IMG/VR virus record: IMGVR_UViG_3300032093_000023
DNA length: 64,000 bases
Direction: 5' to 3' (one strand)
DNA from: an uncultured virus (IMG/VR IMGVR_UViG_3300032093_000023)
Taxonomy: Duplodnaviria; Heunggongvirae; Uroviricota; Caudoviricetes
The position numbers were made by a program, and so were the translations under genes. The notes beneath the pieces are model-generated. The model was not told where the DNA came from and did no database searches. It saw only the letters and a list, made by a program, of their open reading frames with translations. Below, one piece after another: positions 1 through 64,000 of the stretch (position 1 is its first letter; each line of letters starts with the position of its first letter).

Positions 1-1636
1 TACCTGTAACATTACCATCAGTATCATATAATGTTTCCACAGTAATCTCATCTCTACCTTTAGTCTTCTTACCTAATATCTGCATATCAATTACTGCATC
101 TACCATTTCATAGATATTAGACTCTTTACCATCAATTAATTCATTAGCTTTATGAGGATTAATAAATTTATTATCAGCTAAACTTCTTTGTAATAATCTA
201 GTTTGAGGTAATATTTCAGAAAGTTCTTCATGTTCAATAGCCATTGCTGCAAACTTAAATAAACTTTCACCTAAGTCTTTAGATTTATTATCTCCAGTTA
301 ATTTAGTAATATATTGAACAGGAATAACATCTCTTTCTAAATTAGCGTCTTTTACAAAATCATCTTTACTAATTTCATATCTTTTCATCCCAGTAATATA
401 CTTAACTAATCCTTTAGTTTTACCCCAAGTTCCTTCAATTTTTAACACATCTGCTAATGATTCTGTATATAAATTAGGTATAAAATCTTCGGGATGTTCT
501 TTTAACCACTGAGTCTGTCTATTAATAGGTAACTTTTCTACAGCTTCTTTAATAGTTTTTTGATAAAATTCATAAAAAGCTTTTAATTCTTTAGTTTTTT
601 GGATTTTAACATAATTAGGATTAGTATATTTTAACTTATCAATTGGTACAAATTTACCTAAAGTTTCATCATAAGTTGCTATTTTATAAATAGAACCATC
701 TTTAGCTTTACGAGATTCAGATAACTTATTATAAAACTCCGTAGTATAAGGTCTAGTTAATACTGTAGTTTTATCTGTATCTTGAATAAATAAAGAATAA
801 ACTTCCTTCATAGTCATATTATTAGACTTAGCATATTCTTTTAACTTTTCAACTTCAGATTTTACATCTTCATAAACTTTACCTTGATTACTAGAAATAC
901 TTAGTTGAGTACTTTTAATTAATGATCCCACAGTTCTAGCAATAGTGTTTTCAACATTAGTTAATGCACCAGTATACTTTTCAAAACCACCAATATCTTT
1001 TTGTTCAGATTTTAATTGTTCAAAAGTTTTACCTTGTTTAATATTAGCTTGTTTTTCAACAGTAGTCTCAACAATATGTTTAGCAATATTTAAAAATCTC
1101 TTTTGTAGTTCATCAACTCTAGCTGCAATTTCAGGTAAAAAGTATAAACTATCTAATCTTTCAGATAATTCAGCTACTCGAGAAATCTCAGTTTCTCTAC
1201 TACCCATTTCATAAGCTTTAATTAAACCTTCAATATTATCTAAATCTAATTCTGCTAATTCATATAAATAAGCTTTATTATTACTAACTTCATATTTAGC
1301 TAATAAATCTTTCATATTAGCCTCCATAGCTTTAAACTTATCATAACGAGGAGTGCCTTGAGGGGTCTTAGCTAATATGTTAGTAACATTAGCAATACTA
1401 CGTTTTAAATTAACTACTTGTTCTTTAAACTGTTCTTGAGGTTTAACTTCCTCAACTTTAGGTTTTTCAACTTTAACTTCTTTAATTCCTGGTAAATCTT
1501 CTAGTGTAGGAAATGAATCTACACCATGTTCTTTTTGCCACAAACTAACTTTAAGTTCTAATATTATTTGAGGTAATTTACTTTGCATTAATAAATGCTT
1601 GAACTCTTGAGAGTTAATATTTATACAACTAGCCAT
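1..1636 (-). CDS. Giant virion/ejection protein, crAss-like (partial, runs off the window edge)
   Basis: Not in the ORF track. ATG at 1636 overlaps the upstream TAA (TAATG). Reads MASCININSQEFKHLLMQSKLPQIILELKVSLWQKEHGVDSFPT; the same frame reads ...VETLYDTDGNVTG at the window edge. Position after the RNAP matches Crassvirales ejection proteins. Confidence 0.8.
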   Translation of the reverse strand, partial: MASCININSQEFKHLLMQSKLPQIILELKVSLWQKEHGVDSFPTLEDLPGIKEVKVEKPKVEEVKPQEQFKEQVVNLKRSIANVTNILAKTPQGTPRYDKFKAMEANMKDLLAKYEVSNNKAYLYELAELDLDNIEGLIKAYEMGSRETEISRVAELSERLDSLYFLPEIAARVDELQKRFLNIAKHIVETTVEKQANIKQGKTFEQLKSEQKDIGGFEKYTGALTNVENTIARTVGSLIKSTQLSISSNQGKVYEDVKSEVEKLKEYAKSNNMTMKEVYSLFIQDTDKTTVLTRPYTTEFYNKLSESRKAKDGSIYKIATYDETLGKFVPIDKLKYTNPNYVKIQKTKELKAFYEFYQKTIKEAVEKLPINRQTQWLKEHPEDFIPNLYTESLADVLKIEGTWGKTKGLVKYITGMKRYEISKDDFVKDANLERDVIPVQYITKLTGDNKSKDLGESLFKFAAMAIEHEELSEILPQTRLLQRSLADNKFINPHKANELIDGKESNIYEMVDAVIDMQILGKKTKGRDEITVETLYDTDGNVTG

Positions 1637-2508
1637 TATTTACATTGTTTTTTATATTCATCAATACTTTCTTGTGATATTCCATATTGATTAGAATCAT
1701 CCTTAGAATTAACCCAGTCTTTAAAACCTTCTATATCTTGTTTAGAACCTAATATATGTATTTGTTTTTGAGTTTTAACAAAGTGTTGTATACCTCTTTC
1801 ATTAGTAATAAGATTAAAAGTTGTTTCATTTGTAATATCAGGATTATTTAAAATTACAGCAACTATTTCTCCATAATTTTTAGCAGCTTTTTGAGAGGGT
1901 GTAAAATAATATCCGTACCCTAATTCCCCACTTTCATAAGCCCTATCATCATCAGATGGATATAACTCAGAATTATTTTTAAAACCTTCTGTAAATATTT
2001 GCTTTTTATTAGTAGTTCCATGATAAACAATATCTTTTACTTTACTATTAGGGAATATACTATCTAAATACGCAGAGTATTCTTGTGAAGTTCCTATACT
2101 AGCTAATTCAGGAGATTGTTTAAAAATATCACTTACACCTTCTTTAGTTTCTTGTGATATACCATAATCTACATCATCAATCTCTCCTTGTTCAATTGGA
2201 TCATTAAATTCTTGTTCCATTAAAGCAACATCGCCATTAAAAAAGTCTAAATCTCTTTCAAATGTTTTTTCAGCTAATTTTTGTCTTATTAATTCTCTGT
2301 CTACAAGTTTTTGAAAATTATTAACAATTACTTTATAACCACCTATCCCAGAATGTTCTCTAACATCAGTTAAATTAAATCCCCAAAGGTTATTTAAATC
2401 ATCACTTATTTTTTTAGCTGCATTTTTTGAAAAAATATCCTGTTTGTTAGGTAATTTTTCATCAATACTTTTATTTATTGTTTTTTCTATTTCTATACTA
2501 CAAGCCAT
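1636..2508 (-). CDS. Virion-associated ADP-ribosyltransferase (ART-PolyVal-like) domain protein
   Basis: VKDIVYHGT...GELGYGYYFTPS...AAKNYG...HILGSKQDIEGF matches the HG...GxYF ART signature of phage polyvalent proteins. Confidence 0.7.
   Translation of the reverse strand: MACSIEIEKTINKSIDEKLPNKQDIFSKNAAKKISDDLNNLWGFNLTDVREHSGIGGYKVIVNNFQKLVDRELIRQKLAEKTFERDLDFFNGDVALMEQEFNDPIEQGEIDDVDYGISQETKEGVSDIFKQSPELASIGTSQEYSAYLDSIFPNSKVKDIVYHGTTNKKQIFTEGFKNNSELYPSDDDRAYESGELGYGYYFTPSQKAAKNYGEIVAVILNNPDITNETTFNLITNERGIQHFVKTQKQIHILGSKQDIEGFKDWVNSKDDSNQYGISQESIDEYKKQCK
1668..2166. repeat. 19-bp direct repeat (1668-1686 and 2148-2166) bracketing the ART domain
   Basis: tttcttgtgatat[t/a]ccata occurs twice, 480 bp apart and in frame; both copies encode YGISQE. 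Confidence 0.8.
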
Positions 2509-5500
2509 TAGTTACAATTTTTTTTATAAATTACTGCTTTTGCTAATATTAATTCTTTAATTTTAGGATTGCTAACACTTTCTTTACCCAAGTTAGTTAT
2601 ACCACTACCTAATATTTTATTATCCGATGTTACAAAATAATTATTACCCTTATGATTAGATGTTCTTAAAGTACCATCTTGTAATTCTTTTCTAATATTA
2701 ACTTTATTTATAATTGTTTCATCTGTTAATATTTTACCATCAGAATAAGTTATTTCACCATTAGGTTTTAATATAAAAGTATACTGATTAACCTTAATTT
2801 CTCTATTTTTTAAAGGTACACTTTTTTCTTGAGATTGCCAATCATTATTACTAAAATTAATACTTTCTTCAATCACATCTTGATCACTAGGTAATATCTC
2901 ATTAAATCCTTCATATAAAGATTCAGAGTTATCTACAACTTCTTCAGATTCAACTTGAGGTACAGGAACTAAATTCTTAGGCTTACTTAAAGCTTTAACT
3001 TTAATTTCTAATTTCTCATAACGATTATTAGGAAACTCAGTAATTACTTCACCAAAAGGATTAATTTCTAATCTCTTACCAGGTTGACCTAAATAAGTGA
3101 TTTGTCTGTAAGTAGGTTGTTTACTAATTTTAGAAGCTTCTTCATCTAATTTATATAAAGGAGTGTAATCCTTATTCATTTTAAATCTAATATAAGGAAC
3201 TAATATTTCACCACCAGTAATTTCTTTTAATCTAGGATCAGTAGAATCTTTATCAATAACTAATGTTTTACCATCTTCTAATACATTAAATAACTTATTC
3301 TCATTATCATAAGTTTTAGTAAACTTCTTAGCAAAGTTTCTAAACAACTGATCAACAATATTATTTACTTTATTAGTTTCTGGAGCATTATTTAAAATAG
3401 TTTTTCTAATATTAGCTCTATTTTCAGATAAACCTAAATCTTGTAATATACTTGGATCAATATATCCAGCATAACTACTAAACCCACTGAAAAATCCTGT
3501 ATTAATAAATGAATGTTCAACTAAATGTTTAACTAATGGCTTATAAACTTTTGAAGGTTCATTCCATAAAGTCAATAAATCATTAATTATTAATTCTTTT
3601 TGATTTAACTCAATCTTACCATTACCTCTAATTGATAAAGTCCTAACATCTGAATTCTTCAAATTAGATACTTGTAACAATTGAAATAAGGCCATATTTT
3701 TTAATCTTTCTTGAATAACTACAGGAATTGCTTTACCAAATATTTTAAATATTACATCTTTATGTGTATTCTCACTAGTTAGCATAGCCATATCATCCAT
3801 AAACTCTTTCTCAGATAGTCTATTTTCATCTAAATAAATGTCTTTAAATGTTGTTTCAGCATCTAAATACATTTGAATAAATCCATTAATAGCGTCTCTG
3901 TCATCAGACTTTAATCTAGTAAAATCAATATTAGTAGTTCCATAAACCTTTTGAGCTACTTCATTCTTAATAGTATTAAAGAATCCTGATGCAAAGTTAT
4001 AATGTTGTTGTAACACATTATATTGAGCTTGTACAGTATCAATATAAGGTTTAATAGCATTAGAATTTAATAATGTAGCAATACCTTCAATTAAAGTATT
4101 TTCAGAACTTAATGTTTTATATAATTCTAATTTACCATTAACATCTTCAAAGTTAGGTCCAGTCTCTTTATTAATACTAAATAAGTTATTTAATTGACCT
4201 AACTCAGTAATTACTTTCTCATTATTTGCATACATATTAAGTAATGCAATTTGTAACTGTAAAAACTTCAATTTCTTATATTCAGGTAATACTTCATAAG
4301 CTAATGGATTATTAGATAAAGATACTTCATCAAAAGCTTTAGGATTATTTAAATCTTCTAAAGTTAATCCTGTAAATTGTTTTAACTCATTAGAATCAAT
4401 AATATCATTCTCTTCAATAGAACTTAATGTATTATTACCTAAAACTTTATCTTTTAAAGCAGTATATGCTTCACTAGTATTTGTACTAGAAGCTATTTTT
4501 TCAAACTCTTTATTATACAAAGCTTTGTAATCACCAATTACTGTATCAATAGATTTTCTTTTAAAATTTTTAGATTTTAATTGTTTATCATTTGATTCTA
4601 AAGCACTAGATAAATCTTTGATTGCAGGTTGAGCAGTAATTCTACTAGCTATATCTGCACCTAATCCTAATCTAACTATATAAGACCATAAAGGTAATGT
4701 CTTTTCAGTAATACCAATAGAAGGTAACATCTCAGGTGTTTTTACAGCATCTAAAATTACAGCCATCATTGCTGATAACTCTTCTACAATTTTAGTATTA
4801 TCATCAGATATTACTTGATTTAAATTATTTCTAGTATTAGTAGTATTCCCTGATTTAATTTTAACTCCTTGAGGAATAAATGTACCATCAGTTTTTGTTT
4901 TAGGTTTAATATTCAAATTACCTTCAGTAGCCCAAGCATGTCCAGATACCTGTAATGCAGCAATACCTTTTAATCTAGATATTTTATGGAATAAATCTTT
5001 TAATGCAACTTGATTTAAAGCTGTAAAATAGTTATTAGATTTCTTCTTAGTAGATTTTTCTTCTAACTCCTTAGCAACTTTAGCAATATTACCTGGTCCA
5101 GATGGGGTAATTAATGATTCTAACATACTTGTAGATTTAAGTATATCAAAATAATTATCTAATAATTTATTATCTCTAGCCGGCTTAATGTTTTGTTCAA
5201 TAATAGATAATTTAGAAAACTCTTCTAAAGTTAATTTATTATCCTTACTATACTCTTTATAGATAGAGTATCTTTCTTCAGTTTTATCTACTTCAGGTAT
5301 GAATACATAAGGTTTAATTTCTCCTTTAACAGATTTACTTGCTCTAGAAATAAACATAATTTTATCAAAGTCAAAGTCAGCACCAAATTGTGTAGTTACC
5401 TCATAAGGTAATAACATAACACCTTTATACTCTGCAGGTAAGAAATGTACAACTTTAACAGCCATCATTGAGTGAGCTCCTTCAGTAGGGATACGATAAA

Positions 5501-8500
5501 CTAACATTTGTTTCATCTCTTCAGGAATATTATCTTTAATACTACCATCTTGATTAACAAATTCTTTCATCCAAACAGGAGCTGCAGCTTCACAGAAATC
5601 AATAGAATCTTTACCTGTACTCTTAATATACTTTAAAGAAGTTCTTAATTTATTAATTTTAGCATCAGAATTTAAATCTTCTGAAGTTAATGTGCTTGCA
5701 CCAACTTGTAAACCAATTGAAGATACTTGTACAGCAGCCCCACCAGTAAATGCTTGTCTAGTTACATTACCACTAAATATAGATGATATTAATTGAATAG
5801 TAGATTTAGAACTAATTAAATCTAAAGGATATTGGAATGTTCCATCAGGGTTTTGCTGAAATACTTTTTCAATAATAGAAGTAGCATTTCTAGAAGTAAT
5901 TGCTTCTTGAATCATCTTAGTTAATTCTGGATTATTAGTTGCAAATCCTTCAATAACTTTCTGTAAAGCTTCTTCAATATTAGCTTTATCTAATAATGCA
6001 ATTTCATTTTTAATATCTCTACCAGATCTACCATTATAATCTTGTTTATTTTCAACCATTCCATAGAATAGCATTTTTAATTGTCTTAAAGAACTATTTT
6101 CTGAATCTAACATGTGATCAGGATTAGCTACTTGTTCACCAAAATTGTTTAAGTCTAATTCTACGATACTTGTAGATTCAGGAGTGCTAATATCCGCTTT
6201 AAATGGAGATAAAGCCTTCATAGTAGATTCAAATGCAATTACTTGTGGATAATTCTCATCAACATCCATTAGTTTCTTATGTTCAGCTAATAAAGGATTA
6301 TTTTCTACATAAGCATTAGTTAATGGAAAAATACTACATTTTACTTGTACAGGTTCATATCTTTTAGTCTCAGCATTCCATTGATTACCATAAGAAAATG
6401 GTTTTAATACTGCTAATTTATCAGACTCTTGACCAAATACTTTTTGTAGTTCTTTAAACATGGCTTCTGATACAAACATTTGAGCATCAGTATTATTAAT
6501 CATACCTACACCTTTATCATTAGTAGCATAATTATCTTCAGCTAATTCTTTAATTCTAGGATTATTAGTCTCTTCAGCAATAGCAACTAAGTCATTTAAT
6601 GATTCTGATGCAGAGTATACATCTTCAATAATATTCATTTTAAACTTAGCTCCTTTTAAATATTTGTAAGATTCATCTATTGTAGAAGTATCTGCAAATT
6701 TAAGCATAGAGTATCCTTGGTAATAACGTTTACCATTATCAGCAGGACCTTTATAGAATGCAGGATCACCATTAATTAATAATGAACTTGAAATATTAAA
6801 TAAATAAGAGTTTAAAGACCACTCTCTAACTATTTTATCAATAGTATTCTCTGGAATAGTACTTGATATTTTATCAGATACTAATTTACCATCAACTAAT
6901 TGAACAATATTTTTATCTAATAAAGCTTGTTTTTCAGTTTTAGCAACATGTTCTAATTCTTTAATTAAAGCAGCATCTACTTTAGCTAATAAATTAGTTT
7001 TACTTAATGCAGTTAATAAATCTTCATTAGAATCTAATTGAGTTTCTAAGAACTTATTTAATTCAGTTTTTAATTCAGAATTTATAGCATTAGTTAAATT
7101 AAACTCTAATCCTAACTTTTTACCTAAGTGATAATTATTAACTAATTTTTCTTTAGGTAGAGATTTAATATCTTTAGTTACTTGTTTAATTCTAGCTAAC
7201 TCATTTAAAAATAATTGTCTAAATTCACCTAAGAATGTAGAACCTTCTAAATTCTCTGGAACTGTTAATTTATCATAACTAAATCCAAAAGATAATCCTT
7301 TTTCTGCAGGAATAATTGGGGCATATAGTGCCGGAGCATTAGTCATATTACCCTCAGCTTGCTTATTAACAAACATGTTAATAATCATTGCTATATAATC
7401 ATCAGAATCTATTTGATTAAATTTCTTACCCTCGTTAGTATCACCTTCCATTTTTAAACCATCTAAAGGAAACATAACTAAATTATGTCTATTTTTAAAT
7501 AAGAAGTTATTTTTAAATAAAGGATCTCTTTCTAAATCTTTTTTTAATTCAGAACCTAATTGATCATTAGATAATTTATCTACTAGTTTAGAAGCAAAAG
7601 ATTGGTATTGAATAGCGTATACCGATGAATTCTCAACATTATTAAATGATGAAGTAAATAATGCTGTTTGAGCATTAAGTTCCATTTTAACTAATTGATT
7701 AAATGTAGTTCTAGCATCACTAAATTTTTTATTAACCCACTTATTACTTGCATAACTTAATAAATCTCTAGTTAAGTTTTGTAATGGGGTAAATTTATTT
7801 ACTGAAGGAATATTATTAAAAGTCTCAATAGTATCATAAGATAAACCAACACCTAGTTTATTAGCTAATTCAAATACTTCTTGAACATTTAAATCTTTAC
7901 CTTTATATGACTCTACTAAAGCTTTAACTTTATCAGAGTTAACTTCATAACTACCTTCTTCAGTATTAAATGTTCTAATATCATTAGTAACTAAATTATT
8001 AGGATCTAAAATATTAGTAGACTCCCATTTAGTTTTTAATGCTACTTCAACACCTTCTCTATTTGGATCAAATATTTTAAAGTCAAAAGAATCTCCTACT
8101 TTCTTATAAGTAATTAATTTATAGTTTAAAACTTGTTTATTAAAATTAGCTGCAAATTGTTGTTTAAATTTAGCTTTAGTTTCAGGGTTTTTAATAGATT
8201 CAATAGCTTCTAATACTTGTTTTAATACAGGTTTGTAAGCAGATAAATCTTGTAATTTTTTAGCCTGGCCAGCAAATGTAGTAGTACCTATTAAAGTATG
8301 TTCTAAGGTATGATATATCTCTTCAAATGAATGAAACTTTGTAAATCCATAAATATCTATATCTACTTCACCATTCTTTTTAACTACAGGAATATTAGAT
8401 AAGAATAATTTAATTTCATGTGTTGCTGTTTTAATACCTGAAATAGTAGTCATTTCTTTCCATCCTTTAGTTTCATTACCTTCCATAGAAGATACAATCT

Positions 8501-11500
8501 CATCTTCTTTAGTATCTTGTATTCCTTCTAAATCTAATACTTTAGGGTCACTTAAATTAGATAAATCAATATTTAAATTTCTTGTAGATTTAATTTGTTT
8601 AGAAATATTTTCTAATAGCCCATTAAAATTATCATAAACTTCTTTAATAATTTTTAACTTATTTAAATCTGGATTAGCTTTAGAATCTTCTTCTGCAAAA
8701 GTCTTAGCATACTGTTTCTTAATATCAGCTATAATCTGAGCTAATGTAGTATTAGTAATTTTATTTAAAGGTGTTCCTTTAGCTACTTCTTGAGATATTC
8801 TATCTAATACTTGATCAGCAATAGATTTAGTTCTATCTAATTCAGCAGCCATAGATATTTTATTCAATACTCTAACATAGGCTTGTCCAAAGTCTTTATA
8901 ACTAATAGGTAAGTTTGCTAATTTAGCACCTTTACTACGATCAGCTAATTTACCTTTAACTATTTCAGAAAATAATTTATCAGTTTGAGTAGGATTACTA
9001 TTTTTAAATATGTTAAATAAATCAAATATCTTTTTAAAGAAGTTTAATATCTTCTTACCTAAAGATTGGTTTAATTCTCCATCAGCATATTTACCAAAGT
9101 CATCAGCTAATCTTTCTTCATAATGTAATTGAGTTAATACTTCATCAGATAAATTTTCATTACCTTTACCCTCTCTTAAGAATTGTAATCTCTCAACAGT
9201 AGGTTTATCATATTTTACAACAGCATCATTTAATATTCCAATACGTTCAGTATTAGATAATATGTTTCTAAATACACCATGAAATGCTTCATGATACATT
9301 GTTTGGTTTGTAGCTCCATTAAATAAGTAAATAAGCATATTGTGAAACATACCATAAGTATCTTTCATATTTTTACCAACTTCTTCAACTTGTTTAGCAT
9401 CAGCTAAAGTTAATCCTGGTAAAATCTTATTTAGTTTTTCAATTGACTTAGAAGTTATTTCAGTACCTTCTAATTTAGTTCTACTAAAAGCTAAGTCACT
9501 ACCTTCTTCAAAGTTCTCTAAATCATGTTTAGATGTAAGTACATCAGACTCTTTAGTTTCAGTAGTATTACTATTTTTAAAATTAGTTTCAAAATCAGTT
9601 AATATTTTATCATATTTATTATTAATTTCAAGTATTTCTTCATTTAGTTTATTAGATAATTTAGAATTATCATAATCATCCCCAAATTTCCAACCTTCTG
9701 GTTTAATTGCTTCTAAATGTTGTTTAGATAATTTTTCAGCTTCTTTAAAAGATATTTTTAAAACTTTTGTAAATAAAGTTGTGTCTGAACCATACTCATT
9801 TGAAATTCCACTTTTTGATAATAAATAATGAGCAGCAAGTAATAAATCTTTATTTTTTAATTTAGTTAATATTTCATCTCTTTTATCACTTAAAATTTTA
9901 TTTCTTTTATCGTAATAAGAATTTTCTGAATTTACATTAGTTGGTGTAACTAATTCAAAAGGTTTTTTAACAACTACTTCTGTAGCTATATAACCTTCTG
10001 GGTTATTAATTTGAATATAAGGTTGTACATAATAATTATCATTAGAATCAGTATAAGCATTAGTTACTAATACATTATTACCTAATAACTCTTCTTGATA
10101 ATCAGATTTATTTAAATTGTTTACATCTAAATTAAATCTACTAGATTGTAAAGCTTGTTTTAATTCTGCAATAATTACAGGATTATTAGATTTAATATCT
10201 GTAAATTTAAAAGTATTTCCTGCAACATTAATTTTACCTATCTCAGTACCTTCTTTACTTTCAAATACTTTAATACCACTATGGTTTTTAAACTTATTAC
10301 CACTACTAATAAAAATATATTTATTTAATTCTTGAATTAACTTATTGTAATTAATAGACATACCATTATTTGATATATTATTAATTAAAGATTCAACAAT
10401 AGTATTAGTTACTTTCTCAGAATTACTTGATTTACCAATAAACTCTGTAAATACTGGAATAACAGACCAACTATCATTAGCTGTTTTAACTACTTGAAAT
10501 ACTCTACCTACACCTAATTTAGTTCCTTGTGGATCACTAGGATTTTCTACAGCATAAGAAGTACCTGTAAATTGATTAGCAACAACTTGTTGATTATCTG
10601 ATAACTCTTTACCTACTAAAGATTCTCCATTATCATATAAAAATAATGGTTTATTATCTACTAAATCTTGAGGTCTAGTAGATACTTTTTGATCTAATAC
10701 AGGAAGATTATTCTTAATTTTAATTAATAATTTACCTTTACCTTTCTCAGCGATAGTAGTCTTAAGACTACCTGAAGGTTTAGATAAAATATAAGCTCTA
10801 AGTTTTTTTAATTCTTCTAAAGCAGCAAGTACTTTAGGATCTGTAGAAGTAGTTTCATGAGGTAAAGCTAATTTACCAACTACTAATTCTTGCTCAGTTT
10901 CAGCATTTTGTAATAATGTAATCTCATCACCTGCATGTACATAAGTAACTTCAGAACCAACTTCTGCTACATTAGGGTTACTTACAGCTATTGAAACACT
11001 AGGATTAGATTCTTCAATAACCAAACCTTCTGAATCTCTAGCCCATACTTTTTTACCAGGTTGAAATTCATAATGCTTCATCATTAAAGCATTAGGTACT
11101 TTACTAGTAAATTCTTTATCTGATATTTGAGTAGGTTTATCTAAAGTTTCATCTAAGTTAGTTGAAATATCAAAAGCATTTGAAGCACCGTTAGATATAG
11201 TTTCATCTGATTCAGATACTTCTGGAGTAGTTACTTCAGGTTGATTTAAATTATCTAATTCAATCTCTACTTGTCTTCCTTCTTTAGTTGTAAAACCTGT
11301 TGGATTTTTTAATATTTTATCAAGAATTTCAAGTGCTTTAAGGTTATTATAATTTTTATTTATAACATTTCTAATCTCTTGCATTGTTTTATTATAAATA
11401 TCAGAATTAATATCATCTTTAATATTTCCTAATTTATCAGCATATTTATTTCTAATATTATTTATTTCAATAGCTGCTTTTGGAAATCCACCAACTAAAG

Positions 11501-13700
11501 CTTGTAATAAATAATCAGTACTTAGTATTGTGTCTTTACCTCCTGTAAATAAATAATCTAAAGCAATATCTGCATATCCGGCAGGTTGTGAATTTACATT
11601 AGCCTTAGAAGCAATATATTTTTTAACTCTATCTTTGAAGTTGTCATAGATTTGTTGTTCTTCAGGAGTAAATATTTCACCTCCTTTCCTATTAATAATT
11701 TTATCTCCCAAATAAGATATAATTTGTTCTTCAGAAGCAGGTTGACCTTCTTCACTAACTACATCTTCTTCAACAGGAGTTACTGGAGTTTCACCTGGTG
11801 TAGTAACTACTGGTTCTCTAAAGTTATCTTCAATTGCTACTTCTTTAGCTGCAACATCTTCTAATTTTTTATTAGTAAATACTTGAGTATATTCTGGAGA
11901 TATAATCTTATTATATTCTTCAGTTAAAGCAATTACATTACTTTTAATTAATTCTTCTTTAGCTTTTAATTCTTGTAAATCTTTAGTACTAGATAATGTA
12001 GCTATTTGTTCTGGTGTACTAAAACCAGTAACTTCCATTTCTCTCTGTTGATTAATTTGAGCATTAAGTACTTCTTGTTTAACTGCTTCAGCTTGTTTAA
12101 TATTATGATTAACTTTAGCTTTATTAGCAATAACTTCTCCAACTTGAGGTAATACAGAATGTTTTTGGTAAACTTTTTCTAAGTTCTCAATTTCTTTAAT
12201 TGCTTCTTGAGCTTTAATTCTATAATCTTCACCAAACTTTTCTTTAGATGAAGGATCATTAGTAATAGATTTATATAAATTGATTAGTTGTTCAGTAGTA
12301 CCATTCTTAAAAGCATCTGTAGCTTGATTAATTAATAAATCATTTTGTAATTCACTAACTTTAAACTCATCATTATTCATTGCTGCTTCTTGAATATCGT
12401 TCAATATTGTAGCAGTAGTTTTAACATTATCTAAAGTTTCTTTAATAGTAGGAACACTTTCAGATTTAGAAAGTATTTCAATATTATTTATAGATTTTTG
12501 TTGAGCTCTAAATCTTTCTTTCTGAGATTGGTAAGTATTAACTAATACAGGAGAACCATCTTCATTTAATTTAACATTTCCATCTTCATCATAAGAAGGA
12601 GAATCTTTTTGTAAATATTTTATAGCATTAGTAGCTCCTGTTTGCATAATACCACCTAAAAATCCTACAATACCTGTTTCAAATCCTTCTTTAGAAAGAA
12701 CTTCGTTCACAGTATTATTAAAGTCATAAGTATATTTATTACCTTCCTTAGCACTTCTAATCGCTTCATTTTCAGCAATCATATTTACATTCTCTTCAAC
12801 ATATTCTTGAGAACCTTCTAATAATAATTTACCTAAGATTTGTTTTTTAGAAGCATCTTTAGCAACTTGTCTAGTTAATGCAATAGGCCTTAAGAAAGCT
12901 CCAGCACTAGTTAAGTTTAATGGTATATTAATTCTATTTATATTAATAGAATATGCAGCAGCATCAGCAGCCGCTTGTCTAGCCTTAGCGTCCATTTCCT
13001 CATCACTCATTGATGGGTTTAAGGGATCCTGAGATTGTTGTAATTTATTTAATTCAATATCATAAGATTTTTGATATACTCCCATAGCAATAGGAATACT
13101 CTCAGCTTGATTAAGCATTGCAGCATTAGTTACTGTACCAATACCTTGTACTACTTTAGAATATTTAGTTAATTGAGATAATAATTGAACACCTTTACCT
13201 AATCCTGCACCAGTGATGGCAAATGCTCCTGCTGAATCAATCAACCCTTTAGCATTATTTAACCACCATTCTCTAGAACCTAAGGTGTTATCGTTAGATT
13301 TATAGATTTTAGTAGCTCCTTCAATATCACCTTTAACCTCTTCAGCCCAGGCAGTAACAGCATTACCAACTTCATTATTTGTATTATAATAATCTTCAAA
13401 ATCTAACATTGAAGCTACATTACCAATTACAGTAAATGGAATTTTAGCAATACCTCCACCAATAGCATTAGCTGCTTCAGCACCCCAACCTTGTCTTTCA
13501 CCACGAAGTTGTTGTAGTTTTTCAGGAGTAATATCATTCCATGAAGTTTCTTGTGGTCTATCATATTGAGATTTACCAAAATCAGTATCTCCAAAATAAC
13601 CTTTACTTCCAGTATTTAAATTATACTTTGAAGTTTTTTCATTTAAAATAGATTGAGGATCTAAATTAATATTTAAATCTAATTTATTATTATCTGGCAT
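2508..13700 (-). CDS. Crassvirales-type virion RNA polymerase with N-terminal extension and zincin domain
   Basis: YRIPTEG and QFGADFDFDK (catalytic DxDxD at 5364-5378), resembling phi14:2 gp66 DFDID. MYHEAFH (HEXXH at 9279-9293) followed by EERLAD. 3730 aa. Confidence 0.9.
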   Translation of the reverse strand: MPDNNKLDLNINLDPQSILNEKTSKYNLNTGSKGYFGDTDFGKSQYDRPQETSWNDITPEKLQQLRGERQGWGAEAANAIGGGIAKIPFTVIGNVASMLDFEDYYNTNNEVGNAVTAWAEEVKGDIEGATKIYKSNDNTLGSREWWLNNAKGLIDSAGAFAITGAGLGKGVQLLSQLTKYSKVVQGIGTVTNAAMLNQAESIPIAMGVYQKSYDIELNKLQQSQDPLNPSMSDEEMDAKARQAAADAAAYSININRINIPLNLTSAGAFLRPIALTRQVAKDASKKQILGKLLLEGSQEYVEENVNMIAENEAIRSAKEGNKYTYDFNNTVNEVLSKEGFETGIVGFLGGIMQTGATNAIKYLQKDSPSYDEDGNVKLNEDGSPVLVNTYQSQKERFRAQQKSINNIEILSKSESVPTIKETLDNVKTTATILNDIQEAAMNNDEFKVSELQNDLLINQATDAFKNGTTEQLINLYKSITNDPSSKEKFGEDYRIKAQEAIKEIENLEKVYQKHSVLPQVGEVIANKAKVNHNIKQAEAVKQEVLNAQINQQREMEVTGFSTPEQIATLSSTKDLQELKAKEELIKSNVIALTEEYNKIISPEYTQVFTNKKLEDVAAKEVAIEDNFREPVVTTPGETPVTPVEEDVVSEEGQPASEEQIISYLGDKIINRKGGEIFTPEEQQIYDNFKDRVKKYIASKANVNSQPAGYADIALDYLFTGGKDTILSTDYLLQALVGGFPKAAIEINNIRNKYADKLGNIKDDINSDIYNKTMQEIRNVINKNYNNLKALEILDKILKNPTGFTTKEGRQVEIELDNLNQPEVTTPEVSESDETISNGASNAFDISTNLDETLDKPTQISDKEFTSKVPNALMMKHYEFQPGKKVWARDSEGLVIEESNPSVSIAVSNPNVAEVGSEVTYVHAGDEITLLQNAETEQELVVGKLALPHETTSTDPKVLAALEELKKLRAYILSKPSGSLKTTIAEKGKGKLLIKIKNNLPVLDQKVSTRPQDLVDNKPLFLYDNGESLVGKELSDNQQVVANQFTGTSYAVENPSDPQGTKLGVGRVFQVVKTANDSWSVIPVFTEFIGKSSNSEKVTNTIVESLINNISNNGMSINYNKLIQELNKYIFISSGNKFKNHSGIKVFESKEGTEIGKINVAGNTFKFTDIKSNNPVIIAELKQALQSSRFNLDVNNLNKSDYQEELLGNNVLVTNAYTDSNDNYYVQPYIQINNPEGYIATEVVVKKPFELVTPTNVNSENSYYDKRNKILSDKRDEILTKLKNKDLLLAAHYLLSKSGISNEYGSDTTLFTKVLKISFKEAEKLSKQHLEAIKPEGWKFGDDYDNSKLSNKLNEEILEINNKYDKILTDFETNFKNSNTTETKESDVLTSKHDLENFEEGSDLAFSRTKLEGTEITSKSIEKLNKILPGLTLADAKQVEEVGKNMKDTYGMFHNMLIYLFNGATNQTMYHEAFHGVFRNILSNTERIGILNDAVVKYDKPTVERLQFLREGKGNENLSDEVLTQLHYEERLADDFGKYADGELNQSLGKKILNFFKKIFDLFNIFKNSNPTQTDKLFSEIVKGKLADRSKGAKLANLPISYKDFGQAYVRVLNKISMAAELDRTKSIADQVLDRISQEVAKGTPLNKITNTTLAQIIADIKKQYAKTFAEEDSKANPDLNKLKIIKEVYDNFNGLLENISKQIKSTRNLNIDLSNLSDPKVLDLEGIQDTKEDEIVSSMEGNETKGWKEMTTISGIKTATHEIKLFLSNIPVVKKNGEVDIDIYGFTKFHSFEEIYHTLEHTLIGTTTFAGQAKKLQDLSAYKPVLKQVLEAIESIKNPETKAKFKQQFAANFNKQVLNYKLITYKKVGDSFDFKIFDPNREGVEVALKTKWESTNILDPNNLVTNDIRTFNTEEGSYEVNSDKVKALVESYKGKDLNVQEVFELANKLGVGLSYDTIETFNNIPSVNKFTPLQNLTRDLLSYASNKWVNKKFSDARTTFNQLVKMELNAQTALFTSSFNNVENSSVYAIQYQSFASKLVDKLSNDQLGSELKKDLERDPLFKNNFLFKNRHNLVMFPLDGLKMEGDTNEGKKFNQIDSDDYIAMIINMFVNKQAEGNMTNAPALYAPIIPAEKGLSFGFSYDKLTVPENLEGSTFLGEFRQLFLNELARIKQVTKDIKSLPKEKLVNNYHLGKKLGLEFNLTNAINSELKTELNKFLETQLDSNEDLLTALSKTNLLAKVDAALIKELEHVAKTEKQALLDKNIVQLVDGKLVSDKISSTIPENTIDKIVREWSLNSYLFNISSSLLINGDPAFYKGPADNGKRYYQGYSMLKFADTSTIDESYKYLKGAKFKMNIIEDVYSASESLNDLVAIAEETNNPRIKELAEDNYATNDKGVGMINNTDAQMFVSEAMFKELQKVFGQESDKLAVLKPFSYGNQWNAETKRYEPVQVKCSIFPLTNAYVENNPLLAEHKKLMDVDENYPQVIAFESTMKALSPFKADISTPESTSIVELDLNNFGEQVANPDHMLDSENSSLRQLKMLFYGMVENKQDYNGRSGRDIKNEIALLDKANIEEALQKVIEGFATNNPELTKMIQEAITSRNATSIIEKVFQQNPDGTFQYPLDLISSKSTIQLISSIFSGNVTRQAFTGGAAVQVSSIGLQVGASTLTSEDLNSDAKINKLRTSLKYIKSTGKDSIDFCEAAAPVWMKEFVNQDGSIKDNIPEEMKQMLVYRIPTEGAHSMMAVKVVHFLPAEYKGVMLLPYEVTTQFGADFDFDKIMFISRASKSVKGEIKPYVFIPEVDKTEERYSIYKEYSKDNKLTLEEFSKLSIIEQNIKPARDNKLLDNYFDILKSTSMLESLITPSGPGNIAKVAKELEEKSTKKKSNNYFTALNQVALKDLFHKISRLKGIAALQVSGHAWATEGNLNIKPKTKTDGTFIPQGVKIKSGNTTNTRNNLNQVISDDNTKIVEELSAMMAVILDAVKTPEMLPSIGITEKTLPLWSYIVRLGLGADIASRITAQPAIKDLSSALESNDKQLKSKNFKRKSIDTVIGDYKALYNKEFEKIASSTNTSEAYTALKDKVLGNNTLSSIEENDIIDSNELKQFTGLTLEDLNNPKAFDEVSLSNNPLAYEVLPEYKKLKFLQLQIALLNMYANNEKVITELGQLNNLFSINKETGPNFEDVNGKLELYKTLSSENTLIEGIATLLNSNAIKPYIDTVQAQYNVLQQHYNFASGFFNTIKNEVAQKVYGTTNIDFTRLKSDDRDAINGFIQMYLDAETTFKDIYLDENRLSEKEFMDDMAMLTSENTHKDVIFKIFGKAIPVVIQERLKNMALFQLLQVSNLKNSDVRTLSIRGNGKIELNQKELIINDLLTLWNEPSKVYKPLVKHLVEHSFINTGFFSGFSSYAGYIDPSILQDLGLSENRANIRKTILNNAPETNKVNNIVDQLFRNFAKKFTKTYDNENKLFNVLEDGKTLVIDKDSTDPRLKEITGGEILVPYIRFKMNKDYTPLYKLDEEASKISKQPTYRQITYLGQPGKRLEINPFGEVITEFPNNRYEKLEIKVKALSKPKNLVPVPQVESEEVVDNSESLYEGFNEILPSDQDVIEESINFSNNDWQSQEKSVPLKNREIKVNQYTFILKPNGEITYSDGKILTDETIINKVNIRKELQDGTLRTSNHKGNNYFVTSDNKILGSGITNLGKESVSNPKIKELILAKAVIYKKNCN

Positions 13701-13701
13701 A

Positions 13702-15702
13702 CTATCTTTCGTCTTTAGCTAATTTAGGTTTATATCCTGTACTAATTTGTTTTTGAATAAAGCTACTTTCCATAGCTTGTACTTCATTTAAATCCATTAA
13801 TTCAACACTACCATTAGATTTATTAATTGCAATAACTTTTTCAATAGGTTTATTATTTTCAGAATCAAATCCTTGTTTTCCTATAAATACGTATTTAGGA
13901 GACCCGTCACTTAATCTTTCAGCACTATTAACTACTTGTGTAGTTTTCATGTCTTGAGTTCCATCTAAAGTGTTTTTTAAATTATCTAATAAATATTGTT
14001 GTAATTTAGGATTTTGTATATTTTGATATTGTTTAATTAAACTATTACCAATAGATGATTCTACGTTCTGTAATTGTTTAACTTCTTCTGGTTTAATTTG
14101 TCCTTTAGCATTTCTTTCAAAAGATTTAGTTAAATTCCAAGTAGGTTCAATTAATGCTTTAGAAACTTTTTCACCTAAATAAATATCATAATTTTTAGAT
14201 TTTTCACCATCATTTGTAGTAATTACAAAAGTTCCTGGGTTTTCAGCATAAAAATTAATATCTTTAATTACACCATTTTCAGCAATTTTTGACTTATTTT
14301 CATCATCAATAATTTGATTAGAAGGATTACCTGTTTCAGTAATTTTAGCTGTTTCTAAAAATGGAGATTTTTTAAATCCTTCACCTTTAGAGTCTACAGT
14401 ACCTAAATAATAACTTGAAATATTGTTACTTAATTCTGCTTGTAATCCTTGACCAACTTGACCATTGATTAACATATTTTTACCAACTTCAGTTATTGTT
14501 TGTTGTAATTTATCATAGTCTGTTTTACCATCTTTTAATTTAGGAATTTGAATACCTAAATTTTTAGCGGTATTATTTAATCCTGTGTAAAACTCTGTTA
14601 ATTTTTGAGTATTTTCTTTAGAATTACTTTTATCAAATATAAAGACTGGAGCATTAAACAATCCTGGTCCCTTTACAGAAGTACTTTGTACTTTTGTATT
14701 ATAGTCAAATTTACCATCTTTATTTAAGTTAGAACCTAATCCAAAAACATTTAAAGCATCCTTATTAGAAACTTCTCCTGGTGTTTGTACAGGTAATTCA
14801 TGCATTGGTAATCTGTTAAATGAAGCCTCTTCATCTTGGTTATCTTGATTTCTAGACCACATATCAGTTAAACTAATAGAATTACCTGAAGTTTTTTCTG
14901 ATCCAATTTGTTCAGAGGCTGATGAAAATAAAGCTTTAACTCCTTCATTAAGAATTTGATCATCAGATATACCAGGATTTAACTTACGAAGTTTTTTGGC
15001 AAATTGTTTACCTTCATCTGTTAATTTTAACATATCAGATACTTTATCTTTAGCAACACCCATTACTTTATTAGGAGTAATACCAGCTTGTTTACCTTTA
15101 CTACCAATTTTAATACCATCAGCACCAAGTCTTTCAACGTCCCAACCTTTAATATCTTCTTTAATACCATCCATAGCTTTAGAAAATCTAGCTTCAATAT
15201 CTAAAGAATCCTCCATTCCAGAATATCTAAATGGTTTTAAAGAACCATCTTCTCCAACTAATTGTTGCCCATAATAATCATCTAATAAAGGATCATATTT
15301 TCCACCTTTCTTAGTTTTATCTTCTTTATATGCTTTATAGTTTAAATAAGAATTTTCTAATTCTTGTCTATCAGGATCATTAAAAAACTGTCTTTTAACT
15401 TGCTCTAATTCCCTAGAAGCATTAGGATCACCTGCTACAATTTTATCAGTTAATCCTTGAATTACAGGATGATATTTAGCATCTAATTCTTGCTTCTTTT
15501 TAATGTTAGATAAACCTAATTGAGGGTCATGTATTGCTGGAACCTGTGACATTAAATCATTTAACTTATAAGTATCTGCGATATCAGAATCATATTTTTG
15601 TTGCATTTTAGCTCCTAAAGTTCCTATTTGTTCAAAAGGTAATGGAACATAAGAACTTACATATTGTTGTTGTTGACTAGTGTCAAAGCGATTACTTGGC
15701 AT
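13702..15702 (-). CDS. crAss-like cargo/ejection protein
   Basis: N-terminal NRFD...YVSSYVPLPFE; helical; lies between the cargo gene and the RNAP. Confidence 0.65.
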   Translation of the reverse strand: MPSNRFDTSQQQQYVSSYVPLPFEQIGTLGAKMQQKYDSDIADTYKLNDLMSQVPAIHDPQLGLSNIKKKQELDAKYHPVIQGLTDKIVAGDPNASRELEQVKRQFFNDPDRQELENSYLNYKAYKEDKTKKGGKYDPLLDDYYGQQLVGEDGSLKPFRYSGMEDSLDIEARFSKAMDGIKEDIKGWDVERLGADGIKIGSKGKQAGITPNKVMGVAKDKVSDMLKLTDEGKQFAKKLRKLNPGISDDQILNEGVKALFSSASEQIGSEKTSGNSISLTDMWSRNQDNQDEEASFNRLPMHELPVQTPGEVSNKDALNVFGLGSNLNKDGKFDYNTKVQSTSVKGPGLFNAPVFIFDKSNSKENTQKLTEFYTGLNNTAKNLGIQIPKLKDGKTDYDKLQQTITEVGKNMLINGQVGQGLQAELSNNISSYYLGTVDSKGEGFKKSPFLETAKITETGNPSNQIIDDENKSKIAENGVIKDINFYAENPGTFVITTNDGEKSKNYDIYLGEKVSKALIEPTWNLTKSFERNAKGQIKPEEVKQLQNVESSIGNSLIKQYQNIQNPKLQQYLLDNLKNTLDGTQDMKTTQVVNSAERLSDGSPKYVFIGKQGFDSENNKPIEKVIAINKSNGSVELMDLNEVQAMESSFIQKQISTGYKPKLAKDER

Positions 15703-15738
15703 CTTATAAAGATATTAATTAATTACTGAATAACAAAA

Positions 15739-18009
15739 CTATTTACCAGTTTTCTTTTTATTAAATCCAGATTCTTCTAGATATTTTTTAAACTGAGGAT
15801 CATTATAATATTTCATCATCAACTGTAAAGTTTCTTGATCCATATTAGTCTTTTTATTATCCATCATTTGATTAGCTACATTAGAACCTAATGAACCAAT
15901 AGCTTCGCCTTTACCAGATCTATTTCTAGCTCTATTCATAGCATTCGCAATAACTTCTTGTCTAGCTAATTCATTGTTATATTGACCTACAGAATTAGAA
16001 ATACCAGCATTAGCATTTTGATAATCTGTATGAATTCTAGCTTTGTTAATTGTATTTTGAGCATTTAATGCAACTCTATTACTTAAATAAGTTCCAGCAT
16101 TTCCACCACTTGCTCCTCTAACATTATATTCAGCTCTACGAGTTTGAGCCTCAGCATCTCTTAAAGCTGCACTAGGATCTAAATAAGTAGCTTTCATACG
16201 TTCATAAGATTCAACTTCTGGTTTATTATATCGAGATAGATTATAAATATTACCTGCATTCTGTGCTGCAAAATTACCTACTTGTCCTAAAGTATTTTTC
16301 CAATCAAACTTATTAGTATTTCTTCCACCAGAAGCATTCATTCTAGCTAATTCTGCATCATAAAGTTCTTGATCACGTTTGGACCCAACACTACTAACTT
16401 CAGAACTAGCTTGTAATTCTTCTGGAGACCATGCTGAACTAGTTACTTTATTATTTGAATTCCATCTATGTTGAGCATCTATTTTAGCTGATGAACTTTT
16501 CCATACAGATTCTAAGTCATCACCTTCTTCTTCCGGAGTCAATACTCCAAATTCATATTGAGATAGTTTTCTACCACCCATTGCAAATCCTGGTAAATAA
16601 ACTTTTTTATAATCATTAAATTGTTCATCATATGTACCTTTAGTAGGATCATTTAAGTATTCAAATTTAGGTAATTGTTTATCCATTTGAACATTAGAAT
16701 CTCTTACTTGAGTTCTAGTATTAAGTAAATTATTATAATTATTTAATCCTATGTCTGTAGATACACCTTTATCTTTACTTAAAGCTTTTAAATTAGGAGC
16801 TATAACTTTATTTCCTTGGTAGTTATAAAATCTAGGATCATCTCCATAAGATAACATATTACCTTCTCCACCATAAGGATACATAGGTAATTTAACACCA
16901 CCCATAGGAAATTCTTGTGAAGCTTCTGAAGATTGATTTAAATTAACTCCCATCTTCTTAGCATAGGCTTCAACCTTAGCTTGTTTAAGAGCTTCCTGAG
17001 CATTAAATAATTCTTGAGAGTTTTTATTTTTAGCAAACTTCATTAATTCAGCTGTACGCTTAGAAGTATTACCATATTTATTAGATTCTAAAATCTTATC
17101 TTCTTTAGAAATATTATTAACTTTATTTAATTCTGCAAATGTTTTTTTACCTAATTTTAATCTATCTGAAAAGATCATTGAGTTCCCTGGTAAAGCTACA
17201 GGAACTCCTCCCTGAGAGTGTGGAGGCCCGTCTGCTTGTAAGAAACCTCCATTAGGAGCAACAACATTTTCTTGTTTTTCAATCTCAGCATTAGGTTGCA
17301 TATTCATACCCCCCATTGCATATTGTATAGATACTCCTTTAGGTTGTTGATAGTTAGCCATACCTGCTTGAATAGCATTATTGATATAATCATTTTGTTG
17401 TTGTTGATAAGCAGCTTGTTGTTTAGCTTGTTCTTCTTGTGCTAATTTATTTGCAGCAATAGTTTCTTTAGCACTAGACTCAACTTGATTTTTATGTCTA
17501 TTAGTAAACATATCTGAGATACCTCCCGTTAAAGCTCCAGCTACTTTTTGACCATCTGTTGCATTAGGATCACTCATTATACCTATTAGTGAATTAGAAG
17601 GGCTTAAAAATCCTCCTACAACTTCACCAGCTTTAGAATCACCAGAATTAATTATATTACCATTAGCATCAGTTCTATCTACTTGCGTCTGAACACCAGA
17701 ACCAATTTGAGTTACAGCACCCACCGCAGTCCCTAACAAAGGGTTAATTGCAGTAGCCACTCCTACTTTTGCTGTATCAGCTCCTGCTTGTAAAGATCTA
17801 GTTTTTTCTAAACTAGTAGCTCCTGGAGTATTGTATCCAGAGTATGCTTGCATTCCTCCTGCAGCTATAGCCCCAGCAGCCTGTGCATATTGATCATTAG
17901 ATACTCCTCTTTTTTTGTTGTATAAATTAGATGTAGCGTCACCACCTTCTCCACCATTAACAAATTTAGGTAAATGAGTTTTAGGGACTTTTTTATTTGA
18001 TTTTTTCAT
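15739..18009 (-). CDS. crAss-like cargo/pilot protein (crAss001 gp45-like)
   Basis: Gly/Ala-rich N-terminus, AEIEKQE...GPPHSQGGV...IFSDRLK domain and repeated [FY]xxGG motifs; directly downstream of the muzzle gene. Confidence 0.7.
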   Translation of the reverse strand: MKKSNKKVPKTHLPKFVNGGEGGDATSNLYNKKRGVSNDQYAQAAGAIAAGGMQAYSGYNTPGATSLEKTRSLQAGADTAKVGVATAINPLLGTAVGAVTQIGSGVQTQVDRTDANGNIINSGDSKAGEVVGGFLSPSNSLIGIMSDPNATDGQKVAGALTGGISDMFTNRHKNQVESSAKETIAANKLAQEEQAKQQAAYQQQQNDYINNAIQAGMANYQQPKGVSIQYAMGGMNMQPNAEIEKQENVVAPNGGFLQADGPPHSQGGVPVALPGNSMIFSDRLKLGKKTFAELNKVNNISKEDKILESNKYGNTSKRTAELMKFAKNKNSQELFNAQEALKQAKVEAYAKKMGVNLNQSSEASQEFPMGGVKLPMYPYGGEGNMLSYGDDPRFYNYQGNKVIAPNLKALSKDKGVSTDIGLNNYNNLLNTRTQVRDSNVQMDKQLPKFEYLNDPTKGTYDEQFNDYKKVYLPGFAMGGRKLSQYEFGVLTPEEEGDDLESVWKSSSAKIDAQHRWNSNNKVTSSAWSPEELQASSEVSSVGSKRDQELYDAELARMNASGGRNTNKFDWKNTLGQVGNFAAQNAGNIYNLSRYNKPEVESYERMKATYLDPSAALRDAEAQTRRAEYNVRGASGGNAGTYLSNRVALNAQNTINKARIHTDYQNANAGISNSVGQYNNELARQEVIANAMNRARNRSGKGEAIGSLGSNVANQMMDNKKTNMDQETLQLMMKYYNDPQFKKYLEESGFNKKKTGK

Positions 18010-18014
18010 AATAA

Positions 18015-18022
18015 CAAATTTA
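18015..18022 (-). promoter_or_regulatory. Bacteroidota -7 promoter element TAAATTTG
   Basis: Matches TAnnTTTG immediately upstream of the cargo gene ATG (18009). Confidence 0.45.
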
Positions 18023-18070
18023 GTTATATTGTATTATATAATATAGTGTATTTTTTTGTAATATCCAAAT

Positions 18071-18108
18071 AAAAACCCCAGTATTTACAGTTAAGTAATA
18101 ACCAGGGT
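18071..18108 (-). terminator. Intrinsic terminator after the muzzle gene
   Basis: Minus-strand ACCCUGGU...ACUGGGGU stem with GU pairs, followed by UUUU. Confidence 0.5.
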
Positions 18109-18138
18109 CATTATATGTTTTTTGTATAATTATTTTAG

Positions 18139-21100
18139 TTATCTGTCAGATACTCTAAATATAGACTTGAGATTGTGTATTATAAATCTCACATTTGGAC
18201 TGTTGTTGTAATATAGATCAATCATCATCCATTTATCTCTTATCCTCTCTCCAAATGTAGTTTTAGTTAATTTACCTGGATCAAATAAAGAAGCTGTAGA
18301 AGGAGTCGTTGTGTTATAGTTAAACTTATTTCTAGGTACTTGTAAATTAAATCCTTGTTCAACCTTTCTCAAATTACTATCTGGAGCAATAGTTAAATTA
18401 ACCCAATCTGTATTTTGATATTGATTATAAACTCTAACCTTACTAAATGTTTCAAATGGTTTATTTACATCATCTGGATAACTAATAAAGTCTAAAGAAG
18501 GTTCTGATGGAGAACCAGGATAAACATTCAAGTCATCATTAAACTCTAAATTATCATCAATAGCTTCAGACATCCAAGTTAAGTTATCTAATACTTTAGT
18601 AAGTAAAGGTTGCTCATTAAGTAATATTTTTAATGTACTAGGATATTGTACATTATAGAAATTACCATAAGGACCATAATTGTGAAACCATACTTTATTA
18701 TCTCTATTAGTACTTAATAGATATTTATTACTATTGATATATAAATTAGGTGTAAAATTATACATACCTGTAAATGCAGCCAATACTTCAGAATAAGCTA
18801 GAGTAAGTAATTCTTGTTTTGTTACTTTCTCAAAAATGGTATCTGGCATATTTAAAAAAGTATATAAAAATTCATTATGATAATAATCATAAGTTGTTAG
18901 TATACCTTTATTAATAATAGGATTATCATGTTTTAATATATCATCATGTAATCTTTTAATTACAAAGTTTCTCTGTCCTTTAATATCAGATATAGGAGAT
19001 ACACCTTCACCGTTAAATGTGTATATTTTTTTATGTCTAGCATCAACAAATGAAATAGCTGACTGAGATCTATATACAGACCATTGATGTGAAGTACCAG
19101 TATCTATTGCTTTATAAAAATGTTTTTGAATAACTTGACTATCAGTACCATTACCTAATTTAATAGATGTACCTGCACTATCATTAATCATAGATACAGG
19201 GTTAATTAATAGTTCACCAATACCTCTTTCTTGTAAGTAATACATCTTTTCTTTAAGAGATACTAAAGCCATAATTTGACCATAATTACCTTCTACATCA
19301 TAGAAGTTATTAGTTAAATATTTACTCCATGAATCTTCTATTTCATTATCAAACTTAATTTCTGAAAAGAATACTCTATTTCTCCATACATCATTTACTT
19401 GAAAGTTTAATGGTTTAGGAAAAAATGTAACAACATTCTTTTCATTAGAATGGTATGTAGGATAACCATATTGATCTTCAGAACTATAAAGATTATTTGT
19501 AAGTTGTGTATCAATATGCTCTCCAAATCTCATGGCTTGATTATTTTGATTAGTACAAGGAAATAAATAACTTACACTAATATTGAATTTGCATGTAGCT
19601 ACTTTGCTAGGAAATCCTAATGCAACATTTCCCGGATCATCAGTAAAGGTACTCTCATACGGATAATATGCAAATTTAGGAGCATTACCTAAATTTTTAG
19701 ATATTTTCTGTAAATCCCAATAGTTCATATGAATATCTCCACCAAAACAATTAATATCTAATACTAAATTATTCTTTAATGTTTCATTAATTCTTTTTAA
19801 TGGCACAAAGCTACCACATGGAATATATATACTATTTGTTCTTGCAGCATATGTATTACCACCATATTGATTAAGATTAGGTCTATAATATAATGCTATT
19901 AGTTTATTACCTTCAGTATCGGCAGTAGTTTTTCCTATACCTGATATACTAGTGTCTAAATTATTAGCGAGACAAACAGCTACAGTTTTACATCCCCATC
20001 CAGGTACATCAGATGTACTAGTACCTGAAGGGTAGATAGCAAGACCAGGATTTCCAAAACTTTTCATGTGATTATATAAAGTATAACCACCTACTGTTAC
20101 TGAATTATTTCCACCAGCAACCATACTACCTTCTGTAATATCGTAATTAGTTAATGCTGTAGAAGCATGTACCGCCTCTTCAACATAAAATAATAAATAA
20201 TAAGGCATTTCATCAGAATCATAGGCTGTTTGAAATTTACCACAAGCTGTATTAAAACAAGGAAGAGGTCCAAATGATCCATTCCCACCAACAAACCCGT
20301 GCGGATTACCAGGAATACCATTATTTGATGGAGGTATAGTACCTCTAGTTTTTATACCACTACCAGCGGGACCATTAGTCCCTTCATTATTTAACCAGTC
20401 TTCTAAATTATCAAACCCTAATCTATATCTAGGATTAGCAACACCACTTCTAGCTCTAGACCTATTAATCGCTTTTACTCTAGACCTAATTAATAACTTA
20501 TCACCATTTCTATAATTATAACCATTTAATAGTAAGTCAAATGAATCAAAAGTCATTACTTTTTGACCTATACCCGTTTCACCATCACCTGAAGCAACTG
20601 TATAATCTGGACATAATGTTTCAATAGCTCTTTGACTAGGATTAGGCATATAAATAGTAGCTGTAGTAGTTGCACCTAAAAGTACCATAAATCCAGGTAC
20701 TGCTTTATAATGAAATCCCCCACCTAAAACAATAGGTCCATCTGAAGGTTGTCTAGGTTGAGTAATAATACCACATCCTAATATTGTTTTATCAGATTCA
20801 GTTCTTTCAACTCTAACTATTTGATAACCCCCAATAAAATCTTTAATTGTAGAAATATCTATAGTAAATTTAATATAAAGTATTTGACCATAAATATTAT
20901 CATTATATTCAAACGAATTTCTAAAATCTGTAATACCTGTAGTTTGAGCAATTGTAGAAGGATTACTATTAGTATCTCCAGTTGAAGGCATTTTAATATC
21001 ACCTATCCATTCAGTAAAGAAAGGATTACCTTGTAAATCAAAGAATTGTATTCCTAATCTATATATTTCTTCTTGTTGAAACCCTTTCATTACAGAAGTT

Positions 21101-23061
21101 ACGTATGGATTTTTAAATCCTGGAACTCCTTGAATAGGGTATGTTTGATTTTCAGAATCTGTAGTAATACTAGGAGCTACAAAGTCAAGTAAATCTTGAG
21201 GAATTGTCATACCTGAAATACCACCTGTACTTTCTGGTTGATTGCTAAATGGTGGAATAACTTCTGGATTAATTAAATAATCTCCTGAATCTCCTTTAGT
21301 CACATTTAAGTCAGAGATTTTTATAGTTTCAGTACCAAATTCATAAGATATAAATCTACCTTTACCGCCTAATACTGATGTACCAGGTTTATAGAAACAA
21401 GCATTAGATGATTCATCACCATTAGTATCATAATACTCATTAATACAATCTTCTGTTTGAGGTAAAGCTTGAGCTTGAGTAGATGTATGTTGTGTAGGTG
21501 CAATACCATTGTTAGATAAATAAATATCATCAGCACCTGATGTCTTAGCTCTAAAAGCTCTAGCATCAAATATTGCACTAATATCTGATTGTGTAGTATA
21601 TTTAACATTACCCCAGAATAATCTATTATCTTTAGTATCTACTGTTTTAGCATGTGTAAATCCTGTAGCTAAATTTAAAAACTCATCTAGTTCAATAGTA
21701 GCATAGGTTGATAAATCTGTTATTGTAATATAGTTATCTACTAATAATCCAATACTAATTTCAGGTTTAACGTAAATTAATGGTATCTCAGTTTTAGAAG
21801 TTCTACGCAAAATAACATATTCTATAGTATCGTAAGATGTATCCAGGTTAGATACTTTCCAAGTAATACTTCTTAATGAAGCTCCCCCATTTCCTTCATA
21901 TACTTTATAATTAGCATTAGATGTGTCATTAGGGTTTTCATTAATTATATGTACCATATTAGATGTTTGAGAATAATTAGTAACAGCTCCTGCTGCTTTC
22001 TTTAATCTATAACATAATTCATAAGTACCTGCAGATAAATTACCAGCACCAATATTATCAAGTAAAGGTACTTCAAAAGATACTGATGGAAATACATATA
22101 ATTGTGCGGGATTCATAGCCATCAATTGAGGCTGTGCAACATTTATATTTCTAATCTTATTGTAAAAATCTGTCCAATAAATACGTTGAATATTTGATGA
22201 TTCATATCTACCTAAAATAGCACTAGGTGCAATAGGATGATATTTAGTAAAATCTATATTATTAGAATATATTAAAGTTAATGTACCAGCTTTAGTAATA
22301 TCATCAATATTTAATTTCCATATAGCACCTCCGTGTCCAAATGTATCATTACCAGGTAATTCACCAGCTACACCAGCAGGACCATATGTCCCATCATCTG
22401 GAGCAGTTAATATATAAATATCATCTAATATAAATGTAGAACCAATTGGAATTATATCATCACTTAATACTTTTGACACATAAGGTTTTGTAGTATTTTG
22501 AGTTAATGAAGGTGATACTTTATCACTATTAATAAATTTAAATACTGCTTTTGTACCTCCTGTAGATGCGGAATAAGATATACTTATTATAGTAGGTACT
22601 GAAGCTACAGGAGAACATCCTGAATAAACTGGTTGACTATAAAATACTACATAATCATCTTCATAAGCAACACTAAATGTTTTAGTAGCTACAGTAGTCC
22701 CTGTATACTGATAACAATTAGGATAATTTTTTATTATATAATTATATAAATCAATACCTTGAGTACTATTAGAAATCTCTAAAGTACCAACAGTTGTACT
22801 ATTTATAGTAATTGTAGCTACATTTTTTGTATCATTTGGTGCTACATCTGTACCTTTAATTAATTGTAATTTATATACTGCTTGTAAATCAGGAAATGTT
22901 ATAGCACATTGGTTACCTTTAATATTAACTAGTGCCCCATTAGATCCACCAGCTTCAGTTAAAGCTCTAAAATTTAAAGCTTGTAAATATGTATCTTTAG
23001 ATTGTACCTGTTTAGATAAATCTGAAGACATACCGTTTGAAAATGTGTTAATACTTTCCAT
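18139..23061 (-). CDS. Tail muzzle/stabilisation protein (crAss gp44 / P22 gp10-like)
   Basis: Starts NTFSNGMSSDLS...YLQALNFR; contains RIYWTDFYNKIR, KDNRLFWGN, YRLGIQFFD and YDVEGNYGQI; ends ERIRDKW. 1640 aa, beta-rich. Confidence 0.85.
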   Translation of the reverse strand: MESINTFSNGMSSDLSKQVQSKDTYLQALNFRALTEAGGSNGALVNIKGNQCAITFPDLQAVYKLQLIKGTDVAPNDTKNVATITINSTTVGTLEISNSTQGIDLYNYIIKNYPNCYQYTGTTVATKTFSVAYEDDYVVFYSQPVYSGCSPVASVPTIISISYSASTGGTKAVFKFINSDKVSPSLTQNTTKPYVSKVLSDDIIPIGSTFILDDIYILTAPDDGTYGPAGVAGELPGNDTFGHGGAIWKLNIDDITKAGTLTLIYSNNIDFTKYHPIAPSAILGRYESSNIQRIYWTDFYNKIRNINVAQPQLMAMNPAQLYVFPSVSFEVPLLDNIGAGNLSAGTYELCYRLKKAAGAVTNYSQTSNMVHIINENPNDTSNANYKVYEGNGGASLRSITWKVSNLDTSYDTIEYVILRRTSKTEIPLIYVKPEISIGLLVDNYITITDLSTYATIELDEFLNLATGFTHAKTVDTKDNRLFWGNVKYTTQSDISAIFDARAFRAKTSGADDIYLSNNGIAPTQHTSTQAQALPQTEDCINEYYDTNGDESSNACFYKPGTSVLGGKGRFISYEFGTETIKISDLNVTKGDSGDYLINPEVIPPFSNQPESTGGISGMTIPQDLLDFVAPSITTDSENQTYPIQGVPGFKNPYVTSVMKGFQQEEIYRLGIQFFDLQGNPFFTEWIGDIKMPSTGDTNSNPSTIAQTTGITDFRNSFEYNDNIYGQILYIKFTIDISTIKDFIGGYQIVRVERTESDKTILGCGIITQPRQPSDGPIVLGGGFHYKAVPGFMVLLGATTTATIYMPNPSQRAIETLCPDYTVASGDGETGIGQKVMTFDSFDLLLNGYNYRNGDKLLIRSRVKAINRSRARSGVANPRYRLGFDNLEDWLNNEGTNGPAGSGIKTRGTIPPSNNGIPGNPHGFVGGNGSFGPLPCFNTACGKFQTAYDSDEMPYYLLFYVEEAVHASTALTNYDITEGSMVAGGNNSVTVGGYTLYNHMKSFGNPGLAIYPSGTSTSDVPGWGCKTVAVCLANNLDTSISGIGKTTADTEGNKLIALYYRPNLNQYGGNTYAARTNSIYIPCGSFVPLKRINETLKNNLVLDINCFGGDIHMNYWDLQKISKNLGNAPKFAYYPYESTFTDDPGNVALGFPSKVATCKFNISVSYLFPCTNQNNQAMRFGEHIDTQLTNNLYSSEDQYGYPTYHSNEKNVVTFFPKPLNFQVNDVWRNRVFFSEIKFDNEIEDSWSKYLTNNFYDVEGNYGQIMALVSLKEKMYYLQERGIGELLINPVSMINDSAGTSIKLGNGTDSQVIQKHFYKAIDTGTSHQWSVYRSQSAISFVDARHKKIYTFNGEGVSPISDIKGQRNFVIKRLHDDILKHDNPIINKGILTTYDYYHNEFLYTFLNMPDTIFEKVTKQELLTLAYSEVLAAFTGMYNFTPNLYINSNKYLLSTNRDNKVWFHNYGPYGNFYNVQYPSTLKILLNEQPLLTKVLDNLTWMSEAIDDNLEFNDDLNVYPGSPSEPSLDFISYPDDVNKPFETFSKVRVYNQYQNTDWVNLTIAPDSNLRKVEQGFNLQVPRNKFNYNTTTPSTASLFDPGKLTKTTFGERIRDKWMMIDLYYNNSPNVRFIIHNLKSIFRVSDR

Positions 23062-23062
23062 A

Positions 23063-23764
23063 TTATCTTAAGTTTCTACGTTCATGATTTTCCATATGTC
23101 TAAATCCTGAAGCATAACCGTGAGGTTTAGGGATTAGACGTACCCAAGTTTTCTGTATTCTATCGTACATTGCAGCATCAGGCATATTTGCTGAACCTCT
23201 AGCACTGTTTACATAGAAATACCAATCCTTCTCTGACATTCTAAATACAACTTCAGGAATTAATCCTTTTCTAAACTGTATCTTGTCTAACATATAAGTT
23301 ACATAGGCCTTTAAAGCTTTATCAAAATATACATCATCTGGAACTAATGGATACCCATCTTCATCTACTGGAACACCTAAATACACTATACATAATTCTC
23401 CAGTTTCTAATGAAGTATTTAAATATCCATCTGATATGTAGAAATTATAATCTGTACAACAAGTTGGCAATTGATTACATTCTGGACATTGATAGTTATT
23501 AGCTGCAGACTTAGTAGACCAAGATAATGGTTTACCATTGTGAGTAATATCTTTCATATAAACAAAACTACAAGGTAGTTCTACTCTATGATTAACTACA
23601 GATAATGTAGTAGCTATTTCTTCCATCTGAGCATATGAACCTATCATGTTTAATGCTTCAGAAATCCATTCTACGATTGATGGCTCACTAAGTTCTACAT
23701 TGATGTCTAAATCCCTATATAGACCAGCTATAATGGATTTCATTGATTTAAATCTTGTTATCAT
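23063..23764 (-). CDS. Tail ring/tubular protein (crAss-like)
   Basis: IVEWISEALNMIG...YLGVPVDEDGYPLVPD...WYFYVNSARG; adjacent to the muzzle gene. Confidence 0.75.
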   Translation of the reverse strand: MITRFKSMKSIIAGLYRDLDINVELSEPSIVEWISEALNMIGSYAQMEEIATTLSVVNHRVELPCSFVYMKDITHNGKPLSWSTKSAANNYQCPECNQLPTCCTDYNFYISDGYLNTSLETGELCIVYLGVPVDEDGYPLVPDDVYFDKALKAYVTYMLDKIQFRKGLIPEVVFRMSEKDWYFYVNSARGSANMPDAAMYDRIQKTWVRLIPKPHGYASGFRHMENHERRNLR

Positions 23765-24255
23765 AGTTGTAATCTTGCTAATTCTGAATAATAATCAAAC
23801 CCTGGACTTTGTTTTAAATGTATAGGAATAGCTCTTGAAGCTTCTCTACAAGGTTGAAATTTATAATACTTTTTACCAGTAAGTTTTAGTTTAGACTTAT
23901 CCCACTTCCATTTATATCTAAATGGTTGGTCATAATAAACTAACATACCTTGTTTCTTAGACTCACCATAATTTACTCTCCATCCTTTAATATTCTCAAT
24001 ATCAAAGTCTACATCATATTTTATGATACCTAAGTAACCTAAGTTATAAGGCATTTTAAAAGAAGCTGCGTCTTCTACTATTTTACGTTGAAGTGCTTTA
24101 TTAAAAGCTCTAACAACTTTATAGTATACTGCATAATCTACAGGTATTCTTTTATTGTTAAAAGATGCTCTACAATAATCTTTGTAAAAATCTTTAGTTG
24201 ATAAGTCTTTAGTAAATTTTCCTTTAGTTCTTTTAGTAGCCTTAAATTCTATCAT
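23761..24255 (-). CDS. HU/IHF-like DNA-binding protein (crAss-type)
   Basis: Basic; FKMPYNLGYLGI...YKWKW...YKFQPCR; conserved position between the ring genes. Confidence 0.7.
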   Translation of the reverse strand: MIEFKATKRTKGKFTKDLSTKDFYKDYCRASFNNKRIPVDYAVYYKVVRAFNKALQRKIVEDAASFKMPYNLGYLGIIKYDVDFDIENIKGWRVNYGESKKQGMLVYYDQPFRYKWKWDKSKLKLTGKKYYKFQPCREASRAIPIHLKQSPGFDYYSELARLQL

Positions 24256-24932
24256 TTCTTACCTATCTGGTTTTGAGATAATGCATCATTACTTGTATCA
24301 TGTGGCATTTGTAAGAATGGCATTACTTTAGTTTGCATAATAATATTAGTAATATCATTGGCCATCTTTAATGAACAAGGATATTTACTATCCCAAGAGA
24401 AACATGCTAATCCACCACATGTAGATAAACCTGCTAAATCTTCAGGATTCTCAAAGATAGCAAATATATTTACATGTTCCAAAAGTAATTCTGAAGTTAT
24501 GTATAAATAACCATCTCTTAAATACCATTGACTCTTCTTACTCGTATACTTATTATATCTATTATACTTAGCTTCAAATATATTAGACTTAGGTATAATA
24601 TCACCCATAGGATTAGTTACTCTAAGAATAAAATTATCTCCAGCTGTTTCAATAGTATTAGGAATTCTAACTTTAGTCTTTAAGATATAACAATCAGTAG
24701 TTATAAAACAGCATTCTGAGGCATCTACAAGTTCCAATTCCATACAGGATAAATCCTGTACCCAAGTATCTGTAATGTCCTGACGTTTAGCAATAGCTTG
24801 TGATATGAGCATAGCTCTAATCTCTGCAAACCAAAAAGCTATTTGTTTATCTGTAATTCTAAATGAATAGTTATTTTTACCAGAATCTGCGATATTACGC
24901 ACATCCGCCACTCCATGTCTCAGTGTAAACAT
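24252..24932 (-). CDS. Tail ring/tubular protein (crAss-like)
   Basis: QIAFWFAEIRAMLI...CMELELVD..ECC...WYLRDGYLY...AIFENPED...YP. Confidence 0.75.
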   Translation of the reverse strand: MFTLRHGVADVRNIADSGKNNYSFRITDKQIAFWFAEIRAMLISQAIAKRQDITDTWVQDLSCMELELVDASECCFITTDCYILKTKVRIPNTIETAGDNFILRVTNPMGDIIPKSNIFEAKYNRYNKYTSKKSQWYLRDGYLYITSELLLEHVNIFAIFENPEDLAGLSTCGGLACFSWDSKYPCSLKMANDITNIIMQTKVMPFLQMPHDTSNDALSQNQIGKK

Positions 24933-24934
24933 AA

Positions 24935-25522
24935 TTATTTCTTTCTTTTCTTAGGTGTCCAACCAAATATTCTATATTTAAATCCAATAATAGGTTGTTT
25001 ATTAAATGGATCATACCCTAACATATAGGTACTTTTATCAATTGATACTTCAGCTACTGGGGCAAACATTCTAGGACTTACTACAATACCTCCATGTATT
25101 TCATATTTATAAGGTCTATAAACTAAACTATCTATTTTAACTACTGTACAATCTTTAATCATTAAAGGTACTTTTAACTTAACGTTTAAAAGCATACCTT
25201 TTAATTCACCTTGAACCGTTACATTGGAATAAATATCATACTCTTTTTTTTTAAAAGTATCTGTGTAACTTAATAATCTATTACAGTCTACATTTGGAGA
25301 TAAAGGTTCTTTCCAAAAAGTGTCTACCCTTGATTTACTTGGATACCATCTATCAGAATAGATTGTATCTTTTGGAAAAATAGTATCTCTATAGTGCCAT
25401 TCATGCTGAATAATAGTTTCTGGTTTAGGAGTAACGGAACAAGATTTACCTACAAAGAATATTATAATCATTGCAAATACTGCTAATATAAATTCTAAAA
25501 CACTTTTCATATTATTCTCCAC
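24935..25522 (-). CDS. Putative spanin (lipoprotein-like)
   Basis: N-terminal hydrophobic segment ending GKSC, DT-rich linker and C-terminal beta strands; follows the holin. Confidence 0.55.
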   Translation of the reverse strand: MENNMKSVLEFILAVFAMIIIFFVGKSCSVTPKPETIIQHEWHYRDTIFPKDTIYSDRWYPSKSRVDTFWKEPLSPNVDCNRLLSYTDTFKKKEYDIYSNVTVQGELKGMLLNVKLKVPLMIKDCTVVKIDSLVYRPYKYEIHGGIVVSPRMFAPVAEVSIDKSTYMLGYDPFNKQPIIGFKYRIFGWTPKKRKK

Positions 25523-25709
25523 CTTTTAATTTTAAAGTAGATTTATAACCACCAGCTGCAATGAATGCAGATAATACTAATTTAGGCCATTCTTTCTTAA
25601 TATCAAATGTACTAAAATCAATGGTCATCCATGCTGATGCAATAGCCATTGCTACTCCCATAAATGTTGCTCCGTGGTCTGAAAACCAATCTAATCTTTT
25701 CTTTGTCAT
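25512..25709 (-). CDS. Putative holin
   Basis: 65 aa with two hydrophobic segments, between the endolysin and spanin candidates. Confidence 0.6.
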   Translation of the reverse strand: MTKKRLDWFSDHGATFMGVAMAIASAWMTIDFSTFDIKKEWPKLVLSAFIAAGGYKSTLKLKGGE

Positions 25710-25712
25710 AAT

Positions 25713-26261
25713 TTATAAAGGTTCTTTAAGTAACGTATAACTAAAATCTTTTAATCCAGATGCTTTACATCTTTCTATTAAATAATTAAAATCTTTAGGA
25801 TTGTTTAATACTTGACAACCTGCTGACCATTTATCTATAATACTAGATATAACTGAGGGATTGGCTCTATGAATATTAATACCAAATAATCCAGTATCTA
25901 CAGCAGCAGTTTCCTCAGCAAAGTTATCTTTATCTGAATCTCTGTAAACAGTAACTGGTTTACGTTGACATAATGCTAAGTATTTACCTTGATGAAGATC
26001 TAACTTCCAAGTATCTAAATATTGATTAGGTTTAAGTAATGCTGCACCTTTAGGATTTAACAAGTTTTTTAACCAATGTAATCCTGGATTAGTAGTTCCT
26101 GTAAACCAAGTAATTCTATCTGCTTCAAATAATCCTATTAAGTCATCAAACTTATTAGGGGCATCAGCTTTAGATCTAATTCCTATAATGTGAAAAGGTA
26201 ACCATTTGTAACCTAATCTATTGAACTCTGTTTTAAGTTCTTGTGTTGTAAGTTGTTTCAT
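25713..26261 (-). CDS. Endolysin (L,D-peptidase/YkuD-like fold)
   Basis: GINIHRA...WSAGCQV His/Cys motif plus TTNPG; sits in the lysis cassette. Confidence 0.7.
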   Translation of the reverse strand: MKQLTTQELKTEFNRLGYKWLPFHIIGIRSKADAPNKFDDLIGLFEADRITWFTGTTNPGLHWLKNLLNPKGAALLKPNQYLDTWKLDLHQGKYLALCQRKPVTVYRDSDKDNFAEETAAVDTGLFGINIHRANPSVISSIIDKWSAGCQVLNNPKDFNYLIERCKASGLKDFSYTLLKEPL

Positions 26262-26602
26262 TAATCAAATTTTTTAGCTAAATACGCTTTCATTATAATA
26301 TACGCTGAAAATCCATCAAATGAATAAATACCTTTATCTCTTAAAGCATTAAAATCATTTAATGAACCTTTCCAATAATCATATTCACCAATACCATCTA
26401 AGTTAACATCATTACTTAATGTAATTAATATTACATCTTTAGTTAAAATATTAGTACCAATAAATTCATTGGTATCTTTATTATAATAATTTAAATTACA
26501 ATCTAACAAAATAGTTTTATTAAGCTTATTATCAACAAATTTAATAAATTCTATCTCTCTTTTAAGTCCAGTTTTAGGACAAATATCTTCTTTAATTATC
26601 AT
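26261..26602 (-). CDS. Hypothetical protein (possible fibre chaperone)
   Basis: 113 aa, coupled by TAATG overlaps on both sides, directly after a fibre-like gene. Confidence 0.55.
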   Translation of the reverse strand: MIIKEDICPKTGLKREIEFIKFVDNKLNKTILLDCNLNYYNKDTNEFIGTNILTKDVILITLSNDVNLDGIGEYDYWKGSLNDFNALRDKGIYSFDGFSAYIIMKAYLAKKFD

Positions 26603-28074
26603 TACTCGTGATATAAGTTAGGTGAAATTACAAACTGTAATACTTGTGAAGCTGTTGCCGCACCTGATAATATCTTACCCATCACACCAACAAATTCACC
26701 TGGATTAACAATAATAGGCGCTTCAAAATCAAATTGTACAGATGTACCTTGTTGACCTACAACAGCGGATACAGGAATACTAACAACACCAATAGGTTGT
26801 GGTCTTCTAATTTTAGTTGTATTATTAACAAAAGAACCTGCCTCAGTAGTTGCTAAAGAAGCTGCTGTTGAACCCCATGCTAACGCCAACGCAATAGTTG
26901 TAGGTACAGTTGCAGAGTTAGCTGCACCGGCATTTACTATATCAACTCTAATACCTCTAATGTGCATTACTCTACCAGTTTGATTGACACCTCCTAATGG
27001 ATTTTGATAACTAGATATAATAACATCAGTTGCAGATGTAGCAGCAGCATTCATTTGAAATATACCACCTAAGAAAGCTCCTAGTGCAGCAGTAGTATTA
27101 GTTGCAGCAGCAGCAGTTGGTAAAGTTGTATTAGCCCATTGTATTTGTTGCGCTCCATTTGTAAATGTACCACCATCTAATGTTTGTAATCCTAATCCTG
27201 AACTAGCTAATTGACCAGCCCATGTTTTATTAGTTGCAATATCCATTAAAGTTACAGTAACATCTCCAACTTTAAATATCATATTTGGAGATGAACCAAC
27301 TGTACCAGAATTATATTTTTGTATAAATACTGGTAAAGATGTAGATAAAAAAGCTTGTCCTTGACCAACAGGTATCATTTGCTCCCCATATAATACATCA
27401 TCAATCCAATATTCTATTTCTCGTTCTCCTACAACTATACTATATTTTGTATTTGTATTTAAAGGAAAATTAGTTATAGTTGTTTCTAATGCTTGTTTAG
27501 TGGTAGTTCCAGAGTTATATCTAATACATCCATATAAGCCAGCACTTGTAAATTCAAACCATACACCATCCACAGGTTCAGCAGCTCCAGTAGCTACACC
27601 TAATCCTGCTTGGAAAACTTCATTAGCAGTTGGATAAGCTGTAAACGCCCCTGTAATTTCAGCGCAAACTGGCGCAGTTCCTATTAATGGAAAATACCTC
27701 CATGTTTGTAAATACGCAAAGTTACCTGAAACTGTTGATGTACCAGCAGCATTTACATTTAAGAAACCTGCTGATTGTGTCATTGTCATAGTAGTAAATG
27801 AATGCTTCCATACACCTGTATTTTGAGTAGTAGCGTTAAATGTAGCACTAAACAAAACTGTATCCATACCTACACGACTTCTAAAATCTTGTGATACTTC
27901 TTGAGATTTTAGATAAGCTTCACCTGTTTTAGAACCAGGGTCATTCTCACTAAAAGCTCTTACGGCACCTACATTACCTGGATTTGTAGCTACATCTGTT
28001 TCTGTTACTACTTTAGCAGCATTAAAACTATTTACTTCTTGTTCGTATATTGAACCTATTATTCTTACGCTCAT
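26602..28074 (-). CDS. Beta-rich spike/receptor-binding-like protein
   Basis: Thr/Ala/Gly-rich beta strands and a lectin-like segment (DGVWFEF...YSIVVG...YWIDD). Confidence 0.55.
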   Translation of the reverse strand: MSVRIIGSIYEQEVNSFNAAKVVTETDVATNPGNVGAVRAFSENDPGSKTGEAYLKSQEVSQDFRSRVGMDTVLFSATFNATTQNTGVWKHSFTTMTMTQSAGFLNVNAAGTSTVSGNFAYLQTWRYFPLIGTAPVCAEITGAFTAYPTANEVFQAGLGVATGAAEPVDGVWFEFTSAGLYGCIRYNSGTTTKQALETTITNFPLNTNTKYSIVVGEREIEYWIDDVLYGEQMIPVGQGQAFLSTSLPVFIQKYNSGTVGSSPNMIFKVGDVTVTLMDIATNKTWAGQLASSGLGLQTLDGGTFTNGAQQIQWANTTLPTAAAATNTTAALGAFLGGIFQMNAAATSATDVIISSYQNPLGGVNQTGRVMHIRGIRVDIVNAGAANSATVPTTIALALAWGSTAASLATTEAGSFVNNTTKIRRPQPIGVVSIPVSAVVGQQGTSVQFDFEAPIIVNPGEFVGVMGKILSGAATASQVLQFVISPNLYHE

Positions 28075-28850
28075 GATATTATTTCTTGATAATTTATTTT
28101 ATATCGACCCCACGTTCTATTATTAGCAACTGCTATAATATTAAAGCTTACGTTTGGGATTATGTTATATGCGGATGCTGTAATGTTTTCTAAATAAGCG
28201 TCTTCTCCTGTATGGTCAACACCATCGTTTTCAACAAAACATACTATTTTAGAAGATGCCGTTACCCACAATGCTGGTATTGTAGTAATAACCACATCAT
28301 TTTCTGATAATACGCCAAATTTACCAAAATTAATATTTATAGTTCCTGACTGTAAATCTAATTTGGTAATAATACTAGACTGAGTTTCATCTCCTGTATT
28401 AGAACCACTTAAAGTAGTAATGCCTAATTTAGCTTTTATGGTAGCGTTTGTTTCGTCACCAGTATTTATACCACTTGTGTTTCCTAATACAGTTAATTCG
28501 GCATCGGTAACAAATCTTTTATTTGTACTATCTGTAATATTTGCAGTTGTCGAAGTATCTAAATTAACTACATTTGATAACCCCACATCACTTTTAGTCA
28601 ATCCTAAAGCAGTTTTTAAAGCGTTATAGGCTTTTAAAAACCATCCACCACCATCGGTAGCTAAAACTCCACTTCCAGCCGAATTAATTGCAGCTATTGT
28701 TGTTAAATCAGAATCTAATGGTTGCTTATTTGCTAAACTTGGAACTGTTGGATTTGGGTACGTACCAGATAAATCACCACCAGCAGGTCCAGTAGGACTG
28801 CCACCGCCACCGCCTCCACTACCACTTGACTGAAAACCAAAATCTTCCAT
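28071..28850 (-). CDS. Fibre/spike protein with N-terminal poly-Gly hinge
   Basis: GSGGGGGGS followed by fibre modules AGGDLSGTYPNP, KQPLDSDLT, DVGLSNV and SGxNTGDE repeats. Confidence 0.65.
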   Translation of the reverse strand: MEDFGFQSSGSGGGGGGSPTGPAGGDLSGTYPNPTVPSLANKQPLDSDLTTIAAINSAGSGVLATDGGGWFLKAYNALKTALGLTKSDVGLSNVVNLDTSTTANITDSTNKRFVTDAELTVLGNTSGINTGDETNATIKAKLGITTLSGSNTGDETQSSIITKLDLQSGTININFGKFGVLSENDVVITTIPALWVTASSKIVCFVENDGVDHTGEDAYLENITASAYNIIPNVSFNIIAVANNRTWGRYKINYQEIIS

Positions 28851-28902
28851 TTATTTTTTTAATTAATTTACAAATATATTAATTTATTATATCACTTTTA
28901 AC

Positions 28903-29166
28903 TTATCTTGCGATAATCTGTATTGTTCCTGTTGTTGTTAATGTTATTCCATCAAGTATTGTTTGCCAATCTCCAATAGTTACAGCGGTTCCTATAATTA
29001 AATTTAATGGTTGAGATTGCAAAGTCCCTGCTTGTAAATTTCCTGAATAAGTACCTGTACCTGATGTTAATAATACAGATAGTTTCCTTAATCCAAAAGA
29101 TTCATCAATGGTTAAAGAACCATTAATTACGTTATAAGTCCATGTTTTTGCTACTATTGTTGACAT
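28903..29166 (-). CDS. Small all-beta protein (penton/vertex candidate)
   Basis: 87 aa with an alternating hydrophobic beta pattern, flanked by spike genes. Function inferred only. Confidence 0.5.
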   Translation of the reverse strand: MSTIVAKTWTYNVINGSLTIDESFGLRKLSVLLTSGTGTYSGNLQAGTLQSQPLNLIIGTAVTIGDWQTILDGITLTTTGTIQIIAR

Positions 29167-29198
29167 TTTTTATTATTTATTTTAAAGGATATTTTTGA

Positions 29199-30734
29199 CT
29201 ATTTACTTATAACTAATGTATATGATATAGCAAAAAACCATCTCAAGTTACCTGATATACCTACGCATTCAATTTGAAGACAATCATTTACATTATCTGC
29301 TGTTACAGTAACACTCGTTGCAGCTAAACTCACGTCTCCGTTTGTTGAAGTCATCGTGAATGCTCCAACTAAAGATGTTATACCTGATATATTCTTTATT
29401 AATCCTCCTCCTGAAAATTCTTTAGCGTCACCGCTTAAAGGATTTACCAAAACACATTCTAATTTAATTTTATAAACAGTGTTATTAGGTATAAAAATAT
29501 CTGACGCATCTTGTATATTCAATATGAAAGGATTGGCGTTGGTGGAATATGCAGAGGCACTCATAATTCCATATTGACCTGAAGTTCCATTATGAGACCT
29601 ACACCATTCACCAAAATGTTGTGAAATAGAGAATATTCCACCAGCGTGACTTGCCATACTATAAGCCTTACTCTCAATACCTTCTGCGTGTGAACCGCCG
29701 CCACCTGCAAATGTTTCTTTTCCTTCCGCATGACTTGAAAATCCTGTTGCTTTTGATAAAGCACCCTCAGAGTGAGTTCCGTTTCCGCTATCTGAAACTA
29801 AAATTGCATTTACATTAGCTGTATTTAAGTTGTTATAATTAGCTACATAATCGCCACTATTGATTTTAGGGTCAACTACATTTGAGTTTATTTGTGATAA
29901 GGTAATCGTAAAGTTTGGTGCTAAATAAGATTGAGCTATAATATTATAAATTTTATTGCTTTCAGCGTTGCCTAATACGACATACGAGAATGTTCCAAAC
30001 TCACTAGATAAATCACCTATTCCACTAATTGTAACTACACCATTAATAACGCTTGTAGTCAAAAAGCCTTTCCAACCTGCTCTTGTATTTAGTCCTTCAG
30101 AGTGTGTATAACTAGCTATAGCGATACTATCACTTCCTTCTGCGTGACTCGCTTCGCCACCAGCAGTTGTATTCAAACCTTCTGCGTGACTTACTTCACC
30201 GCTAGATATTGTGTTATTACCTTCAGCGTGTGAATAACTACCACTAGCTATCGTATCACCACCTTCTGCGCGACTCGCTTCGCCACTAGCAGTTGTATTC
30301 AAACCTTCTGCTACAGCAAAATCGCCTGTCGCATCAAGTGCGCTATTGTTGTTTGCTTTAATAGAGTAAAGACCACTTCCTGTTGTCCAATTTTGTGAAC
30401 CACTAAATGATTCAGGCTCTCTAACTACAAACCATTCATTTTGATTAGCAATAGAGCATTTAGCCGTACCGCCATTTTGAGTAATTGGAATGCTACTTGT
30501 ACTATTTACAATATTATCAGCAGCTACAATAATAATGTTATTTACGGAAGCATTATTAGAAATATCATTAATGATAAATCCTTTAGCTGTTCCGTAATAA
30601 CCACTACTTAAAATATTAGGCAATATTATAGTAACTGCATTTACCGAAGTATCTACATTTATTGTTCCATCATTATTATCTACAACGTACTCTGTTACGC
30701 CTGTAATGTATTTTATATTTCCTATTACTTCCAC
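29199..30734 (-). CDS. Spike/adhesin with YadA-head-like SHAEG repeats
   Basis: About 10 copies of a 14-aa repeat (ASGxxSHAEGxxT). N-terminal domain shared with 35913-37184. GTG start. Confidence 0.75.
   Translation of the reverse strand: MEVIGNIKYITGVTEYVVDNNDGTINVDTSVNAVTIILPNILSSGYYGTAKGFIINDISNNASVNNIIIVAADNIVNSTSSIPITQNGGTAKCSIANQNEWFVVREPESFSGSQNWTTGSGLYSIKANNNSALDATGDFAVAEGLNTTASGEASRAEGGDTIASGSYSHAEGNNTISSGEVSHAEGLNTTAGGEASHAEGSDSIAIASYTHSEGLNTRAGWKGFLTTSVINGVVTISGIGDLSSEFGTFSYVVLGNAESNKIYNIIAQSYLAPNFTITLSQINSNVVDPKINSGDYVANYNNLNTANVNAILVSDSGNGTHSEGALSKATGFSSHAEGKETFAGGGGSHAEGIESKAYSMASHAGGIFSISQHFGEWCRSHNGTSGQYGIMSASAYSTNANPFILNIQDASDIFIPNNTVYKIKLECVLVNPLSGDAKEFSGGGLIKNISGITSLVGAFTMTSTNGDVSLAATSVTVTADNVNDCLQIECVGISGNLRWFFAISYTLVISK
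30080..30312. repeat. 42-bp-period coding tandem repeat (SHAEG)
   Basis: ccttctgcg recurs; 30136-30186 is nearly identical to 30262-30312, 126 bp apart. Confidence 0.8.
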
Positions 30735-30768
30735 TTTATTTTTTAATTTTTAAAGCAGAAAAGTTGTA

Positions 30769-31017
30769 TTATTTTTCTTTACCAACTATCTCTGCTACTG
30801 TTATTTCTCTAACGTGAACAGGCTTTTTATCAATGTATTGAAAAATATCACATCTAAAATTAAAATCTCCGTCTATTGGCTTAATCATAATGAAAAAATC
30901 ACCAAAAGGCTTATTTAATTCTGTTGCTACTTTTTCTAAGGTATCTTGAATCGTATCTTTTGTGATACTTTCTTTATCCATACCCCCCATTAAACCACCT
31001 AATAAATCTCCTAACAT
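30769..31017 (-). CDS. Hypothetical protein
   Basis: 82-aa ORF in the operon with an A-rich leader. Confidence 0.6.
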   Translation of the reverse strand: MLGDLLGGLMGGMDKESITKDTIQDTLEKVATELNKPFGDFFIMIKPIDGDFNFRCDIFQYIDKKPVHVREITVAEIVGKEK

Positions 31018-31051
31018 ACTATTTTTTTTTAATTGTTTATAATTTGCTAAG

Positions 31052-31582
31052 TTAGCATTTATTTTCGTTACTTGTACTTTTATTTTCAGATTTATTTGAC
31101 ATTAAATCTTTAATACTTGTAACGTACTCGTAAGGAATGTTAAACGTAAATATATATAATTTAACTTTTAATTTGCATTTAACTTTTAGTATAACTTTTT
31201 CTGGACTAAATACAAAGTTTTGAGCCAACGTTCCCACAGTTCCTAATAATTTACTAGGATTAAACAATACGTTAACTGATAATTCAGAAATTGATTTAGG
31301 TGATATAACTTGTAATTTAGGATTAGATACTTGAGCTATTTCCTTGTCATTTAAGTATGCTACATAATCTTGAGAAATAATTTCAATTTTTAAATCGCTA
31401 TTATTTTTAAAGTTAAGAAACAAATTAAAATCTGCTTTATTTAAACTTAGACTATTTATTTTAACGTTTTTAATAGATATACAATAGTTCATTAATTTTT
31501 TGTACTGTAAATATATGGCAGCACCAGTAATTGTTACTAATGCTATTACTCCTGCTATATAGTGTTTTTTTTCTAATTTCAT
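31052..31582 (-). CDS. LEA_2/WHy-like domain membrane protein
   Basis: N-terminal TM, then beta strands with FKNNSDLKIEI...YLNDKEIA...ISPKSISEL. Confidence 0.65.
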   Translation of the reverse strand: MKLEKKHYIAGVIALVTITGAAIYLQYKKLMNYCISIKNVKINSLSLNKADFNLFLNFKNNSDLKIEIISQDYVAYLNDKEIAQVSNPKLQVISPKSISELSVNVLFNPSKLLGTVGTLAQNFVFSPEKVILKVKCKLKVKLYIFTFNIPYEYVTSIKDLMSNKSENKSTSNENKC

Positions 31583-31583
31583 G

Positions 31584-31694
31584 TTACTGATTGTATTTTT
31601 TTTTTAGTAATTTATATGAATAGTATTGTAAAGCAATTCCACCAATTAACACTAATGTCATGCAAACAAGTAATTGTTTTTCTGATTTATCCAT
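31584..31694 (-). CDS. 36-aa single-TM peptide
   Basis: Hand-translated MDKSEKQLLVCMTLVLIGGIALQYYSYKLLKKKYNQ; fills the intergenic gap with a TAATG overlap. Confidence 0.7.
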   Translation of the reverse strand: MDKSEKQLLVCMTLVLIGGIALQYYSYKLLKKKYNQ

Positions 31695-32158
31695 TATTTT
31701 GCCTTTTTATTTCTTAAAATTAAAAATGTAACAATTCCAGCTATTAATAACACTCCTGCTCCAATACCAACATACAAACCTGTTTTAGATTTAGGTTTTT
31801 CTGTTTGAGAGCCTGATTTTAAAGCTTCTGCCATTGCTAAATCTGCTGGGTCTGTTTTACCTAATTGACCTGCTGCAATTTTTTGAGAGTCTGCTTGTGT
31901 CATTTTAGCCGAAGTTCTTTGTTCTCTAGCAACTGCTTTTGATGCAGCTTGAACATCACGTCTGTTTTGACGCTGTTTTTGAACTGCTCTTCTATGCTTA
32001 AAATATCTTTTTAATCCTCCTGCTTCTGAAAATTCAGCATCAAAAGAACTAGAGCTTTCGTTTTCTGCATCAAAAAAAGAGCTTGGGTCTTCTTCAATTA
32101 CGTTGTATTGAGTTGTTGGGTTTTGGTTACTTCTTTGAGTTATTAAATCTACTTTCAT
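31694..32158 (-). CDS. Tail-anchored membrane protein with acidic leader and basic segment
   Basis: SSFDAEFSEAGG, then an Arg/Lys-rich helix; C-terminal TM followed by RNKKAK. Confidence 0.75.
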   Translation of the reverse strand: MKVDLITQRSNQNPTTQYNVIEEDPSSFFDAENESSSSFDAEFSEAGGLKRYFKHRRAVQKQRQNRRDVQAASKAVAREQRTSAKMTQADSQKIAAGQLGKTDPADLAMAEALKSGSQTEKPKSKTGLYVGIGAGVLLIAGIVTFLILRNKKAK

Positions 32159-32159
32159 T

Positions 32160-32867
32160 TTATTTGTTTTTAATTATTAGTTTATATCCGACATAAGCTG
32201 TTAATGCTATTGCTATTGTTAATGCAGCTACCTTATAGGGATTTTTTTTTACTACCTCTTTGGCTGATATTGCTGCATTTTCTATTGACTTTCCTATTAA
32301 TGTATAAGAATATGTTTTTAAAGCATCTAACCTATTTAACCAACCCTTTGTATATACAGGTTGATTTAATCCTATAAGAAATTGTTTTTTTTGTTCGGTT
32401 AATTCATCAAATAATTGCTTCTCTCCTAATTTATCTGTCAAGTTATTTAAGTGAACATAAAGACCTTTTAAATCTGAAATATTCCAATCAATTCCTTTTG
32501 ATTTTAAATAATTTTTAATTCTATTTCTCCATCCGTAACCGCTTCCCCATTGCCAAGAAAACATTAAATTAGCTACTGCTTGACTTTTTACGTTATCTAA
32601 GTTTATTATATCCCAATAACCGTTTTTAGCAATTTTTAACCAAATATCTTCTGGCATTGTTAAAAAGTTAGTAGCATTATCTTGATAACCTAACTTTGGG
32701 GCTAATGATTTAAAAGCTGCATAAGTAACACCTTTATTTGTATGCCATCCTTTAACCCCTTTATATTCATAAGGGCTTGGATTTTTAGATGCGCTATCTG
32801 TTGTAGCTCTACTTAATCCACCCTCCCATTTGTAAGTAAATGGTATTATTTCTTTTATGTTTGCCAT
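32160..32867 (-). CDS. GH108-family lysozyme with C-terminal membrane anchor
   Basis: KWEGG, TNKGVT, GYW, WGSG and KGWLNR motifs; C-terminal TM VAALTIAIALTAYVGY. Confidence 0.8.
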   Translation of the reverse strand: MANIKEIIPFTYKWEGGLSRATTDSASKNPSPYEYKGVKGWHTNKGVTYAAFKSLAPKLGYQDNATNFLTMPEDIWLKIAKNGYWDIINLDNVKSQAVANLMFSWQWGSGYGWRNRIKNYLKSKGIDWNISDLKGLYVHLNNLTDKLGEKQLFDELTEQKKQFLIGLNQPVYTKGWLNRLDALKTYSYTLIGKSIENAAISAKEVVKKNPYKVAALTIAIALTAYVGYKLIIKNK

Positions 32868-33553
32868 TACGCTAAAATATTTAAGTTACTACTAAGTGTT
32901 TTATAAAATTTACCTTGTGAGCCGCTAAACGTAACCCAATAACCGCTTGTTGTTGGTGTAATTTTAGCTACTTTACCTAAAGCCATGATTTTTGTTACAG
33001 GTGCAATTTTTGTAAATACATTATCAGCTACATTTCCATCAAATATATCTGCTCCTGCATATTTAGAATAAACTACTTTACCAATAGGATTACCATTTGA
33101 TTTTATATAAGCGTTTAAATCTTGCATTTTAACGTTAACTACTTTCTCATATTCTAAACCGTATTTATTCCATGCCAAAGTTGTATTTTTACCGTAAATT
33201 CCATCTTCTACTAAAGAAGCACCTTTTATTTTATTAGCCCATTTTTGAAAGCTTAATGTATCTTTTGGTTGGCTTTTAATAACGTGTAATGGATTTGTAT
33301 TTGTAGAAATAGTTTGTTCCACTTTTGGCGAACTTAATCCTTTTGATGGGTCAGAAGAACTTGGAGTATTTGAATTTTCAGAAACAGACTCTCCACTAGG
33401 TAAGCCTAATTCTTTTTTCTTTTTATCATGCAAATACCAAATATAAATACCGATACCTGCTGCTACTAATAATGATACACCAATGATTAAACCTTTTTTA
33501 GATTTAGGTGATACAATTACTCGCTTATAATTTTTTATTACTGTTACTGCCAT
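32867..33553 (-). CDS. Membrane protein with peptidoglycan-binding-like domain
   Basis: N-terminal TM, Ser/Pro linker and FQKWAN...LVEDGIYGKNTTLAW. Confidence 0.65.
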   Translation of the reverse strand: MAVTVIKNYKRVIVSPKSKKGLIIGVSLLVAAGIGIYIWYLHDKKKKELGLPSGESVSENSNTPSSSDPSKGLSSPKVEQTISTNTNPLHVIKSQPKDTLSFQKWANKIKGASLVEDGIYGKNTTLAWNKYGLEYEKVVNVKMQDLNAYIKSNGNPIGKVVYSKYAGADIFDGNVADNVFTKIAPVTKIMALGKVAKITPTTSGYWVTFSGSQGKFYKTLSSNLNILA

Positions 33554-33557
33554 GTCG

Positions 33558-33767
33558 TTATTTTACTAATGATGCTGTTGGTATTCCTTTTTTTGCTTTT
33601 AAATATGATTCTAAATTAGCTCCACTTAAACTACCAACCACCATAAATGGAATGACAGTTAATTGTTTTTCGTATCCTAATTTTTTAGCTAATAAATATC
33701 CTGCGGCAATACCTAAAGCTGTGCCGATTAAATTATTCTTATATGTTGTTGTTAATTTATCTATCAT
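33558..33767 (-). CDS. Small two-TM glycine-zipper protein
   Basis: LIGTALGIAAG...VVGSLSG. Confidence 0.7.
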   Translation of the reverse strand: MIDKLTTTYKNNLIGTALGIAAGYLLAKKLGYEKQLTVIPFMVVGSLSGANLESYLKAKKGIPTASLVK

Positions 33768-33768
33768 T

Positions 33769-34392
33769 TTATTTAGTTTTTAATTGTTTTTCTAATGTGT
33801 TCCAAATTTTAGCTTGTTCAGATATTACTACGTCATAATTTGGTAAATCTTGCAAAAGTCCCATTACGGCATTCCATCCATTACCTGCTCCTTTATACAA
33901 AACTTCCTCTCCTTCAATATCTTTCCAAAGGTCTTTTTTGTACAAAGATTTATATATAGAATTAACTAATATAAAAGCACCATTCGTTCCTATTCTTCTG
34001 AAATTTCTATCAAACTTAATTTTATCAGTTCCAACTCTATTTATAGCAGAGTACAATTCATTTGCAATATTTACAGCTATATCAATAGCGGATTTACGTT
34101 GTGTAGCATTTCCTAAATTGTACCATTTACCATCTAGGGCAACTAATGAAACTTTGTATTGTTTTAAACTATCTAAATTTAAACTACTAGCGTTTTTAGC
34201 AACATCTACATTTATATTAGATAATTCATTTTGCGCTCCAACTGTATTTTCTTTTACCAATCCATTAATATATTCTAATATTAAAGCACTATTACGCTTA
34301 TTAACGTGTCGTTTATATATTAAATAACCAATACCACCAGCGGCTACCAATAAACTTACTCCTAAAACTATTTTTTTATTTTTTGTTGTCAT
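33769..34392 (-). CDS. Membrane-anchored annexin-repeat-like protein
   Basis: N-terminal TM; ANELYSAINRVGTD...IYKSLYKKDLWKDIEGE resembles the annexin repeat. Confidence 0.6.
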   Translation of the reverse strand: MTTKNKKIVLGVSLLVAAGGIGYLIYKRHVNKRNSALILEYINGLVKENTVGAQNELSNINVDVAKNASSLNLDSLKQYKVSLVALDGKWYNLGNATQRKSAIDIAVNIANELYSAINRVGTDKIKFDRNFRRIGTNGAFILVNSIYKSLYKKDLWKDIEGEEVLYKGAGNGWNAVMGLLQDLPNYDVVISEQAKIWNTLEKQLKTK

Positions 34393-34393
34393 T

Positions 34394-34840
34394 TTATTTT
34401 CCTCCCATCATTTTTAAAGCTCTACCTTGTGGCGTTGCGTACATTAAATTACTTGGTTTTTTAATCACACTATAAATGGCAGCTCCTACAGCTACTAATA
34501 CAACTCCACCAACAACAAATGTAACAATTTTACCAGCCTTAAATATTCCGCTAATTGTATCTGTTATTCCTCCACCTAAATCTACAGCTTTATCAATAAG
34601 TCCTTCTGCTAAATCAACATTATATTTGTCTTTCATGTAGCTTCTTAGTTGTAAAGTACGAGCAGTAGATGTACCACGTTTACCCCAAAGACTTAAAAAC
34701 ATTGATACTGATGTAGCTCTGTCAAAGTCTTTATCTAAGGCTTTCATCCAATTAATCCATTCAATATCCACACTTTTTAAAGTTGGTAATAATTGAAATG
34801 CTTTTGTTTTTTTTATTTTTTCTAAGTTTTCTGTTGTCAT
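34394..34840 (-). CDS. Membrane protein, C-proximal TM
   Basis: IVTFVVGGVVLVAVGAAIY followed by KK. Confidence 0.7.
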   Translation of the reverse strand: MTTENLEKIKKTKAFQLLPTLKSVDIEWINWMKALDKDFDRATSVSMFLSLWGKRGTSTARTLQLRSYMKDKYNVDLAEGLIDKAVDLGGGITDTISGIFKAGKIVTFVVGGVVLVAVGAAIYSVIKKPSNLMYATPQGRALKMMGGK

Positions 34841-34852
34841 ATTATTTTTTTT

Positions 34853-35911
34853 TTAATTTATAAATCCAGTTAATCCTTCTAAGTTTATATAAAATCCGCC
34901 TAATGAATTTATATCATGCGCATTAACCGAGAATGGATTGTTTAATCCTGCATTTGGTATTGTAAAAGGGCTATCATCATTACTGTCAATATAATTATTT
35001 ACATTAACTCCTGATGTTGCCCTGCTAATTAATAACGCTAATGGGTCATTTCCGAATTTTGGACTATTATTAAATCCACCAACCTCTTCATTATAAGGAG
35101 AGAAAACACATAATGCACCTTTTCCAAGACCAAAAGAACTATTTAAAAAAGTCGATTCAGAGCTAATTCTCAACTGTACAAATGACCTATAAAGAACTAA
35201 AGGACTACCTGTACCTGCATTATACCTCCTTGTTGCAATTACATTTGAAAAAACTATATCTCTCGAAATAGGCGTTGCATTTATAGGAAAATTCCTTGAT
35301 GTAGTTGGATTTGGCGTTAAAAATATACCTTGCCTTCCACCTGTAATTCCACCAAAACTACTATCCCCATTTGAGTTAGTAACAATAGATATATTATTTC
35401 CACTCGTGTCTAATGCTGCTGATGTTAATCCTAAATAACTATTTCCATAAGTAATAAAGTTAGGAGATGCGCTTCCGTCTAATGGTATAAATAAAGTGCC
35501 TCTTAAAGATATTCTATTTCCATCAATTGAATATTGTGGCATAATTCCAGCCGAATTAGCAGCGGCATAGTTATAGTAAGACAAGTTTTGTATATCATTC
35601 CATGTAGTATCACCGTTATAAGTTCCGACTAATATAAGAAATTTATTTGATGGTAAATCGTACATCAATTGATACCATCCATTTGATAATAACTGCCCAA
35701 TATTTAATGCAGAACCATCATTTCTGCAAATAACACCAGCTCCTATTGAATTTAAGTTTAAAGTTGGCGTTGTTGTTGTATTTGTAGAGGGAAATTTAAC
35801 TAAATATATACCATTATTAGAATATTGGTCATATAAAACATCTAATACGCCAATGTACGAATCATTTACATTAGTTAAAATACTTTTTCCTTTTATAATA
35901 TTATTATTCAT
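34853..35911 (-). CDS. Fibre/receptor-binding-like protein
   Basis: Fibre-type N-terminal module (PTLNLNSIGA...GQLLSNGWYQLMYD); beta-rich. Confidence 0.55.
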   Translation of the reverse strand: MNNNIIKGKSILTNVNDSYIGVLDVLYDQYSNNGIYLVKFPSTNTTTTPTLNLNSIGAGVICRNDGSALNIGQLLSNGWYQLMYDLPSNKFLILVGTYNGDTTWNDIQNLSYYNYAAANSAGIMPQYSIDGNRISLRGTLFIPLDGSASPNFITYGNSYLGLTSAALDTSGNNISIVTNSNGDSSFGGITGGRQGIFLTPNPTTSRNFPINATPISRDIVFSNVIATRRYNAGTGSPLVLYRSFVQLRISSESTFLNSSFGLGKGALCVFSPYNEEVGGFNNSPKFGNDPLALLISRATSGVNVNNYIDSNDDSPFTIPNAGLNNPFSVNAHDINSLGGFYINLEGLTGFIN

Positions 35912-35912
35912 T

Positions 35913-37184
35913 TTAGTAAGGTAATGTAGGGTCTATTTGCAATGTGTTTATATATGTATTTAATGTTCCATTTTCTAATGTAGGAGTATTTGCAATATTA
36001 GAATGTATATAATAAACAGATAAATTACATCCAGTGAAAACCTCAATACTGCTTCCGTTTTGAGAATATATAGTTGTATTATATAATTTTAAAATACCAT
36101 TTTGACTTAATGACGTTCTTCCACTTGTAATAGCTGAATTACACGCTATTTCTCCATTGTCTATTTTAGTCCTTACTTGACAATTATTTAATATTAATGT
36201 TTGCGAAACAGTAGTTGCAAAATCTATAGTAGGACTTAATCCTCCTAAATATGTATCTATATTAGCACCAAAAACCTCTAAAATACATCTTGATTCGCCC
36301 TCACTAGCCGCCATATTAATAGCATTATGAAATGCCTGTAATGTTGATTTTGCCTGTATATTATTGCATATTATTTTACAATAACCACCAGTTATAGCGA
36401 TAGTATCATTAATTGAATTACTTATTAAGTCACAATTTATAAGAATGTTATTGTTTGATTTATTGATAATAATAGCTTGTCCAAAAGCTCCTCCATAATT
36501 AGTTCTTTCTATTTTAGAAGACCCATATATTATATTATGCCATAAACCATCGCTAATTGATTCAAAACTAACGTTATTATCAGAAATACATCCATTTATA
36601 ATACTATTACCTAAGTATAAATCAATATATTGTTTTAAATTAATATCTTCTTCATAATATCCATCCTCAACTATTACCTGACATCTTTCATTTTCTGTTC
36701 TTGTAGAATAATATGTATCTAATGCTGAAATCGCAGCGTTTATAGTTAAAAATGGAGCGTCAAATCGTTCTACTAATCCAGTTGAATCGTTACCGTTTTT
36801 CATTACATAAGCAGTATTTTTAACAGTAATAGGAACACTTATAATGCTAGGAGAAACAAAAGAAGCTGAATAATCTAAATTACTACTAACAACAACATAA
36901 GCACTTATTGAATTTTGATTTAAAATAATACTTTGTTGGTTATTTATTTTAAATCCTGTTGGTGCAACTATTGTAATATTATTTGTAGCACAATTACCGC
37001 TTAAATCTTTAATATAAAGTGTATATAATGTACTCCAATAATCGGCAGGAATTTCCTGTAAATTAATAGTACAAGCAATGGAAGATGTATCGACATTTAA
37101 CAAAACATCGCTATTACTTACCATAACGTTTCCGCTAACCGTACGTTCATTATTCCTATATTTTGTACTTGGTAAAACTCCCAT
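35913..37184 (-). CDS. Spike with beta-helix (pectate-lyase-like) C-terminal region
   Basis: N-domain paralogous to 29199-30734; AYVMKNGNDSTG...PFLTINAAI then Ile/Asn/Cys-rich repeats. Confidence 0.6.
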   Translation of the reverse strand: MGVLPSTKYRNNERTVSGNVMVSNSDVLLNVDTSSIACTINLQEIPADYWSTLYTLYIKDLSGNCATNNITIVAPTGFKINNQQSIILNQNSISAYVVVSSNLDYSASFVSPSIISVPITVKNTAYVMKNGNDSTGLVERFDAPFLTINAAISALDTYYSTRTENERCQVIVEDGYYEEDINLKQYIDLYLGNSIINGCISDNNVSFESISDGLWHNIIYGSSKIERTNYGGAFGQAIIINKSNNNILINCDLISNSINDTIAITGGYCKIICNNIQAKSTLQAFHNAINMAASEGESRCILEVFGANIDTYLGGLSPTIDFATTVSQTLILNNCQVRTKIDNGEIACNSAITSGRTSLSQNGILKLYNTTIYSQNGSSIEVFTGCNLSVYYIHSNIANTPTLENGTLNTYINTLQIDPTLPY

Positions 37185-38296
37185 TAGAATATCATTTTAT
37201 TATCTCTTAATTCTTTATAAAAATACTTTTTCAACATTTTTTGTTCATAGTAAAAAGCTATAGAAACAGTACAGCCAGCTAAAATAGTGTATCTTAAAAT
37301 ATCCATCCCATCAGGAACGTAAGGTCTATTTAATTCCCTTTCAAAATTAAAAGCAATTATATTGCTTTGAAATTGAAATTTATCCAATAACTGTGGGATA
37401 TTAATTGGTGATGTATATGTAAATGCTCTTAAATCTTTTTGAGTTATCCCAAAATTAATATCCCTTTGAGCAAACAATATATTATTATTTGGAGCTGTAA
37501 TTGTAACTCTTGAATTAATAATTTTAGTTGGATTACTCATCATGTGAGATAAAACATCTGTATATTGTACACCGTCAACACCTTGCCCTGCTACCGAAAT
37601 TTTATCATTTATATTTTGACTTGTTGCTTGGTAATAATCTAAAGGAGTGCTAGGGTTAAATAACTCTACTGTATAATCTATATCGCTATTATTATTTATG
37701 ATAAATACTAATTCCTTTAATTTTTTACCATTGCAATATCCTATGTTTTTTAAATCAGTTTCTCCACAATCAGCATTACCTAAAATGAATTTATTAACCC
37801 CTTGAATAATAACATCCCTATCTCTAGGTATAATTACATTACTTAAAGGATTTTTAGCTTTACTGTGAATAGTTGCCTTATCTTTTACGCCCCACTCTTT
37901 ATGTAGCTTTAAAGAATTAATTATTTTCTTTTTAGGCGTCCTTTTGTTTTGATTTACAGAATTTTTATTTTGCTTACTCTCAAAAAAGTTTTGGTTTTGT
38001 TTTCGAGAATCGCCCTCAACGATTACGCTTCTATTACTTGGAACAATAACTTTATTTATACGTTCTTCATTTTTAGAGTGTTGTCTGTTTAAGCTTTTCA
38101 AAGAACTTTTAAAATCTCCAGTTAAATTACTGAAATCAATCCCTTCTAATTCATCAATAATTATAGTGCCTTCGCTTCTCTCTCCTTCTTTTTCATCAGG
38201 ATAATCACTTTCGTAATAATCGTCAAAATCGTAATAATAGGAGTCGTCTTCTGCAAAAACGCCATTAATATCGTCTATTATTTCTTCCTCGTTCAT
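37184..38296 (-). CDS. Minor/second capsid protein candidate, paralogue of 43546-44286
   Basis: C-terminal ~160 aa aligns by eye with the 246-aa protein (SPxN...LDxxQFQ...DG...LxxTxxA...IxxY); acidic N-terminus. Confidence 0.55.
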   Translation of the reverse strand: MNEEEIIDDINGVFAEDDSYYYDFDDYYESDYPDEKEGERSEGTIIIDELEGIDFSNLTGDFKSSLKSLNRQHSKNEERINKVIVPSNRSVIVEGDSRKQNQNFFESKQNKNSVNQNKRTPKKKIINSLKLHKEWGVKDKATIHSKAKNPLSNVIIPRDRDVIIQGVNKFILGNADCGETDLKNIGYCNGKKLKELVFIINNNSDIDYTVELFNPSTPLDYYQATSQNINDKISVAGQGVDGVQYTDVLSHMMSNPTKIINSRVTITAPNNNILFAQRDINFGITQKDLRAFTYTSPINIPQLLDKFQFQSNIIAFNFERELNRPYVPDGMDILRYTILAGCTVSIAFYYEQKMLKKYFYKELRDNKMIF

Positions 38297-38313
38297 AATT
38301 CACAAATATAGTT

Positions 38314-39102
38314 TTATATAAGCTTTTTAGCAAACTCTTCGTTACAAAACTTATCAATATAATCAACAATTTTACGCATACGTTGAATGTTACTGTCTGT
38401 TTGTGCTTTTAAGAAAACGTTAGCAAATACATGAATTGCATCAATTTTACTAAAACCTAATCCTAAATAAATATACAAAGCGTTAATATCAGCTCCAATT
38501 TCATTTGAAATCTCTAATCCCATTGTAGGATTTTTATACTTATGAGAAAATTCATGTAATAAAATAATCATTCTCATAGGTATAGTATATCTATCGAAAT
38601 TCCTTTTACTAACCTCTATAATACCTGTATTGTGACCTATACGAGCTGGTGTATTTAATACAGTTCCACTCATATAGTCTTTAATTACAGGAAAGTATTT
38701 AATTTTAAAATCCTTGTTTTTACTTGCAATCAATTTACCTTTTGGGTCTGCATTTGTAAAACCACAAGTCTGGCTAAACGTTAAAGCTAATTGAACAAAA
38801 TCTCTAGTTTCAGCGTCTGGCCAAACATTGTAAGTGGTTAATGGTTTTTCTTCGATTGTTACATCGAAATCTGTAAAACTTCTGTCATTTAAGTCTTGTA
38901 CTCCAATAATTATTTGACGTGGACTTACAGGAAAGCTAAAAAAAATAGTTCTTTTTCCATCTACTTCAATAGTTCTGTCGGAATATTTACTGTTTACTTT
39001 ATTGTAATCAGAAGAAGCAACCCTAAAAGTTCTTTTACCTTTACAAGTAATTGTTATATCTAATGCTAATTTTCTATTATCGGTATCCCAAACTTTGAAC
39101 AT
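38314..39102 (-). CDS. Zincin metalloprotease (HEXXH...ExxAD)
   Basis: IILLHEFSH (HEFSH at 38542-38556) followed by NEIGADINA, the gluzincin third-ligand motif. Confidence 0.75.
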   Translation of the reverse strand: MFKVWDTDNRKLALDITITCKGKRTFRVASSDYNKVNSKYSDRTIEVDGKRTIFFSFPVSPRQIIIGVQDLNDRSFTDFDVTIEEKPLTTYNVWPDAETRDFVQLALTFSQTCGFTNADPKGKLIASKNKDFKIKYFPVIKDYMSGTVLNTPARIGHNTGIIEVSKRNFDRYTIPMRMIILLHEFSHKYKNPTMGLEISNEIGADINALYIYLGLGFSKIDAIHVFANVFLKAQTDSNIQRMRKIVDYIDKFCNEEFAKKLI

Positions 39103-39124
39103 ATTGTTGTTTTTGTCTTTTTAA

Positions 39125-39229
39125 TTATTTTTTTACTTCTACAGCTTTTTTAGCTTTCATTTTTTTGTACAATAAGTATGCTGCAACTGCTGCACCAATA
39201 CCTAAAACAATTTTCACTTCTTTTGTCAT
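39125..39229 (-). CDS. 34-aa single-TM peptide
   Basis: Hand-translated MTKEVKIVLGIGAAVAAYLLYKKMKAKKAVEVKK; leader AAACAAATACAATG. Confidence 0.75.
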   Translation of the reverse strand: MTKEVKIVLGIGAAVAAYLLYKKMKAKKAVEVKK

Positions 39230-39270
39230 TGTATTTGTTTTTTGTTGTTATGTGCCAATATTGGCGGTTG

Positions 39271-39945
39271 TTATTTTTTATTTTTAGTTGCTATAACTAT
39301 GAATGTAATTAATAAACCTGCTGTTAAAGCTCCTAGTGCTATTTTAACAGGTGTACTCATTGTAGATTTTTTGTCTGTTTCAGTATAAACGGGTTCATCG
39401 CTTGGCAATCCAGAACCATAAGAACCTTCTTGTGTAGTTTGTTGACTTGTACTACCAAATATTCCTCCAAATAAATTATTTAAGATATTACCTCCAATAG
39501 ACGTTAATTTTCCTTTAAATTCTGGATGAGAATTTAACCAATCAGACGCTTTAATCCAAGTTCCTTTTGTTTTATCCCACAACATTCCTTTTTTCTTTTC
39601 GCCTTTTGGAGAAGTTTCTGAAACAGTATTTGGAAGAGGTGGAGTGCTTACAGCAGGGTTTAAAGTTGAAGCGAATTTCTTTCTTGCGTTAAAAAATTCA
39701 GCACCATAGTTAGACCAAGCTATTGATGTTTGTTTGCCAAATGGATAGCGTCCGTAACCTTCTCCTTTATTTAATTTACTCCCATTATTCCAAGTTGGAT
39801 ATTTAACATCTAACCAATCTTGAAAAGTTTTAGTTTCTTTAGAGTTTTCAGGTTTACCCGTTCCGTCAAACCCACTACAACCACAGGCGTTTGAGTAGTC
39901 TGAAACGTTACCATAAATTACCTTTCTTTTTGTCACTATGTCCAT
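39271..39945 (-). CDS. Tail-anchored membrane protein, possible peptidoglycan-binding-like domain
   Basis: YSNACGCSGFDG; FQDWLD...FGKQTSIAW resembles the 32867 protein; C-terminal TM followed by KNKK. Confidence 0.7.
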   Translation of the reverse strand: MDIVTKRKVIYGNVSDYSNACGCSGFDGTGKPENSKETKTFQDWLDVKYPTWNNGSKLNKGEGYGRYPFGKQTSIAWSNYGAEFFNARKKFASTLNPAVSTPPLPNTVSETSPKGEKKKGMLWDKTKGTWIKASDWLNSHPEFKGKLTSIGGNILNNLFGGIFGSTSQQTTQEGSYGSGLPSDEPVYTETDKKSTMSTPVKIALGALTAGLLITFIVIATKNKK

Positions 39946-39946
39946 C

Positions 39947-40462
39947 TTATTTTGTTTTAACGATTTTAATTCCTGTCTTAATATTTTTTCTGTGAGTGTA
40001 ATATGCTCCTAATAAACCGCCTACTAATAACCCAATTAATTTATTTTGGTGCGGTATTTTAGCATCTTCTTGCTCTTTTACCCACCCTTTTTTTTCTGCG
40101 TACCAAACAATAGCAACTCCTATAACTCCACCAATAATAGCCGAATCAATGAATCTTACTTTGTTCGTCTCTTTGCCTAATATTTTATTTTCAACTTGCT
40201 TTTTAATTAAATCGGTTTCGCCATCTGCATTACTAATCATTTCTTTTGTAACTAATTCTTTTACAGCCGAAATAGGAACTACAACAGCCCTCTTATGTAT
40301 AATATAATCAGGGTCTCCGTTTTCTTTAACTTTTAAAGTGCCGCTAATTACTTGTCCTTTTTTAAAAAAAGCGTATTTTACTTGTGAACGCAACTTAGGG
40401 TGTGAACCTCCGCTATAAACTACAGGACTTTTAAAAGATTTTACTACAATATATTTAGCCAT
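39947..40462 (-). CDS. Two-TM membrane protein with soluble beta N-domain
   Basis: ISNADG linker, then IIGGVIG and LIGLLVGGLLG helices. Confidence 0.7.
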   Translation of the reverse strand: MAKYIVVKSFKSPVVYSGGSHPKLRSQVKYAFFKKGQVISGTLKVKENGDPDYIIHKRAVVVPISAVKELVTKEMISNADGETDLIKKQVENKILGKETNKVRFIDSAIIGGVIGVAIVWYAEKKGWVKEQEDAKIPHQNKLIGLLVGGLLGAYYTHRKNIKTGIKIVKTK

Positions 40463-40463
40463 C

Positions 40464-40580
40464 TTATTTACCTTTAATTGTTATTTTATTTTTTTCAGCC
40501 TTAAATTTTTTATATTGGTCATAAGCTAAAATCCCAAATCCAATTAATGCTATTGCTCCGATTATTTTCTTCAAGTCCAT
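40464..40580 (-). CDS. 38-aa single-TM peptide
   Basis: Hand-translated MDLKKIIGAIALIGFGILAYDQYKKFKAEKNKITIKGK; fills the gap exactly. Confidence 0.75.
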   Translation of the reverse strand: MDLKKIIGAIALIGFGILAYDQYKKFKAEKNKITIKGK

Positions 40581-40581
40581 G

Positions 40582-40878
40582 TTATTTATTTTTATTCATT
40601 TTATAAATTACAAATCCAATTATAGATAAAGCAATTACTGAACCTCCTATAATTAAACCTACTTTAAGACCTTTACTCATCCCTTTTGGCTTTGGAGGTA
40701 ATGGAATAGGTGCTGATTGTTGTTGTATAGGTTCTGCTTGTTGCTTATTTGTTAAATTACCCACAAATCCCTTAACTTTACCACTACCAACTAATCCTTT
40801 TGCTTTATTTAAAATGTTATTAAAATCAAAGTTAGAATAGTCGTCTATTATTGGTTTATTTACTGATATAATTTGCAT
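40582..40878 (-). CDS. Tail-anchored membrane protein
   Basis: YSNFD motif, Pro-rich linker, C-terminal TM followed by KMNKNK. Confidence 0.7.
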   Translation of the reverse strand: MQIISVNKPIIDDYSNFDFNNILNKAKGLVGSGKVKGFVGNLTNKQQAEPIQQQSAPIPLPPKPKGMSKGLKVGLIIGGSVIALSIIGFVIYKMNKNK

Positions 40879-41568
40879 TTAGTTTCTTTTTTTTATTGCG
40901 TAAATAACTCCTCCTATTAATGCTAATCCTAACAAACTAGCTACTGAAATTAAAATAATTCGTTTTGTTTTACTAGACGCTTCGATTTTCTTTTGTGCCT
41001 CTATTTGTTGTGATTGCCTTTGCGCTAATATCGTTTGAACCATTTGTTGTTTAGCTTCTGCTTTTTTTGCAAATGTATCGGTTGCTCCAAACTTTTTAGC
41101 TCTTTGATTATCTGCTAATTTTCCTCCTAAACCCGCTAATCCTCCAACAGCACCAGCTATTGCTGTTCCCCAAACATTTGAATGTTCTTCGTCATCACTT
41201 ACAAAATTATCGTAAATATCAGCGTCAAAATAATTATATAAAACTTTATGAGTCGCCTTTAATCCATCTTCGTTATGCTCTTCTTCACCATTAAATGAAG
41301 CTGTTTTATTATTATGGCTTATTAAAAATGCAGCACCTAACAATAGTTTTTTGTTATTATGAATATTATCTAAAAATAAATCAACCAATTCTGCATCAGT
41401 CATTTCATTACTAGCAATTACATTAGCACTATTTAACATGAAAATAAAATCTTCTCGTTTAGAAACTAATAAACTCGCCAACTCTTCCATAACAACACGA
41501 TTTGCTTTTGACAAATCATGTTGTTTTAAGTAAGAAGATAATTCTTTATAATATTCTTTTTTTTCCAT
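40879..41568 (-). CDS. Tail-anchored membrane protein with internal Gly-rich hydrophobic segment
   Basis: HSNVWG directly followed by TAIAGAVGGLAGLGG, a coiled coil and a C-terminal TM. Confidence 0.7.
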   Translation of the reverse strand: MEKKEYYKELSSYLKQHDLSKANRVVMEELASLLVSKREDFIFMLNSANVIASNEMTDAELVDLFLDNIHNNKKLLLGAAFLISHNNKTASFNGEEEHNEDGLKATHKVLYNYFDADIYDNFVSDDEEHSNVWGTAIAGAVGGLAGLGGKLADNQRAKKFGATDTFAKKAEAKQQMVQTILAQRQSQQIEAQKKIEASSKTKRIILISVASLLGLALIGGVIYAIKKRN

Positions 41569-41576
41569 TTCTGGTT

Positions 41577-42479
41577 TTATTTAAAAACTTTTGCTTTATG
41601 TAAAGCGAAAATAATAACTGCTGCCGCTCCTAATCCAACAATAACTCCTTTGTTTTTTGCAAAGAAAGTTTTACCGTCAAATGAACTCATTTCGTCACCT
41701 TCCATCATACTAGAATCTTCTCCATCAGCTCCCTTTGCAGGAATAACTATTTTATTATCTCCAATAGTAGCGTTTAATCCTGATTGAACAGGAGTTAATG
41801 ATTTCATTCTAACGACAGCTTTAGCGTGAACTTCTTTCATTTTATCCAAATGGTTAACTCTTGCCTTTAATTCTTTTGCTGCTTTAGCAACCATATTAGA
41901 AGGTAATTTACCGCTTCTTAAAGCATCTTTTAGTTTGTTAACAGCACCCTCATGTTTAGCTATTTTATCTTTCATAATACCTAATCTGTTTTTAATTCTT
42001 TTACCAGAGGCATCAGACATTTCAGCATCAAATGAACTTGTTTCTCCTGACGTTTCAGCGTCAAATGAACTTTCTTCATCTGAATATTCACTATTATCCC
42101 CTAAAGGTTCTTGTGCTTCTTCATTATACGATTGTTCGTCTTGAGATGGCTCATTATACGATTGTTCCATTGGTTGTTGTTCTATTGGTTGTTCTTGTGA
42201 CATATCGTTAGATTCATTTTCGCTTTCAGGGTCATCTCCCATTCTTTTTCTAGCTTCTTTACGACTAGCTCTAATATCTTTACGAGTTTGACGAGCTTCT
42301 TGTTTAGCTGCAAGTCTTTCGGTTCTATTAGCAATTCGTGTCATTCTTCTTTTTTGTCTACGAACTTGTCTTCTAGCCCTTCCTCTTCCCTTTAATTCCG
42401 AATGCTCTCCAAACGCTTCCTCAAAAGAAACTCCTTGAATTTCTGTTTCAGGTTCTAATGTTATGATTCTAGCTTCCAT
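41577..42479 (-). CDS. Tail-anchored protein with alternating Arg-rich and acidic blocks
   Basis: HSELKG then RGRARRQ...; SSFDAE repeats; MSDASG then a basic helix; C-terminal TM. Confidence 0.75.
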   Translation of the reverse strand: MEARIITLEPETEIQGVSFEEAFGEHSELKGRGRARRQVRRQKRRMTRIANRTERLAAKQEARQTRKDIRASRKEARKRMGDDPESENESNDMSQEQPIEQQPMEQSYNEPSQDEQSYNEEAQEPLGDNSEYSDEESSFDAETSGETSSFDAEMSDASGKRIKNRLGIMKDKIAKHEGAVNKLKDALRSGKLPSNMVAKAAKELKARVNHLDKMKEVHAKAVVRMKSLTPVQSGLNATIGDNKIVIPAKGADGEDSSMMEGDEMSSFDGKTFFAKNKGVIVGLGAAAVIIFALHKAKVFK

Positions 42480-42487
42480 GTTTTAAA

Positions 42488-42955
42488 TTATTTAATAGTT
42501 ACTTTTTTGTTTTTTGTAACAGTTTTCCCAGCTACAAATCCTAAACCTGCTCCAATCAAAGTGTACATTAATTTCTTTTTGTAATCTTCTTTTTTGTATG
42601 TAGCATAGCCAAATCCTGCTGTTGCTCCTAACGCTAATCCAATTAAAGCATTTCTATCTTTTAATTGTGCTGGAATGTCAATGATTTTAGCCTTTGCATT
42701 TGCGCCATCTGCGCCTAATTTAACTTCTGTTGTTTCCATGTTTATTGGTTTTATTTTGTTTGTATATATTATTTCGTTGTTTGTAGTGTAAAAAAGCCTA
42801 TATTGGAACGTCTCACCTTTTCTTAAACCATTTACTAATTTAACGTCTCCAATTAATTCAGTACCTTTTGGTATAATAATATCTGTAGCTGTAAAGTTTT
42901 TATGTTCAGCGTTTGGTATTAATACTTTTGCATCTTCTATTGTAACTACTTTCAT
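42488..42955 (-). CDS. Two-TM membrane protein, architecture like 39947-40462
   Basis: Beta N-domain, LGADG linker, two Gly-zipper helices and a KKVTIK end. Confidence 0.7.
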   Translation of the reverse strand: MKVVTIEDAKVLIPNAEHKNFTATDIIIPKGTELIGDVKLVNGLRKGETFQYRLFYTTNNEIIYTNKIKPINMETTEVKLGADGANAKAKIIDIPAQLKDRNALIGLALGATAGFGYATYKKEDYKKKLMYTLIGAGLGFVAGKTVTKNKKVTIK

Positions 42956-42959
42956 AAAA

Positions 42960-43466
42960 TTAATGCTTATGGTGCATGAAAATTCCTAAAATTGCTACAA
43001 TGCCAATTACACTTAATGCAACTGTTACCGTATTATTACTTACAGATTGTTGTGGTTGACCAAATGATTCGGCATATCCACTAAATGACGATTTATTACA
43101 ACCGCAATTAGGGTTACCAGCACAATTTGAAAACTCTCCCGATTCACTTATATATTTTTTTAAGATGTCTTTTACACTATCCTCTGTCATGTCAATTTTA
43201 TGTTTTGTTTCTACAGATAATTCCTGTGGTTCTTTAACTGTATATTTTAAGATAAATTCTTTGTGCGGATGTATTTCGCAAAACTCTTTATCCATTAATT
43301 TCTTATCATCACTAGCCTTGTAAAGATTAGCTAATTTTAATTCTAAGTCTTTGTGATTTTTAGCGTCTGGTTGATTGTATTTTTTTAACAATCCCCTTGA
43401 CTTATCAGTTGATTCATTTGCTAATAAAGATAGCAACCCGTATATTTTCTTTTTTTGAGCTTCCAT
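42960..43466 (-). CDS. Tail-anchored membrane protein
   Basis: IHPHKEFIL, FSNCAGNPNCGC and a C-terminal TM. Confidence 0.7.
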   Translation of the reverse strand: MEAQKKKIYGLLSLLANESTDKSRGLLKKYNQPDAKNHKDLELKLANLYKASDDKKLMDKEFCEIHPHKEFILKYTVKEPQELSVETKHKIDMTEDSVKDILKKYISESGEFSNCAGNPNCGCNKSSFSGYAESFGQPQQSVSNNTVTVALSVIGIVAILGIFMHHKH

Positions 43467-43489
43467 TATAGCGTAATGTTTATTTTATT

Positions 43490-43525
43490 AAAAAAGCCCA
43501 CCAACTTTTATGGTGGTGGGCTTTT
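43490..43525 (-). terminator. Intrinsic terminator after the capsid candidate
   Basis: aaaagcccacca...tggtgggctttt perfect 12-bp inverted repeat, followed by a U-run on the minus strand. Confidence 0.85.
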
Positions 43526-43545
43526 AATTTTAGTGTTTATTAAGA

Positions 43546-44286
43546 CTATCCTTTAGAGATACTTTTAACAGCACTAGAAGTGTTAATAATTACTGGTGAT
43601 ACGTTTTTACCTGATAATGGACGAGCGTAAGCTTTGTTTAAAGCATTACCACCGTTTAATACTGCTTTACCAGAGATGATTGAAGTAGGGTATAAAGAGA
43701 TTACAAAAGTAGCAGAAGCTTTTAATGTAAATGATAACTCTGTATTACCATCAATCACGATAGATTTAGTCGTATCAATTACAGACGCTTGGAATTGGTA
43801 AGAATCTAACATTACAGATAAGTTTAATGGACTAGATTTAACGTTACCATTCGCATCTGTGTGAGCGATAGAAATTGTTTGTTGTAATTGCGCTGGTGTA
43901 CTAGAAGCAAAACGTTGACGAGATATTTTAAATACCTTGCTTTGAGATTGTGCAAATAATTGAGCGTAAGTACCACCTTGTAAGTTGCTAATAACTACAG
44001 CAGCAGGGTTACCAAAGTTAGTAACACCAAAAGCATATTTGTTAAAACCAAACATTACAGCCGTAACGTCATTAGTAGTTGTGTTTGTGTATTGAATAAC
44101 GTATGGGTCAGCTTCAACACGAGCAGAAGGAGCGCCATCAGCATTGTTGTAATCAAATTCATCGCCATCAGCGTTATTAAAATCGTCAAAATATGATTCG
44201 CCTTCTGCTGAATCATAAGAGTCAAACCCTGAGAAACTTTCTGTTCCAGAGATATAATTGCGTAATTCTTTTTCTTTATTTGTCAT
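43546..44286 (-). CDS. Putative major capsid protein (single jelly-roll-like, with acidic propeptide)
   Basis: Highly-expressed-style codons (CGT, ATC, AAC, TAC, GCT), own terminator, ~150-aa beta-strand core, and an acidic leader ending FNNADG/YNNADG. Fold inferred. Confidence 0.55.
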   Translation of the reverse strand: MTNKEKELRNYISGTESFSGFDSYDSAEGESYFDDFNNADGDEFDYNNADGAPSARVEADPYVIQYTNTTTNDVTAVMFGFNKYAFGVTNFGNPAAVVISNLQGGTYAQLFAQSQSKVFKISRQRFASSTPAQLQQTISIAHTDANGNVKSSPLNLSVMLDSYQFQASVIDTTKSIVIDGNTELSFTLKASATFVISLYPTSIISGKAVLNGGNALNKAYARPLSGKNVSPVIINTSSAVKSISKG

Positions 44287-44431
44287 TTTGTTATTTTTTT
44301 TAATTGTTTGTTAATTTTTTGATTTAGTTTATTGTTTTATGCTTTGTTAGTTTTTTGTTTCTCACGTTAATTAAAACGGTTTTCATTCGCTCAAATTCCA
44401 CAAATAACATTAGTTAATAGGAAATAAAATG

Positions 44432-44458
44432 AAAGGGCGAAACAAAGTTTGCCCTTTT
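44432..44458 (-). terminator. Hairpin/attenuating terminator between the 41-aa gene and the capsid candidate
   Basis: aaagggcgaaac-aaa-gtttgccctttt inverted repeat; imperfect U-tract on the minus strand. Confidence 0.65.
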
Positions 44459-44461
44459 AAA

Positions 44462-44587
44462 TTACTTTACAGCAGGTTTCGCTAATTTAGCGATACGTGG
44501 TGCAACAACAGCTTGATGAACAGCTAAAGCAACCATTACAATTGCAAGAGTCATAGCACCTTTTTTTAAATTTTCAGTTGTAAACAT
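44462..44587 (-). CDS. 41-aa hydrophobic/basic peptide heading the structural operon
   Basis: Hand-translated MFTTENLKKGAMTLAIVMVALAVHQAVVAPRIAKLAKPAVK; TATTTTTG element about 40 bp upstream. Confidence 0.75.
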   Translation of the reverse strand: MFTTENLKKGAMTLAIVMVALAVHQAVVAPRIAKLAKPAVK

Positions 44588-44782
44588 TTTCTTTATTTTT
44601 TAGATGATTATTAATAATTGAACTCAAAAATATATAAGAAAAAAAACATTTAATAAATTATGAAGTAAACGTGTTTAGTTTTAAAGCGTATAATTATTAA
44701 TAAAATCAATACTTTAAGCTATGATACTTTTGTTTACTTTAATTTTGTTTTTTGATATTTTAAATTGTATTTTTGTGCTATT

Positions 44783-45514
44783 ATGAACAAATTACCTAAA
44801 ATATTAGTTAGTTGCCCAACGGCTAAGGCTAAGAATTACACGGCGTTAGAATGGATTGCTAATACTCAAAAATTCACATATCCTAATTGCGAAATTGTAG
44901 TATTTGATAATACAGATGATAATGGAGAAAATGCTGAATATCTTAATCAATTAGCTGTTGAAAATGGCTTTTTAAATTTTAAGGCTATTAAATCAGATAC
45001 AAATAACTGTAAAAGTTTAATTGAAAAGATGTGTGTATCTCATAACGATTGTAGGGGACTTGTTATTAATGGTGGTTACTCTCATTTATTACATTTAGAA
45101 AGTGATGTTATTTGCCCTACTGATACTATTGAAAATTTATACTTACATAAAAAGCAAGTTGCTGGAGGTTTATTTTACAGAGATAGTGGAATAAGTCGTA
45201 AATTAATGGCACAAAGACGTATTTATAGAAGTCCTAGAAATATTATAAGCGAAAACTTTTTACCGAGTGAGGATATACATTTTATTGACGGCACACTAAA
45301 AACGGCTGCTCATATAGGTTTAGGCTGTATTTTAATTAATGTAGAAACTTTAAAAAAGATTAAATTTAGATTTGTAGAAAATGTAGATATGCACCCCGAT
45401 ACATATTTTGCAGAGGATTGTTTTAGAAATAACATTAAGATATTTGCAGATACTAATATAATTTGCAAACATAATAATGAAGATTGGGGAGTTTACGGTT
45501 ATACTTGGAAATAA
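44783..45514 (+). CDS. Glycosyltransferase family 2-like (GT-A)
   Basis: KILVSCPT, VVFDN, HLESDV, IGLGCILI, PDTYFAED and CKH motifs. ATG at 44783 preferred, downstream of TATTTTTG (44768-44775). Confidence 0.75.
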   Translation: MNKLPKILVSCPTAKAKNYTALEWIANTQKFTYPNCEIVVFDNTDDNGENAEYLNQLAVENGFLNFKAIKSDTNNCKSLIEKMCVSHNDCRGLVINGGYSHLLHLESDVICPTDTIENLYLHKKQVAGGLFYRDSGISRKLMAQRRIYRSPRNIISENFLPSEDIHFIDGTLKTAAHIGLGCILINVETLKKIKFRFVENVDMHPDTYFAEDCFRNNIKIFADTNIICKHNNEDWGVYGYTWK

Positions 45515-45532
45515 TATATAATATAAATAAAT

Positions 45533-45862
45533 ATGGATATAAGAGAACTTAGAATAGGAAATTTGTATGATAATAATGGTAATTACTTTGTAGTTACGCC
45601 AAATACAATAGAATCACTTTTTGAAAGAGAAAGAGTATGGTGTAAACCAATACCATTAACAGAGGAAATACTTTTGAAATGTGGTTTTGAGAAATTTAAT
45701 ACTATTGGAGGGTGCTTTTACTACATCAATGGATTGAGAATTGATTACATTTTGTGTAAATTTGTATTATTAGGCTATGATAGATGTAATTTGAATTACT
45801 TGCACGAATTACAAAATATTTACTCATGCCTTTGTGGAGATGAGTTAAAAATAAACTTATAA
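45533..45862 (+). CDS. Conserved Bacteroidota phage hypothetical protein
   Basis: ELRIGN...KPIPLTEEILLKCGF...YLHELQNIY pattern. Confidence 0.75.
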   Translation: MDIRELRIGNLYDNNGNYFVVTPNTIESLFERERVWCKPIPLTEEILLKCGFEKFNTIGGCFYYINGLRIDYILCKFVLLGYDRCNLNYLHELQNIYSCLCGDELKINL

Positions 45863-45864
45863 GT

Positions 45865-46380
45865 ATGGAAAAAATAATATTCCTTGATATTGATGGCGTA
45901 ATAAATCCGATTCATTACATGAACGCTACATATAAAATGTGGAAAGCAAGTTTTGGAGAAATTAAAAGCCATGATGAATATGGGCAGTTATTCTTTTAGC
46001 AAAACTGTGAAGCACTACAAAAAATAATAGATGAAACAGGAGCTAAAATTGTTATTAGTAGCACTTGGAGAATGTCTGGTGAAAGTGAAATGAAAGCACT
46101 TTGGAAACACCGAAATTTAACAGGAGAAATAATAGGAATAACGCCAAATGAAGTAGATGTAGTTGAAAGTGGCAAAGCTGAATTTTATGATGAAGTTTGT
46201 AGAGGTGATGAAATTAAACTTTGGATAAAGCGTAATGATTTTAAAGGTAATTATGTAATTATTGATGACACAAAAGATATGCTAAAAGAACAAGAGCCGT
46301 ATTTTGTAGTAACCAATAGTTATTGTGGATTAACGCTAAAAGATGCTGAAAAAGCAATTGAAATTTTGAATAAAATATAA
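45865..46380 (+). pseudogene. HAD-family phosphatase (HAD_SAK_2-like) with one in-frame TAG
   Basis: ATG 45865 MEKIIFLDIDGV... TAG at 45997-45999, then in-frame KIVISSTWR...RGDEIKLW...YVIIDD. Confidence 0.75.
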
Positions 46381-46383
46381 CCT

Positions 46384-46418
46384 AAAAAACCTCGAAGTAA
46401 TATACAACGAGGTTTTTT
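46384..46418. terminator. Bidirectional intrinsic terminator
   Basis: aaaaaacctcg...cgaggtttttt between convergent genes. Confidence 0.85.
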
Positions 46419-46435
46419 GTTTTTAGTGGAAAGTT

Positions 46436-46603
46436 TTAGTCTTTTAACTTTTTTAATTGAAGTGATTTAATCTGCTTATCTAGTTCTGCTATTTCAGATT
46501 GAGCTTGTCTACTTTTACGACTTTCCATATAAGTAAAGAAAGCTGCTAATCCCCCTAGTGCCGAAACCACTCCAATTAATATCATTAACTGTTCTTTTTT
46601 CAT
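46436..46603 (-). CDS. 55-aa TM plus coiled-coil peptide
   Basis: Hand-translated MKKEQLMILIGVVSALGGLAAFFTYMESRKSRQAQSEIAELDKQIKSLQLKKLKD. Confidence 0.75.
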   Translation of the reverse strand: MKKEQLMILIGVVSALGGLAAFFTYMESRKSRQAQSEIAELDKQIKSLQLKKLKD

Positions 46604-46759
46604 TTAATCTTGTTTTTCTTTGTACTTTTTATACTCATTGTATCCAAAGTATGCAGCTACAGCTAATAAAGCTATAATAATAATTGTTCCTGCGCCACTA
46701 CTACTTTTTGTAGTTGTATTAGGTGTACTAATTGGCATTGAGTTAAATTGTGTTACCAT
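46604..46759 (-). CDS. 51-aa single-TM peptide
   Basis: Hand-translated MVTQFNSMPISTPNTTTKSSSGAGTIIIIALLAVAAYFGYNEYKKYKEKQD. Confidence 0.7.
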   Translation of the reverse strand: MVTQFNSMPISTPNTTTKSSSGAGTIIIIALLAVAAYFGYNEYKKYKEKQD

Positions 46760-46762
46760 AGC

Positions 46763-46909
46763 TTATATTACCTCAAACGAATGATAATTACCTCTTGCAA
46801 TATCGTGTACAACATCTTTTGGACTACCTTCAAATGTATCAGATAATTTAATTACTTGTCTACATTTTTTGTCTTCTGTGAAATAAATCACTAACGTTTT
46901 GTTCTTCAT
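46763..46909 (-). CDS. 48-aa hypothetical protein
   Basis: Hand-translated MKNKTLVIYFTEDKKCRQVIKLSDTFEGSPKDVVHDIARGNYHSFEVI. Confidence 0.6.
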   Translation of the reverse strand: MKNKTLVIYFTEDKKCRQVIKLSDTFEGSPKDVVHDIARGNYHSFEVI

Positions 46910-46929
46910 ACTTATATTTATTTAATTGT

Positions 46930-47073
46930 TTAACAGTATTTACCTAATGTACTACCTGCTTTTTTTTGAGTTTTACCTTTAGATGATGATAATTGTGAAC
47001 CAGATACTGAACAAGTTTTTGAAATCGTTTTCTTTTTTGCTGTTGCTTTTTTTGCTGCTACTTTTTTTGCCAT
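46930..47073 (-). CDS. 47-aa Lys/Ala-rich histone-H1-like basic peptide
   Basis: Hand-translated MAKKVAAKKATAKKKTISKTCSVSGSQLSSSKGKTQKKAGSTLGKYC; contains no acidic residues. Confidence 0.7.
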   Translation of the reverse strand: MAKKVAAKKATAKKKTISKTCSVSGSQLSSSKGKTQKKAGSTLGKYC

Positions 47074-47092
47074 GATTTTTAGTTTTTAAGAT

Positions 47093-47635
47093 TTATTTTT
47101 TAGTTAACGTAAATGTATGTTTTTCTTTTTCTAAAAGCAAATAAAAACTTGTTTCAATTCCGTTTTTATTTTCAGGTTCGTATGCGTTAAATATAACATC
47201 GTATGCTCTTCGTGAAATTGATTTAAGTTCATCTAATGTCATTGTATGTTTGCCAGAGTTATAGGCATTTTCAAAATCAACATCAATAGCAATACCAATA
47301 GGGTCAGATACATTTGTTTCATCTATTTCAGATTTTTCATGTTCTTTAATTTCCTCTTGTATTTGCTCGATAATTTCTTCTTCTTTAAACGGTACTTCAT
47401 TATAATTATTTCTATGCTTACCATCAAGTATTTCTAAAATCTCACCACAAATCCATTTGTCGTTTGATTTTACTTTACTCATAACTTTAGCACTAACGCC
47501 TTTACCTCTTTTGGCTAACATAGCAATACTTTTTTCAACTTGCTTAATGCTATCAATTCCATTAATTGCATCTTCGTTTAAATCATTTAATGTAAGGTTG
47601 TTGTCCTTCATTAATTTTACATACGCATATTCCAT
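47093..47635 (-). CDS. Hypothetical protein
   Basis: 180-aa ORF with an acidic central linker. Confidence 0.65.
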   Translation of the reverse strand: MEYAYVKLMKDNNLTLNDLNEDAINGIDSIKQVEKSIAMLAKRGKGVSAKVMSKVKSNDKWICGEILEILDGKHRNNYNEVPFKEEEIIEQIQEEIKEHEKSEIDETNVSDPIGIAIDVDFENAYNSGKHTMTLDELKSISRRAYDVIFNAYEPENKNGIETSFYLLLEKEKHTFTLTKK

Positions 47636-47665
47636 ACTTTTATTTTTTTAAATTTATGTGCAATA

Positions 47666-48190
47666 TTACAAATTTTTAAGTGCTTTTTCTAATAATTTTA
47701 ATAAATCTTTTGTTTCGTTTATTAAAGTTACTATTTGTTTTTTTGTTAACTTACCAGCCTCTACTTGTTTTTCAACAGCTTCGTGAACTTTCTCTATTTT
47801 TTCTTTATCCTTAGTAGCCTCTGTTTTTTTAGGAGCTTCTGCTCTTGCTTCTGCTGCTGCTTTAGCTTTTTTGTGGCGTTCTTTAGCTTCCTTAATTAAA
47901 TCCTCACAATCATAATCAGTTTTTTTAGATTCTTTTTTAGTTTCCTCTTTTTCCTCTGCTTTAGATTCTTTAGCTTCGTGTTTTTCATGTTTAGCTTTTT
48001 CTTTTTTAGGTTCTTTAACAACCTTTTCTTTCTTTTTAGCTTTTGGTTTTTCCTCTTTTTCTAACATAGCTTCATATTTAGCTATTTCAGAGTTTATTTT
48101 TGTAACAGCACTTGGTACACCTGCAACGCTTGGATTTTTTAATCTGTTTTTCCAGTCAGCTATTTTGTCTTTAATTTCTTTTTGTGTCAT
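47666..48190 (-). CDS. Lys/Glu-rich helical protein
   Basis: Low-complexity KE repeats; leader AAACAAATACAATG. Confidence 0.7.
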   Translation of the reverse strand: MTQKEIKDKIADWKNRLKNPSVAGVPSAVTKINSEIAKYEAMLEKEEKPKAKKKEKVVKEPKKEKAKHEKHEAKESKAEEKEETKKESKKTDYDCEDLIKEAKERHKKAKAAAEARAEAPKKTEATKDKEKIEKVHEAVEKQVEAGKLTKKQIVTLINETKDLLKLLEKALKNL

Positions 48191-48210
48191 TGTATTTGTT
48201 TTTAATATTA

Positions 48211-48618
48211 TTAATCATTAATCATTATTTCTCCTTTATCATAGCTTATTTCAACTTTCTTTTTGTTTTTTAAAGTACAAATAAATGGAGTTACATCTAA
48301 AGTTTTTTTATTAAATGAAAAAATTATTTTATCTAAATCTTTTATATTAGAATTGTATAATATTTTACATTGCGAATCAGCATATTTTAAAAATAATTCC
48401 CTATTAAATTCAGATGATTTGTATTCAATTATATTACAATCAACAACGTTTAATTTTTTTGTTTTTTTTATATCCTTTACGACAAACTCATGCGTAACAA
48501 TATCATTATAAAACTTGAATCTAGTATTAAACTGTTTAGGAGAACTTTTTGATACGCAAAAGTATATTGCTACACTATATTTCATACTATTATTTTGTTT
48601 TAAATTATTATAAACCAC
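48211..48618 (-). CDS. Hypothetical protein (start possibly at 48585)
   Basis: ORF track; co-oriented within the operon. Confidence 0.5.
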   Translation of the reverse strand: MVYNNLKQNNSMKYSVAIYFCVSKSSPKQFNTRFKFYNDIVTHEFVVKDIKKTKKLNVVDCNIIEYKSSEFNRELFLKYADSQCKILYNSNIKDLDKIIFSFNKKTLDVTPFICTLKNKKKVEISYDKGEIMIND

Positions 48619-49246
48619 CTATTGAATAAGAGAATGAATTACCGCCTCTTTCGTAATTATTTATTTTTGTTTCTAAAGCACTCATTTCAGCTTTTAAACG
48701 TGTTGCCTCACTTGTGTTTTTATCTTCAATAGCATCTTCTAAATAAGCTCCTAATTTGTCATATTTGCTTAACATAGCCTCGTAAGATGATTTACTATCA
48801 ATGCCACCACCGTTTTCAAATTTATCAAATGAATAAGGTATAAAAACTCTCCTACCATTCATGTCAGTAACCTCGTCATATACTCTTATTTTTGACAATG
48901 GTATGAATTTGTGGTCGCTACCCCAAGCCCCTTGTTGAAAATTCATTAAGCCAACAACTCCATCTTTTTCTGTTATGTAGTGTGTTTTATCTTTGTAAAC
49001 TACTGCTTCATTTAATTTCATTTCCCTCTCAATATCACCGCCTTTAGCCATTTTAGGTGTTTTAGATTCAGTATATTTATCTAACTGTTTCTTTGCTTCT
49101 GATAATGTTTTTGCACCTGTTGGAGCTTCATTTACGCCATACTTAACCATATAACTACCATCATCTTTTAAATGAATAGTACCCAATTTATAGTCAATAT
49201 ATTTTTGTCCGTAACCGCCTATTTTCCATTCGACTTTATTTTCCAT
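48608..49246 (-). CDS. Modular protein with [FYM]xxGG-delimited segments
   Basis: MAKGGDI, FENGGGI, YERGG and terminal YSIGGL. Confidence 0.65.
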   Translation of the reverse strand: MENKVEWKIGGYGQKYIDYKLGTIHLKDDGSYMVKYGVNEAPTGAKTLSEAKKQLDKYTESKTPKMAKGGDIEREMKLNEAVVYKDKTHYITEKDGVVGLMNFQQGAWGSDHKFIPLSKIRVYDEVTDMNGRRVFIPYSFDKFENGGGIDSKSSYEAMLSKYDKLGAYLEDAIEDKNTSEATRLKAEMSALETKINNYERGGNSFSYSIGGL

Positions 49247-49247
49247 C

Positions 49248-49442
49248 TTAATCTTTTTTAATTAATAACCAAATACCAACTCCAATTGAAGCAATAGCAG
49301 CTACATTTCCTACTGTTATAGCCGAACCACCCCTTGTATCTTCATTTTCTTGCTTACTTGGTTTAATTTTTTGAGATTCTTTGTGCCATAAAAAAGAACC
49401 TAATGCTATTGCTAAAATGCCAATTATTTTTCTGTTTTCCAT
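49248..49442 (-). CDS. Small two-TM protein
   Basis: Two hydrophobic segments flanked by Lys residues. Confidence 0.7.
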   Translation of the reverse strand: MENRKIIGILAIALGSFLWHKESQKIKPSKQENEDTRGGSAITVGNVAAIASIGVGIWLLIKKD

Positions 49443-49496
49443 TTTTTTAATTTCAAGTTGTAAATATAAGTATTTTTTATTATATGTTTATCTTTA

Positions 49497-51881
49497 TTAA
49501 TCAATTAACATCTTAAATGTTTCTATAGCTTCTTGCCACTCTTTTATTTCAGAATCCGTACCACCTAATTCAATAAGAATAGTAAATGTTTCTATAGCAT
49601 TTTTCAACTCGTTATCTGGTAAAGTTGTTTCAATTTCTTTGGTTTCGCCTTTAGTTTCTATCTCTAAAACTTCTTTTTTAGGTGTTTCAATAACATCAAT
49701 TTCCTCTTTAACCTTACCTTTATTTTTAGCCTCAAATTCTACTAAAGTATCTTCTCTATTGGTATTGTAAGGAATAAAATCACTTAAATTATAAACCTTT
49801 TTAGCTACTAAAATTAATTTATCATAAAGTGTTTCTAAATATTCTAATTCTAATCCTGATGGATACGGATTATTATATCCCTCCACATTAACATCCTCTA
49901 AAGATATTCCAGAAACTAAATAATCACTACGTCTGTTTTTATCTAATAGTTTTTTAAGAACAATAGTTTCCCAAGCTCTTGCGAATAACTCTACGTTAGA
50001 AGTCCAATATGGCGTTCTTTTATTCACGTTTGGTACAATGTCAAATTTGTTTATATCAGATTTACGTGGCTGTTTATAGCAATAAGAAAACCAATTGTAA
50101 GCAGATTTTTGAAAAAACATACTTGTTTTTAAAGTCAAATCTAAATCATAAGATTCTAAGCCAAATTTATGTATAATATACCCAAAAACTCTAACCTGTG
50201 TTGAATAGTATGCTTGGTCGTTTATGAGTAACTCTTTATATTTTTCAATAGTTTCTTCAATAGTTTGTTGAATTTCTACAACCGTATGAACATAATCAAA
50301 TCCTCTTCTAAAACTATATTTTGCAGATTCACTTTCTACGGCATAAAATTTAACTTTTAATTTTGGTGTTATTGTTGGATTGCCTTTGTGGAAAAAGTTT
50401 ATAATATCCGTAAAAGCAGATGCTAACTCAACATCATTAATGTATTTTATATATTCAGTAGTTAATCTTGGCTGTGCTTTACGTTCAGCTAAATCAATCA
50501 TTACATTATCAAAATAATGCCCGTATTCGTGAGCAACAGAACCATCTCCATTTGCTTTAGTTAGGTTTATATCTTTTGTTTGTGGGAAATATGCAGCTAA
50601 ATGTCCTGCGTGTCCTTTGCCTCCAAAAACTATTCCTAATTCTCCTAATTGATTCAACTCTTTAATGTTTATATTAAGCATTTCGCCTAAATCAGACATA
50701 GCTTGTAAATAAAACTTAGTGTGCTGTTTACTCCAAGTGTCATTAACATATTCGCCATAATTAACAGCCTTATATCCAAATTTGTCAATTAACTCATTAG
50801 CTGAAATATCTCCTATTTCGTAACCGCCAGTTCTTTTTATATAACTTAATGGCTCTTTTTTATTAATAATTAACTTGTTTTCAGAACTCTTTTTTTCTGT
50901 TTTTTCTTTCTTCACTTCAAACCAACTCCAATCGTTACCTTTTGGTTTAGATTGCTCTATTTTAGCATTTATGTTAGCTAAAGATGTTGCTTTTTGACGT
51001 TCAAAGTACTTTAAAACCCATTGTCTAAAACTTTCTATATCATCTTTATATAATTGTTTAGATACAGAATTTAAAGACCATTTTGTATTCATTGCATTTT
51101 TTAATTCACTTTCAGTATAGTTTTTATACGCTTCAATATCCTTATCATTTGCAATAATATTATTTTCTTTACGTGTTAAAAGTTTATCTATTTCAGCTTT
51201 TGATTGCTCCTCTGTAATAGGCTCTTTATCTTTAGCTTCTTTGTATATTTCATAGGCTGTATCACCTTTTTTAAATAAAATATTGTAAAATCTTTTTGAG
51301 AAAATCTCCTCAATTAATTTACCCATTAATCTTTCGTTACCGTAAATTAAAGCTATTTTATAAGTTGTTTTAACGGCTTGTTCAATAGTAGCTTTCTCTT
51401 CATCTGTTTTGTTAAAAAACGAAGCGTCTAAAACATAAGCTATTATTTCATTCATTGGTAATTTAGCGTATTTGTATGCTAAATTTTCTATTTGCTCAAC
51501 ATTGTAACACTCCATTAAATCAGATTGCAACTTAGTTAAAAAAGACACATAAGCTTGTCTTTTTTGTTTGCTATTATCAGGCTTTGTTGGTACAGCTTCT
51601 CTAATTTTAACTTTTAAAAATGCAGCACCAGACGTAACACCTCTATCTCTTTCGGAATTAACGTCAATCGGTTGCCAAACTAAATCCTTTTTAATTGTAT
51701 TAAATGCAGCTACTTCATCTTTTTCTAATTCAAACAAATCGTTAAAGCTAATTATACGATATGCAGCCTTTGTTTTTTTTAAATCAGCTACACGCCCAAT
51801 ATCTTTAAATTCCTTATTAGCTTGTGCTTTTTGTAACCTTTCCTCTACTTCTTCGTGAATATTTTTTGTTTTGTTTTCCAT
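49497..51881 (-). CDS. Polyvalent protein with zincin and LPD1-like domains
   Basis: LAAYFP...GSVAHEYGHYFD (HEYGH at 50517-50531), YWTSNVELFARAWE and PYPSGLE. ATG at 51881 preferred over the track start at 51899. Confidence 0.75.
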   Translation of the reverse strand: MENKTKNIHEEVEERLQKAQANKEFKDIGRVADLKKTKAAYRIISFNDLFELEKDEVAAFNTIKKDLVWQPIDVNSERDRGVTSGAAFLKVKIREAVPTKPDNSKQKRQAYVSFLTKLQSDLMECYNVEQIENLAYKYAKLPMNEIIAYVLDASFFNKTDEEKATIEQAVKTTYKIALIYGNERLMGKLIEEIFSKRFYNILFKKGDTAYEIYKEAKDKEPITEEQSKAEIDKLLTRKENNIIANDKDIEAYKNYTESELKNAMNTKWSLNSVSKQLYKDDIESFRQWVLKYFERQKATSLANINAKIEQSKPKGNDWSWFEVKKEKTEKKSSENKLIINKKEPLSYIKRTGGYEIGDISANELIDKFGYKAVNYGEYVNDTWSKQHTKFYLQAMSDLGEMLNINIKELNQLGELGIVFGGKGHAGHLAAYFPQTKDINLTKANGDGSVAHEYGHYFDNVMIDLAERKAQPRLTTEYIKYINDVELASAFTDIINFFHKGNPTITPKLKVKFYAVESESAKYSFRRGFDYVHTVVEIQQTIEETIEKYKELLINDQAYYSTQVRVFGYIIHKFGLESYDLDLTLKTSMFFQKSAYNWFSYCYKQPRKSDINKFDIVPNVNKRTPYWTSNVELFARAWETIVLKKLLDKNRRSDYLVSGISLEDVNVEGYNNPYPSGLELEYLETLYDKLILVAKKVYNLSDFIPYNTNREDTLVEFEAKNKGKVKEEIDVIETPKKEVLEIETKGETKEIETTLPDNELKNAIETFTILIELGGTDSEIKEWQEAIETFKMLID

Positions 51882-51882
51882 T

Positions 51883-54800
51883 TTATAAAAATTTTCCAAA
51901 TTGTTCTTCCATTATTTTTTTCTCAATATCCTCGTGTTTATCAGTAGTAATATCTCCACCTTTAGAAAACTGTTCAACACCATATTTAGGAGCGTTTTCT
52001 TTAACCCAATTATCAATTAATTTATTTTGCTCTTTAATAGATTTATCACTATTAATTACTTCTTTGTGCATTTTATCAAAAGCCTTATCATATTCGCTAT
52101 TTTCAACATCACTATCTAAAAGCATTTTAAAGGTTTCAATAGCCTCATTCCATTCCTTTAACTCTTTTTTACTACCGCCAAGCGATACTAACATTTCAAA
52201 GGTATCAATAGCTTCTTTTAATTCTGTTTGCTCATTTGATTGTTCTTTAACTTCTGGAATAAAAGTTTCATCAATAGGTTCTGTTTTTATTTCAGTTTTA
52301 GTTTTAAGATTTTCTGGAACTTTTAATTTTAAAGCTTTATGTAACTCCACTAAAAAATCCCTTTTAATAACTTCATTTGGATATTTTAAATCATAGTTTT
52401 CAAACATATCCAATATGTTTTTGTTTTGATAAGTTCCGTATTTTAATAACCTTACTTTTTCAGCCCACTTATCCCATTGATTTTTGGTTTTAATTTTATT
52501 CCATTCTTTATAAATTTCATTAAAAGAGTTAGCTGCATCATTATCTATTTCTGTTATGCTTTCAAAAGTTCCCACTTTAACTGGTTTAGCAGATTCTTTT
52601 TTCTTAGAATTAATTGTTTTACTGTAAGATAAAGCATCACCTTGTATAATGTAAGCTCTATTTTTCTCATCGTAATATAACTCTAAAGTTTCAGTATTAC
52701 AAACTTCTAAAATTTCTCTGAAATATTTTATATTAAAAACAAAATTACAGTCTATTGGTAATATCATAGGCATAATTAAATATACGCTATCTTTCATTTG
52801 AAAATTACCTTCCTCTTTTGTATAATTTACAGTACATATTTTAACCTCTTTTTCAATCTTCAATTCACTTCTATTTGTTATACCTAAATAAATATCTAAT
52901 TCATTATTTTTAGTTGGCTTATCGTAAATACTAATATCTGTTTTAGCATTTTCTTTAATAAAAGATTTAGCTTCATCACTATTAATACAAATAAATAAAT
53001 CTTTGATATTTATGTTAAGTTTTTTTGATTTATATGTCGGTATAACTCCATTATATGCGGGGTATCTACCATCTATTTTTCTGGTAATAAATTCATATCC
53101 ATCATTTTCAAACTTAATATAATTAGGTGTGCAAGTAACAACTAAAGGACTTTCATCAATATTATCTAAAAATTTTAATAAGTTGATTTTAGGTAAAATA
53201 ACTTGAAAATCAGCTATGTCTTTGTTTATTTCACAATATTCTGTAATGTTTTTCTTAAACATTATATGGGCGTTTGTACTTACTAAAAACAATTGGTTGT
53301 TGTTATAATCTAACAATATTCCCATCATAACAGGTCTAATATCATCATTGCCTGTGAAATCTACTGCTGTTTTAATGTAGTGTGTAAAAACCTCTGAATT
53401 TATAATAAATTTAAGTTTAGTTTCACCTAAATCTGTTTTAGGATTAGGGAACTCATCAAAGCCACTAATAGCTTCGTTTGGATTATATTCAATAGCATTA
53501 TTTAACAGATTATAAATACCATCTTTTAAATCAATATTTTTTATTGTTAAATAATTTTCTCCACTTTCGTAAGAGGCAGCATAAATTTTGCCATTATCTA
53601 CCTTAAAGTTTTCTAATAATACTATTGCAGGATTTTTACCTCCAAAGTCTTTTAACATTTTTATATCAGAACTTTTAATAACATCGTAATTGCCATAATT
53701 CATTTTAAATTCGGCAATAGTACCATCTTGATTAACAATAGCATCTTTAGAAAAATCGTAATAAACTAATAATTCTCTACTAAAATCTAATTCAAATGCG
53801 CCATTTACAACAACATCATCATTAGATGTGTAAACAATAGTTGGCATTAATAAAAATATTTCATCTTTACCTACACTATAATTTTTACTTGTACTAAATA
53901 CAACTGCATTATTAGGATTTTTGGTAAAAGCGTATATTTTTTTATGTCCTAATTTTAAAGCTGTTTCTAATATGTCAGTTAAAAACTTAATATTAAACCC
54001 TATTGAAGTATCTCCCAAACTATATACAGCTTGGTGAGATGATTTATTAACATAGTTTTGTGCAACGTTTGTGTATTGTAAAATTTTATAAATACTAATT
54101 TCGTGAACTCTTATTGCATCACTCGCTTTTGGTATTACAGCTTCGTAATTTGGATATTTTTTAACTGTAAATAAGTCTTTTTTAATTTCAGCATCCGCTA
54201 AATATTTTTTTGATACAGTAGCATACGTTCCATTAAAATCTTTATTAGGATATGGCAATGTAATTAATTTATGTGCATCTGTACAAGTAATACCATTTTC
54301 ATCAAAATGAACGCCTGACATTATTGGTCTTAAAGCATCTGTTCCTGTAAATGGCGTTACTATTTTAATTAATTCTTTATTGTATGGGCTATTAACAAAA
54401 TTAACTTTTTTAATTTCGTTAGTGTTTTTCCAAACTTGTGGCACTTCATCCCAATTTTTTACAGAGTATGAATTGATAGTTTTACCTGTTTCCTCTTCTT
54501 TTAATTTATCCTCCATAAAATCTTTTAAGTCATTTATTTCAGAACGAACCACCTCTCCTGTTTTATTAATGTAATATTTACCTTTATTTTCAGTATCAAA
54601 TTCAGCGTTCATCTTTTCTGCATTTAATTTCTCTTCCATTTTATCAAGTTCTTTGTAATAATCTATAAATTCTGATAAATGGTCAAGTGCTATCTCTTTT
54701 TGTTTTTCGGTATCTTTAGTATGCTCCGATTCAATCTTCATCCCTTTACTTAATTGCTCTTTAGCATATTCGATTGATACTTTATGCTTATTAGCAATAT

Positions 54801-55686
54801 CCTCAATAGTTAATTTATCGGCTTTTCCGCCTATCAGAGTTTCTTTATTTTCCATTTCGTTTGTTTTTATTTCTCCACCGTTATTATATTTTTCGGGATT
54901 ATGCCCCCAAATTAATAAACTTGTATGTTTCCTTGTTTTACTTCCTTTGTCATCATATAAATCACCTTTCATTCCACTCATACGGCTTATGAAACTTATT
55001 TGTTTTTTAGCCCATCTCCACATATTAGGTGTCCATTTAGTGTAAGGAATGTCCAACATTTTTAATATCCATCTTGCACTTTCTCTACCGCTATCAATAC
55101 CTTTTTCTTTGGTTTCTGATGCACTTAATCCAGCTTCTTTACCCTCTTTACTTTCGTAAAAATTTTGTAATTCAGATTTACTCATATTAACTAAACTTTT
55201 CCATTTAGTATATGTTTCTTTGTCTAATGCTTTTCCTTCTTTGGTATTGTAAAACTCTTTAGCTTCACTTTTACTCATTTTTTCAACGGCTTTCCATTTA
55301 TTTTTAATTTCTCCGCCACCTTTAAACTCATCACTATAATTACTAATATTACAACTTTTTTCAGATTGCATTATATTTACAATTTCTTTACAAGTTCCAG
55401 TTATATTTCTTTTTTTTGGATTTAATACAGTTAATTTACAAAGTATAAAATCTACGCTATTAGCTTCGTGTTGCTTAAATTCACAATTAGCATATTCAAA
55501 TATAGTGTCTAAAATCTCTTTATTGTTTTTGTTTTTAAACTCAAATATTTTTTCGCTTTGCATAGCATTCTTGCACAGCTTGTACTCAAATTGCTCAACT
55601 TCAATTGGCTTTACGCCATCTACCAATACATCTATACCACCTTCTTTGTGAGATTTGCCTGTACTATAAAAACCACTTTTAGCCAT
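51883..55686 (-). CDS. Polyvalent protein: GxSHxxGG domain, DUF3140-like, DUF5661-like and beta-clamp-like domains
   Basis: GKSHKEGGI; VNMSKSEL...SLLIWGHNP; GMKIESEH...IALDHL; two RP[IV]MxG...T[DN]AH...YPxYxxVIP...[LI]MP clamp-like units. Confidence 0.7.
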   Translation of the reverse strand: MAKSGFYSTGKSHKEGGIDVLVDGVKPIEVEQFEYKLCKNAMQSEKIFEFKNKNNKEILDTIFEYANCEFKQHEANSVDFILCKLTVLNPKKRNITGTCKEIVNIMQSEKSCNISNYSDEFKGGGEIKNKWKAVEKMSKSEAKEFYNTKEGKALDKETYTKWKSLVNMSKSELQNFYESKEGKEAGLSASETKEKGIDSGRESARWILKMLDIPYTKWTPNMWRWAKKQISFISRMSGMKGDLYDDKGSKTRKHTSLLIWGHNPEKYNNGGEIKTNEMENKETLIGGKADKLTIEDIANKHKVSIEYAKEQLSKGMKIESEHTKDTEKQKEIALDHLSEFIDYYKELDKMEEKLNAEKMNAEFDTENKGKYYINKTGEVVRSEINDLKDFMEDKLKEEETGKTINSYSVKNWDEVPQVWKNTNEIKKVNFVNSPYNKELIKIVTPFTGTDALRPIMSGVHFDENGITCTDAHKLITLPYPNKDFNGTYATVSKKYLADAEIKKDLFTVKKYPNYEAVIPKASDAIRVHEISIYKILQYTNVAQNYVNKSSHQAVYSLGDTSIGFNIKFLTDILETALKLGHKKIYAFTKNPNNAVVFSTSKNYSVGKDEIFLLMPTIVYTSNDDVVVNGAFELDFSRELLVYYDFSKDAIVNQDGTIAEFKMNYGNYDVIKSSDIKMLKDFGGKNPAIVLLENFKVDNGKIYAASYESGENYLTIKNIDLKDGIYNLLNNAIEYNPNEAISGFDEFPNPKTDLGETKLKFIINSEVFTHYIKTAVDFTGNDDIRPVMMGILLDYNNNQLFLVSTNAHIMFKKNITEYCEINKDIADFQVILPKINLLKFLDNIDESPLVVTCTPNYIKFENDGYEFITRKIDGRYPAYNGVIPTYKSKKLNINIKDLFICINSDEAKSFIKENAKTDISIYDKPTKNNELDIYLGITNRSELKIEKEVKICTVNYTKEEGNFQMKDSVYLIMPMILPIDCNFVFNIKYFREILEVCNTETLELYYDEKNRAYIIQGDALSYSKTINSKKKESAKPVKVGTFESITEIDNDAANSFNEIYKEWNKIKTKNQWDKWAEKVRLLKYGTYQNKNILDMFENYDLKYPNEVIKRDFLVELHKALKLKVPENLKTKTEIKTEPIDETFIPEVKEQSNEQTELKEAIDTFEMLVSLGGSKKELKEWNEAIETFKMLLDSDVENSEYDKAFDKMHKEVINSDKSIKEQNKLIDNWVKENAPKYGVEQFSKGGDITTDKHEDIEKKIMEEQFGKFL

Positions 55687-55776
55687 TTATAAAATTATTT
55701 AAACGCAAAAATACAAATAAAATGCTAACTATAAGCAAATTATTTGTATTATACAAAATTTAATTAAAATTTATTT

Positions 55777-56142
55777 TTATCCAATAATATTGGAACAAAC
55801 AATTTTATCCCTATCAATAATTACAACATTATTGTGTTCAATCAATCTAAATATGTCATCATTAACCCTTTTTGCGTTAAGTAAATGTTTTGAAATTATA
55901 ATTTTAGGTATGCCGTTTTCCTCTTCAATTAATTCACCTAATTTTTTTTGTAAAACAATAGGATTTATCGTATCTATAATTTTTAAATTATTTTGCCCAC
56001 TAGAATTATAACTTATAATCACAAGACTATTAAGTTTTGGCATTTTACCACCATAAGAATCAGCATAAATGCCTATGTTTTTTACAAAAGAATAATATCC
56101 ATTTATAAAGATGTTTTCGTTTTCTTTAATGTATGTATCCAT
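55777..56142 (-). CDS. Hypothetical protein
   Basis: ORF track; co-oriented with neighbours. Confidence 0.55.
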   Translation of the reverse strand: MDTYIKENENIFINGYYSFVKNIGIYADSYGGKMPKLNSLVIISYNSSGQNNLKIIDTINPIVLQKKLGELIEEENGIPKIIISKHLLNAKRVNDDIFRLIEHNNVVIIDRDKIVCSNIIG

Positions 56143-56147
56143 ATTAT

Positions 56148-56555
56148 TTATTTTTTATTAAGTTGTTCAACTTGCCCTTCGTACAAATGACCTTGCTCTT
56201 TTAGATATAAGTCAATTACTGTTTTTACTTTCTCTAAATCGCTCAAAAACTCCCCCTTTTTTCTGCATCTCACAATTCTTTTTATCAAATCAAATTCATA
56301 AGCATTTAATTTATGCTGTTCTGCAAATAGGTAAAGTGAACCGTTTGTATTGTCGTAGTGGCTGTTTGAAATTTCCATTTTTTTCATACTATTTGCTTTT
56401 TTGTTAATTAATACTTTATCCTCTGCCATTTTTATAATCTCATTTATAATCCAAACTTGGTCTTTTTTTAGTGATGGCGTAAAAATAGTGCTACTCATAT
56501 TTGGTTCTATTTGCCTTAACTCTTTTATAAAATCTTCTAAAATTTCTATATCCAT
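56148..56555 (-). CDS. DUF3310/SaV-like domain protein
   Basis: SHYD...FDLIKRIVRCRKKG...DLEKVKTVID. Confidence 0.6.
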   Translation of the reverse strand: MDIEILEDFIKELRQIEPNMSSTIFTPSLKKDQVWIINEIIKMAEDKVLINKKANSMKKMEISNSHYDNTNGSLYLFAEQHKLNAYEFDLIKRIVRCRKKGEFLSDLEKVKTVIDLYLKEQGHLYEGQVEQLNKK

Positions 56556-56566
56556 ACTTTTATTTT

Positions 56567-56839
56567 TTATATACTTTTTAATTCACTAATTAGTTTTTCA
56601 GTTTCCAAAATTAATGGTTCTAATAAATAGCTTTGAATAGGATTAATACAACTTTGTAATTTACGTTCTTCGTTTATATCACTATACAAATTAATTAATT
56701 TACGCCTAACAACTTCTTTTCCGTTTATATCCCAATAATCATTTATTTGTTTCTCTTGGTGTTTTTGCCAAGCTATAGGTTTATGAATAATTAAATTATC
56801 ATTCATTAATTTCTGTGCTTTTATTTTTATATTATCCAT
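56567..56839 (-). CDS. Hypothetical protein
   Basis: ORF track; abuts its neighbours. Confidence 0.55.
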   Translation of the reverse strand: MDNIKIKAQKLMNDNLIIHKPIAWQKHQEKQINDYWDINGKEVVRRKLINLYSDINEERKLQSCINPIQSYLLEPLILETEKLISELKSI

Positions 56840-56840
56840 A

Positions 56841-57245
56841 CTATTGCCAACCTTTTACGATTTGTTTTAATTGTTTTGTGTTTGCCTTGAACCATTCTTT
56901 GTCAATTACTTTTAATATTATATGAGGATAATATTTAGCCATACGAGCTATTTTAGTTTTGCTTTTAGCGTCTAGGTATCCTTTTACCTCTCTCAATTCA
57001 AAAGTTCCATTGTTATGTATTATTTCAAAATCTGGCAAATAACTTACAACTCCACGTTTAATGCCATCAAACCACCATGTTCTTGGCTCGTGTAACCAAT
57101 CTTTAATTAAACCATTCTCCTTACAAAACTCTAAATAACAAGCATAGTTAGCTTCCCATTTTGAACGAGCGTATAATCTCTTACCGCCTATTTCAAGCCA
57201 TTGCTGTTTCCAGCCAGTTTTTAGTCTATTATTTAATGGGTGCAT
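56841..57245 (-). CDS. PD-(D/E)XK endonuclease (DUF1064-like)
   Basis: RSKWEANYA...WLHEP...YLPDF...EVKG; ATG at 57245 preferred. Confidence 0.75.
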   Translation of the reverse strand: MHPLNNRLKTGWKQQWLEIGGKRLYARSKWEANYACYLEFCKENGLIKDWLHEPRTWWFDGIKRGVVSYLPDFEIIHNNGTFELREVKGYLDAKSKTKIARMAKYYPHIILKVIDKEWFKANTKQLKQIVKGWQ

Positions 57246-57246
57246 A

Positions 57247-57540
57247 TTAGTTCTTGTTTTCAGATTGCAGAACAAGTATAACACCCCAAGCAAAAACAAT
57301 TCTTAAATATGGGCTTGGATGTTTTTTATTAGGTAAACTTATTGGAACATCTAAGCATTTAGCTAACTCTTGAATAGTTAAGGCATCTACTCCACTTATA
57401 ATATCTGTTGTAAAACAGTCATAGTAAGCATTTTTACTTCTATTAATTTTAGCTAAATCGGATATTGTGTTTAGCAATATTTGAACCGAATCATAAGCAT
57501 TTATCTTCATGTCAATTACTAAGTTTTTTAAATCTCGCAT
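57247..57540 (-). CDS. Hypothetical protein
   Basis: Directly downstream of the promoter at 57568-57598. Confidence 0.6.
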   Translation of the reverse strand: MRDLKNLVIDMKINAYDSVQILLNTISDLAKINRSKNAYYDCFTTDIISGVDALTIQELAKCLDVPISLPNKKHPSPYLRIVFAWGVILVLQSENKN

Positions 57541-57567
57541 AAAAATAGTGTTTATTTTAATATTTCG

Positions 57568-57598
57568 CTAAATTAATCATTATTTAATGAATATACAA
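57568..57598 (-). promoter_or_regulatory. Bacteroidota sigma70-type promoter, repeated copy 1
   Basis: TTG-TATATTCATTAAATAATGAT-TAATTTAG (near-consensus -7 element). Confidence 0.6.
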
Positions 57599-57600
57599 CT

Positions 57601-57945
57601 TTATTTAATAATCTCACAATTTCCACTAATATATTTAGATATTCTTGGTTCTGCAACTGACTCATAAAATACACTTGGTCTTTTTTCAAAGTTAAAATCA
57701 GACTTATGAGCATTAATACCAAAACCTCCATCTACTCTAAAAACATTGAAACAATTGCCGTTTTTCCTATCAATAAGCATATCATTTTCGTATATCTCAT
57801 CTCCATTCATATCTTTTAGATTGATATATTGTTCTAAAATATCATCTCCTAAATGAGGTGTACAATCTTGTAAAGTTTTTAAATCAACAAAAACTTTCTT
57901 CTCTATATTTTGTATTTTAAGATTTTGTCTAAATTTAATTTCCAT
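57601..57945 (-). CDS. YopX-family protein
   Basis: EIKFR...QYINLKDMNGDEIYENDML. Confidence 0.75.
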   Translation of the reverse strand: MEIKFRQNLKIQNIEKKVFVDLKTLQDCTPHLGDDILEQYINLKDMNGDEIYENDMLIDRKNGNCFNVFRVDGGFGINAHKSDFNFEKRPSVFYESVAEPRISKYISGNCEIIK

Positions 57946-57959
57946 TTTATTATTTATTT

Positions 57960-58157
57960 TTAATCATTTTCCTCTAAAATATCTGTAATTAACCTAGAAG
58001 CTAGTAATTGTTCATATTTAGTGTATTTTACGCCATACACGTTATTTTGAATAATGTTATACATATACTTTATTCGTCTAAATTTTGACAGTTTTTCGTT
58101 AGTTAATGGGTCAATTACGTTTTTATCACTTAAATATTTTGTTATAACTCTTTCCAT
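57960..58157 (-). CDS. Hypothetical protein
   Basis: 65-aa ORF with an A-rich leader. Confidence 0.55.
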   Translation of the reverse strand: MERVITKYLSDKNVIDPLTNEKLSKFRRIKYMYNIIQNNVYGVKYTKYEQLLASRLITDILEEND

Positions 58158-58227
58158 TTTTTTTATTTACTTTTATGTATTTTTAGATTACCCCTAGAAT
58201 ACTAACTATGCTAACATACGATTTAGT

Positions 58228-58353
58228 GAATTTCATTTAACAACTGCGGACACCACAACCATTAAAGAGGATTTATTCAGTCTTCGATACCTTGTACTTC
58301 GGTCTGACTTCTTTAATATTTACAAGGCTGTTAATTCAGGTACATCGCTACCT
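58228..58353 (-). ncRNA. Candidate structured RNA with pseudoknot
   Basis: Nested complementary segments ACAGCC/GGUUGU, AUUAAAGA/UCUUUAAU, UCAG/CUGA and ACC/GGU, plus crossing UUGUA/UACAA, in a GC-richer gap. No family recognised. Confidence 0.35.
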
Positions 58354-58389
58354 AAAGATTGGATTAATTGTGTGTTGTTGTTTGTCATA

Positions 58390-58548
58390 CTATTTGTTTT
58401 TAATATAAGAGTTTATAATGTTATTTGATTTTGCTAATGCCATACGAGCATCTGAAAATAAACCATTTGGAGCTTTTAACAACTCTTCGTTTGCTAATTT
58501 TATAGCCTTTTTAATCTCATTAAGGTCGGCTAAAGTTACTTTATACAT
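58390..58548 (-). CDS. 52-aa hypothetical early protein
   Basis: Hand-translated MYKVTLADLNEIKKAIKLANEELLKAPNGLFSDARMALAKSNNIINSYIKNK; follows a promoter. Confidence 0.6.
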   Translation of the reverse strand: MYKVTLADLNEIKKAIKLANEELLKAPNGLFSDARMALAKSNNIINSYIKNK

Positions 58549-58570
58549 ACTATTTGTTTTTAAATTTATT

Positions 58571-58600
58571 CAAATTTAAGTATATTTAATGAATATACAA
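58571..58600 (-). promoter_or_regulatory. Bacteroidota sigma70-type promoter, repeated copy 2
   Basis: TTG-N19-TAAATTTG. Confidence 0.75.
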
Positions 58601-58650
58601 CTATATATCTTTAAATAAGTTTTAAGTTATTGAATATTAGTTTGTTTAAT

Positions 58651-58833
58651 TTAATATTTGACTGCTAAAGATACTGAATATTCATAACTTAAACTATCAA
58701 TTTTATTAGATAATTTAACTCTGTCACAAACTTTCATTCTTTTCATGCAATCTTCATTGTTCCAATTTTCTAAATTATGAAACAATTGTTCTTCTAATTT
58801 TTTAATTTCAATTAAGTTGTCTGCTATTTTCAT
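58651..58833 (-). CDS. Hypothetical protein
   Basis: 60-aa ORF from the track. Confidence 0.5.
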   Translation of the reverse strand: MKIADNLIEIKKLEEQLFHNLENWNNEDCMKRMKVCDRVKLSNKIDSLSYEYSVSLAVKY

Positions 58834-58855
58834 AATTTTATGTTGTTATTTATTT

Positions 58856-59119
58856 TTAAATTGATTTTTTTAAAATGTATTTACAATAATTGCTATAAGT
58901 GTTAAATTTTTTTCTTTTTATAGAATTAATATAACAAATTTTAATTCTATAAGTATAATTTTTGAATTTATTAGTATAGTCAAGTCCAAGTTTTTTACAA
59001 CTTGGTATTAATATATTCGTACTCCATTCTATTTTTAGATAAATGTTAAAAAAAGAAAGTGCATTAAAAATATAATGAATTAATTTATACTTTTTAAATA
59101 TGTTGTTGGTTTTATACAT
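58856..59119 (-). CDS. Hypothetical protein
   Basis: 87-aa ORF, very AT-rich. Confidence 0.4.
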   Translation of the reverse strand: MYKTNNIFKKYKLIHYIFNALSFFNIYLKIEWSTNILIPSCKKLGLDYTNKFKNYTYRIKICYINSIKRKKFNTYSNYCKYILKKSI

Positions 59120-59219
59120 AATTATACTGTTTTTAGTTTACCAAATTTTTCTACTTTACTCGCCCAAAATTGGTTAAAATCACTACTTACATCTACTTCG
59201 TGTATTTCCGTTTTATTTT

Positions 59220-59441
59220 TTATTGGTTATTAGTTAAATTATCAAAAAAGAATCTAAAATTATCTGCAACTAATTTTATTTGAGTTAATTCTGCTGTCGT
59301 ATAATTGTTTTGTTTAAATTCAATATACTGACTTGCATATATTGAAGCAACCCAAATGTCATCATTCTTATCTCTGCAAATAATACAATCTGGAGCTTCG
59401 CTATTAGCATACTTAGGAGATAAATAAATTAAGGTTCTCAT
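59220..59441 (-). CDS. Hypothetical protein
   Basis: 73-aa ORF with an A-rich leader. Confidence 0.55.
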   Translation of the reverse strand: MRTLIYLSPKYANSEAPDCIICRDKNDDIWVASIYASQYIEFKQNNYTTAELTQIKLVADNFRFFFDNLTNNQ

Positions 59442-59591
59442 AATTAGTGTTTTTTAGTTAATATTAAAATTTGTTTGTAAAACTTTTGTTTATCAGAGTT
59501 TGTTCTTTTTAATAGGCTAAACATATAATAATCTTGAATAAGATTTTTTACGAATATTTTTTGAGTTGCTGTCATGTTTACTAATTTTTAT

Positions 59592-59621
59592 CAAAGTTAA
59601 GGATATTTAACGAATATACAA
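59592..59621 (-). promoter_or_regulatory. Bacteroidota sigma70-type promoter, repeated copy 3
   Basis: TTG-N19-TAACTTTG. Confidence 0.75.
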
Positions 59622-59679
59622 CTTAATGTATAAAAATAAATGCAACTGACTGATTATCAATTGTATTTATTTTAATTAA

Positions 59680-60753
59680 CTACATTTCATCGTGAATAAA
59701 ATACACCTTGTAAAAGCCCATAGCCTTGTCATCATCATAGCCTTTCTCAACTAAATCGTGCCTACCATGAATATACAAGTGAAAGTTTTTATCTAATTTA
59801 ATAACACTTTTAGCATACTTATTTTTTTCTTTTACGGCTGTTTTAGATATATCGAAAGTATCCTCAGATTTAATATCGTGAATTTGATTATACTTTTCTT
59901 TGTGCGACTTAAAAGCTTCGATTACATCATCCTGCCCTTGTAAAACATGATTATTAAAATCATTTTCATCAAAGACATCATTATCTTTAAAATAATTAAC
60001 AGATTTATTAAGCACAGATAATTGGTCTTTTTTATCTACATTATTTTCATTAGTCAAAACCTCTTCGCAAAATGATACACATTGGTTTAATGCGTGGCTT
60101 GTGTGGTAATAGGCATTGTGTTTCAATTTAACTCCTAAAAAATCTTCTGTCCAATAAAATGAAGCCTCAGCTATTTTAGCAGATTTATCAATAATTGAAA
60201 TTTTATATCCGTTTTCAGAATCAGTATTAAATATTAAAACACCTCTATCTAATTTATCTAAACCACATCCTGAATCAGTTATAATACGGCTTTCGTTTTC
60301 ATTGCTTGAATTTTGACTTGGCACAATATCTAATTTAATAAACGTGTCTACTGTTTCAGACTTAAATATACCTACAGCATCACAAATTACGCCATCTACC
60401 ATAACCTCTTTTAAATAAGCAAAATACAACTCACCGCCTTTAATTTTTGGGTGCAAAGTTTGGTTGTAAAGTAATTCAGCTATTTTTTGAGAGCTTTCTA
60501 AAAATGTAGTTTTGTACTTAAATATACTTTCAATATAGTTTTTTACGCCATAAATATTTACTTCACTTGGCTTAAATTGATAATAAATATCATTTTTAAA
60601 ACCATTGGTTAAATACTGTACCATTGTGTTTTTAGTAAAGTCATCTTTAAATTCAAACTCTTTGTCTGTTTTTAAGATTGCTTCTCCTAATCCTTTGTTT
60701 CCTACATAATGTGCTGCAAAATTTGTTAATTGCATCCTTGTTAACTCTATCAT
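59680..60753 (-). CDS. Nucleoid-associated protein (YejK/NdpA, NA37 family, Bacteroidota type)
   Basis: HYVGNK, HPKIKGGELYF, VGIFKSE, YWTEDFL and KSVIKLDKNFHLYIHG. Confidence 0.85.
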   Translation of the reverse strand: MIELTRMQLTNFAAHYVGNKGLGEAILKTDKEFEFKDDFTKNTMVQYLTNGFKNDIYYQFKPSEVNIYGVKNYIESIFKYKTTFLESSQKIAELLYNQTLHPKIKGGELYFAYLKEVMVDGVICDAVGIFKSETVDTFIKLDIVPSQNSSNENESRIITDSGCGLDKLDRGVLIFNTDSENGYKISIIDKSAKIAEASFYWTEDFLGVKLKHNAYYHTSHALNQCVSFCEEVLTNENNVDKKDQLSVLNKSVNYFKDNDVFDENDFNNHVLQGQDDVIEAFKSHKEKYNQIHDIKSEDTFDISKTAVKEKNKYAKSVIKLDKNFHLYIHGRHDLVEKGYDDDKAMGFYKVYFIHDEM

Positions 60754-60754
60754 A

Positions 60755-61048
60755 CTATTTTTTATTTTTAGGTTTTATATTTTTTATTTCGCCAGTTTCT
60801 TTTGATTTTAACTTTATATTTAACAAATCATTTTTACCATCATCAACCCAAATAAATTTAGTTTTAGCGATTTCAGAATTTAATTTGTTTTTATACTCTG
60901 GGTGATTTTCTTTGATTTTAACAAAAGTGTGATTTACATGGTTAAGCCATAATAAAAAATCAATGCCTAAACGTTGTTCATTTTCAGGAGTAACAATATT
61001 AACTAATTGCTCAATTGTTTCAATTTCGTATTCTTTAGGTTTTTTCAT
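60755..61048 (-). CDS. Hypothetical phage protein
   Basis: 97-aa ORF containing FIWVDDG. Confidence 0.6.
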   Translation of the reverse strand: MKKPKEYEIETIEQLVNIVTPENEQRLGIDFLLWLNHVNHTFVKIKENHPEYKNKLNSEIAKTKFIWVDDGKNDLLNIKLKSKETGEIKNIKPKNKK

Positions 61049-61071
61049 ACTATTTTGTTTTTATTTATTGT

Positions 61072-61260
61072 TTATATTTTTCTTATTATTTGATTTTCAT
61101 CTATTTCTTCAATCTCACTTTCAGATACTTTCCAATCTTCGTTTAAAATAATCCAATGCGAATGTTTTTTACCGTACAATATAAAAATTATGTATTTTCC
61201 AATAGTCCATTCTCCATCATATTTTACGTGGTAAAAACCTTCTTGTCTGTTTTTCTGCAT
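61072..61260 (-). CDS. Hypothetical protein
   Basis: 62 aa, GFYHVKYDGEWTIG. Confidence 0.55.
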   Translation of the reverse strand: MQKNRQEGFYHVKYDGEWTIGKYIIFILYGKKHSHWIILNEDWKVSESEIEEIDENQIIRKI

Positions 61261-61272
61261 AACATCCGTTTT

Positions 61273-61458
61273 TTAAAGTGTATAAACAACTACTAAACAA
61301 TCTTTTTTTAATGGACATTTATCAGGAACAGTATTATTTTTAATGTTATCTTGGCTTATAATCATATTGCTATAATCATTTATATTCTTAAAAATTGGGT
61401 GATAACATTCAATTCCATCCATAGTTTTTTTTAAAAAACGGATAATTATTACAACCAT
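61273..61458 (-). CDS. Hypothetical Cys-containing protein
   Basis: CYHP...PDKCPLKK; start position uncertain. Confidence 0.45.
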   Translation of the reverse strand: MVVIIIRFLKKTMDGIECYHPIFKNINDYSNMIISQDNIKNNTVPDKCPLKKDCLVVVYTL

Positions 61459-61482
61459 TTATTTTAATTTCCTGCTCCATAC

Positions 61483-61728
61483 CTAAAATATAAATAGTTT
61501 TTCTACTGGTGTTTTTAGTGCCTTACCTATTCTCAAGGCTGTTGGTAAACTTACACACATTCGTTGGTTGTTTAGTATTCTACTTACAAAGCTTGGACAC
61601 ATACCGCAAATTTCAGCCAACTCTTCGGCTATAACTCCCTTTTGCTCCATATATAATTTAATATTGTTGCCGATAAGCTTATGCTTAGTTTTTCGGATTT
61701 TCTTTAGTTTTTCTTTCGTATTTTCCAT
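61483..61728 (-). CDS. XRE-family helix-turn-helix regulator
   Basis: EELAEICGMCPSFVSRILNN...TALRIGKALKTPVEKLF. ATG at 61728 follows TATATTTG (61735-61742). Confidence 0.85.
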   Translation of the reverse strand: MENTKEKLKKIRKTKHKLIGNNIKLYMEQKGVIAEELAEICGMCPSFVSRILNNQRMCVSLPTALRIGKALKTPVEKLFIF

Positions 61729-61755
61729 AATGTACAAATATACAACTTTATATGA

Positions 61756-62337
61756 TTAGTTTTCTGTTTTTTTTTCAACATTAAGAGATTCACACAAGTA
61801 AAGTCCCGTATTATCAAATCTCTTAATTTCATCAGTCTTAAAAAAGTTTTGATAAGCCTTCATTTCAATGTCTGAAAAACCAACAAATAACACTTTCTTT
61901 TCAGGAGAAACATCTAACATATCCAATTCGTTTAAATCTATGATTTTTTTATAAATATTTTCGTCACTTATAGATGTTATGTATCCTTTGATTTCAATAT
62001 CCATTTTTTCAACCATAGATTTGAATTTTTTATCCGAATCCATCAAGTCATAAACTTTACGAATACCATATAATATAGTAGCATGGTATAAATTATTAAA
62101 CTGCTGTCCAATATTTGCATAGCTTATGTTTTTAACGTATTTTCTAATAAAGTAAGATGTTACCTGTTTAAGCGTTACAATTTCTCGTCTTCTTGATTTA
62201 TTATAAAATTCACTTTCTTCTAATTCCAAGTTTTTAGCTACATAGCTTTTAATATACTTTATTGTATTTTTTTTAGATACAGTTAAATTTACTACATCTG
62301 CTTCGTATTTTTTTTTATCTTCTTTAGTTATTTTCAT
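61756..62337 (-). CDS. DnaA C-terminal (domain IV) HTH protein
   Basis: KSRRREIVTLKQVTSYF...SYANIGQQFNNLYHATILYGIRKV. ATG at 62337 follows TATATTTG (62356-62363). Confidence 0.75.
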   Translation of the reverse strand: MKITKEDKKKYEADVVNLTVSKKNTIKYIKSYVAKNLELEESEFYNKSRRREIVTLKQVTSYFIRKYVKNISYANIGQQFNNLYHATILYGIRKVYDLMDSDKKFKSMVEKMDIEIKGYITSISDENIYKKIIDLNELDMLDVSPEKKVLFVGFSDIEMKAYQNFFKTDEIKRFDNTGLYLCESLNVEKKTEN

Positions 62338-62388
62338 AGTATTTATATTATTTAACAAATATACAACTTTATATCCAATAACAAACAA

Positions 62389-63198
62389 TTAAATATTTAA
62401 TGTTTCATTATTTTCTTTTAATTCATTAAAAAACTTATGTAATATAGCTTGTTTAACCAAATTATATAAACTTCTATTTACATCTAAATTACTTATAATG
62501 TATTCATAATCATTTTGTTTCAATACTCTTTTATTTAAAGATACCCTTAAATCTTGCAAATATTTACTTTCCACATATTTAGCAATTTCATTTTTGACAT
62601 CTTTTTCGTAATTAAGTATCTTTAAATCTTTCCAAAGTAAATCGTAGTAAATTCCAGATAATGCAGGTACAGGCATTTTATCGTATTTAATAAAATCCTC
62701 ATAAGCTAATTTACAGCCATCAATAACTATCTGCCTTGTTTCTGTTGGGTCTAGTTTTCTGCTTTTAGCTAATATTAGTTCTAATTCTTTGTTATACTCT
62801 CTCATTGCTTTTTGTCTGTTTGCGTCATTAATAAATGATTTTATCCAATTACTTACAGTTGTTAAATTAATTCCAAAATAATCTCCATACTCGTTTGTAA
62901 CACCATTAAAACAAATCATTTTAAATTCGTCAACTGTTAAAAATTGATATTTAGTAACTATTAGCTGGTAAATTGTTTCAGCTATATTGGTTATTAACTC
63001 AATATCTTCTAAATCTTTCTTATTGCCGCTATTAATCATAGACTGAACAACCACATCGTAAATATATTTTATGGCTGCTCCTGTTTTTAATTCGGTAATC
63101 TTATTGCCATTTTTAGCAATTAAATACTTTTGAGAAACAATAGGTAATTGACTTATTATTTCATTTTGTTTTTGTATTGGTATTAAACTATTCTCCAT
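62389..63198 (-). CDS. Replication-associated protein (helicase loader/inhibitor-like)
   Basis: LTVDEFKMICFNGVTNEYGDYFGINLTTVSNWI; follows the initiator-like gene. Confidence 0.45.
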   Translation of the reverse strand: MENSLIPIQKQNEIISQLPIVSQKYLIAKNGNKITELKTGAAIKYIYDVVVQSMINSGNKKDLEDIELITNIAETIYQLIVTKYQFLTVDEFKMICFNGVTNEYGDYFGINLTTVSNWIKSFINDANRQKAMREYNKELELILAKSRKLDPTETRQIVIDGCKLAYEDFIKYDKMPVPALSGIYYDLLWKDLKILNYEKDVKNEIAKYVESKYLQDLRVSLNKRVLKQNDYEYIISNLDVNRSLYNLVKQAILHKFFNELKENNETLNI

Positions 63199-63814
63199 AT
63201 TTTTGATTGATTATATCGTGAGCATTATTTCTAGCGTTTACCGTTTTATTTATTACACCAACGCTATTTGTATTTTTGAGTTCTTTTTTTATCCAACTCA
63301 AACAATGCCTACTCGCATTCTGATAATTAGGATAGCTTTGTTCGTGTGCATTTTGTTCATTAAAAAACCGATTAACCAAACATACAACTTTGTTTGCATC
63401 AATTTTAAATTCCATTTGTATTAATTCAAAGAAAGTGCCACTATTTAATATATCTTGCTTATAATCAATGGCTTTTTTATAGTCCATTAACGCTAAATAT
63501 TCATGTGCTTGTACTTTATTTAATTTACTTTTATCAATATACTTTGCCCAATGATTAATAAATGTAATTGAATCTTCATTGACTACAACTAATCCTGCTT
63601 TTTCTAATTCTAAAAATAAAGACAAACTCTTTTGATTAATCACTTTTTTAGAAATATCAAATCCTTTTAGGTTAACTATTTTAGGGTCTAAATCCTCAAA
63701 ATGATAAGTAAGGCATTGAATGTATGCGATTTTAGCCTTTGAACTAATTGAATTAATGAGTGAATCTAATTTGAAAATTGAATTTATTGTGTGCAATGAT
63801 ATTAATTTTAACAT
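63188..63814 (-). CDS. Putative replication initiator
   Basis: Winged-helix-like N-terminus (LELEKAGLV...NHWAKY) and C-terminal F...HCLSWIKK. Confidence 0.45.
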   Translation of the reverse strand: MLKLISLHTINSIFKLDSLINSISSKAKIAYIQCLTYHFEDLDPKIVNLKGFDISKKVINQKSLSLFLELEKAGLVVVNEDSITFINHWAKYIDKSKLNKVQAHEYLALMDYKKAIDYKQDILNSGTFFELIQMEFKIDANKVVCLVNRFFNEQNAHEQSYPNYQNASRHCLSWIKKELKNTNSVGVINKTVNARNNAHDIINQKYGE

Positions 63815-64000
63815 TTTCTTAATAGGTATTTGTAAAATAATTCAAAAAATAAACCCCAAATTGTTTTGTAAATACAAAATACAATAGGATAATAGTACCA
63901 AAACTTCAAGCTAAAGTCAAACGTTAATGCTGATAATATTAAAAAACTAATTGTAAAGCTTTTAAATAAATGCCATCCGTCAGTTAATAATACAGGATAA
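63808..64000 (-). CDS. Membrane protein, partial (C-terminal end)
   Basis: Hand-translated ...YPVLLTDGWHLFKSFTISFLILSAL...IWGLFFELFYKYLLRKC*. Confidence 0.65.
   Translation of the reverse strand, partial: YPVLLTDGWHLFKSFTISFLILSALTFDFSLKFWYYYPIVFCIYKTIWGLFFELFYKYLLRKC

Follow-up and report, generated by a model that had tools for sequence, protein, structure and literature searches.

Tail-fibre and receptor-binding modules are exchanged between phages, giving rise to mosaic genomes, and chimeric contigs that join different genomes arise in short-read metagenome assemblies via a shared repeat. Both processes have to be considered for the 64,000-nucleotide stretch of uncultured-virus DNA analyzed here at its full length (the window), of which only the left part compares well with a described group. 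As in the Crassvirales (crAss001 and the crAss-like phages of Flavobacterium and Cellulophaga), this part carries the muzzle, ring 1, and ring 2 genes in crAss order, likewise with very large cargo-type proteins after the ring and muzzle genes, and the complete relatives of about 90 kb carry the crAss capsid protein, portal, and TerL. It differs from the deposited Crassvirales in being only distantly related to them (muzzle identity below 60%), in belonging to a lineage that is strongly CpG-depleted in its entirety, and in the absence of head and packaging genes from the window itself. The remainder of the window belongs to another lineage, and the window as a whole is probably an in-silico chimera, misassembled from two co-occurring viruses via a shared gene. 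The features on which this reading is built are collected in table 1.

Table 1. Features of the window, with the evidence for each assignment.
Feature	Coordinates	Strand	Evidence
crAss-like phage segment, cargo and tail genes	1..28044	-	CpG-poor, o/e 0.21
3730-aa giant protein at the position of crAss cargo/virion proteins	2508..13700	-	homolog in G002
crAss muzzle protein	18139..23061	-	Pfam crAss_MUZ PF25731 (E 1e-126) and PF25729
crAss tail ring protein 1	23063..23764	-	Pfam Ring_1 PF24228 (E 2.7e-44)
crAss tail ring protein 2	24252..24932	-	Pfam Ring_2 PF25702 (E 9.3e-38)
Lysin-like protein of the left half	25713..26261	-	phrog_3000 (E 3e-31); endolysin phrog_33083 (E 4e-13)
490-aa protein with predicted concanavalin-A-like/GH16-like domain (residues ~65-280)	26602..28074	-	AlphaFold model
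Block of 585 bp, the same in both backgrounds, where the assembly path probably crosses over	27460..28044	.	contig comparison
259-aa fibre-like ORF	28071..28850	-	blastn, mismatch profile against L002
Segment of uncharacterized virus family (right type)	28360..64000	-	CpG o/e ~0.8; collinear relatives
87-aa gene directly preceding the variable fibre slot, conserved among right-type contigs	28903..29166	-	homologs
GH108 lysin with C-terminal hydrophobic tail	32160..32867	-	PF05838 (E 1.2e-8); endolysin phrog_315
Conserved core of membrane-protein module	35913..44286	-	synteny, paralogy
Replication and polyvalent-protein genes, right type	47093..63814	-	Pfam and PHROG matches

Judging from its genes and closest contigs, the left half is part of a crAss-like phage. 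It is 100% identical to contig G001 across 8360-16965 and to contig L002 across 17264-28044, and matches complete genomes of about 90 kb with direct terminal repeats (e.g., G002 and G004) at 66-90% nucleotide identity in blastn pieces. A tblastn search with the muzzle protein retrieved 182 GenBank phage records, mostly Flavobacterium, uncultured crAss, and Bacteroides phages, all below 60% identity and at about 26% among those listed, and tail ring protein 2 has 16 related loci in IMG/VR. The giant protein aligns in pieces with a 3779-aa ORF of G002 at 69-74% amino acid identity and lies where a virion-packaged protein with RNA polymerase domains would be expected, with no Pfam or PHROG family matched. 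The initial annotation had pointed to crAss tail genes without head and packaging genes, and this was confirmed by a search through the entire 64 kb: the muzzle and ring proteins 1 and 2 are present, whereas none of the 59 scanned ORFs matches the crAss capsid (MCP), portal, or terminase (TerL) families in Pfam or PHROGs. These genes do occur in the relatives, as the complete G002 (90,131 bp, with terminal repeats) encodes Crass_capsid (5.8e-114), portal (phrog_6547), and TerL (phrog_6681), all lying upstream of its version of the 490-aa gene, and L002 carries, upstream of the stretch shared with the window, homologs of the G002 fibre, ring 3/4, and major capsid proteins, the latter at 98% amino acid identity.

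The right half, by contrast with the left, is a coherent piece of an unrelated, uncharacterized virus family. Over 28.4-64 kb its genes lie in the order seen in 14 IMG/VR contigs (28-84 kb), from the 87-aa gene to the gene at 63188-63814, and its DNA homology to crAss-type genomes never exceeds 136 bp; in a DNA comparison of 28360-48359 with two complete crAss-type genomes, the longest match measures 54 bp. Crass capsid was found in none of the nine right-type relatives searched, G002 being detected as positive control. Homologs of the 87-aa gene (29-49% amino acid identity) are present in G007, L080, L081, and L083, and the GH108 lysin has a homolog in L082 (42%); together with the lysin-like protein on the left, this lysin bears out the earlier proposal that each half has its own lytic enzyme. 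The core of the membrane-protein module encodes two proteins of 246 and 370 aa whose β-sandwich domains are paralogous (BLASTP E 5e-10 between the two), an HExxH protein of 262 aa, membrane proteins of the tail-anchored type, and a spike whose N-terminus is conserved. There are 468 database homologs, and synteny of the core extends to 13 of 14 related loci; L055, the remaining one, is cut after the 246-aa gene. A crude scan found a hydrophobic segment in nine right-half ORFs. Further right, LPD1, DUF5661 and sliding-clamp, DnaA_C HTH, HTH_3, and resolvase-like domains were detected, and homologs of the genes at 47093-47635, 61483-61737, and 63188-63814 recur in G007 and G010 with their order unchanged.

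With respect to head and packaging genes, no TerL, portal, or HK97-fold capsid was found in the right 36 kb of the window (Pfam, PHROGs), in the 51 kb of G007 (Pfam on each of the 56 ORFs of at least 100 aa, with PHROGs added for the larger of them), or in G010, where 15 of the larger ORFs were scanned, and Terminase_6N was found in none of four relatives; all of these contigs are linear fragments of 27-89% CheckV completeness. Pfam likewise detected no FtsK/HerA-type packaging ATPase, the sole AAA match being an AAA_5 domain in G007 and G010, which we take to be MoxR-like. A single operon that unites many small membrane proteins, two paralogous β-sandwich proteins, spikes with conserved N-termini, and a lysin recalls the membrane-containing jelly-roll viruses (PRD1-like, Helvetiavirae), but as a resemblance only: the 246-aa model (mean pLDDT 54) yields only generic jelly-roll matches (Z 6.3 at best), neither a packaging ATPase nor a double jelly-roll protein turned up, the contigs of 28-84 kb contain DnaB, polyvalent-protein, and thymidylate-synthase-like genes, and related clusters carry the automatic taxon label Uroviricota. 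This family is a by-product of the analysis.

The two halves also differ sharply in composition. At equal G+C (0.287 left and 0.288 right of 28045), positions 1-28044 contain 117 CpG (4.2/kb, o/e 0.21) and positions 28045-64000 contain 581 (16.2/kb, o/e 0.80), a difference with p = 2e-51 (binomial test, the expected share being set by C and G content). In 2-kb windows the o/e ranges do not overlap (0.05-0.34 left, 0.54-0.94 right), and tetranucleotide correlations are higher within the left (0.81-0.90) and within the right (0.67-0.81) than between them (0.25-0.53), a split that persists once CG-containing tetramers are excluded. Thus, the composition break suspected at the outset holds, the sliding CpG o/e and tetranucleotide profiles being not flat but of two classes. 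The rise in CpG is likewise real, but its location had been placed by eye at 26.3-26.6 kb, partly because the 490-aa gene has a higher G+C: 26602-28044 holds 11.1 CpG/kb at an o/e of only 0.34, while 28045-28359 reaches 1.21. By o/e, the step falls at 28045, which is the base at which identity to L002 ends. Relatives from either side lack an internal step, with 2-kb o/e values of 0.07-0.53 in G002 (45 windows along the entire length, replication genes included), 0.35-0.79 in G007, and 0.81-1.22 in G010. The step in CpG and tetranucleotides is probably simply the boundary between two genomes.

Comparison of contigs places the junction inside the 490-aa gene. Left-type contigs (L002 and record 20 of run X8) match the window fully up to 28044 and differ from 28045 on; L002 shows no mismatch over 17264-28044, about 22% over 28045-28359, and unrelated sequence beyond. 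Run X11 yields a right-type contig that agrees with the window at every position from 27460, where it ends, to beyond 35500; its length of exactly 15,000 nt means that this end could be a cut, against which argues that the run holds 0.71 of the words of 25500-31500, a share that fits 27460-31500. In L086, which represents a third background, identity to the window is confined to 27211-28044. In the crAss-like phage as in the right-type virus, a fibre gene is followed by a 490-aa lectin-like gene, and the two copies of the latter agree completely over at least 585 bp (27460-28044). The fibre-like ORF of the window is homologous to the crAss-type fibre over its C-terminal ~96 aa (~78% at the nucleotide level), its N-terminal part being of right type only. 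Blastn homology of all CpG-poor relatives ends at 28354-28402, and a 350-aa ORF of G002, matching phrog_25379 tail protein, aligns with residues 166-258 at 74%. The initial annotation had set any junction probably within a fibre-like gene; the shared block sits instead in the lectin-like gene just downstream of it. The translational coupling reported across this region was, on the other hand, supported by ORF overlaps of 4 nt at 28071-28074 (ATGA, minus strand) and of 1 nt at 26602 and 26261.

The occurrence of the two halves in public runs was compared through depths that are per-contig means from Logan contigs rather than read coverage. These are very different between the halves in three of the four runs compared. 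In X8 the left stands at 41-45x and the right at 2.5-7x, and an 8079-bp contig departs from the window by 42 differences, from 28045 on, before entering other sequence at 28242. In X13 the left (32x) has the same loose end at 28242, with the right at 0.3-1.4x. In X11 the right-type contig reaches 25.6x with 0 differences, and the left remains at or below 0.7x in most bins (up to 6x at 20.2-22.2 kb, from matches of ~20-26 nt only). The exception is X7, where left-half contigs have ~11-17x, the right ~7x, and a contig over the shared block a depth of 30; here the right-type contig starts at 28015, that is, 28045 minus 30, which is what a branch at 28045 with k=31 would give. Among 20 listed runs, the share of the words of 25500-31500 that is present amounts to just 0.33-0.36 in nine and to 0.96-0.99 in seven. 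No bridge from below 27460 to above 28242 occurs among the pieces listed for the four runs (265 further pieces being unlisted). The only other contig bridging the junction is L001, a whole 14,215-bp IMG/VR contig that matches window positions 17024-31238, identically from 17163, and has the same join.

Misassembly through a shared gene of the fibre region, already preferred in the initial annotation, is what we infer from the separate parents, the identical block, and the uncoupled depths. The assembler would have followed the crAss path into the identical block and that of the other virus out of it, with no visible seam and with frames open and coupled because the block sits inside homologous genes in the same frame. 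Both parents exist separately, the left one with its own continuation in L002 and the X8 and X13 contigs, and the right one as the X11 contig, which runs rightward from 27460 and lacks the left half. Misassembly is favored because the same crAss strain has its normal continuation in L002 (fibre, ring 3/4, capsid), because the right half coheres with another family (14 collinear contigs, crAss capsid in 0/9), because neither family shows an internal CpG step, because the halves occur independently in X8, X13, and X11, and because in X7 the right-type contig starts where a k=31 branch at 28045 would place it, the block being covered at a depth of 30. It is further favored because, to our present knowledge of the Crassvirales, a crAss tail and cargo module lacking capsid, portal, and terminase is not a viable genome. 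As in other short-read chimeric contigs, there are two separate parents, an identical join segment (585 bp) longer than a short read, a change of depth and composition at the join, and frames left intact as the repeat is a homologous gene. Unlike in the usual cases, the repeat is a seemingly recently exchanged domain block of a lectin-like tail gene, not a transposon or rRNA gene, and the same join recurs in a second contig. This recurrence in L001 counts against misassembly, as do the approach of the X7 halves to within about two-fold depth of each other and the limitation of L086 identity to 27211-28044, a case of natural recombination at the block edges that renders a real crossover mechanistically plausible.

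The best-placed alternative, which we consider improbable, is that of real hybrid molecules formed by homologous recombination in the shared lectin-domain block with both viruses replicating in one cell, such recombinants or cointegrates being possibly transient or defective, yet abundant enough in some samples to assemble. In its favor, the join of L001 is identical over 17163-31238, recombination at block edges is visible in natural genomes (L086, and L002 diverging exactly at 28045), a block without differences implies that exchange was recent and the host shared, and seven runs hold nearly all words of the junction stretch. Those words come from both flanks without proof of linkage, however, each flank existing also alone; contig depths of the halves differ about 10-fold or more in X8, X13, and X11; no bridge appears among the listed pieces; the hybrid would lack crAss capsid, portal, and terminase within 64 kb; and a cointegrate, with at least 50 kb added to ~90 kb, would surpass the ~90-kb genomes of this lineage. 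The specific version, that a crAss-like phage and an uncharacterized virus sharing a host recombine via the identical block into a physical join assembled twice (in the window and in L001), is slightly less probable still; if true, it would capture directly how two widely differing virus lineages exchange modules illegitimately.

A true hybrid virus, combining a crAss tail and cargo module with the module and replication genes of another family and having its head genes outside the window, is very unlikely. Its frames would be intact and coupled across the join, as observed, and capsid genes could lie beyond the window, which is only part of its contig. Yet the left continues into the crAss-type G001, the right stays collinear with the other family over 36 kb, crAss capsid is absent from the nine right-type relatives searched, the two complete crAss-type genomes share at most the 54-bp match with 28360-48359, and the halves are found alone in other runs; moreover, each keeps the composition of its own family, so any fusion would be very recent. 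Least credible of all is one genome with region-specific avoidance of CpG (e.g., restriction avoidance in first-entering DNA, or late-gene codon usage), which is in keeping with a strong, uniform depletion over 28 kb and with nearly all genes lying on the same strand on both sides, but the profiles of G002, G007, and G010 contradict it in being uniform, as do complete relatives that are CpG-poor throughout, a step that falls on the very base where L002 ceases to be identical, and tetramers without CG that also separate the halves.

Apart from the join itself, the block points to a lectin domain that was probably exchanged recently as a host-recognition module, which would imply that the crAss-like phage and the right-type virus share a host. 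The AlphaFold model of the 490-aa protein has a mean pLDDT of 58.8, with domain blocks at 70-90 (~72-90 for residues 140-230), and is predicted to adopt the β-sandwich fold of the concanavalin-A-like lectin/GH16 glucanase family: the best structural match is 3i4i_A (Z 18.2, rmsd 3.0 over 183 residues), 246 chains score Z of at least 8, and phage receptor-binding modules (phage J-1 Dit CBM2, TM4 gp23) score 15.0-15.7. The GH16 catalytic motif is E-x-D-x(-x)-E; the expression E[ILVM]D[IVAFLM][VILMF]?E was unmatched, with only EREIE at residue 217, and Pfam GH16 was not matched, which makes a binding role of the modeled domain more likely than a hydrolase role. As in known exchanges of tail modules, a carbohydrate-binding-domain block is involved, here identical in three genomic backgrounds with sharp edges, and the predicted fold resembles phage receptor-binding modules. 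The case differs in its partners, a crAss-like phage and a virus in whose scanned contigs no tailed-phage morphogenesis genes were recognized, and in the unusual conservation of the lectin-like family, at 61-70% amino acid identity in contigs of 0.41-0.64 G+C; altogether, 22 related IMG/VR loci share 56-100% identity on contigs of 0.30-0.64 G+C. The probable exchange of a lectin-domain block between unrelated phages is a by-product of the study. A separate by-product is a clade of jumbo phages in which TAG is read not as Gln but as an aromatic residue.

The left half of the window (1-28044) reads, in gene content and order, as an ordinary crAss-like phage, and another contig shows how it normally continues. 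The initial annotation had recognized crAss-type tail genes in this half together with a lack of the corresponding head and packaging genes, and both statements hold: the muzzle, ring 1, and ring 2 proteins are present (see table), and none of the 59 ORFs of the window matched the crAss capsid, portal, or terminase families. In IMG/VR, ring protein 2 had 16 related loci, and the 490-aa protein, in whose gene the two halves meet, had 22. Among those contigs were ~90-kb genomes with direct terminal repeats, G002 (90,131 bp) and G004 (90,852 bp), and upstream of the 490-aa gene G002 carries, in this order, TerL (phrog_6681), portal (phrog_6547), Crass_capsid (5.8e-114), ring 3/4, and a fibre gene. 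A 28,691-bp contig of a crAss strain (L002) matched the window without any mismatch across 17264-28044, had ~22% mismatch over 28045-28359, and was unrelated from 28360 onward; for a further 9.7 kb it is collinear with G002, the last gene being that for the capsid (98% aa identity). Identity over 10.8 kb combined with this capsid end indicates that the same strain possesses the very genes that had been missed in the window. A further relative, G001 (49.6 kb), is 100% identical to the window over 8360-16965 and ends there. The left half thus shows the Crassvirales tail features tested, yet it is distant from deposited phages, given that the muzzle protein found 182 records, each below 60% identity.

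Coordinates of the features discussed (window positions unless a related locus is named)
Feature	Coordinates	Context
Muzzle, ring 1, and ring 2 proteins	18139-24932	left half
Lysin-like gene	25713-26261	left half
490-aa gene	26602-28074 (-)	contains the join
Shared block	27460-28044	within the 490-aa gene
259-aa fibre-like ORF	28071-28850 (-)	adjoins the 490-aa gene
GH108 lysin	32160-32867	right half
246-aa protein	43546-44286	right half
Shared right-type order		246-aa protein; tail-anchored membrane proteins; 262-aa HExxH protein; 370-aa paralog; spike
490-aa homolog	L007:6624-8102	between portal and major head protein
490-aa homolog	L016:9926-11389	after head-closure gene and fibre-like gene
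490-aa homolog	L010:6833-8299	after collagen-like fibre
490-aa homolog	L005:8452-9918	

The homology of all CpG-poor relatives ends at 28354-28402, within the 259-aa ORF, and identity to the L002 strain stops at 28044. From the other side, a contig of depth 25.6 in the public sequencing run X11 follows the window with 0 differences from beyond 35500 down to 27460, where it ends. Together, these two limits define a block of 585 bp common to both backgrounds. The translational coupling of the genes across this region, which the initial annotation had described, was confirmed by start/stop codon overlaps at 28071-28074, 26602, and 26261, and its assignment of one lytic enzyme to each half was equally borne out. 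The same join is present in L001, a 14.2-kb IMG/VR contig identical to the window over 17163-31238. A 30-mer covering 28421-28450 had this contig as its sole IMG/VR match and no match in a metagenome contig set from which near-identical records may have been left out. Because it matched only L001's contig, the right-type genome's own continuation to the left of 27460 was not seen in IMG/VR or in the metagenome contigs through this 30-mer.

The window has a G+C of ~0.29, the same on either side of 28045, and the minus strand encodes nearly all of its genes. CpG dinucleotides numbered 117 in 1-28044 (o/e 0.21) versus 581 in 28045-64000 (o/e 0.80; binomial p = 2e-51), and in 2-kb windows the o/e lay between 0.05 and 0.34 in the left half and between 0.54 and 0.94 in the right half. 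A two-rate change-point fit gave nearly equal optima at 26.6 and 27.64 kb, a duplication due to the higher G+C of the 490-aa gene. Hence, the CpG rise read by eye in the initial annotation exists as a step, but its position required correction: the o/e remains low over 26602-28044 (0.34), and the jump sits at 28045. The tetranucleotide profile, proposed there as a check, also resolved two classes, with correlations of 0.81-0.90 within the left half, 0.67-0.81 within the right half, and 0.25-0.53 between them, and these classes persisted when words containing CG were removed.

Part of the region 25500-31500 was found in 20 runs, 11 of them with at least 0.5 of its words and nine with 0.33-0.36. 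Four runs were compared with the window through Logan contigs, the depths being contig depths and not read coverage. In X8, the left half stood at 41-45x versus 2.5-7x for the right half, and the major contig differs from the window from 28045 and continues into other sequence at 28242. The same loose end at 28242 occurs in X13, with 32x on the left and 0.3-1.4x on the right. X11 displayed the opposite distribution, with the right half at 25.6x and the left half at no more than 0.7x in most bins, rising up to 6x at 20.2-22.2 kb solely from matches of ~20-26 nt; this run contains 0.71 of the words of 25500-31500, consistent with the presence of 27460-31500. In X7, left contigs lay at ~11-17x, right contigs at ~7x, and the shared block at depth 30, with the right-type contig starting at 28015, the position expected of a k=31 branch at 28045. 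Among the pieces listed for the four runs, none bridged from below 27460 to above 28242; uncovered parts in some runs were not counted as absence beyond what the word shares support. The differential coverage suggested as a check in the initial annotation separates the halves, whose depths are uncoupled.

These observations suggest that the window is probably an assembly chimera formed through the identical block. In the simplest account, the assembly path would have switched genomes inside this block, the homologous genes containing the block would keep the reading frames open by being in the same register, and the composition step would mark the border of two genomes. Repeat-mediated chimeras are marked by parents that exist separately, a stretch of identity at the join, and depths that are not coupled, and all three were found here. 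A natural recombinant or cointegrate is a less likely origin. Two observations tell against the chimera and would fit such a recombinant: the same join is present in L001, a contig that may not be independent of the window's sample, and real recombination has taken place at the block's edges, as seen in the crAss strain L086. A true hybrid genome appears very improbable, and a hybrid virus is most likely not a real feature of this record. Region-specific avoidance of CpG within one genome can be set aside, since relatives are uniform in CpG, G002 being CpG-poor over all 90 kb (o/e 0.07-0.53 in 45 windows of 2 kb).

Treating the window as a single genome would, if it is a chimera, invalidate any resulting annotation, host call, estimate of completeness, or taxonomic placement, including its reading as a crAss-like phage that lacks capsid genes and has a membrane module; L001 would then carry the same error in IMG/VR. 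The biology beneath the artefact is real and useful, comprising the exchange of a lectin-like tail-gene block between unrelated viruses, the right-type family, and a genome-wide depletion of CpG in the crAss lineage. This depletion is strong across the entire freshwater crAss-like lineage, with 1-kb o/e mostly 0-0.5 in related loci (L023-L037); the cause may lie in host methylation or restriction pressure or in the composition of the host itself.

Residues 65-280 of the 490-aa protein are predicted to adopt a concanavalin-A-like/GH16-like sandwich fold (best structural match Z 18.2, rmsd 3.0, 183 residues; Z 15.0-15.7 against phage receptor-binding modules). The GH16 catalytic motif was not found in this protein, and neither a tblastn search of GenBank phages nor a PDB sequence search returned a match. 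The family is common in tailed phages, where it usually adjoins a fibre-like gene, and relatives are 61-70% identical even in contigs with a G+C of 0.41-0.64, in which the gene has differing neighbours (see table); such conservation combined with mobility is unusual for tail-associated genes. The shared block encodes approximately residues 10-205 (10-288 in L086). A 30-mer from within it matched three IMG/VR contigs, those of L001, L002, and L003/L086. L086, whose upstream region is as in L002, shares full identity with the window only across 27211-28044; to the left of 27211, its identity falls to 65-87%. The lectin-domain block is accordingly identical, with sharp edges, in three backgrounds, namely L002-type crAss, L086-type crAss, and the right-type virus, and this pattern is evidently that of a domain-level exchange of a probable host-recognition module. 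The identity implies that the exchange was very recent, which in turn points to a shared host.

The right half (28360-64000), by its gene order, evidently belongs to a widespread aquatic virus family without a deposited relative, to which it draws attention. Its DNA homology to crAss-type genomes nowhere exceeds 136 bp. The possibility that it represents a diverged crAss lineage was ruled out, as none of nine right-type relatives searched carries the crAss capsid gene (control G002 positive). The 246-aa protein has 468 database homologs (55-96% identity among the 120 listed), and an alignment-based IMG/VR scan recovered 14 right-type contigs of 28-84 kb, all linear. Thirteen of them conserve the order given in the table, and the remaining one (L055) is cut after the 246-aa gene. 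Within this order, the 262-aa HExxH protein shows 55-62% aa identity across contigs, the 370-aa protein is a paralog of the 246-aa protein (BLASTP E 5e-10), both of the beta-sandwich type, and the spike is conserved at its N-terminus. In contigs followed further, the order extends through membrane and lysis genes, a large fibre, and an 87-aa gene, and replication-side genes (47093, 61483, and 63188) lie on the opposite side. After the 87-aa gene, relatives carry one to three variable genes before the operon ends; in the window, their place is taken by the 259-aa fibre gene together with the 490-aa gene. The 56 ORFs of at least 100 aa in G007, a 51-kb right-type relative, include DnaB, an AAA ATPase, polyvalent-protein domains, RusA, MazG, a thymidylate-synthase-like protein, glycosyltransferases, and lysins, and no recognizable head or tail gene was present among them. 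Likewise, Terminase_6N was found in none of four right-type relatives, and the examined parts of the right-type contigs contained no recognizable capsid, portal, or terminase. The 262-aa protein had no match in 50,697 GenBank phage records, nor did megablast of window 18-36 kb against GenBank phages. By protein-pattern scan of IMG/VR, the 370-aa protein had no relative and the 511-aa fibre matched L001's contig only, the latter having no match in the metagenome contig set, where near-identical records were possibly left out. A model of the 246-aa protein (mean pLDDT 54) gave generic jelly-roll matches only (best Z 6.3); its BFVD Foldseek matches were disregarded (TM ≤0.31, rmsd 8-34).

Several right-type contigs (G007:1-400; G010:1-500; L047) end 11-16 kb downstream of the 246-aa gene. 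The G007 end lies 158 bp past its 87-aa homolog, the spot where the window's right-type sequence stops, and this common end could reflect assemblies that repeatedly break at variable fibre genes, or it could be a true end of the genome. Six membrane-module proteins within 31694-44286 (ORFs 31694, 39947, 40879, 41577, 42960, and 43546) carry short acidic motifs such as SFDAE, SFDG(K), SFNGE, and NADG(D/E/A), often preceding a C-terminal membrane anchor, which may represent a shared targeting or binding signal. Nine motifs were counted on the right and none on the left, a description and not a test, with the pattern set after the motif had been seen. In the left half, window 16926-17291, within ORF 15739-18009, is a variable hotspot that interrupts other assemblies: the end of G001 lies at 16965, L001 and L002 begin at 17024 and 17059, X8 contigs meet at 17070-17099, and X7 contigs stop at 16926 and resume at 17291. 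All 13 mismatches of L001 and all 22 left-side mismatches of L002 fall in 17035-17263.

A homolog of the 490-aa gene (L022:10001-11416) is also present in G006 (L066-L079), a large phage (276,095 bp) with direct terminal repeats, where it contains five in-frame TAG codons, all five on invariant Trp columns. Across this genome, 359 in-frame TAG occur in 76 of the 195 ORFs of at least 150 codons. TGG makes up 0.44% in the 52 ORFs with at least two TAG versus 0.92% in the 119 TAG-free ORFs, and no depletion of Gln, Tyr, Leu, or Ser was found in the TAG-rich ORFs. In a DNA-level comparison of TerL from four related phages, the codons opposite TAG were TGG (8), TAT (8), TTT (2), and seven others once each, with no CAA or CAG. 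Database homologs alternate "Q" and "W" in the same columns, which suggests that pipelines rendered TAG as Gln, with the look of a code-15 mistranslation. The preprint by Borges et al. (2021) gives the observed recodings as TAG-to-Gln and TGA-to-Trp only, and a phrase search for TAG/UAG read as tryptophan, limited to the Trp reading, returned no paper. ARAGORN detected no tRNA-Trp in G006, whose single tRNA(CUA) combines a long variable arm with U73. In this clade of large phages (G006 and L089-L092), TAG thus seems to encode an aromatic residue (Trp or Tyr) and not Gln, the invariant columns and TGG depletion favouring Trp and the shape of the tRNA favouring Tyr.

Follow-up and report, generated by a model that had tools for sequence, protein, structure and literature searches.

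The window (the whole 64,000-nucleotide stretch of DNA analysed, IMG/VR record IMGVR_UViG_3300032093_000023) carries a gene cluster from an uncultured freshwater and marine virus, in which proteins sharing a short motif adjoin a conserved gene resembling those of zinc proteases (Table 1). The consensus of the motif is roughly [DE]-[FYM]-S-[N/S/E]-[A/F/hydrophobic]-x-G. Two of its carriers are jelly-roll proteins, and at least six more are small proteins whose hydrophobic anchors are C-terminal or paired. All ORFs and strings named in a preliminary description of this DNA were located on the minus strand of the window, including the HExxH gene at 38314-39102. The coordinates given there for the motifs are the ends of the ORFs, not the places of the motif. 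Two of the strings listed begin with His instead of the hydrophobic residue assigned to the motif, and YSNFD and SGFDG lie outside the pattern.

Table 1. Features of the motif cluster and of the left part of the window
Feature	Position	Strand	Description
262-aa HExxH protein, candidate protease	38314..39102	-	beta-sandwich (residues 1-89), then compact zincin-like domain (~97-262)
HEFSH, residues 183-187, presumed zinc-binding and catalytic motif	38542..38556	-	invariant columns of alignment A1
E201 in NEIGAD	38500-38502	-	invariant in alignment A1
246-aa protein	43546..44286	-	N-terminal helix, disordered acidic leader, jelly-roll core (residues 60-205), conserved C-terminal tail
246-aa protein, motif copies	FNNADG 44164-44181, YNNADG 44134-44151	-	last copy kept in 13/14 orthologues
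168-aa protein	42960..43466	-	conserved N-terminal domain, Cys-rich variable stretch, C-terminal hydrophobic anchor
168-aa protein, motifs	FSNCAG 43116-43133, KSSFSG 43077-43094	-	inside Cys-rich variable stretch
155-aa protein	42488..42955	-	conserved N-terminal beta-rich domain, LGADG, two Gly-rich hydrophobic stretches
300-aa protein	41577..42479	-	HSELKG 42387-42404 immediately ahead of Arg-rich stretch; C-terminal anchor
300-aa protein, later motifs	MSDASG 42003-42020, MSSFDG 41673-41690	-	between Arg-rich stretch and C-terminal anchor
229-aa protein	40879..41568	-	conserved N-terminal domain, HSNVWG, Gly-rich hydrophobic stretch, C-terminal anchor
HSNVWG of 229-aa protein	41167-41184	-	immediately ahead of Gly-rich hydrophobic stretch
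98-aa protein	40582..40878	-	C-terminal anchor; YSNFD a partial motif only
171-aa protein	39947..40462	-	N-terminal beta-rich domain, ISNADG 40220-40237, hydrophobic stretches
224-aa protein	39271..39945	-	YSNACG 39880-39897 near N-terminus; C-terminal anchor
370-aa protein	37184..38296	-	variable acidic leader, D-F-S-N-L-T-G, basic linker, C-terminal jelly-roll-family-related domain
FSNLTG of 370-aa protein	38117-38134	-	position kept in 14/14 orthologues
154-aa protein	31694..32158	-	acidic N-terminal part, FSEAGG 32015-32032, basic stretch, C-terminal anchor
423-aa fibre- or spike-like protein	35913..37184	-	conserved ~105-aa N-terminal part, rest variable; module member without motif
crAss-like muzzle and tail ring genes	18139-24932		

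The motif is enriched in the cluster: the pattern [FYILMVWH]S[NED]xxG occurs 11 times in 18 cluster ORFs (4,039 aa) as against 4 times in the 34 other window ORFs (14,876 aa), and within-protein shuffles gave a mean of 1.45 (sd 1.22), the count of 11 being reached in 0/500. The strings [NG]ADG (5 against 1) and SF[DN][AG] (5 against 2) are divided between the same two sets of ORFs. Because the pattern was drawn up post hoc, from window data already seen, independent tests weigh more than these window statistics.

Conservation and surroundings of the motif

To assess positional conservation, orthologues were taken from a non-redundant set of 14 related contigs (L005 and L008, near-duplicates of L004 and L007, were left out), and a site was counted as kept where [SN]xxxG stood at the same place. 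Although the orthologues are only ~35% identical, the FSNLTG and ISNADG sites are each kept in 14/14 and the HSELKG site in 10/10, which bears out the expectation that the motif would persist in divergent homologues; the YNNADG site is kept in 13/14, the sites in the 168-aa family in 9/14 and 10/14, HSNVWG in 8/14 and FSEAGG in 3/5. Other strings counted as instances in the preliminary description proved weak, namely FNNADG (4/14), MSDASG (2/10), MSSFDG (0/10 in the positional alignment) and LGADG, a weak variant with [SN]xxxG in only 3/14, which makes the 155-aa protein a doubtful carrier. In a separate alignment of the 300-aa family, SNADG-like strings stand ahead of the anchor. Orthologues of the 224-aa protein were found in only 5 loci.

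The motifs keep their position inside linkers that otherwise cannot be aligned. This is clearest in the 370-aa family, where D54, S56 and G60 are invariant in 15/15 sequences with no other conserved column in that region, and where [DN][FY]SxxxG stands in the N-terminal region of 53 of the 61 full-length representatives (50%-identity clusters). Counted by family, motifs exceed shuffled expectations in the 168-aa (28 vs 3.5), 300-aa (44 vs 8.1) and 229-aa (17 vs 5.4) families, while control families of the same loci are not enriched (protease, 1 vs 3.1; 31052 family, 1 vs 1.3; 32160 family, 1 vs 1.7; 34394 family, 0 vs 1.6). The 146-kb relative G002, a genome independent of those used for defining the motif, has 21 copies of it in the 8,776 aa of the module and 20 in the remaining 36,091 aa, i.e., 2.39 against 0.55 per 1000 aa (4.3-fold, Poisson p = 5e-8), and two of the best-looking matches outside the module belong to the same operon, further downstream. 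Within the module it is confined to the part from the 246-aa gene downstream; in G002 it does not occur in the block of ATPase and paralogue genes. With orthologue positions, family counts and an independent genome in agreement, the sharing of one motif by unrelated neighbours is confirmed more strongly than when first seen.

Across 129 instances, the 15 residues upstream of the motif have a mean net charge of -2.33 (negative in 88) and the downstream flank one of +1.21 (positive in 65, negative in 46). The acidic leader originally described therefore stands as a tendency in charge, but not as a general architecture, since in the 171-, 155-, 168- and 229-aa families a conserved folded domain rather than a throw-away leader precedes the motif. 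The motif often occurs in several copies, within disordered acidic-aromatic linkers, and its regions should be accessible because they are predicted to be disordered (residues 14-58 of the 246-aa protein, pLDDT below 50).

The HExxH protein

Homologues of the 262-aa protein number at least 1,414, mostly of ~262 aa among the matches listed, and H183, E184, H187, E201 and D205 are invariant in the 27/27 sequences of alignment A1. In the protein's AlphaFold model (pLDDT 91.1) E201 opens helix 201-214 and would be the third zinc ligand. Structure comparison gave zincin-like matches: VIA-align matched the model to BepA of family M48 (6sar_A; Z 7.4, rmsd 4.9, 121 residues aligned) and to 3c37_B (Z 6.2, rmsd 4.5, 115 residues), whereas the best Foldseek match, M60 ZmpC, was weak (E 5.3e-3, no match reaching 1e-3), so that the structural matches of the model to zincins are middling. 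No Pfam or PHROG family was matched at E <= 0.01, no curated protease family, and no PDB sequence at E <= 10; a protein-atlas lead pointed to metallopeptidase clusters, with all scores below 0.9. The short spacer from HExxH to the invariant Glu 13 residues on is shared with M48/M56-like minimal zincins and M60-like enzymes, and the succession of beta-sandwich and catalytic domain with the latter, but the protein is much smaller than M60 enzymes and, unlike M48, has no membrane segments. Signature and model together support its description as a conserved zincin-like protein and candidate metallopeptidase.

Its gene is the best conserved of the cluster (55-62% identical, as against 25-45% for its neighbours) and co-occurs with the motif families in 16/16 related contigs, flanked in each by the same genes, with membrane-protein genes on one side and the 370-aa and fibre-like genes on the other. 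No genome was found with the motif but without the protease, or the reverse, and co-occurrence therefore offers no contrast. Direct reading of the translations found no N-terminal signal sequence in any carrier or in the HExxH protein, and the two would therefore meet in the cytoplasm.

Relatives of the cluster and virion type

The host element does not look simply like a phage with a prohead: in virion type, the relatives of the cluster appear to differ from the crAss-like genes on the left side of the window. No crAss-like genes were found in these relatives (all contigs being fragments), and tblastn searches of the 146-kb relative with the muzzle and ring proteins of the window gave no match; PF25731 was found in 0/5 records, where its controls gave no match either. 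Near-identical crAss-like contigs carry ordinary head genes in place of the cluster, and in the window the cluster module meets the tail module of crAss-like type near 28.0-28.4 kb, either as a natural mosaic or through misassembly.

Besides many membrane proteins, the relatives encode four jelly-roll paralogues and an FtsK/HerA-like ATPase. A P-loop protein of 263-284 aa lies upstream of the cluster in 16/16 related contigs (25/32 loci), with DUF87 matches below the cut-off (E 2e-4 to 1.3e-3); the ATPase is absent from the window. No portal, HK97 capsid, tube or sheath family was matched by 57 of the 59 G002 ORFs of >=200 aa (those lying within one fetched stretch; Pfam and PHROG), nor by 40 representative ORFs from four more contigs, themselves fragments, and the sole terminase-family match in these scans was the small ATPase (E 4e-6). 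The host is judged to be bacterial because of peptidoglycan hydrolases, a DnaB-type helicase and a clamp.

The jelly-roll core of the 246-aa protein is modelled with block pLDDT 68-92 over residues 61-200, and its best VIA rows are phiCjT23 (Z 6.3), STIV (Z 6.2) and PR772 P31 (Z 6.1), mixed with non-viral sandwiches; FLiP and PRD1 chains are also among the best matches. The 370-aa protein is matched at E 1.1e-5 by a profile from homologues of the 255-aa paralogue, which also held members of the 246-aa family, and the N-terminal part of the 423-aa protein is matched in 16/16 loci. The predicted jelly-roll fold and the fibre-like neighbours are only suggestive of the carriers being virion components. 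In gene order the relatives resemble the membrane-containing, tailless phages of PRD1/PM2/FLiP type: a small FtsK/HerA-like ATPase lies beside jelly-roll paralogues and is followed by numerous small membrane proteins, a spike- or fibre-like gene and lysins. They differ from these phages in that their contigs are much longer (146 kb at an estimated completeness of 74%), the ATPase matches are under curated cut-offs, the jelly-roll Z is ~6 at most and the window module adjoins crAss-like tail genes. Jelly-roll proteins, internal membrane proteins and the ATPase of the relatives make a virion type related to that of jelly-roll-capsid viruses of eukaryotes possible; we know of no maturation protease in PRD1/PM2/FLiP-type phages.

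Proposed processing and its alternatives

The zincin gene sits inside a late/structural gene module in which one short consensus is common to several unrelated proteins. We infer, with a probability of roughly 0.45, that the motif is the recognition site through which the zinc metallopeptidase encoded at 38314-39102 processes unrelated proteins of the same module; the cleavage interpretation of the preliminary description is partly supported. To the observed motif, its conservation, its restriction to the module and the adjacent protein's conserved zincin signature and zincin-like fold, this reading adds that the zincin would be active, would read the motif and cut there, and that the carriers would be virion proteins. 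Like thermolysin-like enzymes, a gluzincin is expected to cut before one of the motif's two hydrophobic positions. The target of the zincin could also be something else, e.g., host envelope proteins, on which M60/enhancin-type enzymes act.

A serious rival, if on the unlikely side, is that the motif is not cut but serves as a short linear binding motif, an assembly or targeting signal docking membrane and jelly-roll proteins onto one partner, so that the particle or assembly site admits marked proteins only. Its frequent multiple copies within disordered acidic-aromatic linkers are typical of multivalent docking motifs, as in acidic-aromatic appendage-binding motifs; four families place it between a conserved N-terminal domain and a membrane anchor, both halves looking functional; and its limitation to the 246-aa gene and the module genes downstream of it, outside the G002 ATPase/paralogue block, also fits. 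Docking names no definite partner, however (a jelly-roll shell protein, a scaffold and the beta-sandwich domain of the HExxH protein are candidates), and leaves the invariant HExxH/E protein of the same conserved gene order without a role.

Modification of the motif Ser (or Asn), e.g., glycosylation by glycosyltransferase-like genes of the module, is improbable. Ser is the most constant motif residue, a 244-aa glycosyltransferase-like ORF (weak Glyco_transf_7C, E 0.0054) adjoins the ATPase gene in the relatives' module, and a separate 249-aa ORF (44765-45514, plus strand), with matches in 11/32 loci searched, adjoins the window cluster; but these assignments are under curated cut-offs, the 249-aa ORF has no Pfam match, Asn or Gly replaces Ser in some copies, and the acidic-aromatic flank and the invariant Gly four residues on are left unaccounted for. 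The chance is slighter still that the motif is a functionless by-product of Ser/Asn/Gly/Asp-rich linker composition and post hoc pattern choice. That the pattern was post hoc, that some of the instances first listed are not conserved and that the Gly/Ser/Asn-rich fibre family gives many chance matches without enrichment (35 vs 25.3 in shuffles) speak for it, but it is contradicted by the window count unmatched in any shuffle, the invariant D, S and G where no other column is conserved, the positions kept in orthologues, the distant representatives retaining the motif and the enrichment repeated in G002.

Processing at the motif would have parallels in several known systems. The prohead proteases of T4-like and giant phages are serine proteases of herpesvirus-assemblin type. 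These enzymes (T4 gp21, phiKZ gp175 and SPN3US gp245, the last of which cuts after A-X-E) likewise pair one protease with one short consensus, whereas the candidate is a compact HExxH zincin with another consensus, its candidate substrates are mostly small membrane-anchored proteins, and cleavage, proven for prohead proteases, is here a prediction. Adenovirus protease, ASFV pS273R and vaccinia I7, maturation enzymes of eukaryotic viruses with jelly-roll capsids, are cysteine proteases that cut Gly-containing sites in many core and membrane-lytic precursors, maturation yielding basic DNA-binding and membrane-active products; they are dissimilar to the window zincin, their consensus sequences differ and the host here is bacterial. 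According to PMC10052503, the prohead consensus is common to many unrelated structural and ejected proteins, as the motif is to unrelated module proteins; SPN3US has 14 cleavage sites in nine substrates, and giant-phage head proteins undergo multiple cuts within long propeptides, which the several motif copies per leader resemble. The main text of the ΦcrAss001 structural paper contains neither 'protease' nor 'cleav'.

In conclusion, the short motif common to about nine unrelated small proteins is probably a shared processing or recognition site. Under the processing reading, one virus-encoded compact zinc metallopeptidase would act on many carriers of one late gene module, and the cut would free an acidic leader or N-terminal soluble domain from a C-terminal part that would be basic, Gly-hydrophobic, membrane-anchored or folded.

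The shared motif and the candidate zincin

In the minus-strand gene cluster at about 31-44 kb, the pattern [FYILMVWH]S[NED]xxG occurs 11 times in 18 ORFs (4,039 aa), as against 4 times in the 34 other ORFs of the window (14,876 aa), and within-protein shuffles of the cluster ORFs gave a mean of 1.45 matches, with 11 reached in 0 of 500. The enrichment proposed as a check in the preliminary description is thus present, but the pattern had been defined post hoc from the window's own data and independent tests were therefore sought.

These were made in 16 related contigs obtained by a profile search with the HExxH protein, L005 and L008 being left out as near-duplicates. Gene order is kept among them: the 246-, 168-, 155-, 229-, 171-, 262- and 370-aa families and the fibre-like family occur in 16 of 16 loci and the 300-aa family in 11. 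The proteins neighbouring the HExxH gene are only 25-45% identical to their orthologues and the motif nevertheless holds its position, so that conservation in divergent homologues, another proposed check, is also observed. In a positional count that left out the 224-aa and 98-aa families, the site was kept in 14/14 orthologues of both the 370-aa and the 171-aa protein, in 10/10 for the first site of the 300-aa protein, in 13/14 for the last site of the 246-aa leader, in 9/14 and 10/14 for the two sites of the 168-aa family, in 8/14 for the 229-aa family and in 3/5 for the 154-aa family; the 0/10 of the C-terminal MSSFDG site of the 300-aa protein is an alignment artefact. Of the instances originally listed, LGADG, FNNADG, MSDASG, YSNFD and SGFDG are weak.

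D54, S56 and G60 are the sole invariant columns in the otherwise unalignable N-terminal third of the 370-aa family, and [DN][FY]SxxxG lies in the N-terminal region of 53 of 61 full-length representatives drawn from a library clustered at 50% identity (five lack the motif and three match near the C-terminus only). Matches exceeded those in shuffled sequences in the 168-aa (28 vs 3.5), 300-aa (44 vs 8.1), 229-aa (17 vs 5.4), 171-aa (15 vs 3.4) and 370-aa (16 vs 5.5) families, and control families of the same loci showed no such enrichment. In G002, a 146-kb relative not used in defining the motif, the module holds 21 matches in 8,776 aa against 20 in the 36,091 aa of the other 215 ORFs (p = 5e-8). 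The claim of a motif common to neighbouring cluster proteins is therefore borne out by the window, by orthologue positions and by G002. Its consensus, from 201 instances, reads acidic, acidic, F/Y/M (or K), S, N (or G/S/E/Y), A/F/V/I/L, x, G. On average the 15-residue flank before it is acidic and the one after it mildly basic.

The HExxH protein has at least 1,414 homologues, those among the matches listed being mostly of about 262 aa, with one of them encoded on a contig of 235 kb. H183, E184, H187, E201 and D205 are invariant in 27/27 sequences, and HExxH is followed 13 residues on by N-E-x-G-A-D, a gluzincin-type arrangement. Its AlphaFold model (pLDDT 91.1, pTM 0.90) comprises a beta-sandwich (residues 1-89) and a helical domain, the latter aligning with BepA, a peptidase of family M48 (Z 7.4; 121 residues at rmsd 4.9), and with chain 3c37 (Z 6.2), a putative Zn-dependent peptidase according to its deposition. 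The top Foldseek row was the ZmpC M60 domain at E 5e-3, with none at 1e-3; the protein atlas returned metallopeptidase clusters as sub-threshold leads only, and no curated match was found in Pfam, PHROG or PDB sequences. Because of the conserved signature, the model, the middling fold matches and the want of a curated match, we call it zincin-like and of no described family; it is probably a metallopeptidase, predicted to be active.

Gene content of the cluster and its surroundings

The window has about 28% G+C, with nearly all genes on the minus strand. Some 20 closely spaced ORFs occupy 31052-44286, and Pfam and PHROG match almost none of them, apart from a lysozyme domain (GH108) at 32160-32867 and weak matches of LEA_2 type. 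A hydropathy scan of 21 ORFs found a C-terminal hydrophobic anchor followed by a Lys-rich tail in 7 and an N-terminal or internal hydrophobic stretch in 5 more.

Coordinates of the features discussed (window positions unless a related contig is named)
Feature	Coordinates	Strand	Basis
Candidate zincin, 262 aa	38314-39102	minus	HExxH
Tail-anchored proteins	31694-32158, 32160-32867, 39271-39945, 40582-40878, 40879-41568, 41577-42479, 42960-43466		hydropathy scan
Fibre- or spike-like proteins	35913-37184 and 29199-30734; also L002-L017 (related contigs)
182-aa protein, endolysin-like	25713-26261		phrog_3000
Four consecutive short ORFs (180, 174, 135, 212 aa)	47093-49246	minus
Very large ORFs with 'polyvalent'-protein domains	1636-13700, 49497-55686
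Upstream block of relatives, just upstream of the 246-aa gene	L038:361-8543 (G002) and matching parts of L018-L033
Island replacing the upstream block	44765-46380	plus
Transposase copies in G002	L040:332-1591, L041:5755-6870, L037:1419-2657		phrog_506

The seven tail-anchored proteins carry Lys-rich ends (e.g., ...KNKK, ...RNKKAK) and no N-terminal signal sequence, and this design is repeated in unrelated proteins, the GH108 lysozyme among them. The fibre- or spike-like proteins have a conserved N-terminal part of about 100 aa and C-terminal parts that differ wholly from contig to contig, a layout typical of exchangeable receptor-binding modules. The 182-aa protein has at least 597 relatives in viral contigs of very different gene context, both crAss-like and cluster-bearing. 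The 180-aa ORF gives a weak terminase-nuclease-type match (E 0.0096) and has homologues in 9 related loci. The very large ORFs include ART-PolyVal (a weak match) and LPD1 domains, with sliding-clamp domains in a 1,267-aa protein; Strawberry-notch-like helicase, SprT-like and LPD11 domains are carried by the relatives. Window 1-16965 is 100% identical to the viral record G001 (49.6 kb), which extends past the window's left edge and on the other side stops within the 756-aa ORF.

A possible cleavage site or incorporation signal

The preliminary description had proposed that one phage protease cuts acidic propeptides at the common motif during virion maturation. The motif and the zincin-like neighbour both stand, and processing itself is a putative reading from context: it is plausible that the motif is the cleavage site of the neighbouring candidate zincin, since gene order is identical in all 16 contigs, no other gene in it is as well conserved as the zincin, disorder and accessibility are predicted for the motif regions, carriers and zincin would share one compartment, and the leaders hold multiple motif copies, as giant-phage propeptides do. 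For the latter, passages of PMC10052503 describe 14 sites in nine substrates, following A-X-E. A signal-peptide-like N-terminus, read from sequence, was seen neither in any motif carrier nor in the HExxH protein. The motif might instead serve docking or incorporation without ever being cut, which would suit the four families in which conserved domains sit upstream of it; we consider this somewhat less likely, yet a serious rival. A predicted complex between residues 38-80 of the 370-aa family (alignment A3) and the zincin (alignment A1) scored 0.00 and 0.01, the mark being 0.32, which weighs neither for nor against an interaction.

Other candidates were rejected. A sortase- or exosortase-type signal (motif, anchor, basic tail) would place the motif at a fixed point before the anchor, and none was found there, the distance ranging from 0 to more than 80 residues. 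The Bacteroidetes O-glycosylation sequon is D-[ST]-[AILVMT], a further sequon being N-x-[ST], and many motif copies fit neither. Asn-dependent self-cleavage occurs in noda- and tetraviruses; many conserved copies of the motif have S, E, G or Y in place of Asn. For double-glycine bacteriocin leaders, neither a C39 peptidase nor the leader consensus was found.

The surrounding module and the element that carries it

The left part of the window is crAss-like, with muzzle (E 1e-126), ring protein 1 (2.7e-44) and ring protein 2 (9e-38) genes adjoining a 3,730-aa ORF; the cluster's relatives do not look crAss-like, and G002 has no match to any protein encoded left of 25.7 kb in the window. At 28000-28400 this left part (muzzle, rings and a 490-aa gene) meets the cluster-bearing right part. 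Contig L045 is 99-100% identical to window 17059-28356, beyond which it carries head genes of the usual crAss type, among them one for a capsid-like protein of 440 aa, and contigs of sequencing runs X8 and X12 depart from the window at 28242, where X8 depth falls from ~44 to ~3-5. The join is present in at least two further assemblies, as it is crossed by contig L044 (99.9% identical, window 17024-31238) and by a contig of run X7 covering 28015-31239 without a difference. Linkage over long distances cannot be proved from short-read contigs; the two possibilities are a natural mosaic and a chimera formed via a shared stretch. A metagenome scan with the 176-aa protein gave two short loci, neither reaching the junction, and an exact-word scan right of it gave no contig beyond L044. 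The stretch 21000-30000 is almost complete in runs labelled freshwater or 'fungus' metagenome and about half present in ~10 further freshwater/lake runs of several studies, a pattern consistent with wide occurrence of just one of the joined parts. The motif finding is untouched by this question, as its whole span lies where synteny was confirmed in 16 contigs.

The region upstream of the 246-aa gene encodes, in all 16 contigs, a P-loop ATPase of 263-284 aa whose HerA/FtsK-type matches are weak, together with two further paralogues of the 246-aa protein (255 and 242 aa) and an acidic protein of 452 aa; a glycosyltransferase-like ORF also belongs to this block, and the window has none of these. 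In the model of the 246-aa protein the core is a jelly roll, and the top-ranked structural matches (Z up to about 6) include phiCjT23, STIV, PR772 P31, FLiP and PRD1 chains, mixed with unrelated sandwiches. A profile of the 255-aa paralogue, whose homologue set included 246-aa family members, matches the 370-aa protein (E 1.1e-5). Portal, HK97-type capsid and tail tube/sheath families were found neither in 57 of the 59 G002 ORFs of at least 200 aa (those inside a single fetched stretch; Pfam and PHROG) nor in 40 representative ORFs from four more contigs (PHROG), an absence that is weak evidence because all these contigs are fragments; the lone terminase-family match was that of the small ATPase itself (E 4e-6). 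Three phrog_506-type transposase copies were seen in G002. The module resembles the virion module of membrane-containing tailless phages, although the relatives' genomes are far larger. The setting is more unusual than had been assumed in the preliminary description.

In a comprehensive but unlikely reading, the cluster would serve to build the particles of a lineage of large bacterial viruses, widespread and so far unrecognised, whose contigs reach at least 146 kb. These particles would be assembled from single jelly-roll proteins of several kinds, an internal membrane rich in tail-anchored proteins whose Lys-rich tails face the packaged DNA, and an FtsK/HerA-type packaging ATPase; the zinc metallopeptidase, through the S-N-A-x-G-type motif, would mature membrane and core proteins in a bacterial counterpart of adenovirus/ASFV maturation with another enzyme class, and in the window the module would be joined to a crAss-like tail module.

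Database searches gave little further: the GenBank phage collection yielded no DNA match to window 31000-45000 and, by tblastn, none to either the 246-aa protein or the zincin, the first single-protein scans of viral contigs returned only an unrelated ThyX-containing locus (L001) and, with the 246-aa protein, nothing, PDB sequences gave no match to the 490-, 262- and 370-aa proteins, and the atlas offered SH3-like leads only (TM < 0.4) for the 171-aa protein. In literature listings, no publication dealing with this group of viruses, or with zincins as maturation proteases of phages, turned up.

Should the motif be cut, the mature ends of about nine orphan proteins could be predicted from one consensus, and a zinc metallopeptidase would join the short list of particle-maturation enzymes, to our knowledge so far serine proteases (tailed phages) and cysteine proteases (adenovirus, ASFV, poxviruses). 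If it serves incorporation instead, viral membrane proteins would carry a readable address label, something rarely met. The virus group is represented in over 1,000 protein clusters from freshwater and marine metagenomes, and the module surrounding the motif points to a virion type missed by current marker-gene searches.
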